Below, piece after piece: positions 1 to 64,000 of a stretch of 64,000 nt of DNA. The notes beneath the pieces were generated by a model. The model was not told the DNA's origin and ran no database searches. It was given only the letters and a program-made list of their open reading frames with translations. Numbering within the stretch: position 1 is the stretch's first letter; every line of letters starts with the position of its first letter. The stretch spans positions 1,550,001-1,614,000 of the forward strand of contig OX337228.1 in NCBI GenBank assembly GCA_946965045.2, given 5' to 3'. Origin of the DNA: Epithemia pelagica. Lineage: Eukaryota; Protista; Bacillariophyta. Made by a program: the position numbers and the translations under genes.

Positions 1-1406
1 TTGGCTGGCAATTCTCGCTGCTGCTGCAAGAGCGTGATGATAGTCTCGAGGGCCCGTGCTTGACCCGAGTCTCCACAGAGGGCACATTTTCCCTGGATAG
101 AAGCCGAAAGTGTTTGGGTGTTGTTGGACCGCCACCGTCGTGCCACTTCCAGTCCCAAACGGGTACTGACATAATGTTTCATCAGTGGATCCTGGGGATC
201 AATTCCGGTACCGGAGGGTGCACAATAGGTGGCACCCAACTCCATGAGAGCTTGATTGACATGTCCGGGTCGACTTTGATCGCCCGCCTCGACGAGTTGT
301 TGCGCCAAGTTCCATCCCAGCTTGTCCTTGAGCATGGGTGCCTTGACATCAATGGCAATGCCCCGCAAGCGGGCCAAGACCCGACACACATTGCCATCCA
401 CGACAGGGACCGTCACCTGGTAGGCAATGGAGGCAATCGCACTCGCTGTATACCGACCCACACCCGGCAATTGCAACAACCCCTCGACCGTCGTGGGCAA
501 TTGACCGTCCAAGGTTTGAACCACGGATTGAGCGGCTTGGTGCAAGAGTCGACCTCGGCGATAAAAGCCCAATCCGGCCCAATGCGCATTAATTTGTTCG
601 TCCGTGGCGGCGGCCAACTCCTGAATGGTTGGAAAGGAGTTCATCCACCGCACCCAATAGGGAATGACCGCTTCCACGCGTGTTTGTTGCAGCATGATTT
701 CACTCACCCAAATGCCATAGGCTGACACAGGGAAAGCAGTGGTAGTGGTCGTAGTTGTATCTGTTTTTTCGGTTTGTGATACTGACTGTGGACTGGACGT
801 TGATGCCCGTTTCTTCTTGTTGTTGTTGGTGGTGGGTGCAAAATAGTCTTGAATCGAGGACTGCTGCGCGGAGGATCGTTTGCCCATTGGTTTTGCCTCA
901 CTACTATTCTTCTTCTTCTTCTTCTTCTTCTTGTCGGCAAAATTGGCCGTACTGCCATCCCATGGAGGAGGATCGCCCCGCCATGGCAAGTGACGACGAT
1001 GCGCGTCGTACCAGTCCAACAAGCGTTGTCGAATCTCTGTCGCTTCCTCGGGGGAAAACAAATGAAAGTCGAAACTATCATGAGACAACCATTCATCCAG
1101 GAGCACCGAATCGTTTCGTTCTTCTTGTTGAGTCTTGGTACTGTCGGCCGTCAGTGATACTGAAACTGTGGTGTCGATCTCCTGCTCCTCCTCGGTCTTG
1201 ACCATGGTCATTCTTTGTCTTGTTCTGGGCCGCATCCTGCTGCTGGGTCCACCAGGACGGACAATGACGGTCGAAGAACCACAAATCCAACCAGCCGATG
1301 CAGCTCCAATCCAACGTCTCGGACTGGGCCACAACGACGACGACGGCGACGATGCCAACCACAAGCACGAGCTACCAATCCCCCCAATGCGAGACAGGAG
1401 GAGCAT
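1..1406 (-). CDS. MUTYH: A/G-specific adenine DNA glycosylase MutY, C-terminus runs off the window start
   Basis: Manual minus-strand translation, open from ATG 1406 to base 1: LLDWYDAHRRHLPWRGD...AYGIWVSEIMLQQTRV (catalytic Glu), WAGLGFYRR, HhH LPGVGRYTASAIASIA, VVDGNVCRV (catalytic Asp), NQALMELGATYC. The N-terminus (MLLLSRIGG..., Arg/Ser-rich) looks like an organellar presequence. ORF 60..725(+) is its antisense shadow. Confidence 0.95.
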   Translation of the reverse strand, partial: MLLLSRIGGIGSSCLWLASSPSSSLWPSPRRWIGAASAGWICGSSTVIVRPGGPSSRMRPRTRQRMTMVKTEEEQEIDTTVSVSLTADSTKTQQEERNDSVLLDEWLSHDSFDFHLFSPEEATEIRQRLLDWYDAHRRHLPWRGDPPPWDGSTANFADKKKKKKKKNSSEAKPMGKRSSAQQSSIQDYFAPTTNNNKKKRASTSSPQSVSQTEKTDTTTTTTTAFPVSAYGIWVSEIMLQQTRVEAVIPYWVRWMNSFPTIQELAAATDEQINAHWAGLGFYRRGRLLHQAAQSVVQTLDGQLPTTVEGLLQLPGVGRYTASAIASIAYQVTVPVVDGNVCRVLARLRGIAIDVKAPMLKDKLGWNLAQQLVEAGDQSRPGHVNQALMELGATYCAPSGTGIDPQDPLMKHYVSTRLGLEVARRWRSNNTQTLSASIQGKCALCGDSGQARALETIITLLQQQRELPA

Positions 1407-1739
1407 GGTCGTCTCCGCGACAGAAAAAATGAGACAGACAGCATTGGCAACGATTCTCCTCTAGCTAGAAGTTTTGAGACATCCAGTACCGGTAGTCTAC
1501 ATAGATATACGTATGTACCATCGATGTGTTACTCCTCAGCGATTGGGAGTCATGAGGATTAGTGATTCAAATTCTTTTTCACCTCCAATTTACGACAGAT
1601 GTGCGACCCAATGATTCGCTCCTGCTTGGGAGTAGCTATGTATGTACTGACATTAAGGCGACACTAAAGCGACCGCGGAGCCTTTTTTGCATCCGCGGCA
1701 AAAGTTTTTCATTTTCTGCGTGTGTGGTTGCTTTGGACC

Positions 1740-3144
1740 ATGTCGTCCAGTGACGAAACGTATTTGGAAGGCTTCATTGAGGGTCTTGCGACATTGCCCA
1801 ATGAAGTCCGACGAAATCTGGAATTGATGAAAGATCTCGACAAATCCTCGGGGTGAGTAAGAAGAAGTGAATCGTGAATCGCACATGCCACGGTCTGTAC
1901 AAATATGGCAATCTTGGGCTCTCACCCAATTGCTCTCACCAATGATTGTCGTGTTTGCTCAATGTTCTTCTATAGCTCCAAAGCGGATGAGTTACTCAAA
2001 CTGCAAGATCAATACCTCCAACATATACAACAAAAGCTGGCTCACACTCGTGTGGTTCAACGTCCCGACACGGGTGCCATTGTGGGTCTTGAGTTGATTC
2101 TGCCGGGACAACAAGAACAACAACAGTCTCCTCCGGAACATGCCTTTGTACCGACGGTCGATGAACTCTTTGAATATACCTACCATCCTCAGCTCTACAC
2201 GAGTATCGAACGATTGCAACACGAGTGTTTGCAAAAGGCCGAAGAAAAAATGGCGGTTGCGCAACAAACGCATGAATTGGTCGATGCGCAAGTTCAACGA
2301 TTGGATCGGGATTTGGCAGCCATGGAAGCCTTGTTACAGGTACGTCGTATCATTATTATTATTCTTGTGATTAGAGTTGTTGTTTTTTCATTGGAGCAAA
2401 CCTTTTTCGTGAGGCGAATGAGGACGAGGAGGATTCGCTCTCCTGCGCGTTTGTTTTTGCCGTTTGTGTGTATGTTTGTGTGTGTGTGTATGTTTATATA
2501 TATTCCTGAACGAGTTACCCTCTCCACCTTGCTGGATCTCACCACTTATATATATTCTTCCATGATGATCATGATACAAATATAATTAGGCCACGGGAGA
2601 CTTTGATTCCGGTGCCTTGGCCAAACCCAATGACTTGGCCGCCTGTCAAGTCTCACTGGGCAGTGAATGGATCTTGGCCAAGGTGTTGAGTCATGATCCC
2701 TCCACGGACATGTACCAATTGGCCGATGAAGATGTGGAAAGCAACAAGGGTACGTATTATGATTCTGATGATTCTTCTGTTGTCGTGGTATGATTCTGTA
2801 TCGTATGGTGGTAAAGTATTGGATTGTGAAAGGTTGGTCTTGGCTTGTCTCACAACACACACTCTCTCTACACGCGCTTCCGTCCTGTGCTGTTACATTC
2901 AGTCTTTCATTTGCCAGCTCCTCAAGTCAAGATACTGTATACCATTGAAAAATTGCGGTCGGGCGATGCCGTCTATGCCATTTATCCCGAAACCACCTCC
3001 TTTTATCAAGCCACGGTCGTGCAGGCACCTCGTCGACAACAGGGTGGTGCCATTGTCATGGTGAATTTTCACGACGATGCCGATGAGTTTGGTGTCACGC
3101 ATGACAAGGCGGTTCCCTTGAAACATGTCATGCCGCCACCCTAA
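1740..3144 (+). CDS. ING N-terminal coiled-coil fused to SGF29-type tandem Tudor domain (H3K4me reader), 4 exons
   Basis: Exons 1740-1852, 1976-2339, 2590-2749, 2903-3144; GT-AG junctions keep the frame. Exon 1 YLEGFIEGLATLPNEVRRNLELMKDLD resembles ING-N. Exons 3-4 EWILAKV...YQLADED...VYAIYPETTSFYQATV...VNFHDD resemble the SGF29 Tudor pair. Confidence 0.85.
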
Positions 3145-3461
3145 CAAAAGATGAAGGGAAGAAGAAGAAGGCAAGCACTTGCACAAGCACGAGTTTGTTG
3201 TGGGACATTGCTCAGACAGGTTGCTTTTTCTGGAGTAAACACATTGCTTTTGCGCAGAGCAAACACTTGCTTTTCGTGGAGCAAACTGTATCAGCCGAGT
3301 GCAAACGGAGTTGGAAGTGGAATGCTTGCTACGAGGTGGTCTCTCTTACTAGTAGGTAGTATGAGCTGTGTCAATGACGGCAATGGCGAGGAAGAACGCG
3401 AATATGCCACCTTGGAGCCACTTTCAGTCGGTCCTATAGGAATGGTATAGCTTTCTCGAAG

Positions 3462-4013
3462 CAAAATGTCATATCATCACACAAACAATAGCACTGCTTG
3501 TGTCTCTTGTGATTAGTCCGTTGCTCCCGCTATTACACGATATCTTATTGCATGGCCGTCACGTGTCGTTGCACCATGTCAGCGTCCGGGATCCTCTGAA
3601 ATGGTGGTAGTGGTGCCTTGTCTGGTTGTTGTTGCGCGTGTAATGATGACAATGGCAATGACTCGCTCTCCTCGGACGACAACAACTGATGGAGCAGGAA
3701 GAGTATCGAGCGATCCCAATTGGTCGTACGGTGCTGGGCCTTTTCCAGGTCCTCCTCCTCCGCTTCTTTGGTTTCTGCTGCTGTCATGCTTTGACGGTTG
3801 CGGGTCCGGATCCACTCGTTCGGATGGTGGTGGAGTTGGTGGCACATAGTCCACCAGTACCTTGACAGGCACCTTGACAATGGTTAATAAGACATTTGGA
3901 TTGGTGTTCGTGTTGCTCCAGTCGTTGGCTTACAACCTCAAAACCACTTTCGCTGGGGGGTATATGTTTGTCGTTTCAATGTGTCGCTTTGACTTCCGCT
4001 GGCACAGAGGTCC
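3462..4013 (-). pseudogene. Diverged, frameshifted, 5'-truncated copy of the 3' end of the 6510-8066 gene
   Basis: Colinear with 6427-6955 (shared start caaaatgtcatatcatcacacaaacaatagcac; homology ends at ttccgctggcacagaggtcc). VPVKVLVDYVPPTPPPSERVDP and WDRSILFLLHQLL fall in different frames (ORFs 3579..3872 and 3545..3880). Confidence 0.85.
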
Positions 4014-4108
4014 ACATCCACAGGTCCACAGCACTTTTTATACTACAGTAAGAACTTTTTGTACCGCCGGGAAGTAGTCACGTGCGGGTCGCGCGGTTTC
4101 CCTCTCCT

Positions 4109-4152
4109 GTGTGACACTGGTGTGACACTTGCGTGACACTTGTGTGACACTT
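4109..4152. repeat. Four tandem 11-bp repeats, consensus GTGTGACACTT
   Basis: gtgtgacactg / gtgtgacactt / gcgtgacactt / gtgtgacactt read directly from the sequence. Confidence 0.95.
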
Positions 4153-4294
4153 CTTCCAGGAAGACACAGTAAGTTTCTAAAAACTCCATACCAGACTGTG
4201 TAGGTAGTTCGTCTCACATTTTTATTATTGCAGACAAATCGAAAGTTCGATGACGGTTGAAGACTTTGCAGATTGTGGACGCCTCTTATGACTT

Positions 4295-5896
4295 ATGATA
4301 GATGAGATCATGTCCTCTCCACTAATACTATCCAACATGACAATCATTGATCCCTCCAAGTTGTTTCCAGACCGGTCGTTTCCCGCGAATGGAGAAACAC
4401 TGGATCTTTCTCCACTCAAGAATCTCGTGGCGAGTGGCGCCGAATTCTTCCTTCCTCGGCAACTCTATGTGCGGCAGGAAATGCGTCAACTCTTCCAAGA
4501 ACTGACAGAAATTCCAGTCCTCACCAAGATTGTATCTGGCTCGCCTGGAATCGGGAAATCGGTGACCTGCTTCCTCACCGCGCTGTACCGCGCTTGGAAT
4601 GGCAAGAAGAGTGTCTTCTTCTTTCGTTGGACAAAAAATTCGAATGAACGTGCCAGTGCATTTTTGATATGCAAGAACGATGCGGGATCTCTTCAGATCC
4701 AGTTCGCTCGCGATATTCTGAAAAATAGAGGGCCACAAGAGACATACAACAGTCTTCTGCAAGAGCTTCCGGATACTCGGGATGTGTACAATATGGTAGA
4801 CGGACTACTCGTCACGGAGGTGGAGTTTGTGACAGAACTCGACACTCTCTGTACATCTGGAAGAGGAGACAAAATTACAAGTGAAAAGAGCATTGGACCA
4901 ATCCCCGATTGGGAAGAAATTGAGGAAGAGAGACAACGCAAAGTTCGCCTCCAGAGTACGGCCAATATTGTCATGGGTGCTTGGCAAGTGGATGACATGA
5001 AGTGTGCAATCACAGCTTGCTGTGTTGGTAATGATGAGAGATTTGATGAGGAGTTATTCGAGGAAATATATTATGTTACGGGGGGTCGGATTCGTGAAGC
5101 TGTCTCCATGTACAGGAAAAAGGAGGTGAGCACCATTTATGCCGATAATGTTGTCAAGAGAGTCTCCGTAGTAGCTTCAGCAAAATTGGCACTAGCTCGA
5201 ACAGATCAAAGATCTACGTCGGATCACGTAGACGCCCTACGTTCAATATTCCGTAGACCAATGCAAGGTGATGTCTGGGATGAAGTTGACATTATTGTTG
5301 ATAGTCAATACATGATACACAAACTACATGAGAAGGTTGATGGAGAGGAACTACTGAACTCATATCACTCTGCGAGAGATTGTGGGTATTACAAGGCAGC
5401 CGCTGACTACTTTGAAGAACTTATGCATTGGCAGCTTTCTCAGCCAGGCGTATTCCCTTCCATTTCCGACTCCTTAAAGGGACAAGGAACGGCTTCCGAA
5501 GGTGTCCAGATGCTCAAGACGACGAATTGTTATTGGATGCCCAGCACTCCGAACTTTGTCAATATTGACGCCGCTATAGTGCGACCAGACATGCACGTGT
5601 GGTGTTTTCAATACACAACAGGACAAAGTCACACCTACAAGAAGAGACGCCTCCGTCCTAAGTTTCTCAATGTTCTCAACCAATCTTTTGTACAGCAGGT
5701 CCAGGATGTTACAGTTATCTTTGTGGTCCCAACTGGCACAACGTTTTCGACTCCAGATACTGGTGGAGAATGTAATACAAAAGTGGTGACTGTTGATTGC
5801 GAAAACATGGACGTGTTGCGTGCAAGCTTGACAAATTTGATTGAAACCGTGGCAACCACTGCAAGCGTAGCGACTTCCCAAGCAAAAACCACTTGA
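4295..5896 (+). CDS. Crinkler/RHS (CR)-type P-loop NTPase + C-terminal restriction-endonuclease-fold protein
   Basis: LYVR, Walker A GSPGIGKS (4538-4561), Walker B-like YNMVDG, LCTS, MGAW, YYVTGGRIR, then YFEELMH...YWMPSTPNFVNIDAAIV...WCFQYT...SH, the motif order of CR NTPase+REase proteins. A canonical 5'-UTR intron is predicted at 4169-4233 (GTAAGT...TTATTGCAG). Confidence 0.8.
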   Translation: MIDEIMSSPLILSNMTIIDPSKLFPDRSFPANGETLDLSPLKNLVASGAEFFLPRQLYVRQEMRQLFQELTEIPVLTKIVSGSPGIGKSVTCFLTALYRAWNGKKSVFFFRWTKNSNERASAFLICKNDAGSLQIQFARDILKNRGPQETYNSLLQELPDTRDVYNMVDGLLVTEVEFVTELDTLCTSGRGDKITSEKSIGPIPDWEEIEEERQRKVRLQSTANIVMGAWQVDDMKCAITACCVGNDERFDEELFEEIYYVTGGRIREAVSMYRKKEVSTIYADNVVKRVSVVASAKLALARTDQRSTSDHVDALRSIFRRPMQGDVWDEVDIIVDSQYMIHKLHEKVDGEELLNSYHSARDCGYYKAAADYFEELMHWQLSQPGVFPSISDSLKGQGTASEGVQMLKTTNCYWMPSTPNFVNIDAAIVRPDMHVWCFQYTTGQSHTYKKRRLRPKFLNVLNQSFVQQVQDVTVIFVVPTGTTFSTPDTGGECNTKVVTVDCENMDVLRASLTNLIETVATTASVATSQAKTT

Positions 5897-5924
5897 ACCA
5901 TTGCATCCACGGTGAACCGTTGAG

Positions 5925-6346
5925 CTAGTCACAATTGCGTCGTGCTTTGGGTCCATTGTCATACCAACCTTTCATGAGTTCCACTTTTTTGCTTCCGAAA
6001 TTGACATTGGTCGTCAACAACAAGGATGGATCTCCCGGCAATTTGCAAAAGGGATGAACAGGAAGAGAAGACTCCTCGTTCGTGGTCCTCGTTGAACCCG
6101 CCGGGTCCAGAATCGTAGTGTCATCGTGATCCTCATCATCATCATCCCTGTTTGGCGAGGAGGAGGCCTGGAGGAGCGAGGAGGACATGGTATTCGATTG
6201 CGCCGCTGTAGTACAACGAGACCCTAGATGCTGGACAATGTTGGACGAATGGGAGAAAAGCACTCCACCAAATCAGTCCACAAGAAGAAGAAGGATACGA
6301 CAACAACAAGAAGAAGAAACGAACGGCAAGGATTGAGACGACTCAT
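5925..6346 (-). pseudogene. Plastid-targeted MIF/tautomerase-like gene, exon 1 only, with a 1-nt frameshift
   Basis: Signal peptide MSRLNPCRSFLLLVVVVSFFFLWTDLVEC-F, then a -1 shift near 6255 into KLPGDPSLLLTTNVNFGSKKVELMK (MIF-like P-x-L-x-x-x-TNV start), then a GTTGGT donor near 5978. No MIF-like exon 2 was found downstream. Confidence 0.6.
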
Positions 6347-6509
6347 AGAGAAGGGCGGCAACCAGCAGAACGCCATGGAGAGAACAACCAGGAACGATGC
6401 TACCATATGGTATTGCGTTCTCGAATCAAAATGTCATATCATCACACAAACAATAGCACTGCTTGTGTCTCTTGTGATTAGTCCGTTGCTACCGCTATTT
6501 CACGATATC

Positions 6510-8066
6510 TTATTGCATGGCCGTCATGAGTCGTTGTACCATGTCAGCGTCCTCCGGGATCCTCTGAAATGGTGGTAGTGGTGCCTTGTCTGGTTGTCGC
6601 TGTTCTTGTGATGATGACAACTCGCTCCCCTCAGACGACACCAACAACTGATGGAGCAGGGAGAGTATCGTGCGATCCCAATTGGTCGTATGGTTCTTGA
6701 CCTTTTCCAAGTCCTCCTCCTCCTCCTCCGCTTCTTCTTTGGTTTCTTCCGGATCGACTCGTTCGGATGGTGGTGGAGTTGGTGGCACGTAGTCCACCAG
6801 TACCTTGACAGGCACCTTGACAATGGTTAATAAGACATTAGGATTGGTGTTCGTGTTGCTCCAGTCGTTGGCAGTTGTCTGGTCGTCGTCGTCGTTTGTC
6901 GTTTCATTGTGTACAGATGTGTCGTGGACCAATCGTTCCGCTGGCACAGAGGTCCGCCGTTTTGCGGTGTTGTTGTTGTTGTTGTCTGCTGGTTCGGGTG
7001 CAAGACGACTATGGACCAATCCCACGGCCTTGCGAGTCCGACTGCGGTCCGCAGCATCATCCATGTCCAGGCTTCCGGGTAGTAGATAAAGAGACCCCAC
7101 CGTCCAGGGCAAGGTGGGTCGTGCTTGTTCTTCCGTTTGACTGCCAATAATCATGGCACTGCTGGTCGAACTGGTTCCCAAGGATTGCAACACATGATGC
7201 GGCGGCAACTGTCTCACCCAAATCAATCGATGCGAGGCGGATCCATATTCACACAATGGTTCGGCATGGAGGGGCAATGTCCAGTGCCATACCGAGACTT
7301 GGCCCTGTCGTTTGTACAAGATTCGTTCTTGTGTCGGACGACGAGGAATCGTGGGAGCAAACGCCTGCCATTGTTGTTGAACTTGTTCTTGAATTTGTTG
7401 ATTATTTCTATGTTCTTGTACAGCACGGGCAATGGAATCCGGCAATCGGGAAGAGGGTGGAGCACCTTCGTCGCAACACTCACAGAATCCCCCTCCTTGT
7501 CCTCCTCCTCCCATAAAGGCAAAGGTCATGGACGACAAAAAATCCATGGTGGTATCCATATTGGTTTCCGGAAACGTTTGGCTCATGAGTTCTGCCACGG
7601 TGGGTGTTTCATCCTCTTCGTCGTTTGGATTCTTGGTATTCATGGTTTCAGCTGCAGTACCAGCAGTAGAAGTATCGTTTGGTTTGATCCGTTTGGCGGG
7701 TGGAGGTGCCTCCTCCTCCGCATTCGTTGGGGGTTCCAACATGGTTGGATCCCCCCACGAAAACTCGGACAAGGTCTCTTGCAAGAGTCGTCGTTCTTCT
7801 TGCGCCGCTCGTTCGGCATTTCTCCTCATGGTACTTGTTGTTGTCGTGGTGGTAACAAGGTCGGTGCCACGACTGGTGTTGTCACCTATGAATGTTGTTG
7901 TTGTTGTGGTTGGCAGTAGTGTCTCCAATGGCACGGCTGCATTATCTGTAACGGAGGATGATGATGCATTACTGAGAAACAGCGACGACGATGAGGGTAT
8001 TGTAGGAGGAGCCTGTTCCTCCCATGCTGCCGTTCCATCTGTGGTGATATGGACCGCGTCGTTCAT
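6510..8066 (-). CDS. Hypothetical protein (518 aa), low-complexity linkers around a globular-looking core
   Basis: Long ORF with the Thr/Gln/acidic bias of other genes here; its 3' part is conserved in the paralogous fragment at 3462-4013. No family recognised. Confidence 0.7.
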   Translation of the reverse strand: MNDAVHITTDGTAAWEEQAPPTIPSSSSLFLSNASSSSVTDNAAVPLETLLPTTTTTTFIGDNTSRGTDLVTTTTTTSTMRRNAERAAQEERRLLQETLSEFSWGDPTMLEPPTNAEEEAPPPAKRIKPNDTSTAGTAAETMNTKNPNDEEDETPTVAELMSQTFPETNMDTTMDFLSSMTFAFMGGGGQGGGFCECCDEGAPPSSRLPDSIARAVQEHRNNQQIQEQVQQQWQAFAPTIPRRPTQERILYKRQGQVSVWHWTLPLHAEPLCEYGSASHRLIWVRQLPPHHVLQSLGTSSTSSAMIIGSQTEEQARPTLPWTVGSLYLLPGSLDMDDAADRSRTRKAVGLVHSRLAPEPADNNNNNTAKRRTSVPAERLVHDTSVHNETTNDDDDQTTANDWSNTNTNPNVLLTIVKVPVKVLVDYVPPTPPPSERVDPEETKEEAEEEEEDLEKVKNHTTNWDRTILSLLHQLLVSSEGSELSSSQEQRQPDKAPLPPFQRIPEDADMVQRLMTAMQ

Positions 8067-8182
8067 GGTGGATGTGATGGGGTTTTTTTTTCAAACCAAA
8101 AATTTGGGGGAGGGTGACGCAATCAAAACCCGAACACAAAAGCGACATAAAAGCGACTGAAAGCACGACACGAGAAGTCGGC

Positions 8183-8200
8183 GGCAATCTTGACGCCATA
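8183..8200. repeat. Left target-site duplication GGCAATCTTGACGCCATA
   Basis: Exact 18-bp match to 11373-11390. Confidence 0.95.
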
Positions 8201-11200
8201 GACGGCCAAGTTAAAGTTCGAATCTACATGATTGGGTTTGTCGACGACACAAGCGGCAGTGTCAATGACTTTCTGCTTCCAGAACCAGCGCCTCCCTCCC
8301 ATTACATTACTCGCGCTACTCATGACGCTCAGCGCTGGAGCAACGTACTCTCCCTTTCAGGGGGGGGACTTCAGAAGACCAAGTGTTCCTATCATTTCAT
8401 GTTCTACAAATTTACTATTGACGGCTTGCCAGTTCTACAAGGGGGCGAGTTTGGACCAAAGATCGAAATCGAGTTTGAATCTGGAGATTCCCTTCGTTCA
8501 TTAAAGCAACTTTCGGCTTTTTCAAGTCACAAGACCTTGGGTGTTCACAAAGCTCCCAGCTCCACCAATAAAGGCTTGTTCGAATCTCTAAAGAAGAAAA
8601 ACACGCAACACACTGCCATTATGCATCGCAGTCCGTTCTCACCTACGGATGCATGGGCATATTATCACTCGATCTACCTCCCGAGTATTTGTTACCCATT
8701 TCCGTCATCCACTCTCTCGAAACAACACTGTCTGAAACTACAAAGAGAGTTTAAAGTTGCGTTCCTCCCTAAATTCGGAATGAATCGATGCACCTACAAT
8801 GCTGTGGTATATGGTGCTGCGGATTATGGAGGCCTTGCTCTTCGGGATCTGTCAGTTGAATGCGGTATTGCTCAAGTGTATATGTTCCTCGCAACCATTC
8901 GACCTTGTTGAGTCGCTTCAGACCTTGCAACCATAATGCTATCGTGGGGCCAATTCTTGGCCGGAACTAGCAAACCAATACTCATGGACCTACAGCGACG
9001 GCTGCCACACATGGACCCGATGCAATGGTTACCTGCTATGCGAAATTTTCTTCAGTCGGTAAACTGTCAAATTGAGGTTGGCCTGGATTTTGTACCCCGA
9101 CTTCAACGAGAAAATGACCTGTTCATTATGGATCACGCCACTGCATCTCCTTTTACTGACGGAGAACTTAAATTGATTAATGCGTGCCGAATCTACCTTG
9201 GAGCAACGGTTCTTAGTGATATCACAACTCCTGATGGCACAACCTTCAATAAACACTGCTTGCAAGGTCAACGATCCCCATATTCCACTGCTAAAGGACT
9301 TGTTCCTTACCAAGAACGACCAGGCCCAAGAGCATGGCAGCTCTGGCGGCGCTTTCTGAAGACTTTAACCGTTGCACAATCAAAAGCACTTCTTGCCTCA
9401 CCCCTTGGCTTGTGGACAGTTACTGGAAACGATACCCTCCGACAATGGCATGCATATTTCTCACCGAGTCATACTCTACTGTATGTACTGGAGAATGATG
9501 GTTATCATGTCTATGCCCCCACAATGCTTCGCCGGTTCATCAGTACTGGACAGATTACACCTATATTGCCTCCTCACTCCGTTCCAGCCTTCACAAGGGC
9601 TGAACCGTTAGGTTTCCGGGCTTTGTTTTCCTGGTCACATGCAAGTCCACCTGTTATTTCTCCCGCTCCAACGACTCTACAACAACATCAAGAACGATTG
9701 CCTAAATGGGAGCGTGATTTGCTCAAAGGTATCACCTTTATTGCAACCCCTGATACTGTGCTCCAATGTTTGCAATCTACTGGCCCTGCTACCATCATCC
9801 CAATACATCTCTGCAGTGATGGATCTGCTCCGCTGTTCCGTGGCTCGTTTGGCTGTATTTGCGCTACAGATACCGGTGTTGAACTCTTTTCTCTTGCTGG
9901 ACCTGCCCCAGGCTTTCGAACCTCGTCCTTTCGTGCAGAAAGTTATGGATTACTTTCGCTACTTCAGTTCCTTTTTCGGTTTTGCGAGTATCATGGGATT
10001 TCGCTTCCCCCGAATTTATACCTCTATACTGACTCTAACAGCGCTATCCAAACAATTCACAAAAGACTTGGTTGGGTGCATGACTTTCCATATACGACTA
10101 TGTCTCCAGACTGGGATCTACACCAAGCTATTACAACCGCACTTCGACGGTTCCCGAGCCTCCCTACTTGCCAACATGTTCGCGGTCACCAAGATTCACA
10201 GGCACAAGTTTCAACCCTCTCCCTCCCAGCTCAATTGAATGTCCGTGCCGATTTCTTAGCCTCTCAGTACACCTATCCAGAGGACGTTTCTTCTACACAC
10301 GCTCCCCTTGTTACTGGCGCGATGGCTATCCTTCATGGACCGAATGGCACCATCAATTCGAACTACAGGCAGGTATTACGACGACTTGCATCTGATCCTG
10401 AGATGACCAAATACCTTTGCAGTCGCAATGACTGGAGTCTATCAACCTTTGACTCAATTTCGTGGACGGCTCATGCCAGTGCCCTTCGAGGCCAGTTTCC
10501 CCGTCGTCAGTTCTTTGCGAAGTATCTTCATGACTGGCTCCCATTAGGCGACAAACGTTCTCTGTACGCCGATCACTACCCCTCTACATGTCCTAAGTGC
10601 GAACAAGATATTTTGGAAACACGGGAACATTTTCTCCGGTGTCCTGGTCGCAAATGGATCGGTTCTCTCCTTGACGATCTCCAAACCTATTGTAGTACTC
10701 ACTTCGTTGATCCTGTTCTCCAGAATCTACTACGACAACTTCTCTTATCGTGGATTGCCGGTACTCCCCCTCAGATCTCCTCCCTCTCTCCTGGTTATTC
10801 TGTCCTCCTCGCCCGCCAGTCTACTGTGGGCATACAACACCTCTTCTACGGACGATTCGTGACTGATTGGATAGCACTGCAAGACGCTCATCTACTACAA
10901 TGTCCCCCCACGGAGAAAGGGCATTTTCATGGCTCTATGTTCGTTACAACCTGCATCAAGATCATCTGGGAACACGTCTACCGTCTCTGGTTATCTCGGA
11001 ACCAAGATTTACATGGACACGACAACTCTACCCGGGAATCCGCCGCTTTGGCCCAAGCTCAACGCGAAGTTCAGTGCCTGTACAGATTGCGTCATTCTGT
11101 TGATCCACGTGATCGCATTCTCTTTTACTCAACTCCGGAGGAACACTTTACTACTCATACGACTTCGGCCAGCTTACGCTCGTGGATTGATACTTGGCAA

Positions 11201-11372
11201 CCTGTCATCCTCAAGTCTGTGCGCTCATCCCGCTATTGACCTAGTGTCAGTAGCTTTTCCCTTTGTTAGTCCTCGCGTGTGTAATCGCCACACATGCCGG
11301 GCGCGTCGGTCGGCGTTTCCCCTGAGTGGGTACGTGCGGCAGCGTTATAATAGATTCAATTTTTTTTTTTTT
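8201..11372 (+). mobile_element. 5'-truncated non-LTR retrotransposon (RT + RNase H + CCHC; Ambal-like diatom LINE)
   Basis: RT motif FVDD (8237-8248), DAQRW, HKTLGV; RNase H CSDGS...SSFRAESYG...YTDS...HVRGHQD...LNVRADFLA; CPKC...ETREHFLRC zinc knuckle. One in-frame TGA at 8909-8911 splits the ORF (8114..8911 and 8936..11239 share a frame). T13 tail at 11360-11372; flanked by an 18-bp direct repeat. Confidence 0.93.
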
Positions 11373-11390
11373 GGCAATCTTGACGCCATA
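11373..11390. repeat. Right target-site duplication GGCAATCTTGACGCCATA
   Basis: Exact 18-bp match to 8183-8200, immediately after the T13 tail. Confidence 0.95.
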
Positions 11391-11410
11391 CGCTCCATTT
11401 CATCACCACC

Positions 11411-12811
11411 ATGGGACGTGAAACTACGAACCGGACAAGGGCTGGCGGTCGCCCCGAAGAAGAATACAACAACACGTTAGACGACAACAAAGGCCATCGT
11501 GACGATGATAAGAAGTATCGGGACCACCGTCCACGACGAAGAAACCAAGACGACGACGACGAACGACGCACCCGACGACAACGACGACATGACGACGACG
11601 ACCAAGATCACAAAAGACGAGAATCAATATCCAGCCGCAATCATCGTCCAAGACGTCGTCGATCTGAATCCGATTCTTCTGACGATAACAACAAAGAACG
11701 ACACGATCGTCGATCGGAACGACGGTCACGAGAATCTCGTCATCGTTCCAAATCCAAGAAACGAAAAAGGAGGAATGATCGAGAAGACGAAGAAGAAGAC
11801 TCGCGAAAAAAGAAACACCACAAGAAAAAGAGACATCGTGGACATGACGACTACAGCGACGAATCAGACTCGGAAAAGAAGAAGAAGAACCGCCGACGTG
11901 ACGACGACGACAAGACATCTTCTCATCGTAGAAAACACCACAAGGAAAAGTCCACAAAGGGGAAAACCAAGGACAAGGAAAATAGGCCGGATCGTCCCAC
12001 AACCTTGCGTTCCAATCCACCTCCGAAAGACTCTCTGGTAGATATGGGATCCGTGTTGGGCCATGCACCTTCTCCGTTGCTGGATGAAAACAAGGATTAT
12101 TTTGCCTACCATTCTCATTTTTCCGTCTATTTGTATCGGCGGCATGGATGGGCCTTTTACGATTTGCCCTCCTCGGACGACACGAGACGTGTCTTTCGCG
12201 AATTCGTTCACGAGTACAATGCCGGTCGTTTGGAACGAGGCTATTACAAAAAGACCTTGTTACCGGAAATTCTGCAGCAAGTAAAGACGACTCGGCATGC
12301 TTGGAATTTGGGCAATGACGACATCAACAACAACGACAAGGCTGCTGTCCTTCCATCACACTGTACAACGGCTACTACGAGCACAACCACAAGGAAACAA
12401 TCCTCATCTCGTCGCTCCTTGCCCAATGCACGAGACCGGTGGGAGGCTCAACAATTGGAATTGGCACCCGAGACAATGAGTAGCGACAATCGTCAAGAGG
12501 AACGGACTCTGCAACGACGACACGGCCGTGCCGCGACTGGTGGAGGACGACGGCAGGAGGACCCGGAATTGCGAGACCAGGATTTGTATGATACCAACCA
12601 GCAGGACGAAAAGCAAGCCTTGTTGGATCGTTCGCAACGTCGTACCGCGGCCAAGCAACAGGCTCAAACGGCTCGATTGGCCGCCTGGCAAGCCAAGGAA
12701 CCGCAAACGCAAGCTCAAGTGCTGGAACAATTGGGCCTCGCCGTTCCACTTGGTCACAAAATCACCATTGCGCCCCGCAAGGACGACCCTACTACTAGTA
12801 ATAAAAAGTAG
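11411..12811 (+). CDS. SCI1-like (style cell-cycle inhibitor 1 family) Arg/Asp/Lys-rich nuclear protein
   Basis: RS/RD-rich N-half, then DYFAYHSHFSVYL...FYDLPSSDDTRRVFREFVHEYNAGRLERGYY, matching the SCI1 core pattern DYF...F..WL...F.DL....R..F..FV..WN.G.L...YY. Confidence 0.7.
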   Translation: MGRETTNRTRAGGRPEEEYNNTLDDNKGHRDDDKKYRDHRPRRRNQDDDDERRTRRQRRHDDDDQDHKRRESISSRNHRPRRRRSESDSSDDNNKERHDRRSERRSRESRHRSKSKKRKRRNDREDEEEDSRKKKHHKKKRHRGHDDYSDESDSEKKKKNRRRDDDDKTSSHRRKHHKEKSTKGKTKDKENRPDRPTTLRSNPPPKDSLVDMGSVLGHAPSPLLDENKDYFAYHSHFSVYLYRRHGWAFYDLPSSDDTRRVFREFVHEYNAGRLERGYYKKTLLPEILQQVKTTRHAWNLGNDDINNNDKAAVLPSHCTTATTSTTTRKQSSSRRSLPNARDRWEAQQLELAPETMSSDNRQEERTLQRRHGRAATGGGRRQEDPELRDQDLYDTNQQDEKQALLDRSQRRTAAKQQAQTARLAAWQAKEPQTQAQVLEQLGLAVPLGHKITIAPRKDDPTTSNKK

Positions 12812-13045
12812 GAATCTCCTACAGGGGTTTGTGGCCACTGTGCAGACGAAACAAAATGTGTCAAATAATCATTACAGACAAATGCAGCCACTCGACGGCA
12901 ATAACGGGCCAATCCGTTCCCCGGTTCCAAAAATAAATGCCCTTTCGTCCTTGTTTTATCATCTTAGTAGAGGTCATGCTGAGAGATATTCGCAATTTCC
13001 GTACGTTACGGTACTCGAGTTCAGGTATAGTTACCACATACCTAG

Positions 13046-14122
13046 TTAACTGCGTTTCGAAGATGATTCGGTGGGCGGTGCTTCTTCTTCCTCGTTGGAG
13101 AGCAAGGATTTTTCCAGGTCCTGACTTTCATCGCCATTGTTGTCAAAGACACTGGCATTGGCCGAGGCGACACTTTGTTTGGCCAAGGATTGGACCTTGC
13201 TGGCCCTCATGGGCGCTTGTCGGTACAAACTGCCACCCACCAAACACAGCAGCAAGCTGGCAGTCCCAAAGGGTGTGGCATGTTGATCCCACACCAAAAT
13301 ATTCAACAAAATAGTCAAGCACTTGTTCATGACACCAATCAAGGAAAAGGAGGTAGCCGACACGGTTCCTCGACACCACCAACCGGCATACCCAATGCCA
13401 GTCCCAGCGGCACAACTCAAGAACAAGACAAAACAGGCTGCAAACGAAATGGGGGCATGTTCCATGACGTGCTGGTTAAAGAACTTGGAATATTCTTGAC
13501 CCAAGGCAGCAAACAACATCATGGGGGGAATGCCCAGCATGTTGGTATAGACAACCGGACCCGACAAGGTTTTCAAGTCCACACTTTTGAGGAGTGATTT
13601 GCCATAGGCCATTTCAAAACTAATCATGAACAAGTAGAAAAAGGGCCACATGTACGCTTTGATGCCTTGGGTTTGAAACTTTTCATCTTGGGAGGCATAC
13701 CCCAACGATCCCACTACAATCAAACTCAAAGCGCCCCAGGAGCGCAACGAGGGATATTCCCGGCCCAAAAACAATGCATCGGCTACCGACACCACACAGG
13801 GCGAAAGTGCCTTGAAGACAATGACCGTTTCCACGTTACTGAGTGACAAGGATTTCATGTTGCAATACACACCCATGGCAAAGGCCACAATGTAGTAACT
13901 GTAGGGGACCACATACTTCCATCGAATTGGATCCAAAGGCAACGTAGTCACCAATTTGGCAATGTAGATAAATGCGAGAGTCGCCACTAACTGTGTGGTT
14001 GTGACCAAGGATGGAAAGGGTAAATGATGAAGTACCATCTTGTTGAGTAGCAACAAGGTGCCACTACAAAATGAGTAGGCCAAAATGGACAGGGGAATCT
14101 CCAATCTGGAATCCATTTTCAT
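13046..14122 (-). CDS. Golgi GDP-sugar (GDP-fucose/mannose) transporter, GONST3/4-like
   Basis: About 10 hydrophobic segments; SGTLLLLNK, NVETVIVFK, YTNMLG, and the GxxNK motif in SLIGVMNKCLTILLNILVWDQHA. Confidence 0.85.
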   Translation of the reverse strand: MKMDSRLEIPLSILAYSFCSGTLLLLNKMVLHHLPFPSLVTTTQLVATLAFIYIAKLVTTLPLDPIRWKYVVPYSYYIVAFAMGVYCNMKSLSLSNVETVIVFKALSPCVVSVADALFLGREYPSLRSWGALSLIVVGSLGYASQDEKFQTQGIKAYMWPFFYLFMISFEMAYGKSLLKSVDLKTLSGPVVYTNMLGIPPMMLFAALGQEYSKFFNQHVMEHAPISFAACFVLFLSCAAGTGIGYAGWWCRGTVSATSFSLIGVMNKCLTILLNILVWDQHATPFGTASLLLCLVGGSLYRQAPMRASKVQSLAKQSVASANASVFDNNGDESQDLEKSLLSNEEEEAPPTESSSKRS

Positions 14123-14762
14123 CGTAGTGATCGATTCTGCTTATGCCTTGCTTGGTTGCTTGAGCGCACGTCTTGTGGTTGCCCTTGTTGTGGTCGATGG
14201 CAATTGCGAGGTATAGTTGCAAGAGGATGTATGCCTACCTTATCATAACTCAACTAATAGGGGAAGTCGAAGGTCATTCGGAGGAACGATAACTTTCTCC
14301 CACGCGACTCTTATGCGACAAAAATCGGCCTCCAAACTACTCCTAGAGCTAGTACTCCTACTAGCTACAGCCGGAGAGGTAGTCTCGCTCTTGCGTTAGT
14401 CTCTCTCTTTGTCATCCTAATAGACTACTTTTACGGTCGTGTCGGACAGATACCTAGTTATCTGGATATCTTTGAATGGGACCCCGGTCAGACAAGATAG
14501 GTCGCTCTAGAGGTCACTGTGATATCTGTTCCTGTCCATCATAGCTGGTCGGATTGAACAATGTTGCATGCGTGTGCCGTCCGAAGTGAATGACCAACAT
14601 TGAAGTGGACGAGAACTCAGCAAAGCCATGGACTCGAGAAAACACTTCCTTAACTTCTTTTCGATCCATTGCGCAACGTGTGCCCAATTACAAGTCCATT
14701 CTCGAACAACTCTCGCGTGCGTTGTCGACTTGGTGGTGGTTTGTGTCCTTCGGATCTTTTCA

Positions 14763-16498
14763 TTAATTGGGGAACGTGGGTGCCCCTCGAAGTCCATTAT
14801 GAAGCAACTCTCGGGTTCGTTGTCGACTCGGTGGTGGTTTGGGTCCATCCTTCGGACCCTTAGGTGCCTTCGGTGGGGGTTTCGGGGGTCGACCGTCGTT
14901 AGTCGTGGGTGGTCCGTTGTTATTGCCTCCCAGGAACCCCAACTGATCTTGTTTTTGCGTCCCTTGATTGGGTGGATCAATGAGAGCAGTTGGACGATTG
15001 TTGTTCTCGTCACTACTGTTACTGAAAGCAACGGCCGCACCAACGGCGCCACCAATCATGGCGGCCAAGACAATCAGAATACACAACCATTGATAAAAAG
15101 CTCGTCCTTCTTGTTCTTGCCCTTTCTCCTCGGCGGCGAGTCTCGAAGCTTCGGCCGCTTTAGGGTCCACCACTTCGGCCAAGACGGCTTGGTCCATGAT
15201 ACGCTGTCGAACACGTGCTTCCACAACTTGTTCGTCTTCTTCCACTGTTGTGGCATACAATGTCAATGGCTCATCTTCGTCTTGGAAGACACTCACATTG
15301 GTATTTCCATTGGATACAGACGAGGATGACGACGAGTTACTATTTCTTCGTCGATGGTGAGAAGAGAATAATTTAGAGCCATCATCTTCTGCCTTTTTGT
15401 CATGATCGTACTCTGCACTGTCGTCGCCATCAGGGTTGGTTTTCAAGTGTTCAATTCCCAGCGACGCCTTCTTTTTTGTTTTGGATTTACTCTTGGTGTC
15501 CTCCTTCGAGATTCGTTTTTCCAATGTACTATTGTCGGTGGTCAGTTTCATCACCATGCTGTTCACAGCAAAGGCTCCTTTTTCACCCGTGTTGATTGCA
15601 TGGTCGCTTGTCTGGGATGTCGATTTAGAAAGGCTCCGATCTCGAATAATTTCTTTTTTATCAAGTCGTCGTTGTGTGCACCTTGCTCCTCTCGAGCAAC
15701 GTCTGGGAAGTGAGGGTGGACTTCCTCTTCGTTGTTGGCAGCGTCGTCTCCTCGGGCTCGTGACAACAAACTGCTCATGGAATTCATCATGTGAGTATCG
15801 TCCTCATGATCCGTATCGGTTTGGGATGACGACACAGACGAAGAGGCTGAGGACCAGGAATCCCAGTCACTGCTACTACTGCTTGCGTCATGGTTGCTAC
15901 TACTAGGTTCCCCATCGCCCCGTAGATTGCCAAACAGATCGAGAGGTTCGGGCAACATTTGTGAATGACTGGGTTGCGAAGACAGTTTCTTGGATGCTTT
16001 CTTCTTCTTTTTCGTTTTGGACTTTTTGGATTTGGACTGAAAAGACCTTTCATTTTCTGCGTCAGCGTTGTGAGGCTCGGCACTATTCTTGGTTGTCTTT
16101 TTCCTTTTCTTCTTCTTTTTCTTCGTGATGGAACGACTCTGTCCCTCCAATGAAGACGGCATAGAAGAGAAGGATTCATCGTGTTCATTGTTGTGGGCGT
16201 CACTTGCACTGTTTGGAGTGGTTGAATCTGTGTGAGTTGTTGTCTGGTGCCTTTTCGATTTGTGTTTCTTTTTGGATTTCTTCTTCTTCTTCTTCTGTTT
16301 GTGTTTTGGTGGATTCGGTTCCTGGCCTTCAAGACGATGTATGGGTGGTTGTGGCTGAGACTCGATTTCGGGCACATCCAGTATGATTTGGTGTGATGGT
16401 GTGGACTGGTGGGAAGTAGGGATGGTATCTGGGTGTTGCGACATGGATGGTTCCACGTCCTTTACGTCTTGCAACGGAGACTGACTTTGCGTTGCCAT
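14763..16498 (-). CDS. Lys/Ser-rich single-pass membrane protein, frame broken at about 15655
   Basis: ORFs 15563..16534 and 14763..15566 join by a -1 shift at an A6 run (plus-strand T 15654-15659). TM segment WLCILIVLAAMIGGAVGAAVAF followed by a Pro-rich tail. Confidence 0.55.
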
Positions 16499-17209
16499 GG
16501 TTTGGGAGCCAAGAGGTCTTCTACAATCAATCAATCACGCACGATTCTATTCTCCGAGCATCCAGTCAACGCTGCATCAACAGGGAACGAAACGAAAACA
16601 CTCTACCCGTAGATGAGTCCATTCATCAAGTAGATTGTTGCGGTTTTCTTGGGCTTCGTTGCTCTCGTGCTTTTTTGTTGCCTGCTGGCGGTTTTCGCTC
16701 TCCCCGTCCCCTTCTCACAAAATTCAGCTTTATGTCGTTGACATGTCGTCAGGTCTTTGCTGGTGTACGCTTCCGTCATGTTGATGTTGGTTAGCTGTGC
16801 TGACCCAGAAATCGTTTGTTGATCTTGGGAGTCCATGTCCAGTATTGCTCTATTACAGCATTTAAAGATTTCGTACAGTCGATGAGCATTCACCAGCTTG
16901 TCACGTCCTTATCAAAATCCCAACGATCAAGTCACTATAATTGAATACAAAAGATGAGAATAATAAGTCACGGAACGCTGGAAGTACATAACTTGCATGC
17001 GCATTTTCCATACCCACACGCAATCTACCGTAATGGCAAAAAGATCTCCACCAGAGAACGTGTGTTGTGGAGATATCACTTCTGTCTGAGAGAAACCATA
17101 TCATCTCTTGCTGTATCATCATTACATCCTCGACTCGGACGTTGGGTTGGAACAGGTCTCTTCTGAGGAGACGGTAACGACAGGAAGCACAACACGAAGC
17201 TAGCAAACC

Positions 17210-20116
17210 ATGACGACGATCCAACAACCATCACCTCCCACCGACATGAGTGCCAAAGTGGGTGGTCGAGTGTTTCAGCCAGCCTTGCCCGTCATTGATG
17301 GGAGTGGTCCTACGGAGTTGGAACAGAGCTTTCAACAATCCTTACAGGCTTTCGCCGAAACGGGTATTCCCTTGGAATCCAAGGTGGGCATTGAAACGCG
17401 AGAACGCGTCTTGAATCAAATGGGTCAATTGTGTCGAGAATGGATCCGTTATGTCTGTTTGAAAAAGGGCATGCCTCGTGATGTAGTCGAAAGCGCCGGA
17501 GGACAATTGTTCACCTCAGGTTCTTATCGATTGGGTGTCCATGAACCCGGGGCTGATATTGATACCATTTTAGTTGCACCGGGAGGTACGTGTGTTTGTT
17601 TGTTGTTGTGAATTGTGAAGGGGAAATGGGGCCTCAGTTCCAATTTTGCTTGGTTACTTTGGCTACGACAGTGGTGCGACGAGAAGATTTCTTCGGTACG
17701 GCCTATGTGGCACCGGATTCGAATGGGGATGACGAAGTACCTCAACGCGATCCAAATTCCTTGGCCGAACGGATTCGGGCCAATCCCGATGTCACCAACT
17801 TTGTTCCGGTCGAAGGAGCTGGTACGTATTCACAATCCGTATTCCTGTATGTGTGCCTTGACTTTGTCGTTGTCGTCGACTGCTCACTCTGTCCATCGCT
17901 TGCACTAGCTGTACCGATTCTTACCTTTGATTGGGAAGGCATCAATATTGATTTGTTGTTTGCCCGCCTGAACTCCAATACGGTTCCACCCGACTTTGGT
18001 AAGAAACGAGTCGCTGTGAATGTTATTGTATCATTTATGTTATATGCTAAGTTGGTTTGTGCCCTTTTTATGCTTTCCTTCTCGTTCAATAATATCGAAA
18101 GATATTGACAATGATGCCGTTTTGGATGGTGTTGACTCGGCGACGGAAAAATCCATCAATGGTCCTCGTGTCACAAATCTCGTGGCTGCATTTGTCAATG
18201 GGACTCCACAACGGTATCAAACCTTTTTGACCGTGGTTCGGTGTGTCCGTAAATGGGCCAAGGCACGAGGCCTGTATAGCAACAAAATGGGATATTGGGG
18301 TGGTGTCAATATCAATATTGCCGTGGCACAATGTTTGCAGCTTTATCCCAATGCTTGTCCGGCCAGTTTGTTACGCAAATTCTTTTTGGTCTTCAAAACA
18401 TGGCGCTGGCCGCAACCAGTCATGCTTACCAAACCGCACGATGCTGGATATGGATTACCCGTGTGGAGCGCCCAAACTTCCATGCGACAAGTCGCGCCCA
18501 TGATCACACCGGCTTATCCCGCCATGAATTCCACTCTATCCGTCTCGCGACAAACGTTGCAGATATTACAAGAAGAATTCAATCGTGGACATGAAATTGT
18601 GGATGGATTGTGGAAACAGTTTCAACGAAGCCCATCGTCGGACCCTGTTTCATTGGATTGGAATGCACTGTTTCAAAATTCAGACTTTTTTATTTCCTAC
18701 CCCAACTATTTGTCCCTCTGTATTGTGGGCCCCTCCCAAATCGAAGCTCAAGCATGGGCTGGTTTTGTCGAATCTCGGTTGCGTAAATTGGTATCCGATC
18801 AATTAGCACGGAGTTTGCCACTCAAAAAGATTCAATTGTGGCCCAAAAAGCTGGAAGCCTGTGTGGCCGATCAAGGAGCTTTATTGACGGCCGCCCAACG
18901 ACAAAACTCTATTACCTACTTTGTAGGCTTTTATGTAGACAAGATACGTATGCGTGGCGATCACTTGAATATTGAAATTGCCTTGCAGAATTTTCGAGAT
19001 TGGGAATTGAGCCGGTATCAACCCCTTTTGCCTGGCATGGATGTCTTGGTCAAGAACTTCAGAGTCAAGGAATTGCCTCTCCTTTGCTTCCAAGACATGT
19101 ATGAGGGCGGTAAACTCGAGGCCATGAAGAAACGTCGTCATTTCAAAACTCATGACCCCGTCCGACAGGAAAAGAAACGAGTGGCACGGTTAAATGAGCT
19201 CAAAGCCAAAATGGCGGAAATCCAAAAGAAAAAGGAAGAACAGCAACAACAAGAACAAGATGACCGCAAACGCAAACGAGAGGAATCGGGCGACACAATG
19301 GAAGATGACGAGGAGGCAGAAGCAAACGCCGAAAACTCAGCGGCGGTGGTTGTCAAGGCCGAGGAGGATGAAAACGCTCAGAACGAAGTCAATGAAGAAA
19401 GCAACATGTTGGAAAGCGCGTTGGATACAGTCAACCAGAAGACCAAGGAAGAGGCAGAATCGGATCGTCAAAAGCTATTGGCTGGCGAACTGATAGCAAG
19501 TGGGGGTAGAGGACCTGGAGGCGATGAGGACAATGACGAGGATAGCAGCGACGACGAAGACTTGATGTATGCAGGGGACGATGCACGATCGAGTTTCTTG
19601 AATCAAGTGCCCAAGATTAAAAAGAAGCGCAGCAAAAAGTCTCTCTCCAATGAACAAGATTCTCTGCCAAACAATGAACAAGAAGATGCGGCACCGACCA
19701 TGACCAAGGACATACGGTCTCTACCCATTTCACAAGAACGAGCGAACTTTTTGAAACAATTGGGTTGTCACATTGTTCGCGATGAGGACGCCAAAGTCTT
19801 GGGTGCAGACCTTTTGCCACCATGGCGCTTCGACAAGGATCTCAAGGACGACAATAATACCGGCAAACCAAATCGGTCTCGTCGTCCGCTGGACATGGTC
19901 GATATCAAGTCGGGATCGATTCGATTCGCCAAGCCATTTGATATTGTCGAGTTGGATGCACACGGTCATGTCATTGACAAGGGAGATGACGACTTTTCGC
20001 CGAGCAAAAATTGGTCGGGTCGACGAGCAGGATTCGAGTTCAAACTAGGAGAACGTGGTTTGGGATACTACCGTACAGGGACGAAGGTGGTGGTACCATC
20101 CAATCGAGCCTACTAA
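17210..20116 (+). CDS. PAP: Canonical nuclear poly(A) polymerase, 4 exons
   Basis: Exons 17210-17585, 17672-17821, 17909-17998, 18102-20116. LFTSGSYRLGVHEPGADIDT, VPILTFDWEGINIDLLFARL, SINGPRVT, RCVRKWAKARGLYSNKMGYWGGVN, ITPAYPAMNST, GFVESRLR. Confidence 0.96.
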
Positions 20117-20364
20117 GTTGGGGTTACTCGTTTTATAGTACGGTGCTCTAGCTATACCAAGAGGATGCAGCCGCCAAGTGATTTCTGGTGGGCATTGGAA
20201 TCGTTTCCGTTGGTTACATCTTCTGCCGCTGCGTTACATCTCTTTCCCAATGAAACGAACAAACAAGCGATGCGAAGCGAAGCAGTGGAAAGGAATGGCC
20301 CTGTCATCATTTTTGCGAGAGGACGCGGCTGTTTCATATGTCAACGCGACCATTCCTCCTTGTC

Positions 20365-21615
20365 TCAGGAAGTGCTGTACTTCTGTCTAAGTCGTGATGA
20401 TGATTTCGAGGGATGTAGATTTTCCATGGTTTCAATACGCATCCAATGATCCAAGTTCCCCAGCACCATGTGCCAGGCAATGGTCAAGGCGAAACTAGGA
20501 AGTTGTTGTGGAGACTTGATGGATGGATCGAATAGGGACCGAACAGCATAGGGAGTCCCATGACGACTGTGGGATTTTCGCCACTCCCAACCAGCACTCT
20601 CATTCATTCCTGTAGTAACCGTTGAATCCTTGTTTTTACGACGACGCGCTTTTTTGGTACAAGGCGTTTCGTCTCGGCTGACAATCTCCAGTCCATCTCT
20701 TACATAGTTGCGATGAAAGAGCAAGGTGGGCATGTCTGAGGACAGACGAGTACTTTGCTGCGCAAGATCAAGATGGGATGTAGCTTGTTGCAATGTTTGA
20801 TCCAGGTTTGATCCAAAGGACTGTACAAGTGCGGATACCAGTTCAAGGTCAAATGATCTTGAAAGTTGCCTCCACACAATAGACAAGCATCGGGACTGTA
20901 GGAGGAACAAGGCCACAGCAATTGCAACATGGATCCTGGTGCAACGCGAACAAACTAGAGAGGCATAGAACAATCGTAGTAGGGTAGAAGAGTCACAATA
21001 GATTCCAATCAACAGTGAGATGACTCTCCTCGAAAGGAACATCGTGTCGTGGAACGCAATGCTTGTCCTGCCTACCTTGACTCCACCCTTGCCTTCGTAA
21101 ATGCAATCCTTGGCTAGATGATGACACCACTTGTGTAAAATTGCCGAAGGAAAGTTCCAAATGTACAAGCGACAGGCAACCGGACGGTCTTGGTGGAACT
21201 GCGAAGCAGAGGATGATGATACCACCTGTGGTTGTCGTGGGCGTCCTTGTCCCTTTGGGCTGGATCCCCCGCCTCGCATCCATGCTTGGATACCTTGAAA
21301 CCAGCCCGAGCCCGTTGTTGTTGCTGGTAATGATTGGCAATCGTCGCAACAGCCACAATTGGCACGGGGATCATGGTTGTGCTGGTTGTGACGCGCATGG
21401 GAATGGTTGCGGTGTCTGCGACGATGGAGAGGTTTGGGAGTCATGGAGTCCTCCTCTGATGATGACGAGAAGAGGGACCTCCCTGGCCAGCGACTCTTCT
21501 TATTACTAGTATCGACGACAAGAGAAGAAGGCAAAGAAGGGGCGGAGGAAGCCTCACAATATCCAATCGCCGCTATCCAAAAGCCCTCATACAAGAAGAG
21601 AACCATGACTGCCAT
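20365..21615 (-). CDS. Hypothetical protein with predicted signal peptide and a His/Cys-rich patch
   Basis: Long ORF; MAVMVLFLYEGFWIAAIGYCEA is signal-peptide-like. Start and possible internal intron uncertain. Confidence 0.55.
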   Translation of the reverse strand: MAVMVLFLYEGFWIAAIGYCEASSAPSLPSSLVVDTSNKKSRWPGRSLFSSSSEEDSMTPKPLHRRRHRNHSHARHNQHNHDPRANCGCCDDCQSLPATTTGSGWFQGIQAWMRGGGSSPKGQGRPRQPQVVSSSSASQFHQDRPVACRLYIWNFPSAILHKWCHHLAKDCIYEGKGGVKVGRTSIAFHDTMFLSRRVISLLIGIYCDSSTLLRLFYASLVCSRCTRIHVAIAVALFLLQSRCLSIVWRQLSRSFDLELVSALVQSFGSNLDQTLQQATSHLDLAQQSTRLSSDMPTLLFHRNYVRDGLEIVSRDETPCTKKARRRKNKDSTVTTGMNESAGWEWRKSHSRHGTPYAVRSLFDPSIKSPQQLPSFALTIAWHMVLGNLDHWMRIETMENLHPSKSSSRLRQKYSTS

Positions 21616-22034
21616 GGTCCGACCGAAGGATCGACCATGACAATCCCTTTTCGCCGCCGTTGTCGTTCTTCTTGTTGTTGTTGTTTCGATCATGGCACCT
21701 TATTGTTTCCAAAATATTAGAGTCTGATGGGTCCCTCTCACATCATTATTCCCCCGACCCATCACATTCGTACTGCGACAACTTCCGAAAACCCTAGTAA
21801 CTCTCCAGCTGCCGCACCCTGTTCCTCCGTCACCCGTCACATCAAAAATCCACCGACACACACATCCAAAAAAGATTCGTTCCCTCTCTTCGCAGAATTC
21901 TCAACTCCTTTGATGGTTGTCCCATTGTGGTCGCAGACGTATCATCTGCTGTTCCATCTCAATGGCCATTGACGTTGAAGGCTTCCGACTTGATCAATCC
22001 ACTACATTTCTGCAATAAATATACTTGCTTGATC

Positions 22035-23591
22035 ATGCTCTTGCGTATCGTTGGATTGCATTTCCCCTTTCCCAGTGGAGGAGGAGGATGGGGTCGTCGT
22101 TACGTCAAGTTTCAATTCCACATGTTGAAACAGTTGGTTCTCAATCCCTATTTACTTCCGTATCCACCCGTGGCCTTGTTTGATTTTTCCAATGCGGACG
22201 ATGCTGCCGATGCGAAACGAGTCCACATGGGTGATTACGATGGATGGCGCCTGTCGGACGATGGCGTAATTGGAGGCTACTCAAATTGCAAGGCCACTTT
22301 GGTTGTCCCAGAGAAAATCAACATGAGCAATGAAAACACAAACTCCACCAACATGTCCTCAACAACAACAGATGACAATAACGATAAAAGCAACTCTACC
22401 ATCGATTCAGAAACCACTTCACTCAGAATAAAACCCCAAGACTCAGGCGTTCAATCAGCTTCCGAAGGCCAATCTACATCAACAGAAGCAATCGACAACA
22501 AAACAAATGAAAGTTCCTCTGTTACGGTGACAAAGCCTCCTGTCCTGGAATCCAACGACAAGAACCATACTTTAGTCTCCATGAAGGACAATAGTTTTGG
22601 CATTCCCTATTTGCATTGGGCAGGCGAGATTGATACCACCGTCGGTTTGGAAGGTTCGCATGGTCGATCGGGCTTTGCCACCTTGAGGTCTCCGAAATTC
22701 CCCTTTGGTGGTGCGGCATTGAAAACAGAATACGAAGCCTTGGAAATTACCTGCCGCATTCTAGACAATCGTGTCTATACCGTCAACATTGAAGTGAATA
22801 GTTTTATTCCCAATGACATGTTTCGGGGATACATTGTCGGATCATCGTCCTCATCCAATGAAAGAATGGAATCGTCGGCGCCCATTTTACTCTCCTCCAG
22901 CTCTTCGTCATCGTCGACGACGAGGACGCCACAATTATCTGAATCATCCAAGAAACAATCATCATCATCATCCTTGGACGACTTGTCCACCAAGAGACCA
23001 GCGACTGATCCAACGGAGGACGACGACACGGAGCACTACCAACATGAAAATCCTTTCTCATCAAAATCTTCGTCGTCATCTCCCTTTTCCATATCTTCCA
23101 TGTACAAGGATATGGATACACCCCTGAGTCATTCCGTGGCAGATGAAAAGCTACAAAAAGAGCAGCATTATCCCTGGGACCGTCGTCCTTCTGATACTCG
23201 GAGAGTCGCCAATTCCTCCACAACACAACAACAAGATTCATCATCACCATCCCAAGAGTTGAACTTGGACGATCCTGACGTGTGGACGGCGACGTCCCGA
23301 CGAGCCGGCTTTGATGTCTTGTATTTGCCCTTTAGTGAATTTTTGTCCGGTGCTCGAGATTTGGGAGGACCGGGTCGCGCGATTACCATTGAATCCATTG
23401 GCTTTACCCTCATGGACGGTCAAAATGGACCCTTCTCCATGGATATTGCCCGTGTACGAGCCGTCAACTTTTATCAAGGACAAGTCTGGGAAGGACGCAC
23501 CCATGTACAGCCAAAAGAAGAAGAAGACGACGACGACGAAGAGGAGGAGGAATCCAATGCACCTAGAAGAACCAGGCGAAGCAAAGTATAA
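22035..23591 (+). CDS. Complex I assembly factor CIA30/NDUFAF1 family with long low-complexity insertions
   Basis: LFDF...W(RL)SDDGVIGGYS...W.G.IDT...SGFATLRS...YEALEITCR...RVYTVNI...LPFSEF...IESIGFTLMDGQNGPFSMDI. Start codon uncertain. Confidence 0.85.
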   Translation: MLLRIVGLHFPFPSGGGGWGRRYVKFQFHMLKQLVLNPYLLPYPPVALFDFSNADDAADAKRVHMGDYDGWRLSDDGVIGGYSNCKATLVVPEKINMSNENTNSTNMSSTTTDDNNDKSNSTIDSETTSLRIKPQDSGVQSASEGQSTSTEAIDNKTNESSSVTVTKPPVLESNDKNHTLVSMKDNSFGIPYLHWAGEIDTTVGLEGSHGRSGFATLRSPKFPFGGAALKTEYEALEITCRILDNRVYTVNIEVNSFIPNDMFRGYIVGSSSSSNERMESSAPILLSSSSSSSSTTRTPQLSESSKKQSSSSSLDDLSTKRPATDPTEDDDTEHYQHENPFSSKSSSSSPFSISSMYKDMDTPLSHSVADEKLQKEQHYPWDRRPSDTRRVANSSTTQQQDSSSPSQELNLDDPDVWTATSRRAGFDVLYLPFSEFLSGARDLGGPGRAITIESIGFTLMDGQNGPFSMDIARVRAVNFYQGQVWEGRTHVQPKEEEDDDDEEEEESNAPRRTRRSKV

Positions 23592-23841
23592 CTGCCAACT
23601 TGGCAAAACATTAGAACACTCCTATCATAATTGTGACAACTAACTGGCTACGATTCGCTCTCTTTCCTAGATCATGCTGTAGTATTCCACTTTTCAAGGA
23701 GTTCACCCGACGCGACACACGCCCCGTACCCCAGTCTCCATGTATCGTGGACCATGGGGAAGCTGTCGTCATTTCCAGGAGCGAGAGGGGACCAAACGGT
23801 GTTGAACCAAAAGTTACTGCGAAATTCCCAAGCTTGGCTCC

Positions 23842-26800
23842 TCATGACTTGGCGGCGGCTGCGGCGGCAGTGTTTTTCAAGGGAAGGGGAGGCAATTCCA
23901 CAATGGTCCCACCGGATGTAGTTTGGTTCGCCGCCGCCGACGACGCAGAGACGACGGAGCGTTTGGATTCCGCTGGAGAGGCCATATCGGGTGCAGCTTC
24001 ATCGGGGGATAGTAATTTGACATTCAATACAGCAGGCAATTCATGCGTCCGCGAAACGGCGGATGGTCGAATGGAATTGGTGGGGGAACTCACCCTAGTT
24101 TTGTTATTGTCGTTGTCGTCATGGTTGTCCGGATCATTGTCAAAATGGGGCGACAATTCCGACACATCAAACCCTTGCCAGGTGGGATACACAAAGGGAT
24201 TGGGTGCAGGATCTGGATAGAGTAATACGTCGTTGCTGGGGTTTGACTTTGGATCGTCGTCGTTGGACTGCTCCGCTTTTCGACTGGTTTGGGCAATCGT
24301 TTGCAGCAATCGTTTTCGTAACTGTATACTAGTGGCAGAAGAAGATGTGTCCTTTGTTTCTGGCTGGAGGGAAATCTGAACAAGGGTGTAGACGACGGCA
24401 AGATAAAGGAAACAAGCAAGAATACCACAGTTAGAAACTGTTTTCGATTACCAAACCAAAAGATTCTTTGAAAACGTACCAAAAAGGAATCGATCGATTG
24501 TAGAGGACCCTTCAATCCAGGGGGGTTGTCTTCTGCAGGTGCTGCGGCTGAGGGTGTTGCCGCGTACGGACCAAAGAGTTTTTCAAATGACATTTTCGTA
24601 AGTTTTAGTACAAGCGTACTTTCAATGTGAACGACGGGCGGTGGGACGGGTGCTGTTGCTTCGCTGGCCTGAGTGGCCGAAGCCGAATCAAAGTCTCCAA
24701 AGTTGCTATCGTCATTGTCGTTGTTGGAGGCAGGTTGTTCGGGAGCGGAATCAAAGTCACCAAAATCATCATCATCATCTTCCTTGTCTTGAGCAACTTC
24801 TACGGCATCCTTGTTCGATGTTGTATGAGCGGGTTCTTTGGGTGGTTCCGGCGCCGAATCAAAGTCTCCAAAGTCGTCATCATCATCGTCGTCGTCCACG
24901 CCCTGTTTGGATTGATCCACCACAGCTGACGAAGTCTCACTGTTGTTGATGGGAGCAGAATCAAAGTCACCAAAGTCGTCATCATCTTGGTCATTGACGG
25001 ATGGGGCGGTTGTCGCACTCGTTGGTTCTGTGCCATTTGGTGGAGCCGCATCTTCAAAATCTCCAAAGGCGTCCGAAACTTGCTTCGTTTCCTCAATTGG
25101 TCCGTTTGGTATCTCATTGCCGTTTGCCTCCATTCTGGTTGCCTTCTTCGTTTCGGGAGCCGCCGCCGAGTCAAAGTCCTGCGCAGCGTCCTCCTCCATG
25201 GTTGTCGGGTTCGTCATCGTCTCCTGCACCTCAGCGGCAGAGGATCCACCATCCGCAAAGGCTCCAAACTCGTCCTCATGGTCGTCGTCGTCGGTCGCTT
25301 CGTTTGGTCGCGCGACGTTGGAACCGTTGGATGACAGGGTCGGCGCGCCCGCGGCGGACGACGTTCCGTTCACCATAGTTTCGTTTTGTTGTTCCTCTTT
25401 CAAGGGTGCCGCAGATCCAAACGCTCCAAAGTCATCCTCCTCGTCCTCGTCCTCGTTTGTCGTAGTAACGCCCTTACTAGGATCCAATGGCTGGCTTACG
25501 GGGAGAGTTCCAGTGCCATCCTTTTCCGGGGAAGGAATGAAAATCCCCGAATTATCCGTGGTCGTGGTCATTGGAAGAGCCGAATCAAAGGCACCAAATC
25601 CATCGTCGTTCTCATCTTGGACAGCCTTGGGATCTAATGTCAGTCCCTCCTCTTTCGTCGTGGTGGTAGAACCAGGAGCCGCCGAACCAAACTCTCCAAA
25701 ATCAAGTTCGGTCGATACTGGATCGCCAGGGGGATACGATTCCGTATTGGAGGTACCAAGAGCCGGATCCACAACACCACCGCCTGTAGTAGTATCAATG
25801 GGCTGCGGATTGGCCGGAGCCGATCCAAAGTCACCAAAATCGTCGTCCTCGTCATCCACGGCAGTAGTGACTGGGCCCTCCTCTCCATCCGGAGGAGTGG
25901 ATGCAAACCCTCCAAAGTCATTGGTTGCTGCAGTAGTGGGAACCGGCTCGGAATCGGTGACAGGTGCCGAACCAAAATCACCAAAGTCGTCGTCGTCGTC
26001 CTTGGAGGGACTCAATTCGACCGCACCCGAAATTCCAAAATCCAAATCATCACTGGCCGTTTCCGGCTCGTCATGGGCCATGGGTGGTGGTTGTGCGGCC
26101 GAGTCAAAGGCCCCAAAATCATCATCATCATCATCGTCGTCGTCCGTCTTGGTCTCTGGTGGCGCAAGATGTGTCGCGTCGACGGGTTCCGCCATTGTAT
26201 CCATGTCGCCATGTTCCATGGCACTCGGCTGCGTTTGCGGAGTCTGTTCCTCGGCTGCTGGCAGCGCCACCGAATCAAACTCTCCAAAGCCGTCATGATT
26301 GCTGTCCTTGACTGCTTGTGCATCGGGCTTTGGTTCCTCGGTAGCAGTCGTGCTTGTTAGTGCAGCGGAATCAAAGTCCCCAAAGTCATTGTCATCGACA
26401 CTGGCACTGTCTTGAGTTTGTGCTGGTGGCTGTTCAGGACTGGTTGCGGGAACCCCTCCAAATGTATCGAGGCCCGTTGTTGGTGCTGGCAGAACAGAGT
26501 CAAAGGTTCCAAAGTCATTCATGTCCATCGTACTGGGTTTCGTCTCCACTACCGGTTCCTGGTTGGCCGTGGGTTGCACCGCCGAATCAAAGGCTCCAAA
26601 GTCCTCCTCCGAACCATTGGCTTCCGCAACCTCCTTGTTGGCTGCGGTGGCTAACGTCGAACCAAAGGCTCCAAAGTCATCGTCGTCGTTGGAACCAGTA
26701 TTTTTTGGTTCTGCCATGGACAACGGTTCCTCGTTGGTGCTGGCAGGTTGCACAGCGGAATCAAACGCTCCAAACTGGTCGTCGTCATCATTCGACACTG

Positions 26801-28433
26801 TGGATTGGGGTTCTGGTACGACGACTGGATTGCTCAAAGCAGCGCTGGTTGTTGGTTGTGCCGCCGCGGAATCAAACTCTCCAAAGCCGTCATCATCGTC
26901 ATCATCCGACACTGTACTGCTGGGTTGTGGCGCTGCCTCTTGTGCGATGACGGTGGATGCTGGGACGGCCGAATCAAACTCTCCAAAGTCGTCGTCGTCG
27001 TCAGTTGCATTGCTCGGGACGGGTGGGCTGTCATTGGCTTCCACAGTAGTGTTAGCAGTCAGCCCACCAAGGGATGGCAAGGGAAGTTCACGAGGTGTAT
27101 CATCCAAATGGGCAAAGGGGTCATCATAATCATGGTTGTTGGGTGCCGAAAATCCACCACCAACTTGTTCTTGTGCTACTTTTTCGAATTCCATGGGAGG
27201 TGTTGTAGCGTTCATGTCCACATTGTTGTTCTCCAGGGCATGGTCCTGCTCGACCTGGGTGCCGTTTTGCGTCGTAGTGGTAGCAGGTTCGGGAGAGGTG
27301 GAGCCGGCAAAATCGCCAAACTCATCATCATCGTCCTGATCATGATTGATGATTTCCTGTTGCGGATTGTTCGTTGTGTCTGAGATTGTGTGGTTTTGCA
27401 GTGTCGGTGCTATATTCTTGTCCTCGTGCTGTTGCGGCGGATCGGGTTCCCCGTCTGGACTCGTCGCAACAGGAGTGGTCTTCGCCTCTGTGCCAGTGGC
27501 TGGTATCCAATCCCCATGGGTGGTAGGCATGGTCGCCAAGTGTGGTGGTGCCGATTCGGCCCCATCGTGATCGGCGTGGACAAAGTCACCAAAGTCATCC
27601 GTGTCGTCTTGGTCATCTTGATTTGTTGTGGGCAACTGCGGGGGTGCGGTTTCGGCTCCGTCCTCGTGATTGGCATGACAAAAGTCCCCAAAATCATCAT
27701 CGTCATCGTCGTCGTCATTCGCATCATTCGGAATGTTGTTGTTGTTGTTGTTGTTTTCGATTGGAGAATCCTTCTCCTGGCTGTCCTGCATGAGGGTCAT
27801 GGGAACCACTGGTGTCCAATCGGTTTGTGCCGGTTCCAATCCAGCAAAGGCATCGTCATCGTCGTCACCCTTGTCATCCTCTTGGTGGTCGTCGTCGACC
27901 GACAAGGTACTGAGGACCGATGGACGCGATTCGAATGGACGACCACCACCACCATGGGGTGGTGGTTGTTGTTGTTGTTGCTGTTGAGCCGTGGCCAGTT
28001 CGACGGAAGAGGTGGATACCGTCATCAAACTGGGATCCAAGGTGACGGCACTGACCATACTCAATTGCCGGGTGGCCGACGACGAGTGACTAATTTGTGT
28101 GGGTGGATGATTGTTTGTCGGAATCTCCACGACTACAGGAGCACCACCATTGTGGGTATTGTTGTGGTTGGTGTTGTAATGTTCTTGCTGTGAGACAATG
28201 GCCACATCGGTCCCCATGGCTGTAGGGGTGGCCATGGTTGTGGTTTGTTGTTGTTGTTGTTGTTCCGGTGTAAGTGGCTGCTGCTGCAGCTGGATTTGTG
28301 GCTGAGGCGGTAATTGCAACTGTGCTTGCTGCTGCAGTTGCATTTGTGAATGTGGTTGCTGGGGCCACTGTTGTGGATACAATGATGGTTGTGGTGGCTG
28401 CTGTTGCGTCTGCTGCAATGGTTGCGAAAAAGG

Positions 28434-28473
<40 letters not shown>

Positions 28474-29240
28474 GGCGGTGGGAAATTTTGCTGTTGTTGT
28501 TGTTGAAAGTTTTGCTGCTGCTGTTGTGGATAAAAGGGTTGTTGCTGTTGTTGTTGTGGATAAAACGCTTGCTGCTGCTGCTGTGGATAAAACGCTTGTT
28601 GTTGTTGTTGTGGATAGAAGGACTGCGCCTGTTGTTGTTGTTGTTGTTGTTGTTGTGGATAAAACGACTGTTGTTGTTGTTGTTGTGGACTATAAAATGG
28701 TCGCTGCTGTTGTGGATACCCTTGTTGTAGTTGTTGCTGTTGCTGAAAGGGCTGCTGCTCTTGTGTAGGTGGAGCACTTGGTGCGGGTGAGGCATCTTCA
28801 AAGTCTCCAAAGTCGTCGTCATCGTCGTCATCTTGGTTCGTTGGTTGTGTGGGTCCTTGTGGAAGAGCTTGCGAGGGTGCCAAACTGCTGACCGCACTGG
28901 CAAAGTCCCCAAAGGTATCGTCGTCGTTGTTTCCATTCTTGTTTTGGGACAATGGAGGTGCAGTCATCATCGTCGGTGGAGGTTGGTCATTGCTCAATCC
29001 AGCAAAGGGATCGGCGTAGGCTGCTGCCGTGTTGGTACCAAACCCATTCATGGTGTTGTCGTCGTCTTCTAGGTAGATGGTTGCAAAGTGTCTTGGTCTG
29101 TGGAATGGCCTTTCCTCTCTTGCATCAATGGCGGTGTGATCTGGTGCGCGGTATGGTCTTTGGGGGTCTCGTGTCCCGTTTTTAGAGTGAAGTTGAAAGG
29201 GGGCGAACTGAATCTTCTCCTCAAACGTTAAGCGATCCAT
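23842..29240 (-). CDS. Very large acidic disordered protein with about 26 FGxF motifs (aftiphilin/gamma-synergin-like AP-1 accessory candidate) and a polyQ tract
   Basis: ORF 24090..29345 plus a terminal exon; intron 24376-24479 (GTACGT...TTCAG) is in frame with ORF 23842..24309. Repeated DDDFG(D/E/A)FDSA. Start uncertain (ATG 29240 or 29051). Confidence 0.8.
28250..28750 (-). repeat. CAA/CAG microsatellite tracts with repeated Qn-(A/S/P)FYP units (coding)
   Basis: Plus strand (gtt)n and repeated tgtggataaaacgcttg units; encodes QQQQAFYPQQQQ repeats. Confidence 0.9.
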
Positions 29241-29420
29241 AAGCGACCAAGGGAAAAAGGGATCTTTGGTGCCAGAATCATTTTTTTTCGACGAATTCTT
29301 TTTTCGCTCGGTTCGACACATTGCAACTTGCAACAGCAAAAGCAAACAAGAGAATCAGAATCTTTCCTCCTCGATTGTGTGTATATCCGTCTCCCTCTCA
29401 CCATCACCACCATTGGAACA

Positions 29421-31274
29421 ATGACCAGAAGGAGCAACGACAAGATTGGTCCTGAAACAAGGGTCACCACCACCTTGTTCGTGGTGCTTCTCGGATGCTG
29501 GATGCTGCTGTCGCAAACCACCACCACCGCTACTACAAGAAGGATGGTCGTCCACGCTGGATCGGTAGGTGGATTCCAACCAGGATACCAATCGGTGTGG
29601 AGAACGAACCGTCACTCCTCCTCTTGTCGCAGTGTGTTTGGGGGGCATCGTCGCAATGGTCCCCACAGTTGCACCACCGTGCGTTGGTCCTCCTCCTCCC
29701 CCTCAGACGACGACAACCAGGACGACGACGAAACCGCCGCGGTAGATTTAGCCGCCTTGTGGAAGAGTCCACGTCCGCAGCAACTGCCTCCACGACAACA
29801 AGACTTGGCGGATGATATTCCCGAGTACAACGAGGATGATAAAGAATCTCCCTCCTCGGCCGTGACACCCACGACGGGTATTTCCTTGAGTGACGAATTG
29901 GATTCGGTCCAACAACAAGCGGCACCCGAATCCCCATTGGGCATGGTGACGCAACTCTTGAAGCCATGGTCTCCATCTCCCAACAACGAGTCCAACAAGT
30001 CGGTGCCACTGTCTTGTTATGCACCCTTGGAAACACATCCTCGCGATGCCACCGTCGTCGCCTGGGAACCCTTGCGATACCTCGTGGCCTTGCAACCTTC
30101 GACACCCACCACGTTTGCGCTCGTGGACATTCCACCCTATTCCGAATCCTTGGTGCGGGAACTGAAACAGTACATGAAAACGTACAATACTCCACTACCA
30201 AGCACGACAACTACTACTGCACCGACCGACTCGATGCCACACCCAACCAACAAGGATGACAATGACGACGTCGACAACTCGGACAATGACACGATGGCTT
30301 CCTGGTTGGTGGCCATTTTGATTACCAGCAATCGTCACATTCACATGGACGAAGAACCCACACAAGTGTATTCTTAAAGTCAAACCCAACTCAAAACCTT
30401 GTTGCAAGACTGGCAACGAGCCTTTCCACGAGCCAAAATTGTGTGTAGTCGATTGGATACACCCCGAACCAGTCGTGCCTTGGTACACACGTGTTTGGAT
30501 GGACAAGGGCCCTTTGGATGGCGGCAACTTACCAGTAGTGCAACGAACAACCACAACAACAACACGAGGACTGATTCGTTGTCAACCTCTGTTTTGGCAT
30601 TGAGTGAGATGGAGGAATTGGGCAAACCCTTGACCGTCCAAACATGGAACTCAACTTGGACCGAACGATTGCAAAGCGGAACCTTGACGGCACACGACTT
30701 GGATGAGTCACTCTCCAACACTGTTACCACCAAGAAGCAGGACGATTCGGACTATACGCCAGAGGCGATTGCAAAGCGGGCATCCCAGTGTACCATTGTG
30801 GCGGTCGTGACACCTGGTCATTCCTTTGGGAGTGTCTCGTATATCTTCCCTCAAGTTGGCTTGTGTGCGTCTGGATCCACCTTGCCATTGGAAGATGACC
30901 GATTGGTGGAGGACTTCACCCGGGAGGAACATGGCGACCCAAATGGTGTTTTTCCCACTGGAGGAGGAGCAGCGTCCGGTCCCGCCTGGGATGGTCGTGG
31001 ATACTTGACCACCTCTCAAGCCGGCATGGTACGACAAATGCAATCGGCTCGACAATTGGTGCAACACTATGGATCCCTCTTTCATACCATTTTGCCAGCC
31101 CGAGCCAGTCCGTGGATCTCCGAAACCGAATCATCCTCACAAAACGAAGGAGACGAAAAAGAAAAAGACTCACAACGACATGCCATGTTGTTGGTTCTGA
31201 TTGATCAATACGAACAAATTGGAACAGTTTATGAACAATTGGGCATTACCTCGTCCTCCCCGGACTACTACTAA
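29421..31274 (+). CDS. Degenerate metallo-beta-lactamase-fold protein with N-terminal targeting peptide, interrupted by an in-frame TAA at 30375-30377
   Basis: YLV...ALVDIPPYS...AILITSNRHIH...WQRAFP...IVCSRLD...VVTPGHSFGSVSYIFP...LHTILPAR. ORFs 29328..30377 and 30399..31274 share a frame; no usable intron surrounds the stop. Confidence 0.6.
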
Positions 31275-31397
31275 AGGAAGGAAGAGACTCCACCGAGTCG
31301 CGCAAGGGTAATGTGTTGGCAAAACAAGCCAAACAAACGCTGGAATGGTTGGTGCTGAGACTTGTCCCGAATGGCTACTGCCTTTTGGCTTTTGTAG

Positions 31398-34139
31398 CTA
31401 GTGGTGAAGAATACGATTCCAGGTACTTTGAAATCCTTGCAAAAAGGCTTCGTGATGGCAGAGATGATCCGGACGGGGCCGTCCCAGTATGGTTTCCTCC
31501 TCTTCTTCGGACATTACCGAGGGTGCCGTGGCAACCAAGAGCATTTCATCCACCACTGGATGAGTCCGGTGTGTCAGAAAACATTCCCTGTCATTGGCAA
31601 TGATACCATTGTTATTGTGGTTGTCGATGTAAGCCAATGAGGGGTCAGACGCCGCCGCCGCCAAGAGCTTGGCCTTGCGAAATCGCTTGGCCCAATCCAT
31701 AAGGGCAGATTGCAATACTGTCTGCAGGTAGCGGGCCATGGTGGTTTGTTTACAGTAAAACGTTGGTAGGTGTGGTGCACTCTTGTTGCCACTTCCATCC
31801 GTACTAGTACTACCACCACGACGTATACTACTGACAGTACATCCATCACCCCCCACTGCCGACATGGACCGAGGATCATGACTGTTGGTCCAGTCCACAA
31901 TGATATGACGCAAGACGGACCATAATCGATTGTGACCAAACCGCTCTGTCAGAGACGTACTGTATCGTAACAGTCGTACCGAAACCATACCCAATGTAGC
32001 TTGTTCTTGAAGCAACCATTGATGGTGTTGTTGGTTCTCAGAAACATCTTCCTCTAGTAGGGAACCCACGTGAGTCCAAAGAACCGTATTGGTCAGTCTC
32101 CACAGGAGGGAGGCTATTCGATATCGTGCCTGATCGTCCGAATCCTGTTGCTGATTCTCATGCTCATCCTTCTGGTTGCTGGTATCCTGATCCTCGTTGG
32201 TTTTGGTCTGGTCGTGGTCTTGGGGATAAACTGCTGGTGACGAATAGACCAGTCCATGTGCCAAGGCACGCCACAATTGAGTCAACATGCCTTTGGAATC
32301 CAAACCCTCCAAATTCCATTTTTGCAAAGGTTCCAAAACACTCACGGCGACAACCACCAGTCGAAGGGTGGAATGGACCACTTGGGGAAACGTCCAATTC
32401 GGAACAGTCTTGTGGTTCTCGTCGATGGTACGCTCGTCGTCGCTTCTACTTTCACCAGTGTTGCTGTGGTTGTCGTTATCCTTGTTTTGGAACAACGTAT
32501 CATTGTCGTTGTTGTGATGATTGTCGCTGGTGGTTTCGCTGGGTGCGACAGTCCGAGAATCTCTATCGCAACTGTATGGATTCCGAGGAAGGTTCCGTGT
32601 TCGCTGGATCGAAGAAGTGTCGTCGACCTTGTGTCGTTTGGGTGGCGATTCGGTGTACCGGGGGGCCTCGGCGACAATAGCAGTGTCCGGCATCTTCTTC
32701 TTCTTCTTGTTGCTGTTGGTATTGTTTGTCTTGTTGCAGAGAAGTTGGATCCTTTGGTTGGCGAAATGAATTTGCTCCAAAGCCATGTCTCCCGTGAGGA
32801 CGGCAAAGTCTGTAAGAAGTTCCACAAACAGGCCCAACGTACGTTCTTCTTCTTCTTGTTCATCCTCTTGTGTTTGTCGCGCGTGCCGAAACGGTTTGTT
32901 CATCCATCCATCTCTCTGCTGTTGTTGCTGTGACAACAAGACGGGCGGTTGCCATGACGACACCAAAGAGTTATTGTCGTTGGCATGACAATTGTCTGGA
33001 GAATCGCCAATCCCTTGAGAAACGGTCTTTGGAGACAGTTGGTGCAGCAGCCATTCGGGTAACGATGACCAGCGGTGAGGAGTTTCTTGATCCACAAGCA
33101 TCATACCATTGGAGGAGGGGGACGACACCACTTGATTCTCCTTATTTATGAGTGACTCCCCCGCCAAGGCACGACACGATTGCTCCACGACTTGATCAAT
33201 CAAGTGGCTCAGCAACATGTAATAGTCATGGGCACACGTCCGAGACAATGGTTCCATTCGTGCCGAATGGATGCAGTCCGGCAAGAGCCGCTGTAGCAAG
33301 AGCACGGGAATAGACTGCTGGGGTTCTTCTGGTTCAGCAGTATCAGGGAATCCTGTGGGGACGGTGGTCATGAGGAATGAGTTGCAATAGCAATGATTCA
33401 ATACCATTACAAACCATTGATTGTCATCTTGACGTTGTTCCAGCAGTAGCTGTTGCTCATGGTCGTGACTGTCTTGTGGACGACGTACTGACGTATTAGT
33501 TTGAGAACACCAGCCATTGCCGTCGGGGCGAAAGACGCCTGTAGGACTGCTACTAGTAGTGCCACTATACTCTTGCAACATTCGATACTGCAAACGTTCG
33601 ATATGCCAAAACAACACATTTGTAACTGTAGGGCCCATGACTTGATCGGGTGGACGCGTTGCCATTTCGTGGTCATTGTGACTTGAGAGGCTTGGGGGCA
33701 AGAGAACAAAACATTTGCTTGCTTCGTTCAAGATTGCTTGACATAGATCAAGGTCGAGGAAACGTAGCGTGTCATGTGAACTGGGAGTCTGTTTGGTGGG
33801 AAGACGACAAAAGAGGATCCACAGGGAGTGTAGAATCATGGCATTGTCTCGCGGAGTTAGTAGTGGTTGACCTGTACTCAAGAGGGTCAGGAGGGGTGAG
33901 AAAATTCCTTGCAGTTTACGCAACGTCGTTTTCAGTTCTCCCAAGGATGATACAGACAAACAAGGCGTCGACGATCGATCGGGATGAATGCTTCGATCCA
34001 CTGCGGGATTAGCTGCTTCGGAGCTGTGTAGTCCCGCCGCTGTGATACCCACATTGTCATCCGCATTGATCAAAACCCGATCAAACCAATGAACCACGTC
34101 AAAGGTCAAGGTCTCCAATTCCGAGGCAATGGATTCCAT
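31398..34139 (-). CDS. Hypothetical protein (913 aa), helical blocks separated by low-complexity linkers
   Basis: Long uninterrupted ORF with ATG start; no family recognised. Confidence 0.75.
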   Translation of the reverse strand: MESIASELETLTFDVVHWFDRVLINADDNVGITAAGLHSSEAANPAVDRSIHPDRSSTPCLSVSSLGELKTTLRKLQGIFSPLLTLLSTGQPLLTPRDNAMILHSLWILFCRLPTKQTPSSHDTLRFLDLDLCQAILNEASKCFVLLPPSLSSHNDHEMATRPPDQVMGPTVTNVLFWHIERLQYRMLQEYSGTTSSSPTGVFRPDGNGWCSQTNTSVRRPQDSHDHEQQLLLEQRQDDNQWFVMVLNHCYCNSFLMTTVPTGFPDTAEPEEPQQSIPVLLLQRLLPDCIHSARMEPLSRTCAHDYYMLLSHLIDQVVEQSCRALAGESLINKENQVVSSPSSNGMMLVDQETPHRWSSLPEWLLHQLSPKTVSQGIGDSPDNCHANDNNSLVSSWQPPVLLSQQQQQRDGWMNKPFRHARQTQEDEQEEEERTLGLFVELLTDFAVLTGDMALEQIHFANQRIQLLCNKTNNTNSNKKKKKMPDTAIVAEAPRYTESPPKRHKVDDTSSIQRTRNLPRNPYSCDRDSRTVAPSETTSDNHHNNDNDTLFQNKDNDNHSNTGESRSDDERTIDENHKTVPNWTFPQVVHSTLRLVVVAVSVLEPLQKWNLEGLDSKGMLTQLWRALAHGLVYSSPAVYPQDHDQTKTNEDQDTSNQKDEHENQQQDSDDQARYRIASLLWRLTNTVLWTHVGSLLEEDVSENQQHHQWLLQEQATLGMVSVRLLRYSTSLTERFGHNRLWSVLRHIIVDWTNSHDPRSMSAVGGDGCTVSSIRRGGSTSTDGSGNKSAPHLPTFYCKQTTMARYLQTVLQSALMDWAKRFRKAKLLAAAASDPSLAYIDNHNNNGIIANDRECFLTHRTHPVVDEMLLVATAPSVMSEEEEETILGRPRPDHLCHHEAFLQGFQSTWNRILHH

Positions 34140-34213
34140 TCTTTTTAGCCATCAAAGTAAATCAACTGAACGATCCCCCTGTTGGATTTTGGATCGTTTT
34201 GTTGCTAGAGAGA

Positions 34214-34273
34214 GCGCGAAATCTCTCGAAGAATGGCAGACGTCGGCCATAGAAGAGACCCGCGATTTCGCGC
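34214..34273. promoter_or_regulatory. Two E2F-like TTTCGCGC motifs in opposite orientation
   Basis: gcgcgaaa 34214-34221 and tttcgcgc 34266-34273, 75-135 bp upstream of the 34139 start; both match the TTTSSCGC consensus. Confidence 0.35.
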
Positions 34274-34663
34274 GCAGGCCCATGTACTTGTGTGCGACTG
34301 CTCATGGCAGGTACATACGTATGAATTCGTGTATCCCGCCGTCACCGTCATGTTCACACACATCATACTGACTGTAAGAATAATTTCAGAAGAGACGTCC
34401 TATTCCTGTTGTGGTTGGCTGAAAGGCTATCCAAGATCCAAGGGGTTCTCAAATTCTATATGCGCAGAACAGCGTGCAAAAAACATGGATCTGAGACTAT
34501 GGGAGTCTAGATGTCCTCATGGTGTCGAACGTGCTGTCAAAGGTCAAATTTCTGGTTCCAAACACGAACTCGCGGAGAATTGCTAGAACTTTGGATGCGA
34601 ACTATGCGAACGGACCACAATGGAATTAATCAACCACCTGTAACAACTGAGTAACAAGTGAAG

Positions 34664-35852
34664 ATGCCGACCATGGAAAACGAAAGCAATGGTGAAGAAG
34701 ACGACCTGACGGCATACTACACCAGACAGGTGCGTCCAGACTTGCCAATAGGGGATGGCACCGCTCTTGCTGCTGCTCGAACCGCATCAAACGAGGACGA
34801 GAATGTTCATACAGACGGACACCACTACGCATTCGCGAAGCAATTCCATCAGCTACAGAGCCATCCAGCTGGCTCGTCATCTACGGGGATCCCGCCCCCA
34901 ATTCTTGCGGCAAGCAGCAACACTATCGAACAAGGAGAGGAGGATAAAAAGCTTCCTGCTGCCGCACCGTCTTCGGATACAGCACTACCACCATCTGGAC
35001 CACTGTCGGAGCAGTTGCCCCACAAAAATGTTTCTTTGTCTTCTGATACTGCTACTAGATCCCAAGACACGGTTCTAATGCTACCACCTACTTCTACAGG
35101 TACACCTCTATCCATGGGGGTCAGAATAGATCCCGGTCAATCAGCTGCCGTCCAAGCGGCCGAGGTAAGCTGCAAGCATATAGAAGATCTCTCTTTTCAG
35201 CAGGTTTGAATCCCACCCTCATTTCAAACCGTGCAATATTCGCGGTATCCTGTTTCAACTTCAACTTTTGATTTCATTGGTTCTCCTTCTTGGTATCCAG
35301 GATCGATATCGGTCTCGTCTTCGTAGGATCGTTGAAACTGATGAGTTTCGGGAGATCCGAGAGCAGGTCAGTCCTCAGTTTGTCGTCCGAACCATGATAC
35401 TTTTTCAGAACGTACTCTGGTGTTGTATTTTGGTTTTCCACAAAGGCAATGAAACAATGAGAGTAGCGATGTTCTCGTCCCCCAACTATTGCTTCTCGTG
35501 GACTACTACTCTCTATAGGATCATAAGTCTCTGTAATCTTTCTAACGTTGTGCGCTTTGATTTTAATTCACTCCAGGATCGTTACCTCCCGTTTCACAAT
35601 ATTGAAAAGATCATGAAGAAAACGCCGACCTTGCCACCCAAGGCCAAAATCTCAAAGGAATCGGTCAAAATGATGCAAGAAGTCATCTCCGAGTTCATCT
35701 CCTTCCTCACATCAGAAGCTCATGAACAATGCACAGAAAACAACCGCAAGACGATCAATGCACATGAGCTGTTATGGGCCATGTCCAAACTGGGTTTTGA
35801 GCGATATGTGGGGCCCCTCAAGGAGTATATGGACAAGTACAACAACGGATAG
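34664..35852 (+). CDS. NFYB: NF-YB/HAP3-like histone-fold transcription factor with N-terminal extension, 3 exons
   Basis: Exons 34664-35164, 35301-35366, 35577-35852. EIREQDRYLPFHNIEKIMKK...KAKISKESVKMMQEVISEFISFLTSEAHEQC...RKTINAHELLWAMSKLGFERYVGPLKEYM. Confidence 0.88.
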
Positions 35853-36249
35853 ACAAGATGAGACAATCCGTCGAAAGTCGAAAGTGGAGTGATTTCGTTT
35901 TGGGACTACTATGCGTTTACCGAGATGGATTGCAAACATTGCTGTAATGACCTTTTTTCTTCTTATACATGATGGGGATGGTGTTGGCAAGTTCAGTTTT
36001 AGAGTATCATGATTAATGATTACGTTTTGGTCGAACCTTTCGCTTCTCCCTCTAGGTAGCCACAAAAAATGTTTGAGAGAAAAAGAGTAAATGCGACCAA
36101 ATAATGTCAATAGCTGGAGCCTAGCTATCTCCCTTCTATCATCATAGCAGTAGGAGTAGTTGAGAGTTGAGGTGACGTTATAGAAAGTATATAGACGATC
36201 TACTCCTATGATTCAAAGGAGTACGAGTACAAGGAAGGGAGAGAACAGC

Positions 36250-37819
36250 CTATTGGAACATGGTCCATTCTCGTTTTTCGGTGGCTATTCTGACATTGGT
36301 GGAATATTCGACGGGTCGAACTTTGGATTCTGTCAACCGCTTGAGTAAAGTTCCTCCCAGAGTTTCAACTGGCGATCCAAAGCCATCGACACTTCTTGGC
36401 GGAAGCTGTTCTCGGTCCAGTAGTAGACAAAGAGCTGCTTCGGAAACACATTGCGACGTAACCCAGTTGGCAGGGTCTCCCTTGAACTTCAAGAAAGAGT
36501 TTCCCTTGTTTACCTTGTCCATGGCGGCAGCTGCAATAGCAACTGGTTTGCTTTGCACTTCTGCATAGATTTCGACGTACCCATCTTGGCAAGCTTCATC
36601 CGACATGCCTGATCCAACGGGGAAGATGGCATGACAAACCATTGGTCCAAGGAATGGAAGTTTGATAATGAGCACACAAAGTAGCAAGACCAATTCGGTG
36701 AGTATGACAGCAATGACTGAAAAGGCCTTCAAGTGAATCGAACCTCTAAAGCCGACGGGTAGATGGCGTTCATTATACACAAAGGTATCGGGGTTACCAT
36801 ATTTGAGCGATAGCGCAGATTCATGAACGACCTTAGCGTTTACCACCGCCATTAGATATGGACCGGAGGCACCACCCATGAGAAAGGTATGAAAGATGGG
36901 GAGGAGATTCCTCCATTCCGCCATGGCTAAACGGTTACGTGTGGCCGTCATACCAGGATCGGCTTGAACGGATGGATGTGTGAGCGCCAACGGATCATTA
37001 ACCAAGAAAGGAACCCATCGAAGGATGCACTTCCAAAATCTGACAGGGATTCCCTCTACAGTGTGGACCGTACCAGCATTGAGAAACCCGTGAGCGGCGA
37101 TCCAATTTGTGGCCTTATCCACCTGTGTCTCCTTTCCTGCCTTGTTCCTCAAAGCCTCCACCGCTGCGAACACAGCAACATCGCTTGGAATCGAATCAAA
37201 GCCACAGAACGATACGATTCGCGAACCTGACTTCTTGGAAGCTTCACTATGTTTTTGTCTCATCTCACTTGCCCATTCTACCTGTCACAGAGAAGGTGCG
37301 AAAACCAAAACAAGCAACTCCTATGAGAACACATCACACACCAGGAGTTGGAAATAATGCTGTTTGCCAACTTACCTCACCAGTAATATCAACGTAATCG
37401 GTTCCCAATTCCGCACACGCTGCCACAACTTCGGTGCTGTACTTACTAAAAGGACCAGCGCAGCTAAGAATCACTTTGGTTCGAGCCACCATGGCGCGAA
37501 TATTGTCGACCTCCGATGCCTCGGCCACAAAGACATCGAATTCTGCACCACGACAGCCAGGAGAAGAGCTGTTTTGTAGGAGGATCAACTTTTTCATAGT
37601 CTCTGATAGCTTGTACCTCAATGCCTTGAGCTTCGATTCGTTACGACCCGCCAACGTGATTTTCAGTGCGCGAGACGATGACGACGAAAGTACGTGAACA
37701 CTGGAACGCAACAGGTACGATAGAACATGTTTGGCCGTAAAGCTCGTCGCACCGTATACAGTTACATCCGTAACAGGAGACTTCGCTGTTGTTGCTGTGG
37801 CAGTGGCATTGGATGACAT
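36250..37819 (-). CDS. Saccharopine dehydrogenase-like oxidoreductase (SCCPDH / trans-acting enoyl reductase family), 2 exons
   Basis: Exons 37819-37376 and 37281-36250. VYGATSFTA, LAGRNESKL, CAGPF, GTDYVDITGE, FCGFDSIPSD, GDPANWVTSQCVSEAALCL. Confidence 0.9.
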
Positions 37820-38069
37820 GATGTTAAGAGCAAATAAATAATGCGTACAAGAAATCGGAATCAGCAATACGAGTAGACTTTTGTGATTGTGATGTGTTGA
37901 TTGTTGCGATGATCTGCGCGAAGCGCGTCAGTCACGCGGTCCTTAGAATTAGCTAGGGAGACTACCTACCTTCTCCTAATCCTCCATATCTACACTACCT
38001 GCCAGAGTCTCTCTACTCGAGGACTAGCTTCGTTAACTCCTAAAGCAGAAGTATGCTCTTCCTACATAT

Positions 38070-41000
38070 TTACACGTCGATGTCATCTTCAAAATCCCAG
38101 CCGCTATCGTCGCTATCAACGTCAGCTAGACCGTCATTCATGTTCATGGGGGAAGAATTCTTTGGTCCATCGTTGTCCATTCCTGCTGGGCCCCGTGTAG
38201 AAGACGTCCTGGATGATTGTGATCCTGGATGTATTCCAGCTACCTTCCGGGGGAGAGAGCCCGCGAACAATGGTTTGGGCGTCTTCCCGGTGATGGGGAG
38301 AGCTTCCGTGGGTCCTTGATTTGTTATCCCGGCTACCTGAACACTGGATAGCGTTCCCGTAGCTTGTTTCTCCCATGATCCCTTCAAAACGGCTTCTTTG
38401 TCAATAGATGTAACTCTTGCTTCGTTCGGAGCTTTGGAATCCGTCGCAGACACGGATTCATTTCCGGTTTTGACAGATGTGGGTGCATCAGCACGGGCCC
38501 GAACAAGATATGCCCGGCCCTGTTCAATCAATCTCCGTCTTTCGCTTTTCTGTGGACTGTCACCACCTTTGGTTTTGTGTAAGAATTGTTGTCCACGCTG
38601 CCGGAACGAATTTCTCTCAGCGGGTGACAACTTTATAGGAGAAACCCTTTTCAAGGTCTCTGAAATGGAGCTTCCAAGATATTTACCCACAAGACTCTCT
38701 CCATTTCCCCCGTATGCTACAAGCGGCCCATCATCCTCTTCTAAATGTGTCATAGGAGGGTCACGACGAGTTGAGGTTGACGATTTTACTGGAGAAGGCT
38801 TATCTTGTGCACTTTGACTGGTTTGCGAGGTCAAAGTAGTCTGGGGCTGGTTTTCCGCATATGGTTCTCCTGCACCATTTTCCTTCTCTTCATCAACTCG
38901 CCCAAAGTCGGTGGAAATAGGGTGAGGACGGCGTCCTCCAGGACGCTTCGGTTTCTCTGACCTTTCACCTCTAGGAATAGATATGACTTGGGCTGATTGC
39001 TGGTTGAGCGTTGTGTGTTTGTCATCCTTTTCTGAGACTTCATGGTGGGGGCGACGGCCAGCACGACGATTGCTTCGCGTGGACGTCTGCTCAGGGCCGC
39101 GCTGCGGGGCACTGTGGGAATTCTCGTCGTTGGGTCCCAATTCTTCCGATTCATTTGAGTGGCCGTGAACATGCCGAATGGCTCCTCTCGCAACAGCAAG
39201 CTGAGTACTGTCTGCAGTGTCGACGCGTACCAAACCTCTGTGGGATCCATCATCAGACTGTTTACAATGTGGCGACTGCTGCTCCTCTATGTAGTGAGAT
39301 TGATGCACGGTATTGAGGGGGGCACCTCTTGCAACCGCAAGTTCCGTACTGTCGGCTGTGTCAACACGTTTCAAACCTCGATGGGGTTCAGGAGAAGTAT
39401 GATTGGCACCTTCAATGCTTGTTCCAATGACCGGGTGCTCTGGACCTAGATGTGGCCGATGAATATCCAGTTGGACGGATTCAGTCTGGTGGATGGCATG
39501 GCGGGGTGTGCCTCGCGCAATCGCAAGCTCTGTGCTGTCCATCGTATCAACACGAACTACACCTCTCGGAGGAACGTCTTTCCCCTGGTGCTGAGGGTGC
39601 TGAGTTATGGGGTTCTCTGCAGCTGTGTGTGCAACGAGAGGCCTTTCACGACGATGAGTGCCTCTCATGGCGGCAATTTCTGTGCTATCACTTGTTTCCA
39701 GACGCATCAAGCCTCTCGGTGAAACCATTCGAAAAACATCTGTCACCTTTTCCCCCCTCATTCCTTTACGGGGAATGTCACCATCAAGGTCAGTTTCCAC
39801 ATTAGTATTGTTCATGACGTGCTGATGATTGCTATGAAGTGTGAAGTCGCTCGTATCAACTTGAACTGGCGCGACACCATTCTTAAGAAGCTTATGAAAC
39901 AAATTCAAATTTGACAAAGGAGTCTTCTTTTTTGGCTTCTTCAAAATAACGATTGGATCATTGAAGTCGGGTTCCGACGCATGCTTCACGGCCCAGAGAA
40001 GTGCTTCGTTGAAACTTGCATTGGGGCAATTGGTCGCCGCGCGAACAGATGCATTTCTGCTATATCCACGCTGCTGCAAACGATTCACAATATCTTCATC
40101 GACACGGTCCACTTGTTGTTGGTCAGGATCATCATTATTCTGTAATTCAGGTTCAATAATCTTGAGCATCTCATTTATTACACTCTTCCGTGTATCTTCA
40201 TTGCCTATTTGCATCATAAGCGAGAGGCAGAACCGTCCAAGAGAAGACAGTTCGTCGTCTCTAACCGATGACATGGCATCCGAATCGAGTGCTCCAGACG
40301 CGTAAATTGAAACAATATAACGAGAGATTGATACCAACAAATCATCATCCAGTCTATTTTCACCTCCATGCCGAGATAAAGCGTCCAAGAGCTTCACGAT
40401 GTCGACAGAATGGTGCGAAAGAATGCTGTTTCGAAGCGACCGAAGCTCGGACTCTCTGTCCACAGATAGAAAGGAGCTATATTCAGTCGAGGCCCAGGCA
40501 TCGAAGATTTGTTCATACTCGCGCGATATCTTAACTGAACCCTCCTTCCAAGGAAACGAGAGCACTATACCGCAGAGCTCTCTCTTTGTAGTGAAATCCT
40601 CATAGTCGCTACAGCGTACAATTGACGAGATTTCATGGACAACGGTCTTTTCTGAAGCCACGTCCTTATTGTTGGACCACATAAGGTCACTCAGAAGCAG
40701 ATTTCTACAGAGTGCGGCGCTTGCACCGTGAAATCCGGCCTTTGATGCATGCGCTGCCACCCTGCATTTCACAGCCACAACTTCTTTCTCATGCACCAGA
40801 CCAAGAAATTCGGCCAACTGAAATACTGCTTGGCCTGGAAGTCGGGGCAGGTGTGAATTATCTTCACCTCGATTCGCTTGGTTTTCGTGTTCGTCCATGG
40901 TTATCTCACGGATGGCATTGTTCAGAATCGCTGCCGACAGAGGATCAGCCCACTCATCACTTTCAAAAACCACGCTTTCAGGACAATCATTGAGCAAAAG

Positions 41001-44000
41001 TTCAATGATTTCAAGCGCATCACCCTCCTTGACATCGGAAACGGTGAATATGGGTCGACTTCTGAAGGGGAAGTTGTTCAGGCACTCAGCGCTGTCCACA
41101 TAGCCTTGGATTTTGTTGAAATGGGATTCTAGATGGGGAAAGAATTTTCCTAGTGCATCCCAGCAAGCCGCAATTGCTTGAATGTCTGGTTCCCGTTCTC
41201 TGCTTGAATCTATGTGATCATCAGTGAATGATATAATTGCTTGGGATGCCAGTGATTCATCGTACAAGCCTTTACCGACGTTAGCCAGGGTGGCCAGAAC
41301 ACTCATTTTGCCGGCTTTCATCAATGGTATGAAAAGCTTTCGAGTGACAACCCCGGAAGCATCGACCGAGCTCGATGGAAAGAATCCTATTAGCTGCTGA
41401 ATATCGGATATCAGTGAGTGAAGCAGTTCGGAGGTCGCAACGTGATCTGGCAACGGCGTCATTATCTGAGTGCAGAAGGAAGAACAGAGGGAAGAAACTA
41501 CCTTCTCTGTGACATTGGTATCTTTATCATCAGTCAAAGACCGAAGACAAGCAATTTGAGCGTCTTGAGCCTGCCATGCGATGGAGATTTCGAGGGCAGC
41601 CAATATGTGTCTCAGCTCATTAGCCAGTAAAGTGTCTTTTTCGTACTCCTCGGAATGATACATAGTTTCGTCGTCTCCTGTTGCAATCTCAATAGGAAGC
41701 GACTCGTAGAGGCTCCAAAGAATATCGATCACGTTACTGAGATGCGTTTTCTCGAGATCCACACTTTGAATCAACAGGCGGAAAACTGTTCGTACAACGC
41801 CCACGACAAACTCAACTAAAAGGTGCTTTTCAGTAATCATGCGATCCTGGATATGCAGCGATGTGCGGCTCAAAAAGGCAAAGGCACCACATAAATTCAA
41901 GCAAGGCATGAGCTCCCATTCGACTGTTCGACCGTCATTTGAAGAAGTCGAGGGGCGGACCGATTCCATCTTATCCAAACAATAGGACACGATAGCGTTC
42001 CCCGCTGGTTGTTGTTTCTCCCCATTCATGTTCGCACAAGCGGAGAGTATTAAAGGACGAATAGAATCCAAAACGTTAAGCATATCATGCATTGTGAGGC
42101 CTCCCTTGAGTGTAATAGAACAAAGTGAAGCTAAATCGTTTCGGTCACTGAGTGAATCGGCAGACAAGATCAGCAGATTGGTCGGTAGCAGTTTCTCAAC
42201 ATCACCAGACAACTGTTGGCTGTTTAGCATACCACGCAGTATTTGTAGGCGTTCATGTACCGCCACTAAGGTCTCCGTTCCCGTGGACGGATGTGGATTG
42301 TCGCCAAGGTCTCTTGCAAGAGCCATTAATGCGACGCGCGAAAAATCAATAGCGTACTCAACACCACCAGTAAAGAGATGAATGCAGCGAGTTCGTGATA
42401 TGCACGCCTGCTCCAAGGAAGCATTCCACGCCGTGATATCCATCCACTGGATACACTCGTGGATTGAATCCATCACCGTTTTCTTATCATGGTCATCCAG
42501 TACAACCTGTAACCCGAGCATATGGAGCAAGAAGCCAGGCAAGTTTTCAAACTCCACGAAATCCATATCAGGCAAGGGTCCCTCGTTCCGTTCTGTCTGT
42601 TTTGGTGTCAGAAACCACAAAGTTGGTCCAACCTCCTCTTGAAGCCGCACGACAGGTAAGCAATGCTCATAATCCGAAACAGGCAGAGTTGGTGGAATTT
42701 GCTGCAACCAGTCCAACGAATTGATCAAAGGTCCCCAATGCCGAAACAATAAAAGGGAAAGACCCGTCATGTTGCCAGCTTCGGCCAATTGACCGGCCAG
42801 CGTCTCAACCGAAAAGTTTGGCACAAAACTGGAAAAGAAATGAATGGACGATAGGCGATCACTTTCTTCAGTGTGTTCTTGCTCCTTTACTCCGTCGCTG
42901 TGATCGCCGACAAGACGACCAAGGAGACGATATGTTCCAAGAAGTATCAAGAGTGAACGGATGTGGGACAAGTCCTCTTGTTCTTTCTCAGAACAAGGAG
43001 TTCTCTGTTCCAATCGTTCCAAGCCCAATTGCAAAATGGATAAAACCTCTTCCAGGGAGAGCGGTGGTGATTCCCTCATGGACGCTTCTGTTCTTCCACA
43101 CACATGCAAGACTTGCTCAACCACAAACGTATCGTCCCTCACCGACTGCAACGCCTTGAACTTTCCTTCCTGCAGCCATTGTTGCTGGTGAATACGATCC
43201 GTGATTTGTACAAGTCGCGATGATTGTGTTTCATCGCTAGCATGTTGGTCACGAGAGTCCCACAATCGTCGGGCCGCTTCCAAGGCCTCGTTCCATTTTC
43301 CTTGTTGTTCCAAGGTTTCGACAATGTCGACAGGACTTTGTTTTTGAAGGCCTGCGACACCCAGGCCCATGGAATCCTGAAATACCAACTGCAAGTGTTC
43401 CAAACCATTATTAGCCTTGTTGCTGTGAAACCAGCATTGAAAGGGCACCGACAGCCCCAGTGGAAGGGACAGCGGTGAAGAGTGATTGTCCAAAAGATGT
43501 TCCAATGAACAAAAGACGACATGAGTTTGAGTGGCCACCGCCAAGACAGGTCGAATGGCCATGTCATTGTCGTCATCATTGGCTAGAAGGTTCGTAGAGA
43601 CCACTTGCACGGCCTGAACTCGGCAGGGTGTGGAGGAGTTCGTTGCACGACACAATACATGTTGCATTTGTGCTCGATCGACCAAAGTGGTGGTTGTAAC
43701 CTCTTGTTCGTTCCCCTCGAGGACCAATGAGGTACAATCCATCAATGTAATACCTCCCTGAGCGTCTTGCAAAATCAACAAGTAATCATTCATGGAAGTT
43801 GTTGTATCTGAGGAGCTGGAACCACGGCAGGCTTGCATATCCACAATGGGCATAGGTACGGTCAATGTGGTTGGTACCGCTGTCGTGTCATTGTCAGTCA
43901 ACGTTTCTTCCTCTGGTGGCTCTTCTTGTTCATGTTCTTCTTTTTCGTCTGTGGAAATCTGCATCTCCATGCCGCTACTCCTTCCAGTTGGTAGGATGAG

Positions 44001-45413
44001 TTGTGGTTGCCAATGACGCATCATTTCGGGGGTCGCAAACAAGGTCAGACCGGGTCCCCAGGAGGATTGGTCCAAGGACATTGTATGGAGTGATTGAGAG
44101 TGTACTGGTGTATCCGTGTCAGTCAGGGTCACGCCCCAAAAGGACAAGCTAGTTGGTTCGTGGTTGTTGTGGCTGGTCGCATCACCACCACCACCATTGG
44201 TAACGAGCATGTAGTGGAAGGAGGAGGAGGAGCTCGTGGTTACGTTCCAGGCTGTGACTCCCAAAATGGGACCCGAGTGCTCGATCACCACGACGGAATG
44301 GGACGAGGAGGAGGAGGCTAGGTTGACCATTCCTGTCGCATAGGAGGGAGGAGTTGCCCCTGCCTTGTGGTGGGTACGACGACGAGAAGTTGGTGATCCT
44401 CCTTGTAGCAGAAGGGACGAAACAGGAATGAATTCCAGGGATCCACCCAAACGAGTAATGCACAAAACGGTTGAGGACTCCAACTGCAGGGGCACGAGAC
44501 TGGTCACCAGCAACTGGGAGGACCAATCCTGTGGGGAATGCTGCGCTGCCGTGGCAATGGCTTGCCATCCAATGTTGTGGTTGTCGGGTTGGATTCGACG
44601 ATAGAATTGAACGACGCCATCGTAGAGTCCCCAGGACACAGCCAAGAGTACGTCATCCTCACTACTACTTCCAGTGTCCAGAATGACTCCCCGCGCGTAT
44701 TCGAGACGAAACCATAGACCTTGTTGTGTCACATGGTCGTTCAAGGCGTGACAATCCGAAGTCCAGAGGGGGGCCGTCGAATCAAGGTGGTTGTGGTTGT
44801 TGTTGTTGTGATTGGACGAGGGAGCCATCCAAACTTGTCCCAAACCCACCAAGGCGACAAAGCCAGGATGAGTGGTTGTGGAGGACGACGACGACGACAA
44901 AGGACGACAGGGATTGAGCGCTCGCAACGATTGGGAGGCCCAACAGAAGCGTGCCAAGGCGTGAGCTTCTTGGGGTATGATTCTCATGGACTCATCGGAG
45001 AATGTTTGAGTTCCACCCCACAACAAGGATTCATCGTCGTTGTTACGATTCTCCACAGCCAAAGCAATGGTTGGATCCACAGCCTCTTGGAGGGTTGGTT
45101 CGTGTTGGTGTGGTTCTTGTTGTTTGGATCCAAACAAGGAATTCCAGACACTCCAAGAACGACCGCTTCGTGTGGTTGCCTCTGAGCCTTCCAAAGATGG
45201 TGATTGATTCAGCGCCTGAAACGCTGGATGAGGATACAAGGCGGCATAATATTCATAAATGTCTTGAATTTCTTGTCGAAGAAGAATAGATTCGTCGTTC
45301 TTTTGGTTTTCGTTGTCCTTTTCCGTCGTCGTACCTTCTTCCATCCAAAGGGGGACCAACGCCCAGTATGACGACGACGACGAAGCCGACGTAGAATCGT
45401 TGGTTGCTTCCAT
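38070..45413 (-). CDS. NBAS/Sec39-like ER tethering protein with added UBA domain and repetitive C-terminal tail
   Basis: Propeller-like N-third, then LAEAGNMTGLSLLLFRHW...WLQQIPPTLPVSDYEHCLP, resembling the NBAS Sec39 segment; helical middle. Frame is open to 45737; the start at MEATND (45413) is a guess. Confidence 0.7.
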   Translation of the reverse strand: MEATNDSTSASSSSSYWALVPLWMEEGTTTEKDNENQKNDESILLRQEIQDIYEYYAALYPHPAFQALNQSPSLEGSEATTRSGRSWSVWNSLFGSKQQEPHQHEPTLQEAVDPTIALAVENRNNDDESLLWGGTQTFSDESMRIIPQEAHALARFCWASQSLRALNPCRPLSSSSSSTTTHPGFVALVGLGQVWMAPSSNHNNNNHNHLDSTAPLWTSDCHALNDHVTQQGLWFRLEYARGVILDTGSSSEDDVLLAVSWGLYDGVVQFYRRIQPDNHNIGWQAIATAAQHSPQDWSSQLLVTSLVPLQLESSTVLCITRLGGSLEFIPVSSLLLQGGSPTSRRRTHHKAGATPPSYATGMVNLASSSSSHSVVVIEHSGPILGVTAWNVTTSSSSSFHYMLVTNGGGGDATSHNNHEPTSLSFWGVTLTDTDTPVHSQSLHTMSLDQSSWGPGLTLFATPEMMRHWQPQLILPTGRSSGMEMQISTDEKEEHEQEEPPEEETLTDNDTTAVPTTLTVPMPIVDMQACRGSSSSDTTTSMNDYLLILQDAQGGITLMDCTSLVLEGNEQEVTTTTLVDRAQMQHVLCRATNSSTPCRVQAVQVVSTNLLANDDDNDMAIRPVLAVATQTHVVFCSLEHLLDNHSSPLSLPLGLSVPFQCWFHSNKANNGLEHLQLVFQDSMGLGVAGLQKQSPVDIVETLEQQGKWNEALEAARRLWDSRDQHASDETQSSRLVQITDRIHQQQWLQEGKFKALQSVRDDTFVVEQVLHVCGRTEASMRESPPLSLEEVLSILQLGLERLEQRTPCSEKEQEDLSHIRSLLILLGTYRLLGRLVGDHSDGVKEQEHTEESDRLSSIHFFSSFVPNFSVETLAGQLAEAGNMTGLSLLLFRHWGPLINSLDWLQQIPPTLPVSDYEHCLPVVRLQEEVGPTLWFLTPKQTERNEGPLPDMDFVEFENLPGFLLHMLGLQVVLDDHDKKTVMDSIHECIQWMDITAWNASLEQACISRTRCIHLFTGGVEYAIDFSRVALMALARDLGDNPHPSTGTETLVAVHERLQILRGMLNSQQLSGDVEKLLPTNLLILSADSLSDRNDLASLCSITLKGGLTMHDMLNVLDSIRPLILSACANMNGEKQQPAGNAIVSYCLDKMESVRPSTSSNDGRTVEWELMPCLNLCGAFAFLSRTSLHIQDRMITEKHLLVEFVVGVVRTVFRLLIQSVDLEKTHLSNVIDILWSLYESLPIEIATGDDETMYHSEEYEKDTLLANELRHILAALEISIAWQAQDAQIACLRSLTDDKDTNVTEKVVSSLCSSFCTQIMTPLPDHVATSELLHSLISDIQQLIGFFPSSSVDASGVVTRKLFIPLMKAGKMSVLATLANVGKGLYDESLASQAIISFTDDHIDSSREREPDIQAIAACWDALGKFFPHLESHFNKIQGYVDSAECLNNFPFRSRPIFTVSDVKEGDALEIIELLLNDCPESVVFESDEWADPLSAAILNNAIREITMDEHENQANRGEDNSHLPRLPGQAVFQLAEFLGLVHEKEVVAVKCRVAAHASKAGFHGASAALCRNLLLSDLMWSNNKDVASEKTVVHEISSIVRCSDYEDFTTKRELCGIVLSFPWKEGSVKISREYEQIFDAWASTEYSSFLSVDRESELRSLRNSILSHHSVDIVKLLDALSRHGGENRLDDDLLVSISRYIVSIYASGALDSDAMSSVRDDELSSLGRFCLSLMMQIGNEDTRKSVINEMLKIIEPELQNNDDPDQQQVDRVDEDIVNRLQQRGYSRNASVRAATNCPNASFNEALLWAVKHASEPDFNDPIVILKKPKKKTPLSNLNLFHKLLKNGVAPVQVDTSDFTLHSNHQHVMNNTNVETDLDGDIPRKGMRGEKVTDVFRMVSPRGLMRLETSDSTEIAAMRGTHRRERPLVAHTAAENPITQHPQHQGKDVPPRGVVRVDTMDSTELAIARGTPRHAIHQTESVQLDIHRPHLGPEHPVIGTSIEGANHTSPEPHRGLKRVDTADSTELAVARGAPLNTVHQSHYIEEQQSPHCKQSDDGSHRGLVRVDTADSTQLAVARGAIRHVHGHSNESEELGPNDENSHSAPQRGPEQTSTRSNRRAGRRPHHEVSEKDDKHTTLNQQSAQVISIPRGERSEKPKRPGGRRPHPISTDFGRVDEEKENGAGEPYAENQPQTTLTSQTSQSAQDKPSPVKSSTSTRRDPPMTHLEEDDGPLVAYGGNGESLVGKYLGSSISETLKRVSPIKLSPAERNSFRQRGQQFLHKTKGGDSPQKSERRRLIEQGRAYLVRARADAPTSVKTGNESVSATDSKAPNEARVTSIDKEAVLKGSWEKQATGTLSSVQVAGITNQGPTEALPITGKTPKPLFAGSLPRKVAGIHPGSQSSRTSSTRGPAGMDNDGPKNSSPMNMNDGLADVDSDDSGWDFEDDIDV

Positions 45414-45787
45414 GGAGCGAGGATCTCTAGAGCAACAGGACAACAACAAAACAAGAAGAAAAAGACTGAAAGTGTTGTGATGTCTTTGTGGGTCGATCCT
45501 GAAAGAAAGAGGGGCCAAATGTTGATCGCCAATACAGATTTTGGGGGCATAGGTTTGAAGCTGGGTAGTATCTTTGAATGGATCCAAAAGTACAACTATG
45601 ACCCAAAGAGAGCCATGCCGCACAGTGACGTGAGCATTCATCGAACGAGAACTATTCAGCGCTTGGAATTTACCGCTCTTCATTATGAATTTACTTCCGA
45701 CCAATGAGCACACGCTAAAGTTTCGGGAGACCACCACCGTAACAACGGCACCACACCATCCGTCACTTCGCCACCACCACCATGATC

Positions 45788-46777
45788 ATGATGAATTCGG
45801 TCTTGGCGCGTGTTGCCAGTCCTCTGGCCAATTCGGTGAGAACGGCCGCTTCACGACAACTTCCTGTTGTCTTGGGAAGCCATGGTAGGTTTTATACCTT
45901 GTAGGTGCTGTGTTCCGATTGCTCGTTGGTGATCGGCCGATGACGATGCGTTTGTTGAATGTTGCAGTTGCGGTGAGCGGTGGTTGTGATTCGGTGTTGG
46001 TCTCGTTTCCAAGTAGAGAAGTCTTTTGTGTCTAGGACGTGTGTATTTGTAGACAGAAGCATAGTCTCATGGGAATCTGTCCTTTTTATACACACAACAA
46101 CAACCACAAAATATCTAGCCGTCACTCGTTGGTCCAGTATCAATGCTGGTATTAAATCAGATTCCGAAGCTGTCTTGCCGAAATCTGTAACAGTTGCGGA
46201 ACCGGAACGTTTGCAAGATATGGGCAGTGTGGATCACGGCTATTATACCGATCGGGTTGACAAGGTGGTGGAACCGGAACGTCGAGCCTTTACCTACTTG
46301 CTCTTGTCGGCACCACACTTTATTTACGCCAGTTTCGCTCGATTTTTGGTGGTAAAATTCGTTGCTTCTGTTGGTTTGGCGGCCGATACTTTGGCCATGG
46401 CCTTTTCTGAATTCGAATTGTCGGACATGGAATACGGCAAGTCCTTGACGGTCACTTGGCGTGGCAAGCCCATGTTTATTCGTCGCCGAACACCCGAAGA
46501 AATTGAAACGGAACGAAATGTTCCCATGGAGCATTTGCGAGATCCCGAATTGGACGACGACCGTGTCTTGAATCCGGAATTCGTTGTGGTCTTGGCCATT
46601 TGTCCTCATTTGGGCTGTGTCCCCGTGGCCGATGCCGGAGACTACGGTGGATACTTCTGTCCCTGCCATGGAAGCCATTACGATACGGTCGGACGTATTC
46701 GCGCCGGACCTGCACCACTCAATTTGGAAGTACCACCTTACAAGTTTTTGGATGAAACCACCATTCAAGTGGGTTAA
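45788..46777 (+). CDS. UQCRFS1: Mitochondrial cytochrome bc1 Rieske iron-sulfur subunit, 2 exons
   Basis: Exons 45788-45884 and 46119-46777. RRAFTY, WRGKPMFIRRRT, CPHLGCVP, YFCPCHGSHYD..GRIR.GPAPLNLEVPPY; mitochondrial-type presequence. Confidence 0.95.
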
Positions 46778-46989
46778 ACATATCGAATTCCTAACGAAAT
46801 AGTGAGAGGAGACCGGTTATAGCATCGTTTTAGGAACATAGCAGCCTTTGTCTTTGATTCAGATCAAATTGGGCACCATCGTGAGAGAATATTATGCTTC
46901 AAAGTCTAAGTGTGAAGTTACGCTTTTTCCATCCCAACCGATCAGGATCGGCGAATAGCTTCACGAACTGACTCAAGATTGGGGGCCAG

Positions 46990-47430
46990 ACGAAGGACAG
47001 AGTGGAAGATCAGAATGACTTGGACTTTGAGTCTTCGCCACTTGCTACTTTTCTGGACGACATTCTTTCTTTGGTTACCGACATGGCTAAGGAACTTCAA
47101 GAAAGCGCCGACAAACGATCCCTTGCTGTCGGTCTCATGACTATTCATGCGTCAAAGGCATGGAGTTCGATCAGGTCTTCTTGGTTGGCAATGAAGAGGG
47201 ACGCTGCCAACGTCACTAGGGATAGCACAAGGCGAAGGGCCTGTCGCCTTGGAAGAAGAGCGACGGTTATGTTCTGTTGCCATGACTCGGGCGAAGACCG
47301 AGCTCTGTACGACGTTTTTTTACCAGCACTGGCGTGCAGACCAAGGAGGCTACTCGGAGTCGTTATCTGGATTTGCTATCATCAAAGACAAAGAAAGCGA
47401 ATGCTAGGGAGAAAAAGAAGAAACCCTCCA
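46990..47430 (+). pseudogene. Fragment of the C-terminus of a UvrD/PcrA-type SF1A helicase
   Basis: Across frameshifts: LATFLDDILSLVTD, motif V LMTIHASK/GMEFDQVFLVGNEEG/TLP, motif VI LEEERRLCSVAMTRAKTEL (47249-47305), then TRSRYLDLL. Confidence 0.88.
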
Positions 47431-47513
47431 AAGGTACCTCGCAACTTTCTCCAATACGTATGCATCTTCAGCAACCAATAGTTCCAAAACCAGTGCACTC
47501 GAAATATCCTAAT

Positions 47514-49307
47514 CTAGTGTTGCAGAGTACTCCTACTCCCAAAGCCTCCCAGAGTAAGTCGTTCTTGTTCAAAACTGCCGTTGTCTTGCTTGCTCAAGGC
47601 AACACCGAGATTACGCTCCATAGGAGGAATCGGCCAGCCAAAGTTGTAATAGTTTCTGTACACCGCAAATGCCTCCTGGTCCAACTTCCGTTTCAGTCCC
47701 ACAACTTCGTCATCTGTTTCCCCAACGAGTTCCATGTCCGCAGTCTCTGTCGTTGGCTCGTATTCATTCTTTCTTGATACCGACTGCCTCTTGCTCCTGG
47801 AATTTTGCTCCGCGTTTGCGTTGCTGTCCCGTTTCTGCTTTAGGAACTCGCCTGCAAAAGTCTCTTTTCCAACAGAAAACTTTGCAAAACTTTCTTCCGA
47901 AAAAGTTGAATCCGCACACAAAACATGAGACGACATGAGGTGCACCCAGGTAATAACCGCCACTATTCGCCCAGGCTCAACCTCCCGTCTCGACAAGTAT
48001 GCATTTCCACTCTCCGGAAAATGAATCAACACATACAGACTGCAGCAGTCTGATAGCAAAGAGAAAAGCACCTTTCGCGGTGTTCCCTTTGTTTTCAACT
48101 CAATCGAACGGGCGAGTGACGCCGCTAGTAGCTGTGACTTTGCTCGCCTTCCTCCGTGCTTTGGTTAAAATGCCACATCTTCATTTCAATGTGATAGTTG
48201 CAATACAAAAGTCGTTGGAGTTTTTCCTCTCCAGGGCTCAACTTTTCAGCCTCCTCCGAAGAGTCGGTTTTCTGTGAGTGTACCGACGCCACAGGAAACA
48301 TCGAAACAGCTAGATCTGACCTGATGGTCAGAGTCCTTCTAGAAGAATCAATGTGTCCCGTTGGCTGTCCTTTTGCTTCGGCCTGGGCAATCAGATATGC
48401 AGCGCACACCTCTACGATAACGAACATGTCTTTCATGCCGGTCACGTTGTCGATGATTGGTAGACTATTCGAGTTGGTGTCTTCAAGGTTGCTCAGCAGC
48501 ATCGATAAAAAGCGGTCAAAGAGATTCTGAGTTTCTGGCTCCAGAACGCTCTCCATTCGATTGAGAACACTTTGAACCATTTCCAATCTTGAAGCATGTA
48601 CAGGTAGTTTCGTCCGCACATCTTCACCAAGCTCAAGGTATTCGCAGAAGGTCTCGTCAACAGCAGCAGGATTACCGAGAGCATTCGCATCTGTATCGAG
48701 AAGATTCCCCCCAAACTGAAATCTGTAGCATTTGATCTTCGTGCTACCTTCATCGAACATCATGAAGTGGACATTCTTCCCCATGAGGTTTGGCACAACT
48801 GTCGTCGTACTATAAAGGTTCGAGGGTGTCAAACTCCCGCATGATTTTTCGAGCCTACCATTGGGTCCAGCATAGTTCCACGGATCAAGTCGTTTTCTGC
48901 TCGAAGGCAGTGAAGAATCTCGCTGCACGCATGCTGCCATGTATCCATCAATCTCTTCCGACGAACTCTTCCGACGAAGCGTCAGGAGGGACGCTCTTAA
49001 GCCAATTCAATGCTATCAACCGCAGCTCATCACAGCGTAATGCAAAGTAGTTTTTGAGGTCTTGAAGGACTTTCTGCATTTCTGGGCTTAATACACCATC
49101 ATTAGCATCAGAAAACTGTAATCGCAGTAATTCCCGGTTCGCAGCGTGTATTAGAGAGAAATCTAGCAGAGACACATGTTGCTTGACACCATCGTTCAAA
49201 GCTGCGTGCGCAAGTTTGACATCTTCGTCCAAGACACTCGCCAAAGAATGCTCATTCAAAGGTCTAGGACCCAGTTTGAAGAAGGCAGTTGCTTGAATGG
49301 AAGCCAT
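47514..49307 (-). pseudogene. Disrupted gene encoding a putative PD-(D/E)XK nuclease-fold protein
   Basis: Three ORFs (48948..49364, 48125..48940, 47514..48098) fuse after removing one copy of a 13-bp tandem duplication and adding 1 nt near 48160. Motif series EPETQ...RSDLAV...HIEMK...AKSQLLAAS...LFSLLSD. Confidence 0.55.
48953..48978. repeat. 13-bp perfect tandem duplication CTCTTCCGACGAA x2 causing a frameshift
   Basis: 48953-48965 is identical to 48966-48978; deleting one copy gives continuous DASSEEIDGYMA. Confidence 0.92.
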
Positions 49308-49725
49308 GAGCCATGGTGGACGTGATTGCACCAAAACAGAGAAAGCATGGCCTTCATACTGCATACGTCAAACTGATACATCCGGGTAAGAGGTCGCCGG
49401 CCCGCTTAAAAATGTGGCGGGCGCAATGAAAATTGGCAATCACTCCGCGCCCACATTTTTGTTTTTCGGCAATCCTTTCCAATTCCAAGCAATCGAGAAT
49501 GAGCGGCCGTGCTTGTGTCGACGAAGAGAGGGAGATGTTTTCACCCACACACATTTCTACAAACTAACCTACCTAGTTGCAATGCATCCACGAAGTAACG
49601 AATCCTCCGACCAAAACCAAATCACGGTGTGAAGACACGCAACGAACGGAACCATCTTCAAACCAGCAACCCGTCTCGTCATCATAAATTTGAACCAAAA
49701 GGTCCACAAGGCGGCTTGACTGAAG

Positions 49726-51531
49726 ATGAGGGTTGGCGTGTCCGTGTTGCGTGAAGGCTCGCTGTGCCTTCTACTGGTTGGCGTCGTGTGGTACCAAACG
49801 GTAACGTTGGTGGCGGCTCGTACCTGGAAGGATATCGAGCTTTTACATGGCTTGTCTCCTCCTCCCTTTAATGTCGACGTTTTGTTGGATCTCCAGACGG
49901 AGAAGGATCCATTGGATCCCTTTGTCTTTGTTCCCACGAGTGGTAAGCCTGTGGCGGCTCCCACCGCATCACCGGCCTTGCAACCGACACTGGTTCCCTC
50001 GACCAAGTACCCCACATGGCAACCTACGGACCGTCCCCAGGCACCTCCCACCAGGTTTCCCACTCAGTTTCCCACGTCCTTGGCACCCACATCACCCCAC
50101 CCCAGCTCACGTCCTTCCTCTCAACCTTCGGAGGAACCCGATCCCTATCCCTTTAACGAGCCACCCCTGTTTCCCAATCCCTGGTATTTTAACTATGACA
50201 CTCGTCCGAATGCCAGGTATGGGCCCGGTTACAATACCTTGAAATTCACAAATGCGGGCTTTTCTACACAGTATGAAAACAACCAATGGGCCAATAGCGA
50301 CCGCGTCGATGTGGCCTCGGACCCAGACTTTTATTGGACCGAGTTTGATTCCGAACAACAGGGAGGATCGGGACCATGGATGAATACCTTGGCCAATCAC
50401 TTGCCAACTCGGAATCAATGTGGTCGCGTTGGCTTACAATCTCCCATTAATGTGGAGCACAATGGATTGGGCGAATGCGAAGAGACACACGAAATCCGAT
50501 CTCGAGTACGTGGAAGAGAGTCTGCTCTTTGTTTGTTGTGAATACTGACACTATTTGTCTTACAACTTACAACGCTGTTTCTTGTTTGGTAGCCGGGTGA
50601 TTTCCGCTTGGCAAGCAGTAAGGTCAAAAAGGAGATTCAAAGCAATAAGCTACGGTTACGGTACCAACGACGTCCCTGTTCGAATCTGAATGCACCGGAA
50701 TGTCAAGAACCGGATCCCCCCATGGCCGATTTCCCCAATGGTTGGGGTGGATTTGCCGATGCCATGCATGTTGACTTCAAGGTTCCCAGTGAACACTTAT
50801 TGAATGGAGTCCGCTACGATGCTGAATTACAAGTCTTTCATTTGCACAAGAATCGTCGTCGCATGCCCTCGACAGCCACCTTGATTCGAGCCACAGCCGA
50901 TGGTTTTAATTGGTACTTTGACGAAGTCCTCCAAGCCTTTCAATTTGAATTTCATCGCGATGCATTGTTGTGTGCCTCCAAACAACGACGAGAACGAAAA
51001 TTGGTCCAAGACTTTTATCAACAAGTGCTGGTCGGTACAGAAACATCAACAGGCACCAACAATACCAACAATCGTCCCAGGACGACAGATTACACTTCGT
51101 GGGCACACTATTCAATTGAATCGGATGAGCCGGGGTATTACGACAATGTCAACAACAACAACAACAACCAAACGTCCTCCGGTCGTGGCGGCGGTTCGTT
51201 GCGGGGTGCTGCCTCCCATCGTGAATTGCAAACGGGTGTTTGGGATCCACATCATCCCATGGTGCAACCCAGTGTGTACTTTTACCGATACGAAGGATCC
51301 CTGACAGAGCCGCCCTGTTCGGAATGGGTGTCGTGGTTTGTAACCGATGTGCCCATGACCATTGGTCTTGAGCAATTGGAGCAATTGAAAAACATTTTGT
51401 TCAATCATATCGATCACAATTGTCGTCGGACCAGTGTCCATTACCAACACTCGGTCGCACGACCCATTCAAGAAACCATGAATCGACCAGTGACACTCTG
51501 TACCAGTTTGGATTTTGCGCCGGATCCCTAA
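49726..51531 (+). CDS. Secreted alpha-carbonic anhydrase-like protein with Pro/Thr-rich linker, 2 exons
   Basis: Intron 50506-50592. Signal peptide, PTxxP repeats, QSPINV, VPSEH, ELQVFH, YFYRYEGSLTEPPCSEWVSWFV. Confidence 0.9.
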
Positions 51532-51883
51532 TGCAAGAGGTGGTTTGATCCACACGGCAGCGTCCCACCTTTTGTTCCGATGGCCGTTTTGGGGGCTCGA
51601 GCTATGTTGCGAGTTGTGTTGTTTCGGCTCGAGGCCGTCTGCTCCTGGTGTGTTGCCAAGGTCCGTCACCTATACAAAGCCTATGTAGAAGAACGGTGAC
51701 ACACAAACACACACACTATATGAGCTCTTTTGCTTCTATTTGTGTAAATAGCCATATCGCTTTAACCAAAACGACAGCACAGAGATTCACAATCTCTGGC
51801 ATACAGATGCAGACGTTGCTCCTTCCATCCATGTTTGCATCTATTGTTGCATTCATGGGAACGCGCATGTTTGGGAACATGCT

Positions 51884-53206
51884 TTAGGACACGCATTCTT
51901 CGTATTCAATGTCGGTAATGTAGACATTGCCTTGGAGTGAGATGCAGGGAGTGGGATCGTGATATTTGCGACCCGAATTTTGTTTGGGCACCAAGCTCCA
52001 GTCCTCCGATTCGTCATTGAAATACTCCGAGGTGGAATTGCTGACATCGCCATAGTCGTCCACGTCTTGCGCATTTCCCACCACCTTCCAACTCCAAAAG
52101 GTATGACTGCCCGTTGTTTTGGTCCGATATTGTTTGAATTGGACCATGGTTCCTTCTTGATTGGACAATTTGTGATGAGGATGATTGGAGTTGGTATTGC
52201 CGACACTGCTGCTGCCATTGGTGTTGGTTGCAATACTACTGGAACCACCTTCGCACAATATTTGATGATTGCCGACATCCAGAGCACAGGAAAAGCTGTA
52301 GTGACCAATGCCACTGCTTCCCACTGTGGTTGTACGAGTAGGCGAATACCAACCAATCCGCAATTGACTAAAGCGACCAAAGACAACAGTAAAGGAGGCA
52401 ATGATGCGAGAATGCCCGACGGATTGCAAAGAAAAGGACATGAAACGGGGGCTGGAAATAGAATAGGGGAACCGATGGTGCCAGTTGTTATTGTTGTGAT
52501 TGGAATGGCGACTGTGACTGCTGCCATTCAAAGTACTGTTGCTCGTTGTCGGTGGGGAGGAAAGTGACCACGAGTTGGAGGGCGGTGATGAATGGGGATG
52601 GGAGATTTCGTATTCAATCGGTCCCTCATCAGAACAGGGCGTGATCTCAATCGTATAAAATTCCAACAGGGGTAAATGATAATACTCGAGAAGGTGATCA
52701 AAATCGGCCGAGGGGGCCGGTGGGGCTGGCGGTCTTCGTTGTCTGGTGGAAACCGAAAAGTGTGGTTGTTGTTGTTGCCATTGACTCTTTTTGCGCAAAA
52801 AGGAAATGAGACTTTGAAACAGTGGAGGGTCCCAATCGATAAAAATGTTGCCATGGCGATCCTTCTCCAAGGTATCATCCCATCGACCACTAAACTTGGC
52901 CGCCAACATGGAATCCGGAATGCATGTCAAGGTACGACGCAAGACGCAAATATCGGTGCATCCACCCACATTCAAGTGCAAGACGTCGCTCGGTGTCGCA
53001 CCGCCCAAAGCCTGGGTCAAGAGGGCCTCGCGCCGATTCAAGTCGCGTTCGCGATGATCCAAATCCTTGGCGCGTTTCTTGAGACGACGAATAAAGGATT
53101 CCAAACCTAAGGAGTCTTCTTCTGGCTGTTGGACTGGTTCATCCTTGTCGCTCTTGGGGGGAGAATCATCGTCCTGGGAAATGGAGGATGAACGAAAGGA
53201 AGACAT
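51884..53206 (-). CDS. BTB/POZ (KCTD-type T1) domain protein with N-terminal coiled coil
   Basis: VLHLNVGG...RRTLTCIPDSMLAAKFSGRWD...GNIFIDWDPPLFQSLISFLR. Confidence 0.88.
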   Translation of the reverse strand: MSSFRSSSISQDDDSPPKSDKDEPVQQPEEDSLGLESFIRRLKKRAKDLDHRERDLNRREALLTQALGGATPSDVLHLNVGGCTDICVLRRTLTCIPDSMLAAKFSGRWDDTLEKDRHGNIFIDWDPPLFQSLISFLRKKSQWQQQQPHFSVSTRQRRPPAPPAPSADFDHLLEYYHLPLLEFYTIEITPCSDEGPIEYEISHPHSSPPSNSWSLSSPPTTSNSTLNGSSHSRHSNHNNNNWHHRFPYSISSPRFMSFSLQSVGHSRIIASFTVVFGRFSQLRIGWYSPTRTTTVGSSGIGHYSFSCALDVGNHQILCEGGSSSIATNTNGSSSVGNTNSNHPHHKLSNQEGTMVQFKQYRTKTTGSHTFWSWKVVGNAQDVDDYGDVSNSTSEYFNDESEDWSLVPKQNSGRKYHDPTPCISLQGNVYITDIEYEECVS

Positions 53207-54148
53207 GGTGTTGATGGGAAAGGGTGTCCAATGACGAGACGACCGCCGCTGCACCAATTCTTCAGATCACGAAACAGAAGGAAAGATTCAAGTTCTCTTT
53301 CATTCACCAAGACACACAGACATAAGAGATCAAAGATGCATAAAGTAGATCAGATGGCACTATCAATGGAGGCAACCTCAACCTTCCACCCTTGTCTTGT
53401 CTTCTCTTTGTTGTATGGATGTTCCAAAATAGGTGCACACACGCATCACCAGCATCAACTTGCCTCCATTGTATTGGTTACTACATTGGTTACGAATACA
53501 GAGATGCTTGCGTTTGGATGCTCCGGCATGTTCCCTGTCTGGCGCGCTGGCGTCTCATTCGTGTGATGGACGAACGCCTCGAACTCCGGAGCGGACGTAT
53601 CTGGCCAACAATCAACAGTTGAACATCAACATTTTCCCCATCGACCACTAGGGCGTAACCAGTGGGGGGACTTAGTGCTCACTTGCCAAACAACAACAAA
53701 AATCAGGAGAGACTGAAAGGGCAACGAAACACAACCGAGGACGAACGTTACTAGAAGACAAGAAGAAGAACACCCCATCGATTCCTTCGTCCTTCATCCT
53801 CATTCAGATCCACCGAGGGAAAAAGTGTGGTGTTTTGCCTTGCGAAAGAATCTCATTGTGCAAGAGGTAGAAGAAGCAAGCAGCAAGCAATTCACATCAA
53901 TCGAATCTAGAGGTTGCGGATCATACCGTAGTTTTGTTGCAACATACACACACGAGCATTGGTGGTGGATTGCTCGGTTTGGTTGTGGGTGTTTCTGTTT
54001 CTTGTTGTTGCGGCTCGCAAGCAGGAATACCTCGTAGTAGCCCAAAACCTGAATTGAGCAGTACTTTTGTACACAACCGACTTTCAAAGACGGACGAGGT
54101 GAAACAAGAGACACATTGGTCCACCGCTTCTTCCCGAATCCTTTCATC

Positions 54149-57100
54149 ATGTCGGACTTTACAAGTTTAACCAATCGTTTGTGGGATGGTCAAGAATTTG
54201 ATGTGTCCGTCTTGGATCAAATCGTCACGGCTGCGTACGATCCCATCAATCCCAATCGATCGGCGGCCAATCAGTTTTTGATGCAATTGCAAGAGGCACC
54301 GGAATTGTGGCGACAGGCCGACTCCATTATTGAAAAGGCCACCAATCCGCAAGCACGCTTCTTTGGCCTTCAAGTCTTGGACGATGCCATTCGCATGCGA
54401 TGGAAAATATTACCCGCGGATCAAAAGGAGGGGATCAAAAACTTTGTGGTGGGGAAAATCATTCACATGTCACAGGAAGAGGCTACCCTGACGCGCGAAA
54501 AGGTCTTGATTGGAAAATTAAACCTCACATTGGTGGAAATTCTCAAAAAGGAATGGCCGCACAATTGGCCGAGCTTTATAAGCGATTTGGTTGGCAGCTC
54601 CAGAACGTCGGAAATTTTGTGTGAAAATAACATGCAAATATTAAAGCTCTTATCGGAAGAAGTCTTTGATTTCTCACGCGATCAAATGGTAACAGAAAAG
54701 GTGAAACAAATGAAGGAATCCTTGAATGGAGAATTTTCGCAAATTTATCAATTATGTGAATTTGTTTTGGAACATTCGCAACGACCGTCCTTGTTACGGG
54801 TCACCTTGCAAACCTTGCAACGATTCTTGACGTGGATCCCTTTGGGATATATCTTTCGAACCAGTTTGATTGAAAAGCTGGTCAATAAATTCTTTCCCAG
54901 TCCAATTTTTCGGAATGAAGCCTTGGAATGCTTGACAGAAATCGGGTGTTTGCAAGATTTGGAACCGCAATACGATCCTTTGTTTCGGGAGTTGTTCTCC
55001 ACCTTTTTGACCCGACTGGCCGATGTCTTTGGACCGGAAACGGATTTACAACCCGCATTCGAGAATGGGAGCGAACAAGATCGATACTTTATTCAAAAAC
55101 TGGCCCTCTTTCTATCTGGATTTTTCAAGGCACATTTCAGAGTCTTGGAGGTACCGGAAACGCATCAGGCCTTGATTACGGGTTTGTTTTATATGGTCCG
55201 CGTATCCGAAGTCAAGGAGACGGAAATTTTTCGAATTTGTTTGGAAGCCTGGTTCATGCTGGCGGAAGACTTGTACAAGTCCGATTTTGGCAATCATGGC
55301 AGTGTTACCAATGGATCCGGCTTGAAACTGGGCATGAATGGAGGACAACCGCAATCACGCAAATTCTTGTATTCGCCCGTTTTGAATGGAGTACGGCAAG
55401 TCATGATTGCCAACATGGCCAAGCCGGAAGAAGTCTTAATTGTGGAAGATGAGAATGGGGACATTGTCCGAGAAACCACCAAAGATACCGATGTGATTGC
55501 ACAATACAAAACCATGCGTGATACTCTTGTCTACTTGACCCATTTGAATTGTGAAGATACCGAAAGTATCATGTTGGCCAAACTCACTGAGCAAGTAGAA
55601 GGAACAGCCTGGAGTTGGAACAACTTAAACACCTTGTGCTGGGCGATTGGCAGTATTTCTGGCGCCATGGCCGAAGACGAAGAGAAGCGGTTTTTGGTTA
55701 CGGTGATCAAGGATCTATTGGGGCTCTGCGAACAAAAACGGGGAAAAGACAACAAGGCTGTTGTGGCATCCAATATCATGTACGTGGTGGGACAGTATCC
55801 GCGATTCTTGAAAGCTCATTGGAAATTCCTTAAAACAGTCGTCAACAAACTCTTTGAGTTTATGCATGAATCCCATCCCGGTGTCCAAGATATGGCCTGC
55901 GATACATTTTTGAAGATTGCCGGGAAATGCAAACGAAAATTTGTCACGATACAAGCCGAAGAAACGGCACCTTTCCTATGTGAATTGGTAGAAATGCTAC
56001 CCAGTGTCATTTCGGACCTGGAACCTCATCAAGTACAGGCCTTTTACGAAGCGGCCGGTGTCATGCTCAGTGACAAGGGACCGTCTGTGGCCGTGGATCG
56101 GAGAGCACTTTTGGGGAAACTCATGGAATTGCCCAATCGAACGTGGAGAATTATCATGGAACAGGCTGGCCGGAACGTGGAATCCCTCGTGGAACCAAAC
56201 ACCATGAAGGAAATTGTTAAAATTCTCAAAACCAACAATCGAGTATGCGGAGCGGTTGGTTCCCTCTTTATGCATCAACTCCAATCCTTCTTCTTGGATA
56301 TGCTTAATGTCTACAAGGTATATTCCGAACGCATCGCCTCGGCCGTGGCACAACATGGGGCAGTAGCCACACAACACTCCTTGGTTCGAATGATGCGGAG
56401 TGCCAAGAAGGAAATTTTGCGATTGTTGATTGTCTTTATTGAAAGCAGCGGTCCACCCGAAGCGGAACCAAGGGCCGTGGCACAAGGATTCATCCCACCC
56501 GTATTAGATCCCATTTTGGGAGACTACAAACGGGGCATTCCGGGGAGTCGCGATCCCGAAGTCTTGAGATTGTTTGCCACAGTGGTGGAGCACTTAAAGA
56601 CAAACGTGTTGGACGATGTCGCACGTATTATGGATGCAGTGTTTGAAGTGACATTGGATATGATTACGAAAAACTTTGAAGATTTCCCCGAACATCGTAT
56701 TCAATTCTTTGAATTTTTGCGAGCCGTCAATAAGCATTGCTTCCCCGCTCTCTTTACCATACCGGCAGAGCACCAAAAACTAGTCGTGCATTCCATTGTT
56801 TGGGCCATGAAACACACGGAACGAAACATTGCCGACACGGTACGTTGCGGTGGAGACTCGACCAATTGAGTAAATTTCTCTCCAGTGTTCTCATTTAACG
56901 TTGTTTTGTGCTTCTCGTTTACAGGGATTAGAGATTTTACACGAGTTATTGCTCAACGTTGAACGCTCACCTAATGTGGCACAAACATTCTACCAACAAT
57001 ACCTCCTTTCCCTTATTCAGGATGTTTTTGCGGTCATGACAGACCGTCTACACAAATCAGGGTTCCGGATGCACGCCACTCTACTGCGCTCCATGTTTCA

Positions 57101-57464
57101 CATGGTCCAAAACAACCAAGTGACTGTTCCCCTTTTCGACCCCGCTTCTCAAGCGGCTGGTACAACCAATCAAGCTTTTCTGCGTGAGCACATATCTGGT
57201 CTATTAGTACAAAGCTTCCGTAATTTGTCGAGACCTCAAGTATCGAAGTTTGTGGAAGGGATGTTCGACACAAGAATGGACTTGGCAACTTTCAAGACAC
57301 ATTTGCGAGATTTCTTGATTGAATTGAAAGAGTTCAGTGCCGAAGACAATTCCGCCTTGTTTGTAGAAGAACAAGAAAAGGCGGCTAGAGAACGCGAACA
57401 AGCAATAAGAGCACAGCGAAGCGCCGTTCCAGGGATGTTGAAACCCTCAGAAGTCGAACATTGA
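54149..57464 (+). CDS. XPO1: Exportin-1 (CRM1), 2 exons
   Basis: Intron 56840-56924. [79 protein letters not shown]. Confidence 0.97.
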
Positions 57465-57896
57465 TGACGATGATCATCAATAGTAATGATAGTAGAGCAC
57501 ATGGTAGATTGGCGCGTTTATGTTGCTTTTCGTGCTACTTCCATTCGAGGCATAAAGTGCCAGAAGTGAAATGACCGCGTCCTTTGTATAAATGCAAACG
57601 TGAAGCGACACAGCAAGCTCTCCCCCACGACGGGGTCTCGAACTGGTGGTCAACCGGGATTTCTCTTTAGATATTTGATTCGAAGCCCGAACGTTCTAAA
57701 TAAAGATTATTTCCCTAAACAAGATATCAACTCCAGTTTCTCTGACAGTCATGGAGGTCAAGAGGGCCTCTCATTTTTTAGCATTGAGATGGTCCCGTCG
57801 CTAATCGCTGTGCCAGAAAGCATCTCTGGTCACGCCCCTCAGGGAAAACTAAATACAAACTAACAACATTGTGGGGACATACGACCCACATCAATC

Positions 57897-60366
57897 TTAA
57901 TCTTCGGTAACAATCTCAGCATCCTTGATGCCTCCTTCGTCGTCGACTGCAGCCGATGCTTGGTCGTCCATGAGACCAATAACTCGTTTGGCAAAACCTC
58001 GTAAATCCGAAACATCGTAACCACTGGTCATTGCCGCCACATCGTACATCAATAAGGCAGTATCTTCCAACTCGGGAGATTCCTTGTCAGCCTCATCTCG
58101 AACACGACGATCCAAATCCTTCACAATGGCATGATTGGGATTTATCTCCAAAATGGCCTTGTTCATGCCTAGATCGGCATTGCTACCAGTGGCCACTGCT
58201 TGAGCGCGCATATAACGCTGCATGGTAGGACTCATCCCGTACGCTCCTTGCACCAAAACAGCGGGTGAACTGGTGAGATCGCTCGACACGATCACCTTTT
58301 CAACCTTGCCTCGTAACAAGGGCTCCAAATAGTCCACGAGTGGCTTGTATTGAGCTTGCAATTCTTCCTTCTTCTTTTTCTTGGCTTCCTCTGATTCGGG
58401 GTCAGTTTCATCCGAGTCACTATCCAGTTTCAAGTTTTCCTTGGCTGCATTCACCAAATCCAATTCTTTGTAGCTTCGTAAACTCTCCATCATGATTTCA
58501 TCCAATGGCTCGGTACAGAACAATACTTCGAAACCCTTGCCCTTCAGTTTTTCTAAAACTGGATTCATCGACACCGATTCCAAACCATCACCTGTCAGGT
58601 AATAGATTGCCTTTTGCTTCTCCGGCATGTTTGCCACATACTCGTCCAAAGATGTATACTCATCATCCGATTTACTGGAGAAAAATCGCAAAAGAGGGGC
58701 AATGTCTTTGCGATTGACATCGTCTTCAATGGCCCCAACTTTGAGGTACTTTCCAAAATTCACCCAGAACCGTTTGTTGTACATGTTCGCCTTGTCCTCT
58801 TTCTCCTCAGCGTCTTCTTCTGTTTCGTCGTCGTCATCGTCTTGTTCGGCAATGTCTCGAATCATATCCAACGACTTGCGCACCAATCGTTTGTTGATAA
58901 TGGACAAGACTTTGGATTTTTGCAAAATTTCTCGACTCACATTGAGCGGCAAATCATTACTATCCACCACACCTCGCACAAATTTCAACCATCGAGGCAT
59001 CAGATCTTCAAACTGGTCATTGATAAAGACTCGTTTGACGTACAATCGCAAATTACGACTGTTGTCATCAAACATATCACGAGATAGTTCAAAGGGCAGC
59101 ATACCTGGAATGTACAACAAGGCCTTACATTCCACTTGTCCCTCCAAGACAAAATGTGTCCATTTCATTGGTGTGTCGTACGACGATCGGAAGGCAGATT
59201 TGTAAAAGTCTTCATATTCCGTGTCGGTCACCTCTTTGGGTGGACGCAGCCACAATGGCTTGTTGCTATTGATCAATTCATAGGCTTGCGTAGTTTCAGG
59301 TGCAGTCTTGGTTTTGGGTTCTTCCCCCTCAGGCAAGTCCTTGTTGGCTTCGTCGTCTGGTACTTGGACGTATTCAGTCTTTTCCTTCCACAAGTTGATG
59401 GGGAATTCAATGTATTCGGAATAACGATTCAACAAGTCTTCCAAGGTACTTGTTTCCAAATACTCGGCGGCATCATCTTTAAGATGCAGAATCAACCGTG
59501 TCCCCGAACCTCCGCCAAACAAATTTTCGTCATTTTCATCATCCTTTAGTTCTTCAATAGTATAGGACGACCCACCAACATCAGCGCAAGTCCATCGATA
59601 GGGTTTTGAATCTGGTTGCATTGACTTGGTCACGACTTGTACCTTATCAGCCACCAAATAGGCCGAATAAAAACCCACACCAAATTGTCCAATCAAATTC
59701 ACATCGGCTGTCCCTTCTCCAAGAGCTTGAACAAAGGCTCGAGTTCCACTCTGTGCAATGCGACCCAAGTTATTTACCAATTCGTCCTTGGTCATCCCTA
59801 CACCCGTATCTTCAATAATCAAGGTGTTCTCTTCCATATTGCTCTGGATGCGAATTTGGGGTAAAGCCTCACCCTCATTGCTGTCCGACGTGAGACTCAA
59901 GAATCGTTTCTTGTCACAGGCATCGGCCGCATTTGAGACCAATTCACGCAAAAAGATATCCTTGTCGGAGTACAAGGAATTGATAATCAAATCCATGACA
60001 CGTCCCACATCACTCTGCAGTGTTCACAAACCAAACCAAAAATAAGCGCACATCAGAATGGAACTATGAACTGGGCCACAGCATTATGAGAGAGTCCTCG
60101 CTACGTACCGTAAAGGTATAGGATTCGCTGCTTGCCACTTCCGTCGCTTCGTCGTCGGTGGTGGAAAACAGACCAAATTTCCTTCTCTTGTTCTTGTGCG
60201 GCGAATTCGCTACACAGGCGGCAGTGGTCGGAATACGATAGGCTGCATCGTGACGGAGACTGTCCGAACGACAGCGACGTGCCGTCATGGGTACAAAAGC
60301 CGTAGTCAAAGAGGCCGACGACGATACTGCGACGGCTGCCGCAACCGCTGACCATGTAAACTTCAT
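57897..60366 (-). CDS. HSP90: Plastid-targeted HSP90 (HSP90C-like), 2 exons
   Basis: Exon 1 60366-60109: signal peptide + TTA-FVP (ASAFAP-like) transit start. Exon 2 from 60014: SLYSDKDIFLRELVSNA, IGQFGVGFYS, LYVKRVFI, GVVDSNDLPLNVSREILQ, LEINPNH. Confidence 0.95.
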
Positions 60367-60684
60367 CTCAAAATAATATTACGAGTGCAATAGAAGGAGG
60401 GAATGAAATGATGATGGAGATGCAGCAGCAGTAAGGGTATACCCGACGACAGGCGCTATTTGTTTTCTATATGTTTTCTCCAAAGATCCAATCCATCGAA
60501 AGATGGATGGATGGATATGGGAATCTGTCTCAAACCCACACCCAACACCGCCACGTGGAAAATGTCTTTTTGCTGGCACCCCACAGGAGAGCTATGGTGG
60601 ATGGGAAGAAGCTAGCGCCCTCTAGTAGCTCTGTACCTAGCCAGAGAGTACTCCGCCAACTCTTCTACCAATGACCAATAGACA

Positions 60685-60716
60685 AAAAAGAGGTGATCTT
60701 AAAAAGAGGTGATCTT
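60685..60716. repeat. 16-bp tandem duplication AAAAAGAGGTGATCTT x2
   Basis: 60685-60700 is identical to 60701-60716; intergenic, upstream of HSP90, just after two CCAAT motifs (60668-60678). Confidence 0.9.
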
Positions 60717-61713
60717 CAACCGAAATAGGAAGACAATTAACGTAGATCTAGACCCAATTACCACATCATAGGATAACATTGGCAACGGACTAGGTAGGTA
60801 GAATTAGAATGGCAAAGGATGACTCATCACGGGGAGTACGGGGTGTAATAGAGACACATCACAAGACGGCCTGCCAATTGTCAATGGTCAATGCCATCGA
60901 ACAAGATTCATTCATGTGAATCATGAATCTCTTGTTCTTGCGTTTTCGTCGGAGGCTTCATCTTCATCTCCGTCGGCTTTTCGCACCTTATACCGAAATT
61001 ACGGCAGCACTCCAAGCTTAGAGGTATGAGAAGTACCTAGCTACTAGGCTACCTCTAAAGATAGCAGTCGCCAACAACCACGCCATGCGACTGCTACCTC
61101 TCTAGCTAGGTTTACTACCTACTCCTACGAGTACCTACCCATAACTATTACTCCTACTACTCCTACTACTTTTGTATCCGTGTATATGTCGTATTCGTAT
61201 CCATCGTATCCGAAGAATCTTTTTATGATCAACCGTTAACGTTAACGAGCTTCCTATTAGGCTAAAATACCAAGACCAAATAATGAATGATGTATCATCC
61301 CAAAGTTTATAGGACAGCACGTCCACCGTGTAGAACTAGTACATAAGCCACGTATGTAGGGTGTAGTACTAGGTATAAGTAGAAAAGAAAAGAAGGAATC
61401 TTAGTCTTATTCCCGTAATGTGGAGAGGGCAGAAACGAGAGGTTGTGCCGCTCTTGCCTCTTGTGACTTGGCATGAAGAATGAAGAATAAAAAATGAAGA
61501 CCTTGTCTCCTCGAGACAAGGGCGCTTCCCTGGTCTTCGTCATCTCATTATTAGGGGCGACACCGGGGCTCTGAGTGTCCAACTGTGTTTGTCGTCTAGG
61601 CGAGAGCAGTAGTGCTGTCAACAGTGGCAGCAGGCATCATAGGTTATCATTGGTTTTGTTTTGTTGTCTTGTCTGGTCGTCTTCTGTAGTTGTGTTGTTG
61701 CTCCACTTTGGCA

Positions 61714-62229
61714 TCAATCAATTGTTGGATTGTTGCGTTTGGACAAGGAGTTGTTGATTGTTGCATTGGTTCTCTGGAGTGTTTCCGGCTCATCCATGTA
61801 GTTGATTGTTGTTGTCGTCTTCATCAGGTTGTTGTTTTGGCTCTGGTGGGAAAGCTGGGGAAATAAGCCTAAGAGCCAAGGGCACATTGCATCTCTTTTT
61901 CTCAATGCTGCTGCAGTTGATTGTTGTTTTGGACATTGTCTTGTACGTTCGGTGGAGCTGATTGTTGCGCTCGTTGTCATTGTCGCTGCCATTGTCTCGT
62001 ATGGGGAGTTGATGTTTCTGCTTAAAGAAGAAGCTTCCATCGACCAACATCCATCATGGTGGTCCATTGGGATCCATTCGATTGTCTTGGTGGTTCCTTC
62101 TCTGCGGTTGTTGCAATTGGTGGTTGGGTCAGAACATTCCAGTTGATTGCCGCATGTCATTGTCGTGGCTCCATGAATCGTAATGCCAGCAGTAACCATG
62201 CCCTCTCTCTTCCACTTGATGGCCAGCAT
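61714..62229 (-). CDS. Possible short or degenerate hypothetical protein
   Basis: 171-aa Thr/Asn-rich ORF; the frame continues upstream past a TAG. No family recognised. Confidence 0.25.
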   Translation of the reverse strand: MLAIKWKREGMVTAGITIHGATTMTCGNQLECSDPTTNCNNRREGTTKTIEWIPMDHHDGCWSMEASSLSRNINSPYETMAATMTTSATISSTERTRQCPKQQSTAAALRKRDAMCPWLLGLFPQLSHQSQNNNLMKTTTTINYMDEPETLQRTNATINNSLSKRNNPTID

Positions 62230-63434
62230 CTCGTCCTCATTGAACTCTCCTCTGCACTAGCATCTTGATGTAAGCGAAGGCTTTTCCAAAAGCACCTGTG
62301 GGTCCTTGTCGTTGCGGTTTCTCGTCCTATGACAAGTACTCCCTCATGGGTATGTCCAGTGAAGCGTGATGCGAGGGTTTGTGAAATTCCCTTCTGCTAC
62401 ATACAGCGCTGTCGTGACCCGGACAAGTGTCCAACAAACTGTTGAGTAAAACTGGTCACTTCTTGTGCTCGTAGGCTATGGTACAGCGATCCTGTGCTGT
62501 GGCGCTAGGTTAGGTACTGATCATCAATATTTCTAGGACTTCTTTCTGTCCGGTAATTTTTTCCGATATCCTTAAGTTTGTCCTATAAATTAGGGATTAC
62601 GTGGCTTTTCTTCTCTGACGTCTTTCTCGTTTTCGTGTTTCTGATTATGTTGTATACTGTTTATTTCATACTCGTACAGAGACGGACGGACAACCGAGAA
62701 TGAATGACGGATGAAGAGCAGGCAACTCCAAGAAGCCAACCGAAGCGCGGAATCATTCTGATTGGTGCGATTGACTCCGACTAGGATTTTTTGTCTCGTC
62801 TCTCCCTCCTCAATCGCACGCACGTGCCGCAATGCGCGCACGGTGATGGTGATCCCATACAAGACTGGATCATCCCCCATATTCTCTGAATTTCGCGCGC
62901 GTAACCAGCTTCCAACGACCACAACTTTTTCGGGCATCACCCACACTTACGCATCCAAAATCCAAACAACGCCATGGACTAAACTAAAAAGATATCAGAG
63001 ATTTCTCTTGACAAGTGACGCATCAAGGAGAAACTTTTCTCCATACTGTTTGATGTACCATGTGGCAATGATGAGTGATGCGCCTTCCGAAGAGAAAAGA
63101 GAACGTAGGGTGCGCGGCCACATACGGATTGTGCGATAGATATGATAATGTCAGTATTCTCGATTTCCCTTCCCTCCGAAAACATGAGTAATGAACACAC
63201 ATAAATCCAAATAGAAATTTTCTCCAGACAATGCTTAGGCTATCAGGCAAAGATTGGATAAGGATAATGCAATCAAGGTGATCGTCTTAGTATAGGGCAA
63301 GCAGTTAAATAAGTGTCGCAATAGTTGGGCGGGATGCGGCAACGATTGGAAGAATATGGTGTGGTAGGTCTACAAGAAGAAGGAAGTTCCAGGTTGGACA
63401 CATCAATAAGAGTTCATCGACAAAAGGCTTCCTG

Positions 63435-64000
63435 CTATGTGGATGGTTCTTCGTGACATGTTCGGCTGCGTTTGCGCCTGGAACTGTATTCGTCATAAGA
63501 ACTTGTCTGGATAGACTCATCCACCACACATACTGGAGAAGCTTTTCCGGTAGACCGATCGTCTTGGATTACTTCGTCTTCATCGTCCTCCAAAATCTCG
63601 GCCACAGACTTATTTGAGAACTGGAATTCGGATGGAAGCTCTTGACCTTCAAACATGACAGGACACAGCTCTTTGAGCATGTTCCTGGCTTCTCGTACTT
63701 CAGGGGCTTCGGGGAAAAGTCCGGTAACTTCAGCAACACGCTTGAGGAATGTAACTCTAGCATCGTAAGGAAATGGAACCGAATGATGAAGGACCTCAAT
63801 TGCACACAAAATGGAAGCATAGGCAATCATTGATGGCGGGCAAGTGAAAGCAAACTTGGATACACAAACAGAGAGCTCAGCCAAGTATCGTGATACTTCG
63901 TACAGCATTCTCTTGGTTCTTGTGTGCGACTTCAAGTCTCCGGCGATGGACCACATGGGAAGAAGCGAAAAATAATAGGCAATAAATCTCACGTTTGTAG
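63435..64000 (-). CDS. Cyclin, C-terminal cyclin fold (diatom-specific cyclin-like), N-terminus beyond the window
   Basis: PTNVRFIAYYF...YEVSRYLAELSVCVSKF...PPSMIAYASILCA, followed by an acidic PEST-like tail with SPVCV. Confidence 0.85.
   Translation of the reverse strand, partial: TNVRFIAYYFSLLPMWSIAGDLKSHTRTKRMLYEVSRYLAELSVCVSKFAFTCPPSMIAYASILCAIEVLHHSVPFPYDARVTFLKRVAEVTGLFPEAPEVREARNMLKELCPVMFEGQELPSEFQFSNKSVAEILEDDEDEVIQDDRSTGKASPVCVVDESIQTSSYDEYSSRRKRSRTCHEEPST

Follow-up and report, generated by a model that had tools for sequence, protein, structure and literature searches.

Most work on Crinkler-type (CR) modules has treated them as weapons, injected into host organisms by oomycetes and fungi. 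According to PMC5289972, which summarises Zhang et al. 2016, the commonest architecture of a CR toxin joins an NTPase, an HTH and a REase domain. The headers of CR proteins are diverse, and a transposon origin has been proposed for their modules (PMC5289972). CR homologues have also been reported in free-living eukaryotes (PMC5289972, PMC12957317).

Here we describe a diatom gene whose product, as judged by sequence comparison, is homologous over its full length to the C-terminal NTPase, helical and REase-type module of a genuine header-bearing Crinkler protein. The gene lies in what we call the window, the whole 64-kb stretch of DNA that was analysed. On balance we lean towards reading it as a resident, functional diatom gene for a cell-autonomous, headerless relative of the CR proteins, built of an AAA+/STAND-like NTPase, a helical lid and linker, and a domain of predicted PD-(D/E)xK fold; the NTPase would most likely be a switch that gates this last domain, probably in some form of genetic conflict.

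The gene and its neighbours

The features of the locus are as follows.

1963-3144, plus strand: ING-like and SGF29-Tudor gene, the intact upstream neighbour (Pfam SGF29_Tudor, E 1.9e-12; stop at 3144; gene calls in L002)
3442-4013, minus strand: decayed partial duplicate of the gene at 6510-8066, taken from the final ~120 codons of that gene plus its 3' flank (494 bp at 86% identity, and more blocks as far as 4013)
4108-4152, plus strand: 11-bp unit in four tandem copies (TRF score 76), ~145 bp before the start codon
4169-4233, plus strand: candidate 65-nt spliceosomal intron in the 5' leader (GTAAGT ... CAG; a consensus match only)
4250-4291, plus strand: 13-codon upstream ORF that stops 3 nt short of the main ATG (read from the sequence)
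4295-5896, plus strand: gene for the headerless CR-type NTPase and REase-like protein (from the ORF list; single exon, intact, 533 aa, stop codon inside the coordinates)
5925-6263, minus strand: small ORF without a family match, lying between the CR-type gene and the parent copy of the repeat (112 aa; the gene call has 87 aa)
6407-6955, minus strand: parent copy of the ~570-bp duplicate, continuous with the intact gene body at 6510-8066
6510-8066, minus strand: low-complexity host gene, intact, with a 518-aa ORF (410 aa in the public record; from the ORF list)

The ORF at 4295-5896 is genuine and evolves under purifying selection. Against its closest relative, P0002, to which it is 68% identical, we obtained a dN/dS of 0.24. 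Its GC and GC3 are host-like, and it is present in one copy within the window. The contig that carries it, together with ordinary eukaryotic genes, is 787 kb long, and the haplotig has the gene too. A first-pass annotation, made from the sequence, had described an intact, intronless ORF of 533 aa whose upstream frame is shut by a TGA at 4289-4291; the ORF list and our own reading of the sequence agree with both statements. The frame that the same annotation saw open further upstream is the 13-codon upstream ORF at 4250-4291. The 11-bp tandem repeat may be a promoter-proximal element; it was not found at other loci of the family and is confined to this one.

Both neighbours had been described as truncated, and the place as a site of deletion damage. 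A truncated piece does exist upstream, at 3442-4013, but it duplicates the 3' end of the downstream neighbour, and the true flanking genes (the SGF29-Tudor gene and the gene at 6510-8066) are both intact. Local duplication is the better description, and this ~570-bp copy of the downstream gene's 3' end, placed upstream of the ORF, is the only local rearrangement. For the gene at 6510-8066 the only named relative comes from another diatom record, that of Epithemia clementina; it is the only one found outside the source genome, shares no neighbours with the window and is too distant for synteny. For the small ORF at 5925-6263 (minus strand), Pfam gave no match and truncation could not be demonstrated; a supposed likeness to the N-terminus of a MIF/tautomerase protein was dropped for want of Pfam support. 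The absence of low-complexity bias, which had been taken to set the gene apart from host genes, distinguishes it from its two immediate neighbours but not from most other long ORFs in the window, which are equally complex.

Domain organisation and relation to Crinkler proteins

The link to CR proteins was made through P0166 (Diversispora epigaea Glove_174g112), in which Pfam recognises the Crinkler header PF20147 at residues 5-107 with an E-value of 2.7e-18. Profile A4 matched this protein at E 3.8e-11, and pairwise tblastn with the window protein gave E 1.2e-5. When a profile of 34 relatives was compared with P0166 by hhalign, the two aligned over 360 columns (probability 97.9%, E 5.7e-13), covering residues 149-542 of P0166. 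Specifically, Walker A, Walker B and the GG..R lid motif are aligned in the same domain order, with the GGRIR motif of the window protein set against "GG.PR" in P0166, and the C-terminal blocks "FE..SH", "NF.SIDA", "FQIT" and "F.VLP" are aligned as well. Protein identity is about 18-27%. P0166 is the one header-bearing protein among the matches listed, and the CR link rests on it. These profile, hhalign and tblastn matches bear out the earlier suggestion of a Crinkler/RHS-type relation without a header.

The protein can be divided into five parts.

4295-4459, plus strand: short N-terminal segment, residues 1-55, which packs on the NTPase in the model (pLDDT 72-90)
4460-4987, plus strand: P-loop NTPase core, residues 56-231 (column conservation, Foldseek, and weak Pfam matches in family members)
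4988-5170, plus strand: four-helix lid-like bundle, residues 232-292 (helices modelled at 232-289), bearing the motif G263-G264-x-(I/V)-R267
5171-5305, plus strand: conserved, poorly modelled segment, residues 293-337 (pLDDT 32-58)
5306-5869, plus strand: helical region and REase-like alpha/beta domain, residues 338-525 (AF2 models, column counts, and alignment with P0166)

The window protein has no Crinkler header: Pfam gave no match to one even at E<=10, and the profile alignment begins past the header of P0166. In place of the header and linker of P0166 the window protein has ~30-48 residues. Residues 1-55 are too short for a ubiquitin-like header, since such a header is ~106 aa long. In all of the 18 closest relatives the start lies within ~50 residues of the NTPase. 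No hydrophobic signal-like stretch is apparent by eye at the N-terminus. The first-pass annotation had likewise seen neither a ubiquitin-like CR header nor a signal peptide. About 12 of 31 longer relatives have in common a conserved N-terminal domain of ~115 aa, to which Pfam gave no match.

The N-terminal half is predicted, from its model, to fold like the AAA+/STAND NTPases. Compared by Foldseek, the whole model matched RFC, Rad17, mS29 and CED-4 at E-values of 7e-6 to 5e-4 and a probability of 1.0, with TM-scores that are low (0.2-0.4), the query being multi-domain. The similarity takes in the helical lid that follows the core. Walker A occupies residues 82-89 (4538-4561), with G82, G85, G87 and S89 present in all 34 sequences aligned and K88 in 29 of them. 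A Walker B-type hydrophobic strand at 4787-4804 ends in D169-G170 (D169 in 32/34) and is followed by a sensor-1-like T187/S188. In other words, the protein carries both the GxxxxGK[ST] sequence and the Asp-terminated Walker B strand of an AAA+/STAND-like ASCE P-loop. At the level of sequence, family members have weak Pfam matches to nSTAND, AAA_16 and NPHP3_N, and a profile matched mS29 at E 0.02. Scans of Pfam, NCBIfam and PDB sequences with the protein and the family profiles returned only sub-threshold P-loop matches, those in Pfam falling below gathering scores, and no PDB sequence relative of either.

The lid motif GGRIR is found at residues 263-267 (5081-5095). It had been called arginine-finger-like; the motif is there, but only G263 and G264 (34/34 each) and R267 (33/34) are kept across the family, R265 being present in 12/34. 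We infer that the conserved arginine is of the AAA+ sensor-2 type rather than a trans arginine finger. In the poorly modelled segment that follows the lid, D313, R316, F319, R320, D336 and S337 are invariant among close relatives.

The AF2 model of the whole protein has a pLDDT of 74.8, and that of the C-terminal domain alone 89.8. The two models have the canonical alpha-beta-beta-beta-alpha-beta order, with the first core helix missing from the domain-alone model. E374 and H378 fall in the first core helix (5414-5428), D425, the Asp of "NIDAA", at the start of the second strand (motif at 5552-5575), and Q439-x-T441 in the third strand (5609-5617), followed by H446. Among the 34 sequences E374 is kept in 33, H378 in 32, Q439 in 32, D425 in 27 (it is replaced in the other 7) and H446 in 24. 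The position of the canonical Lys is Thr in 30/34, a variant of the catalytic E...D...(D/E/Q)-x-K pattern, so that catalysis by the predicted domain is putative. REase-fold enzymes are known to accept substitutes for the Lys, as in BamHI- and BglII-type sites. Foldseek returned nothing significant for the C-terminal domain (best E 0.13 in PDB and 0.023 in BFVD). Its top ranks, none of them significant, are mostly PD-(D/E)xK nucleases: in PDB these ranks hold N.BspD6I, NucS/EndoMS, DdmD, McrC, Can2, EcoO109I, MspJI, Shedu and FokI, and in BFVD Mrr- and RecB-type proteins.

The motifs read from the letters in the first-pass annotation mostly kept their place. Its Walker A and B are those given above, and the Asp of its IDA motif is D425. 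Its REase-like core fares well in the strand order of the AF2 models and in E374, D425 and Q439, which stand where expected, and less well in Foldseek and at the Lys position. The lack of a REase fold in profile searches had been named there as one of two outcomes that would speak against the idea; the C-terminal fold is REase-like in the AF2 models, albeit with no significant Foldseek match.

A dispersed family and the alternative readings

The gene belongs to a large family that is unnamed and unannotated. We found 18 close relatives; the representative clusters number 493 at a cut-off of E<=1e-3 and 108 at one of E<=1e-30; an HMM search without length restriction returned kin of 98-903 aa. 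The named members are raphid pennate diatoms, and the closest of them are Bacillariaceae MAG proteins and a Stauroneis transcript. This last is a transcriptome-derived MMETSP peptide of Stauroneis constricta, which shows transcription of the family in one diatom at least. A pattern scan of IMG/VR found no viral relatives. The assembly ERZ21939226 holds at least five dispersed family loci, two of them broken, and in protein sequence these copies are 25-48% identical to that of the window. The genomic neighbourhood of the closest relative is unrelated. A single-copy syntenic orthologue, the other finding that had been named in advance as evidence against the first proposal, was therefore not what we saw. 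Several family loci adjoin copia-type reverse-transcriptase genes, and no partner gene, such as an immunity gene, is conserved beside the loci examined. The family is fast-diverging and dispersed and is gaining and losing copies, with intact and broken copies in one genome.

The reading under which the gene was first noticed is that it behaves as a selfish mobile cassette, with the ORF as cargo or engine, inserted between two host genes and damaging them. We consider this quite unlikely. The ORF does lie between the ~570-bp copies at 3442-4013 and 6407-6955, an arrangement expected of an insertion that made a long target duplication, but the same pattern is also compatible with a small templated patch whose source lies 2.4 kb away; the copies are ~13% diverged, which makes the event an old one, and the flanking host genes are intact. 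The unrelated neighbourhood of the closest relative, the copia-type genes beside several loci, the broken copies and the transposon origin proposed for CR modules (PMC5289972) would all suit a cassette. Against it, comparison of nine family loci gave no homology in the flanks, similarity stopping at the coding sequence, and a search for a shared upstream motif among family loci found none. The gene is flanked by neither terminal inverted repeats nor short target duplications, and the unit contains no transposase, integrase or reverse transcriptase. Near-identical copies are absent among the five loci of ERZ21939226, and identities as low as theirs argue against recent copying. Both haplotigs are occupied at the same site, inside a low-divergence block that starts ~2 kb upstream (window ~1800-2300) and not at the edges of the gene. 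A break in the haplotig megablast near 4008 had looked like a homing-like signature and was rejected: it reflects a 73-bp indel only, and a 500-bp sliding count places the start of the block at ~1800-2300. Nothing shows the gene moving by itself, and no new kind of mobile element is revealed.

The remaining alternatives concern what the protein does and where it came from. That the REase-like domain is a catalytically dead scaffold, and the protein an NTP-dependent switch that binds nucleic acid or protein in a regulatory or housekeeping role, is unlikely in our view, though it would account for the Thr at the Lys position (30/34), the variation of D425 (7/34), the lack of a conserved partner or immunity gene beside any copy examined, and the coexistence of intact copies under purifying selection in one genome. 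It sits badly with the strong conservation of E374, H378, Q439 and H446 at the active-site positions of the fold, with the occurrence of the same Q-x-T pattern in the header-bearing P0166, and with the tolerance of Lys substitutes in known enzymes of BamHI/BglII type. Export of the protein as a toxin against competitors, grazers or parasites, delivered without a known header, seems very unlikely: CR headers are diverse (PMC5289972), and the ~115-aa domain of ~12/31 longer relatives could be an undescribed header, but neither the window protein nor any of its 17 closest relatives has it, only ~30 residues preceding the aligned region, and no signal-like N-terminus is visible. Finally, the only named CR relative among the matches listed is fungal, as one might expect of a contaminant gene, or of one acquired very recently from a parasitic oomycete or fungus. 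We regard such an origin as extremely improbable, because identity to the fungal protein is only ~26%, base composition (GC and GC3) is host-like, the nearest named relatives are the Bacillariaceae and Stauroneis sequences, and the gene is carried by both a 787-kb contig with ordinary eukaryotic genes and a haplotig.

Proposed role and comparison with known systems

Reading the gene as a resident, cell-autonomous diatom gene, we suggest that its NTPase would act as a nucleotide-dependent switch, because the Walker B strand offers one acidic residue only and is followed by a conserved lid arginine. The switch may gate how the C-terminal domain binds or cleaves nucleic acid, acting within the cell of the diatom itself, and the role would probably be one of genetic conflict with viruses, transposons or parasites. 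Nuclease activity and NTP gating are predicted properties of the window protein. A broader proposal, on which we are doubtful, is that the headerless CR-type family of diatoms consists of cell-autonomous executors of innate immunity or cell death, each with an NTP-gated switch and a variant (Q-x-T) REase-fold effector directed at viruses, transposons or intracellular parasites, and that the header-bearing relatives are the exported form.

Diatoms are a major group of primary producers in the sea, and the locus presents a well-conserved, expanded and header-free version of the CR module in them. Its presence there suggests that the module also has an internal role, for example in genome defence, cell death or conflict with transposons. 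Antiviral and antiparasite immunity in diatoms is almost unknown, and hundreds of "hypothetical proteins" of diatom genomes and marine metagenomes gain a family. The first-pass annotation had put the gene forward as a candidate for an undescribed system. The family is indeed unannotated, but the type of module has already been described for CR proteins, including those of free-living eukaryotes (PMC5289972, PMC12957317).

Among known proteins, the best structural matches of the N-terminal half are RFC, Rad17/Rad24, mS29/DAP3 and CED-4, with which it has in common a P-loop core and a helical lid bearing a conserved arginine. Unlike the AAA+ clamp loaders and initiators and the STAND NTPases, the window protein joins its NTPase to a nuclease-fold domain; it has D-G after the Walker B strand where they have an acidic pair, and it has no significant sequence membership in their families. 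The coupling of an NTPase to a REase-fold nuclease, predicted here, recalls McrB/McrC, Tn7 TnsC/TnsA, DdmD and Shedu, and McrC, DdmD and Shedu rank near the top, without significance, in the fold search with the C-terminal domain. In contrast to these prokaryotic pairs of an NTPase with a PD-(D/E)xK domain, the window protein is a single polypeptide and eukaryotic, and no PADLOC defence model matches it.

The CR effectors, P0166 included, differ from the window protein in their N-terminus, as Pfam finds in it neither PF20147 nor another header, and in their source, since they come from a pathogen or symbiont and it comes from a photosynthetic diatom. AACRNL, a Crinkler-like protein of free-living eukaryotes whose header has degenerated (PMC12957317), carries an ADP-ribosyltransferase module where the window protein has an NTPase and a REase-like domain, and its amplification with flanking hAT elements has no counterpart seen for the window gene. 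Both, however, lie in transposon-rich surroundings, and both are CR-derived toxin modules kept in non-pathogens after losing the N-terminal targeting domain.

The reading frame and its flanks

The protein under study, a predicted Crinkler-RHS-type (CR) NTPase with a restriction endonuclease (REase)-like domain, is encoded once within the 64-kb window. Its frame, taken from the ORF list, is intact, and the motifs described by the first-pass annotation are real. The features considered here are as follows.

3442-4013, truncated piece: decayed partial duplicate of the 3' end of the downstream gene (final ~120 codons plus 3' flank)
4108-4152, + strand: 11-bp tandem repeat in four copies, ~145 bp upstream of the ORF start
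4169-4233, + strand: candidate leader intron of 65 nt, GTAAGT...CAG ends, consensus match only
4250-4291, + strand: upstream ORF of 13 codons, stopping 3 nt before the main ATG (sequence reading)
4295-5896, + strand: NTPase-REase-like ORF, 533 aa, uninterrupted
5925-6263, - strand: small ORF without a family match
6407-6955: parent copy of the duplicate, joined to the body of the downstream gene
6510-8066, - strand: downstream gene, intact ORF of 518 aa
24090-29345, - strand: very long ORF of 1751 aa, elsewhere in the window
38070-45737, - strand: very long ORF of 2555 aa, elsewhere in the window

The TGA said to close the frame upstream is present at 4289-4291. The open stretch described beyond it also exists; it belongs to the separate 13-codon ORF, which, as read from the sequence, could restrict main-ORF translation. 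By its consensus ends, the 65-nt stretch could be an intron in the leader. The 11-bp repeat was found at no other family locus, and its 8-bp core has just one further occurrence in the window, at 51490. With GC and GC3 both at 0.463, the ORF lies within or near the range of the other long ORFs of the window. Its reported freedom from the low-complexity bias of host genes holds against the two immediate neighbours, which are strongly low-complexity, but not against most other long ORFs, whose sequence complexity it does not exceed.

Contrary to the claim that both neighbours are truncated, the upstream gene (ING-like with an SGF29-Tudor domain; Pfam E 1.9e-12) runs to a normal end at 3144 and the downstream gene is intact; the truncated piece is the duplicate, which retains 86% identity to its parent over 494 bp, with several indels. 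Because 3442-4013 copies 6407-6955, the local order is a repeat, 2.4 kb containing the ORF, and the repeat joined to the gene body. An old insertion of the 2.4-kb segment, accompanied by a long target duplication, would leave this layout; so, just as well, would a small templated patch with its source 2.4 kb away. A repeat search at this locus found neither terminal inverted repeats nor short target duplications bounding the segment. Shortly after the stop codon of the SGF29-like gene is a 23-bp tandem repeat (2.9 copies, 3221-3286). Just past the downstream gene, 8114-11239 (+) holds consecutive long ORFs of 265 and 767 aa, neither with a Pfam match; the larger is RNase-H-like by eye, and the pair may be the remnant of a retroelement-like insertion.

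Haplotypes and genomic copies

Two contigs of the assembly encode the protein, the 787-kb source contig and one of 24.5 kb (ctg888l), so that window positions 1-6919 could be compared between haplotigs, with divergence computed per 500 bp. Divergence is 4-7% left of about 1800 and at most 0.4% from about 1800-2300 onwards, as far as the short contig reaches; that contig terminates within the parent repeat copy, and there is one 73-bp indel near 4004. Since the drop falls at about 1800-2300, the low-divergence block begins ~2 kb before the gene and not at the gene edges. The comparison of the two haplotigs gave no homing-like pattern, and the ORF site is occupied in both haplotypes.

The source assembly contains at least five family loci, each on a different contig. 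Besides the window copy, two are intact (P0038 and P0043, 25-27% identity); two broken copies belong to another subfamily, one full-length but interrupted, the other fragmentary and rearranged. Copia-type genes adjoin some family loci and ordinary genes surround others, and across the loci examined the family members share no conserved partner gene. On contig ctg1327l, a broken paralogue is flanked by two copia-type RVT_2 genes; a 1300-aa gene nearby has a faint hAT dimerisation match, and at the edge of this locus is a faint HhH-GPD gene. Upstream of the window locus there is also an HhH-GPD gene. IMG/VR yielded no relative and no PADLOC model matches. The proposed mobile cassette is not borne out: none of the compared family loci share homology beyond the coding sequence, the segment lacks terminal inverted repeats and short target duplications, and both haplotypes are occupied. 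This is how an old, dispersed family with gain and loss of copies would look, rather than an active cassette.

Family and domain structure

A word search found at least 18 relatives at 37-68% identity, the named ones being Bacillariaceae MAG proteins. Aligned, they show invariant G-G-R-I-R, Walker A, a hydrophobic strand followed by D-G, and C-terminal motifs that are conserved. Against the closest relative (68% protein, 74% DNA identity), dN/dS is 0.24. Comparison with Pfam, NCBIfam and PDB sequences did not assign the protein, and so we ran an exhaustive profile search. At E<=1e-3 it returned 493 representative clusters, of which 287 also pass E<=1e-10 and 108 pass E<=1e-30; the members are 98-903 aa long, and nearly none is named. 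A transcriptome of the diatom Stauroneis constricta supplies one of the peptides, so transcription is shown for at least one member.

The full-protein model (pLDDT 74.8, pTM 0.61) matches RFC, Rad17/Rad24, mS29 and CED-4 (foldseek probability 1.0, E 7e-6 to 5e-4), and so the N-terminal half is an NTPase of AAA+/STAND-like type that carries a helical lid. In this lid lies the conserved G263-G264-x-(I/V)-R267, whose arginine is, we infer, of the sensor-2 type and not a trans arginine finger. The Walker B strand ends in a lone acidic residue, D169, followed by Gly, an arrangement that would suit a switch better than a motor. Residues 293-337 model poorly despite containing invariant residues.

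Modelled alone (pLDDT 89.8), the C-terminal domain has the REase core order. E374 and H378 fall within the helix before the strands, D425 opens the second strand and Q439-x-T441 is part of the third. Foldseek gave no significant match for this domain (best E 0.13 in PDB, 0.023 in BFVD); the top ranks, though non-significant, are mostly PD-(D/E)xK nucleases. Because Thr occupies the canonical Lys position in 30 of 34 members, nuclease activity of the predicted domain is plausible but unproven.

Relation to Crinkler proteins

As first proposed, the protein lacks a header, and so do its close relatives: neither Pfam nor the alignment of close relatives shows one. Among 31 longer relatives, 12 carry a conserved N-terminal domain of ~115 aa directly before the module (P0040, P0044, P0055, P0067, P0070, P0071, P0089, P0093, P0109, P0120, P0134 and P0149 in alignment A6), where the window protein has just ~30 residues by hhalign. 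This domain has no Pfam match and may be an undescribed header.

The reading as a Crinkler-type NTPase with an REase fold is supported by three matches to P0166, a 585-aa protein of Diversispora epigaea whose residues 5-107 are a Crinkler effector N-terminal domain (Pfam, E 2.7e-18). A profile of 34 diverse family members matches it at E 3.8e-11; hhalign aligns the family profile with its residues 149-542 (probability 97.9%, E 5.7e-13), pairing Walker A, the Walker B strand, GG..R, the FE...H helix, NF..ID, FQ.T and the F.VP strand; and P0166 matches the window at E 1.2e-5 in a pairwise tblastn. Reviews name NTPase + HTH + REase as the most frequent architecture of CR toxins, and they list CR homologues in free-living chlorophytes, land plants, amoebozoans and animals, but not in diatoms (PMC5289972, PMC12957317). 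The window gene is a headerless, diatom-expanded variant of this known module, with a variant active-site pattern.
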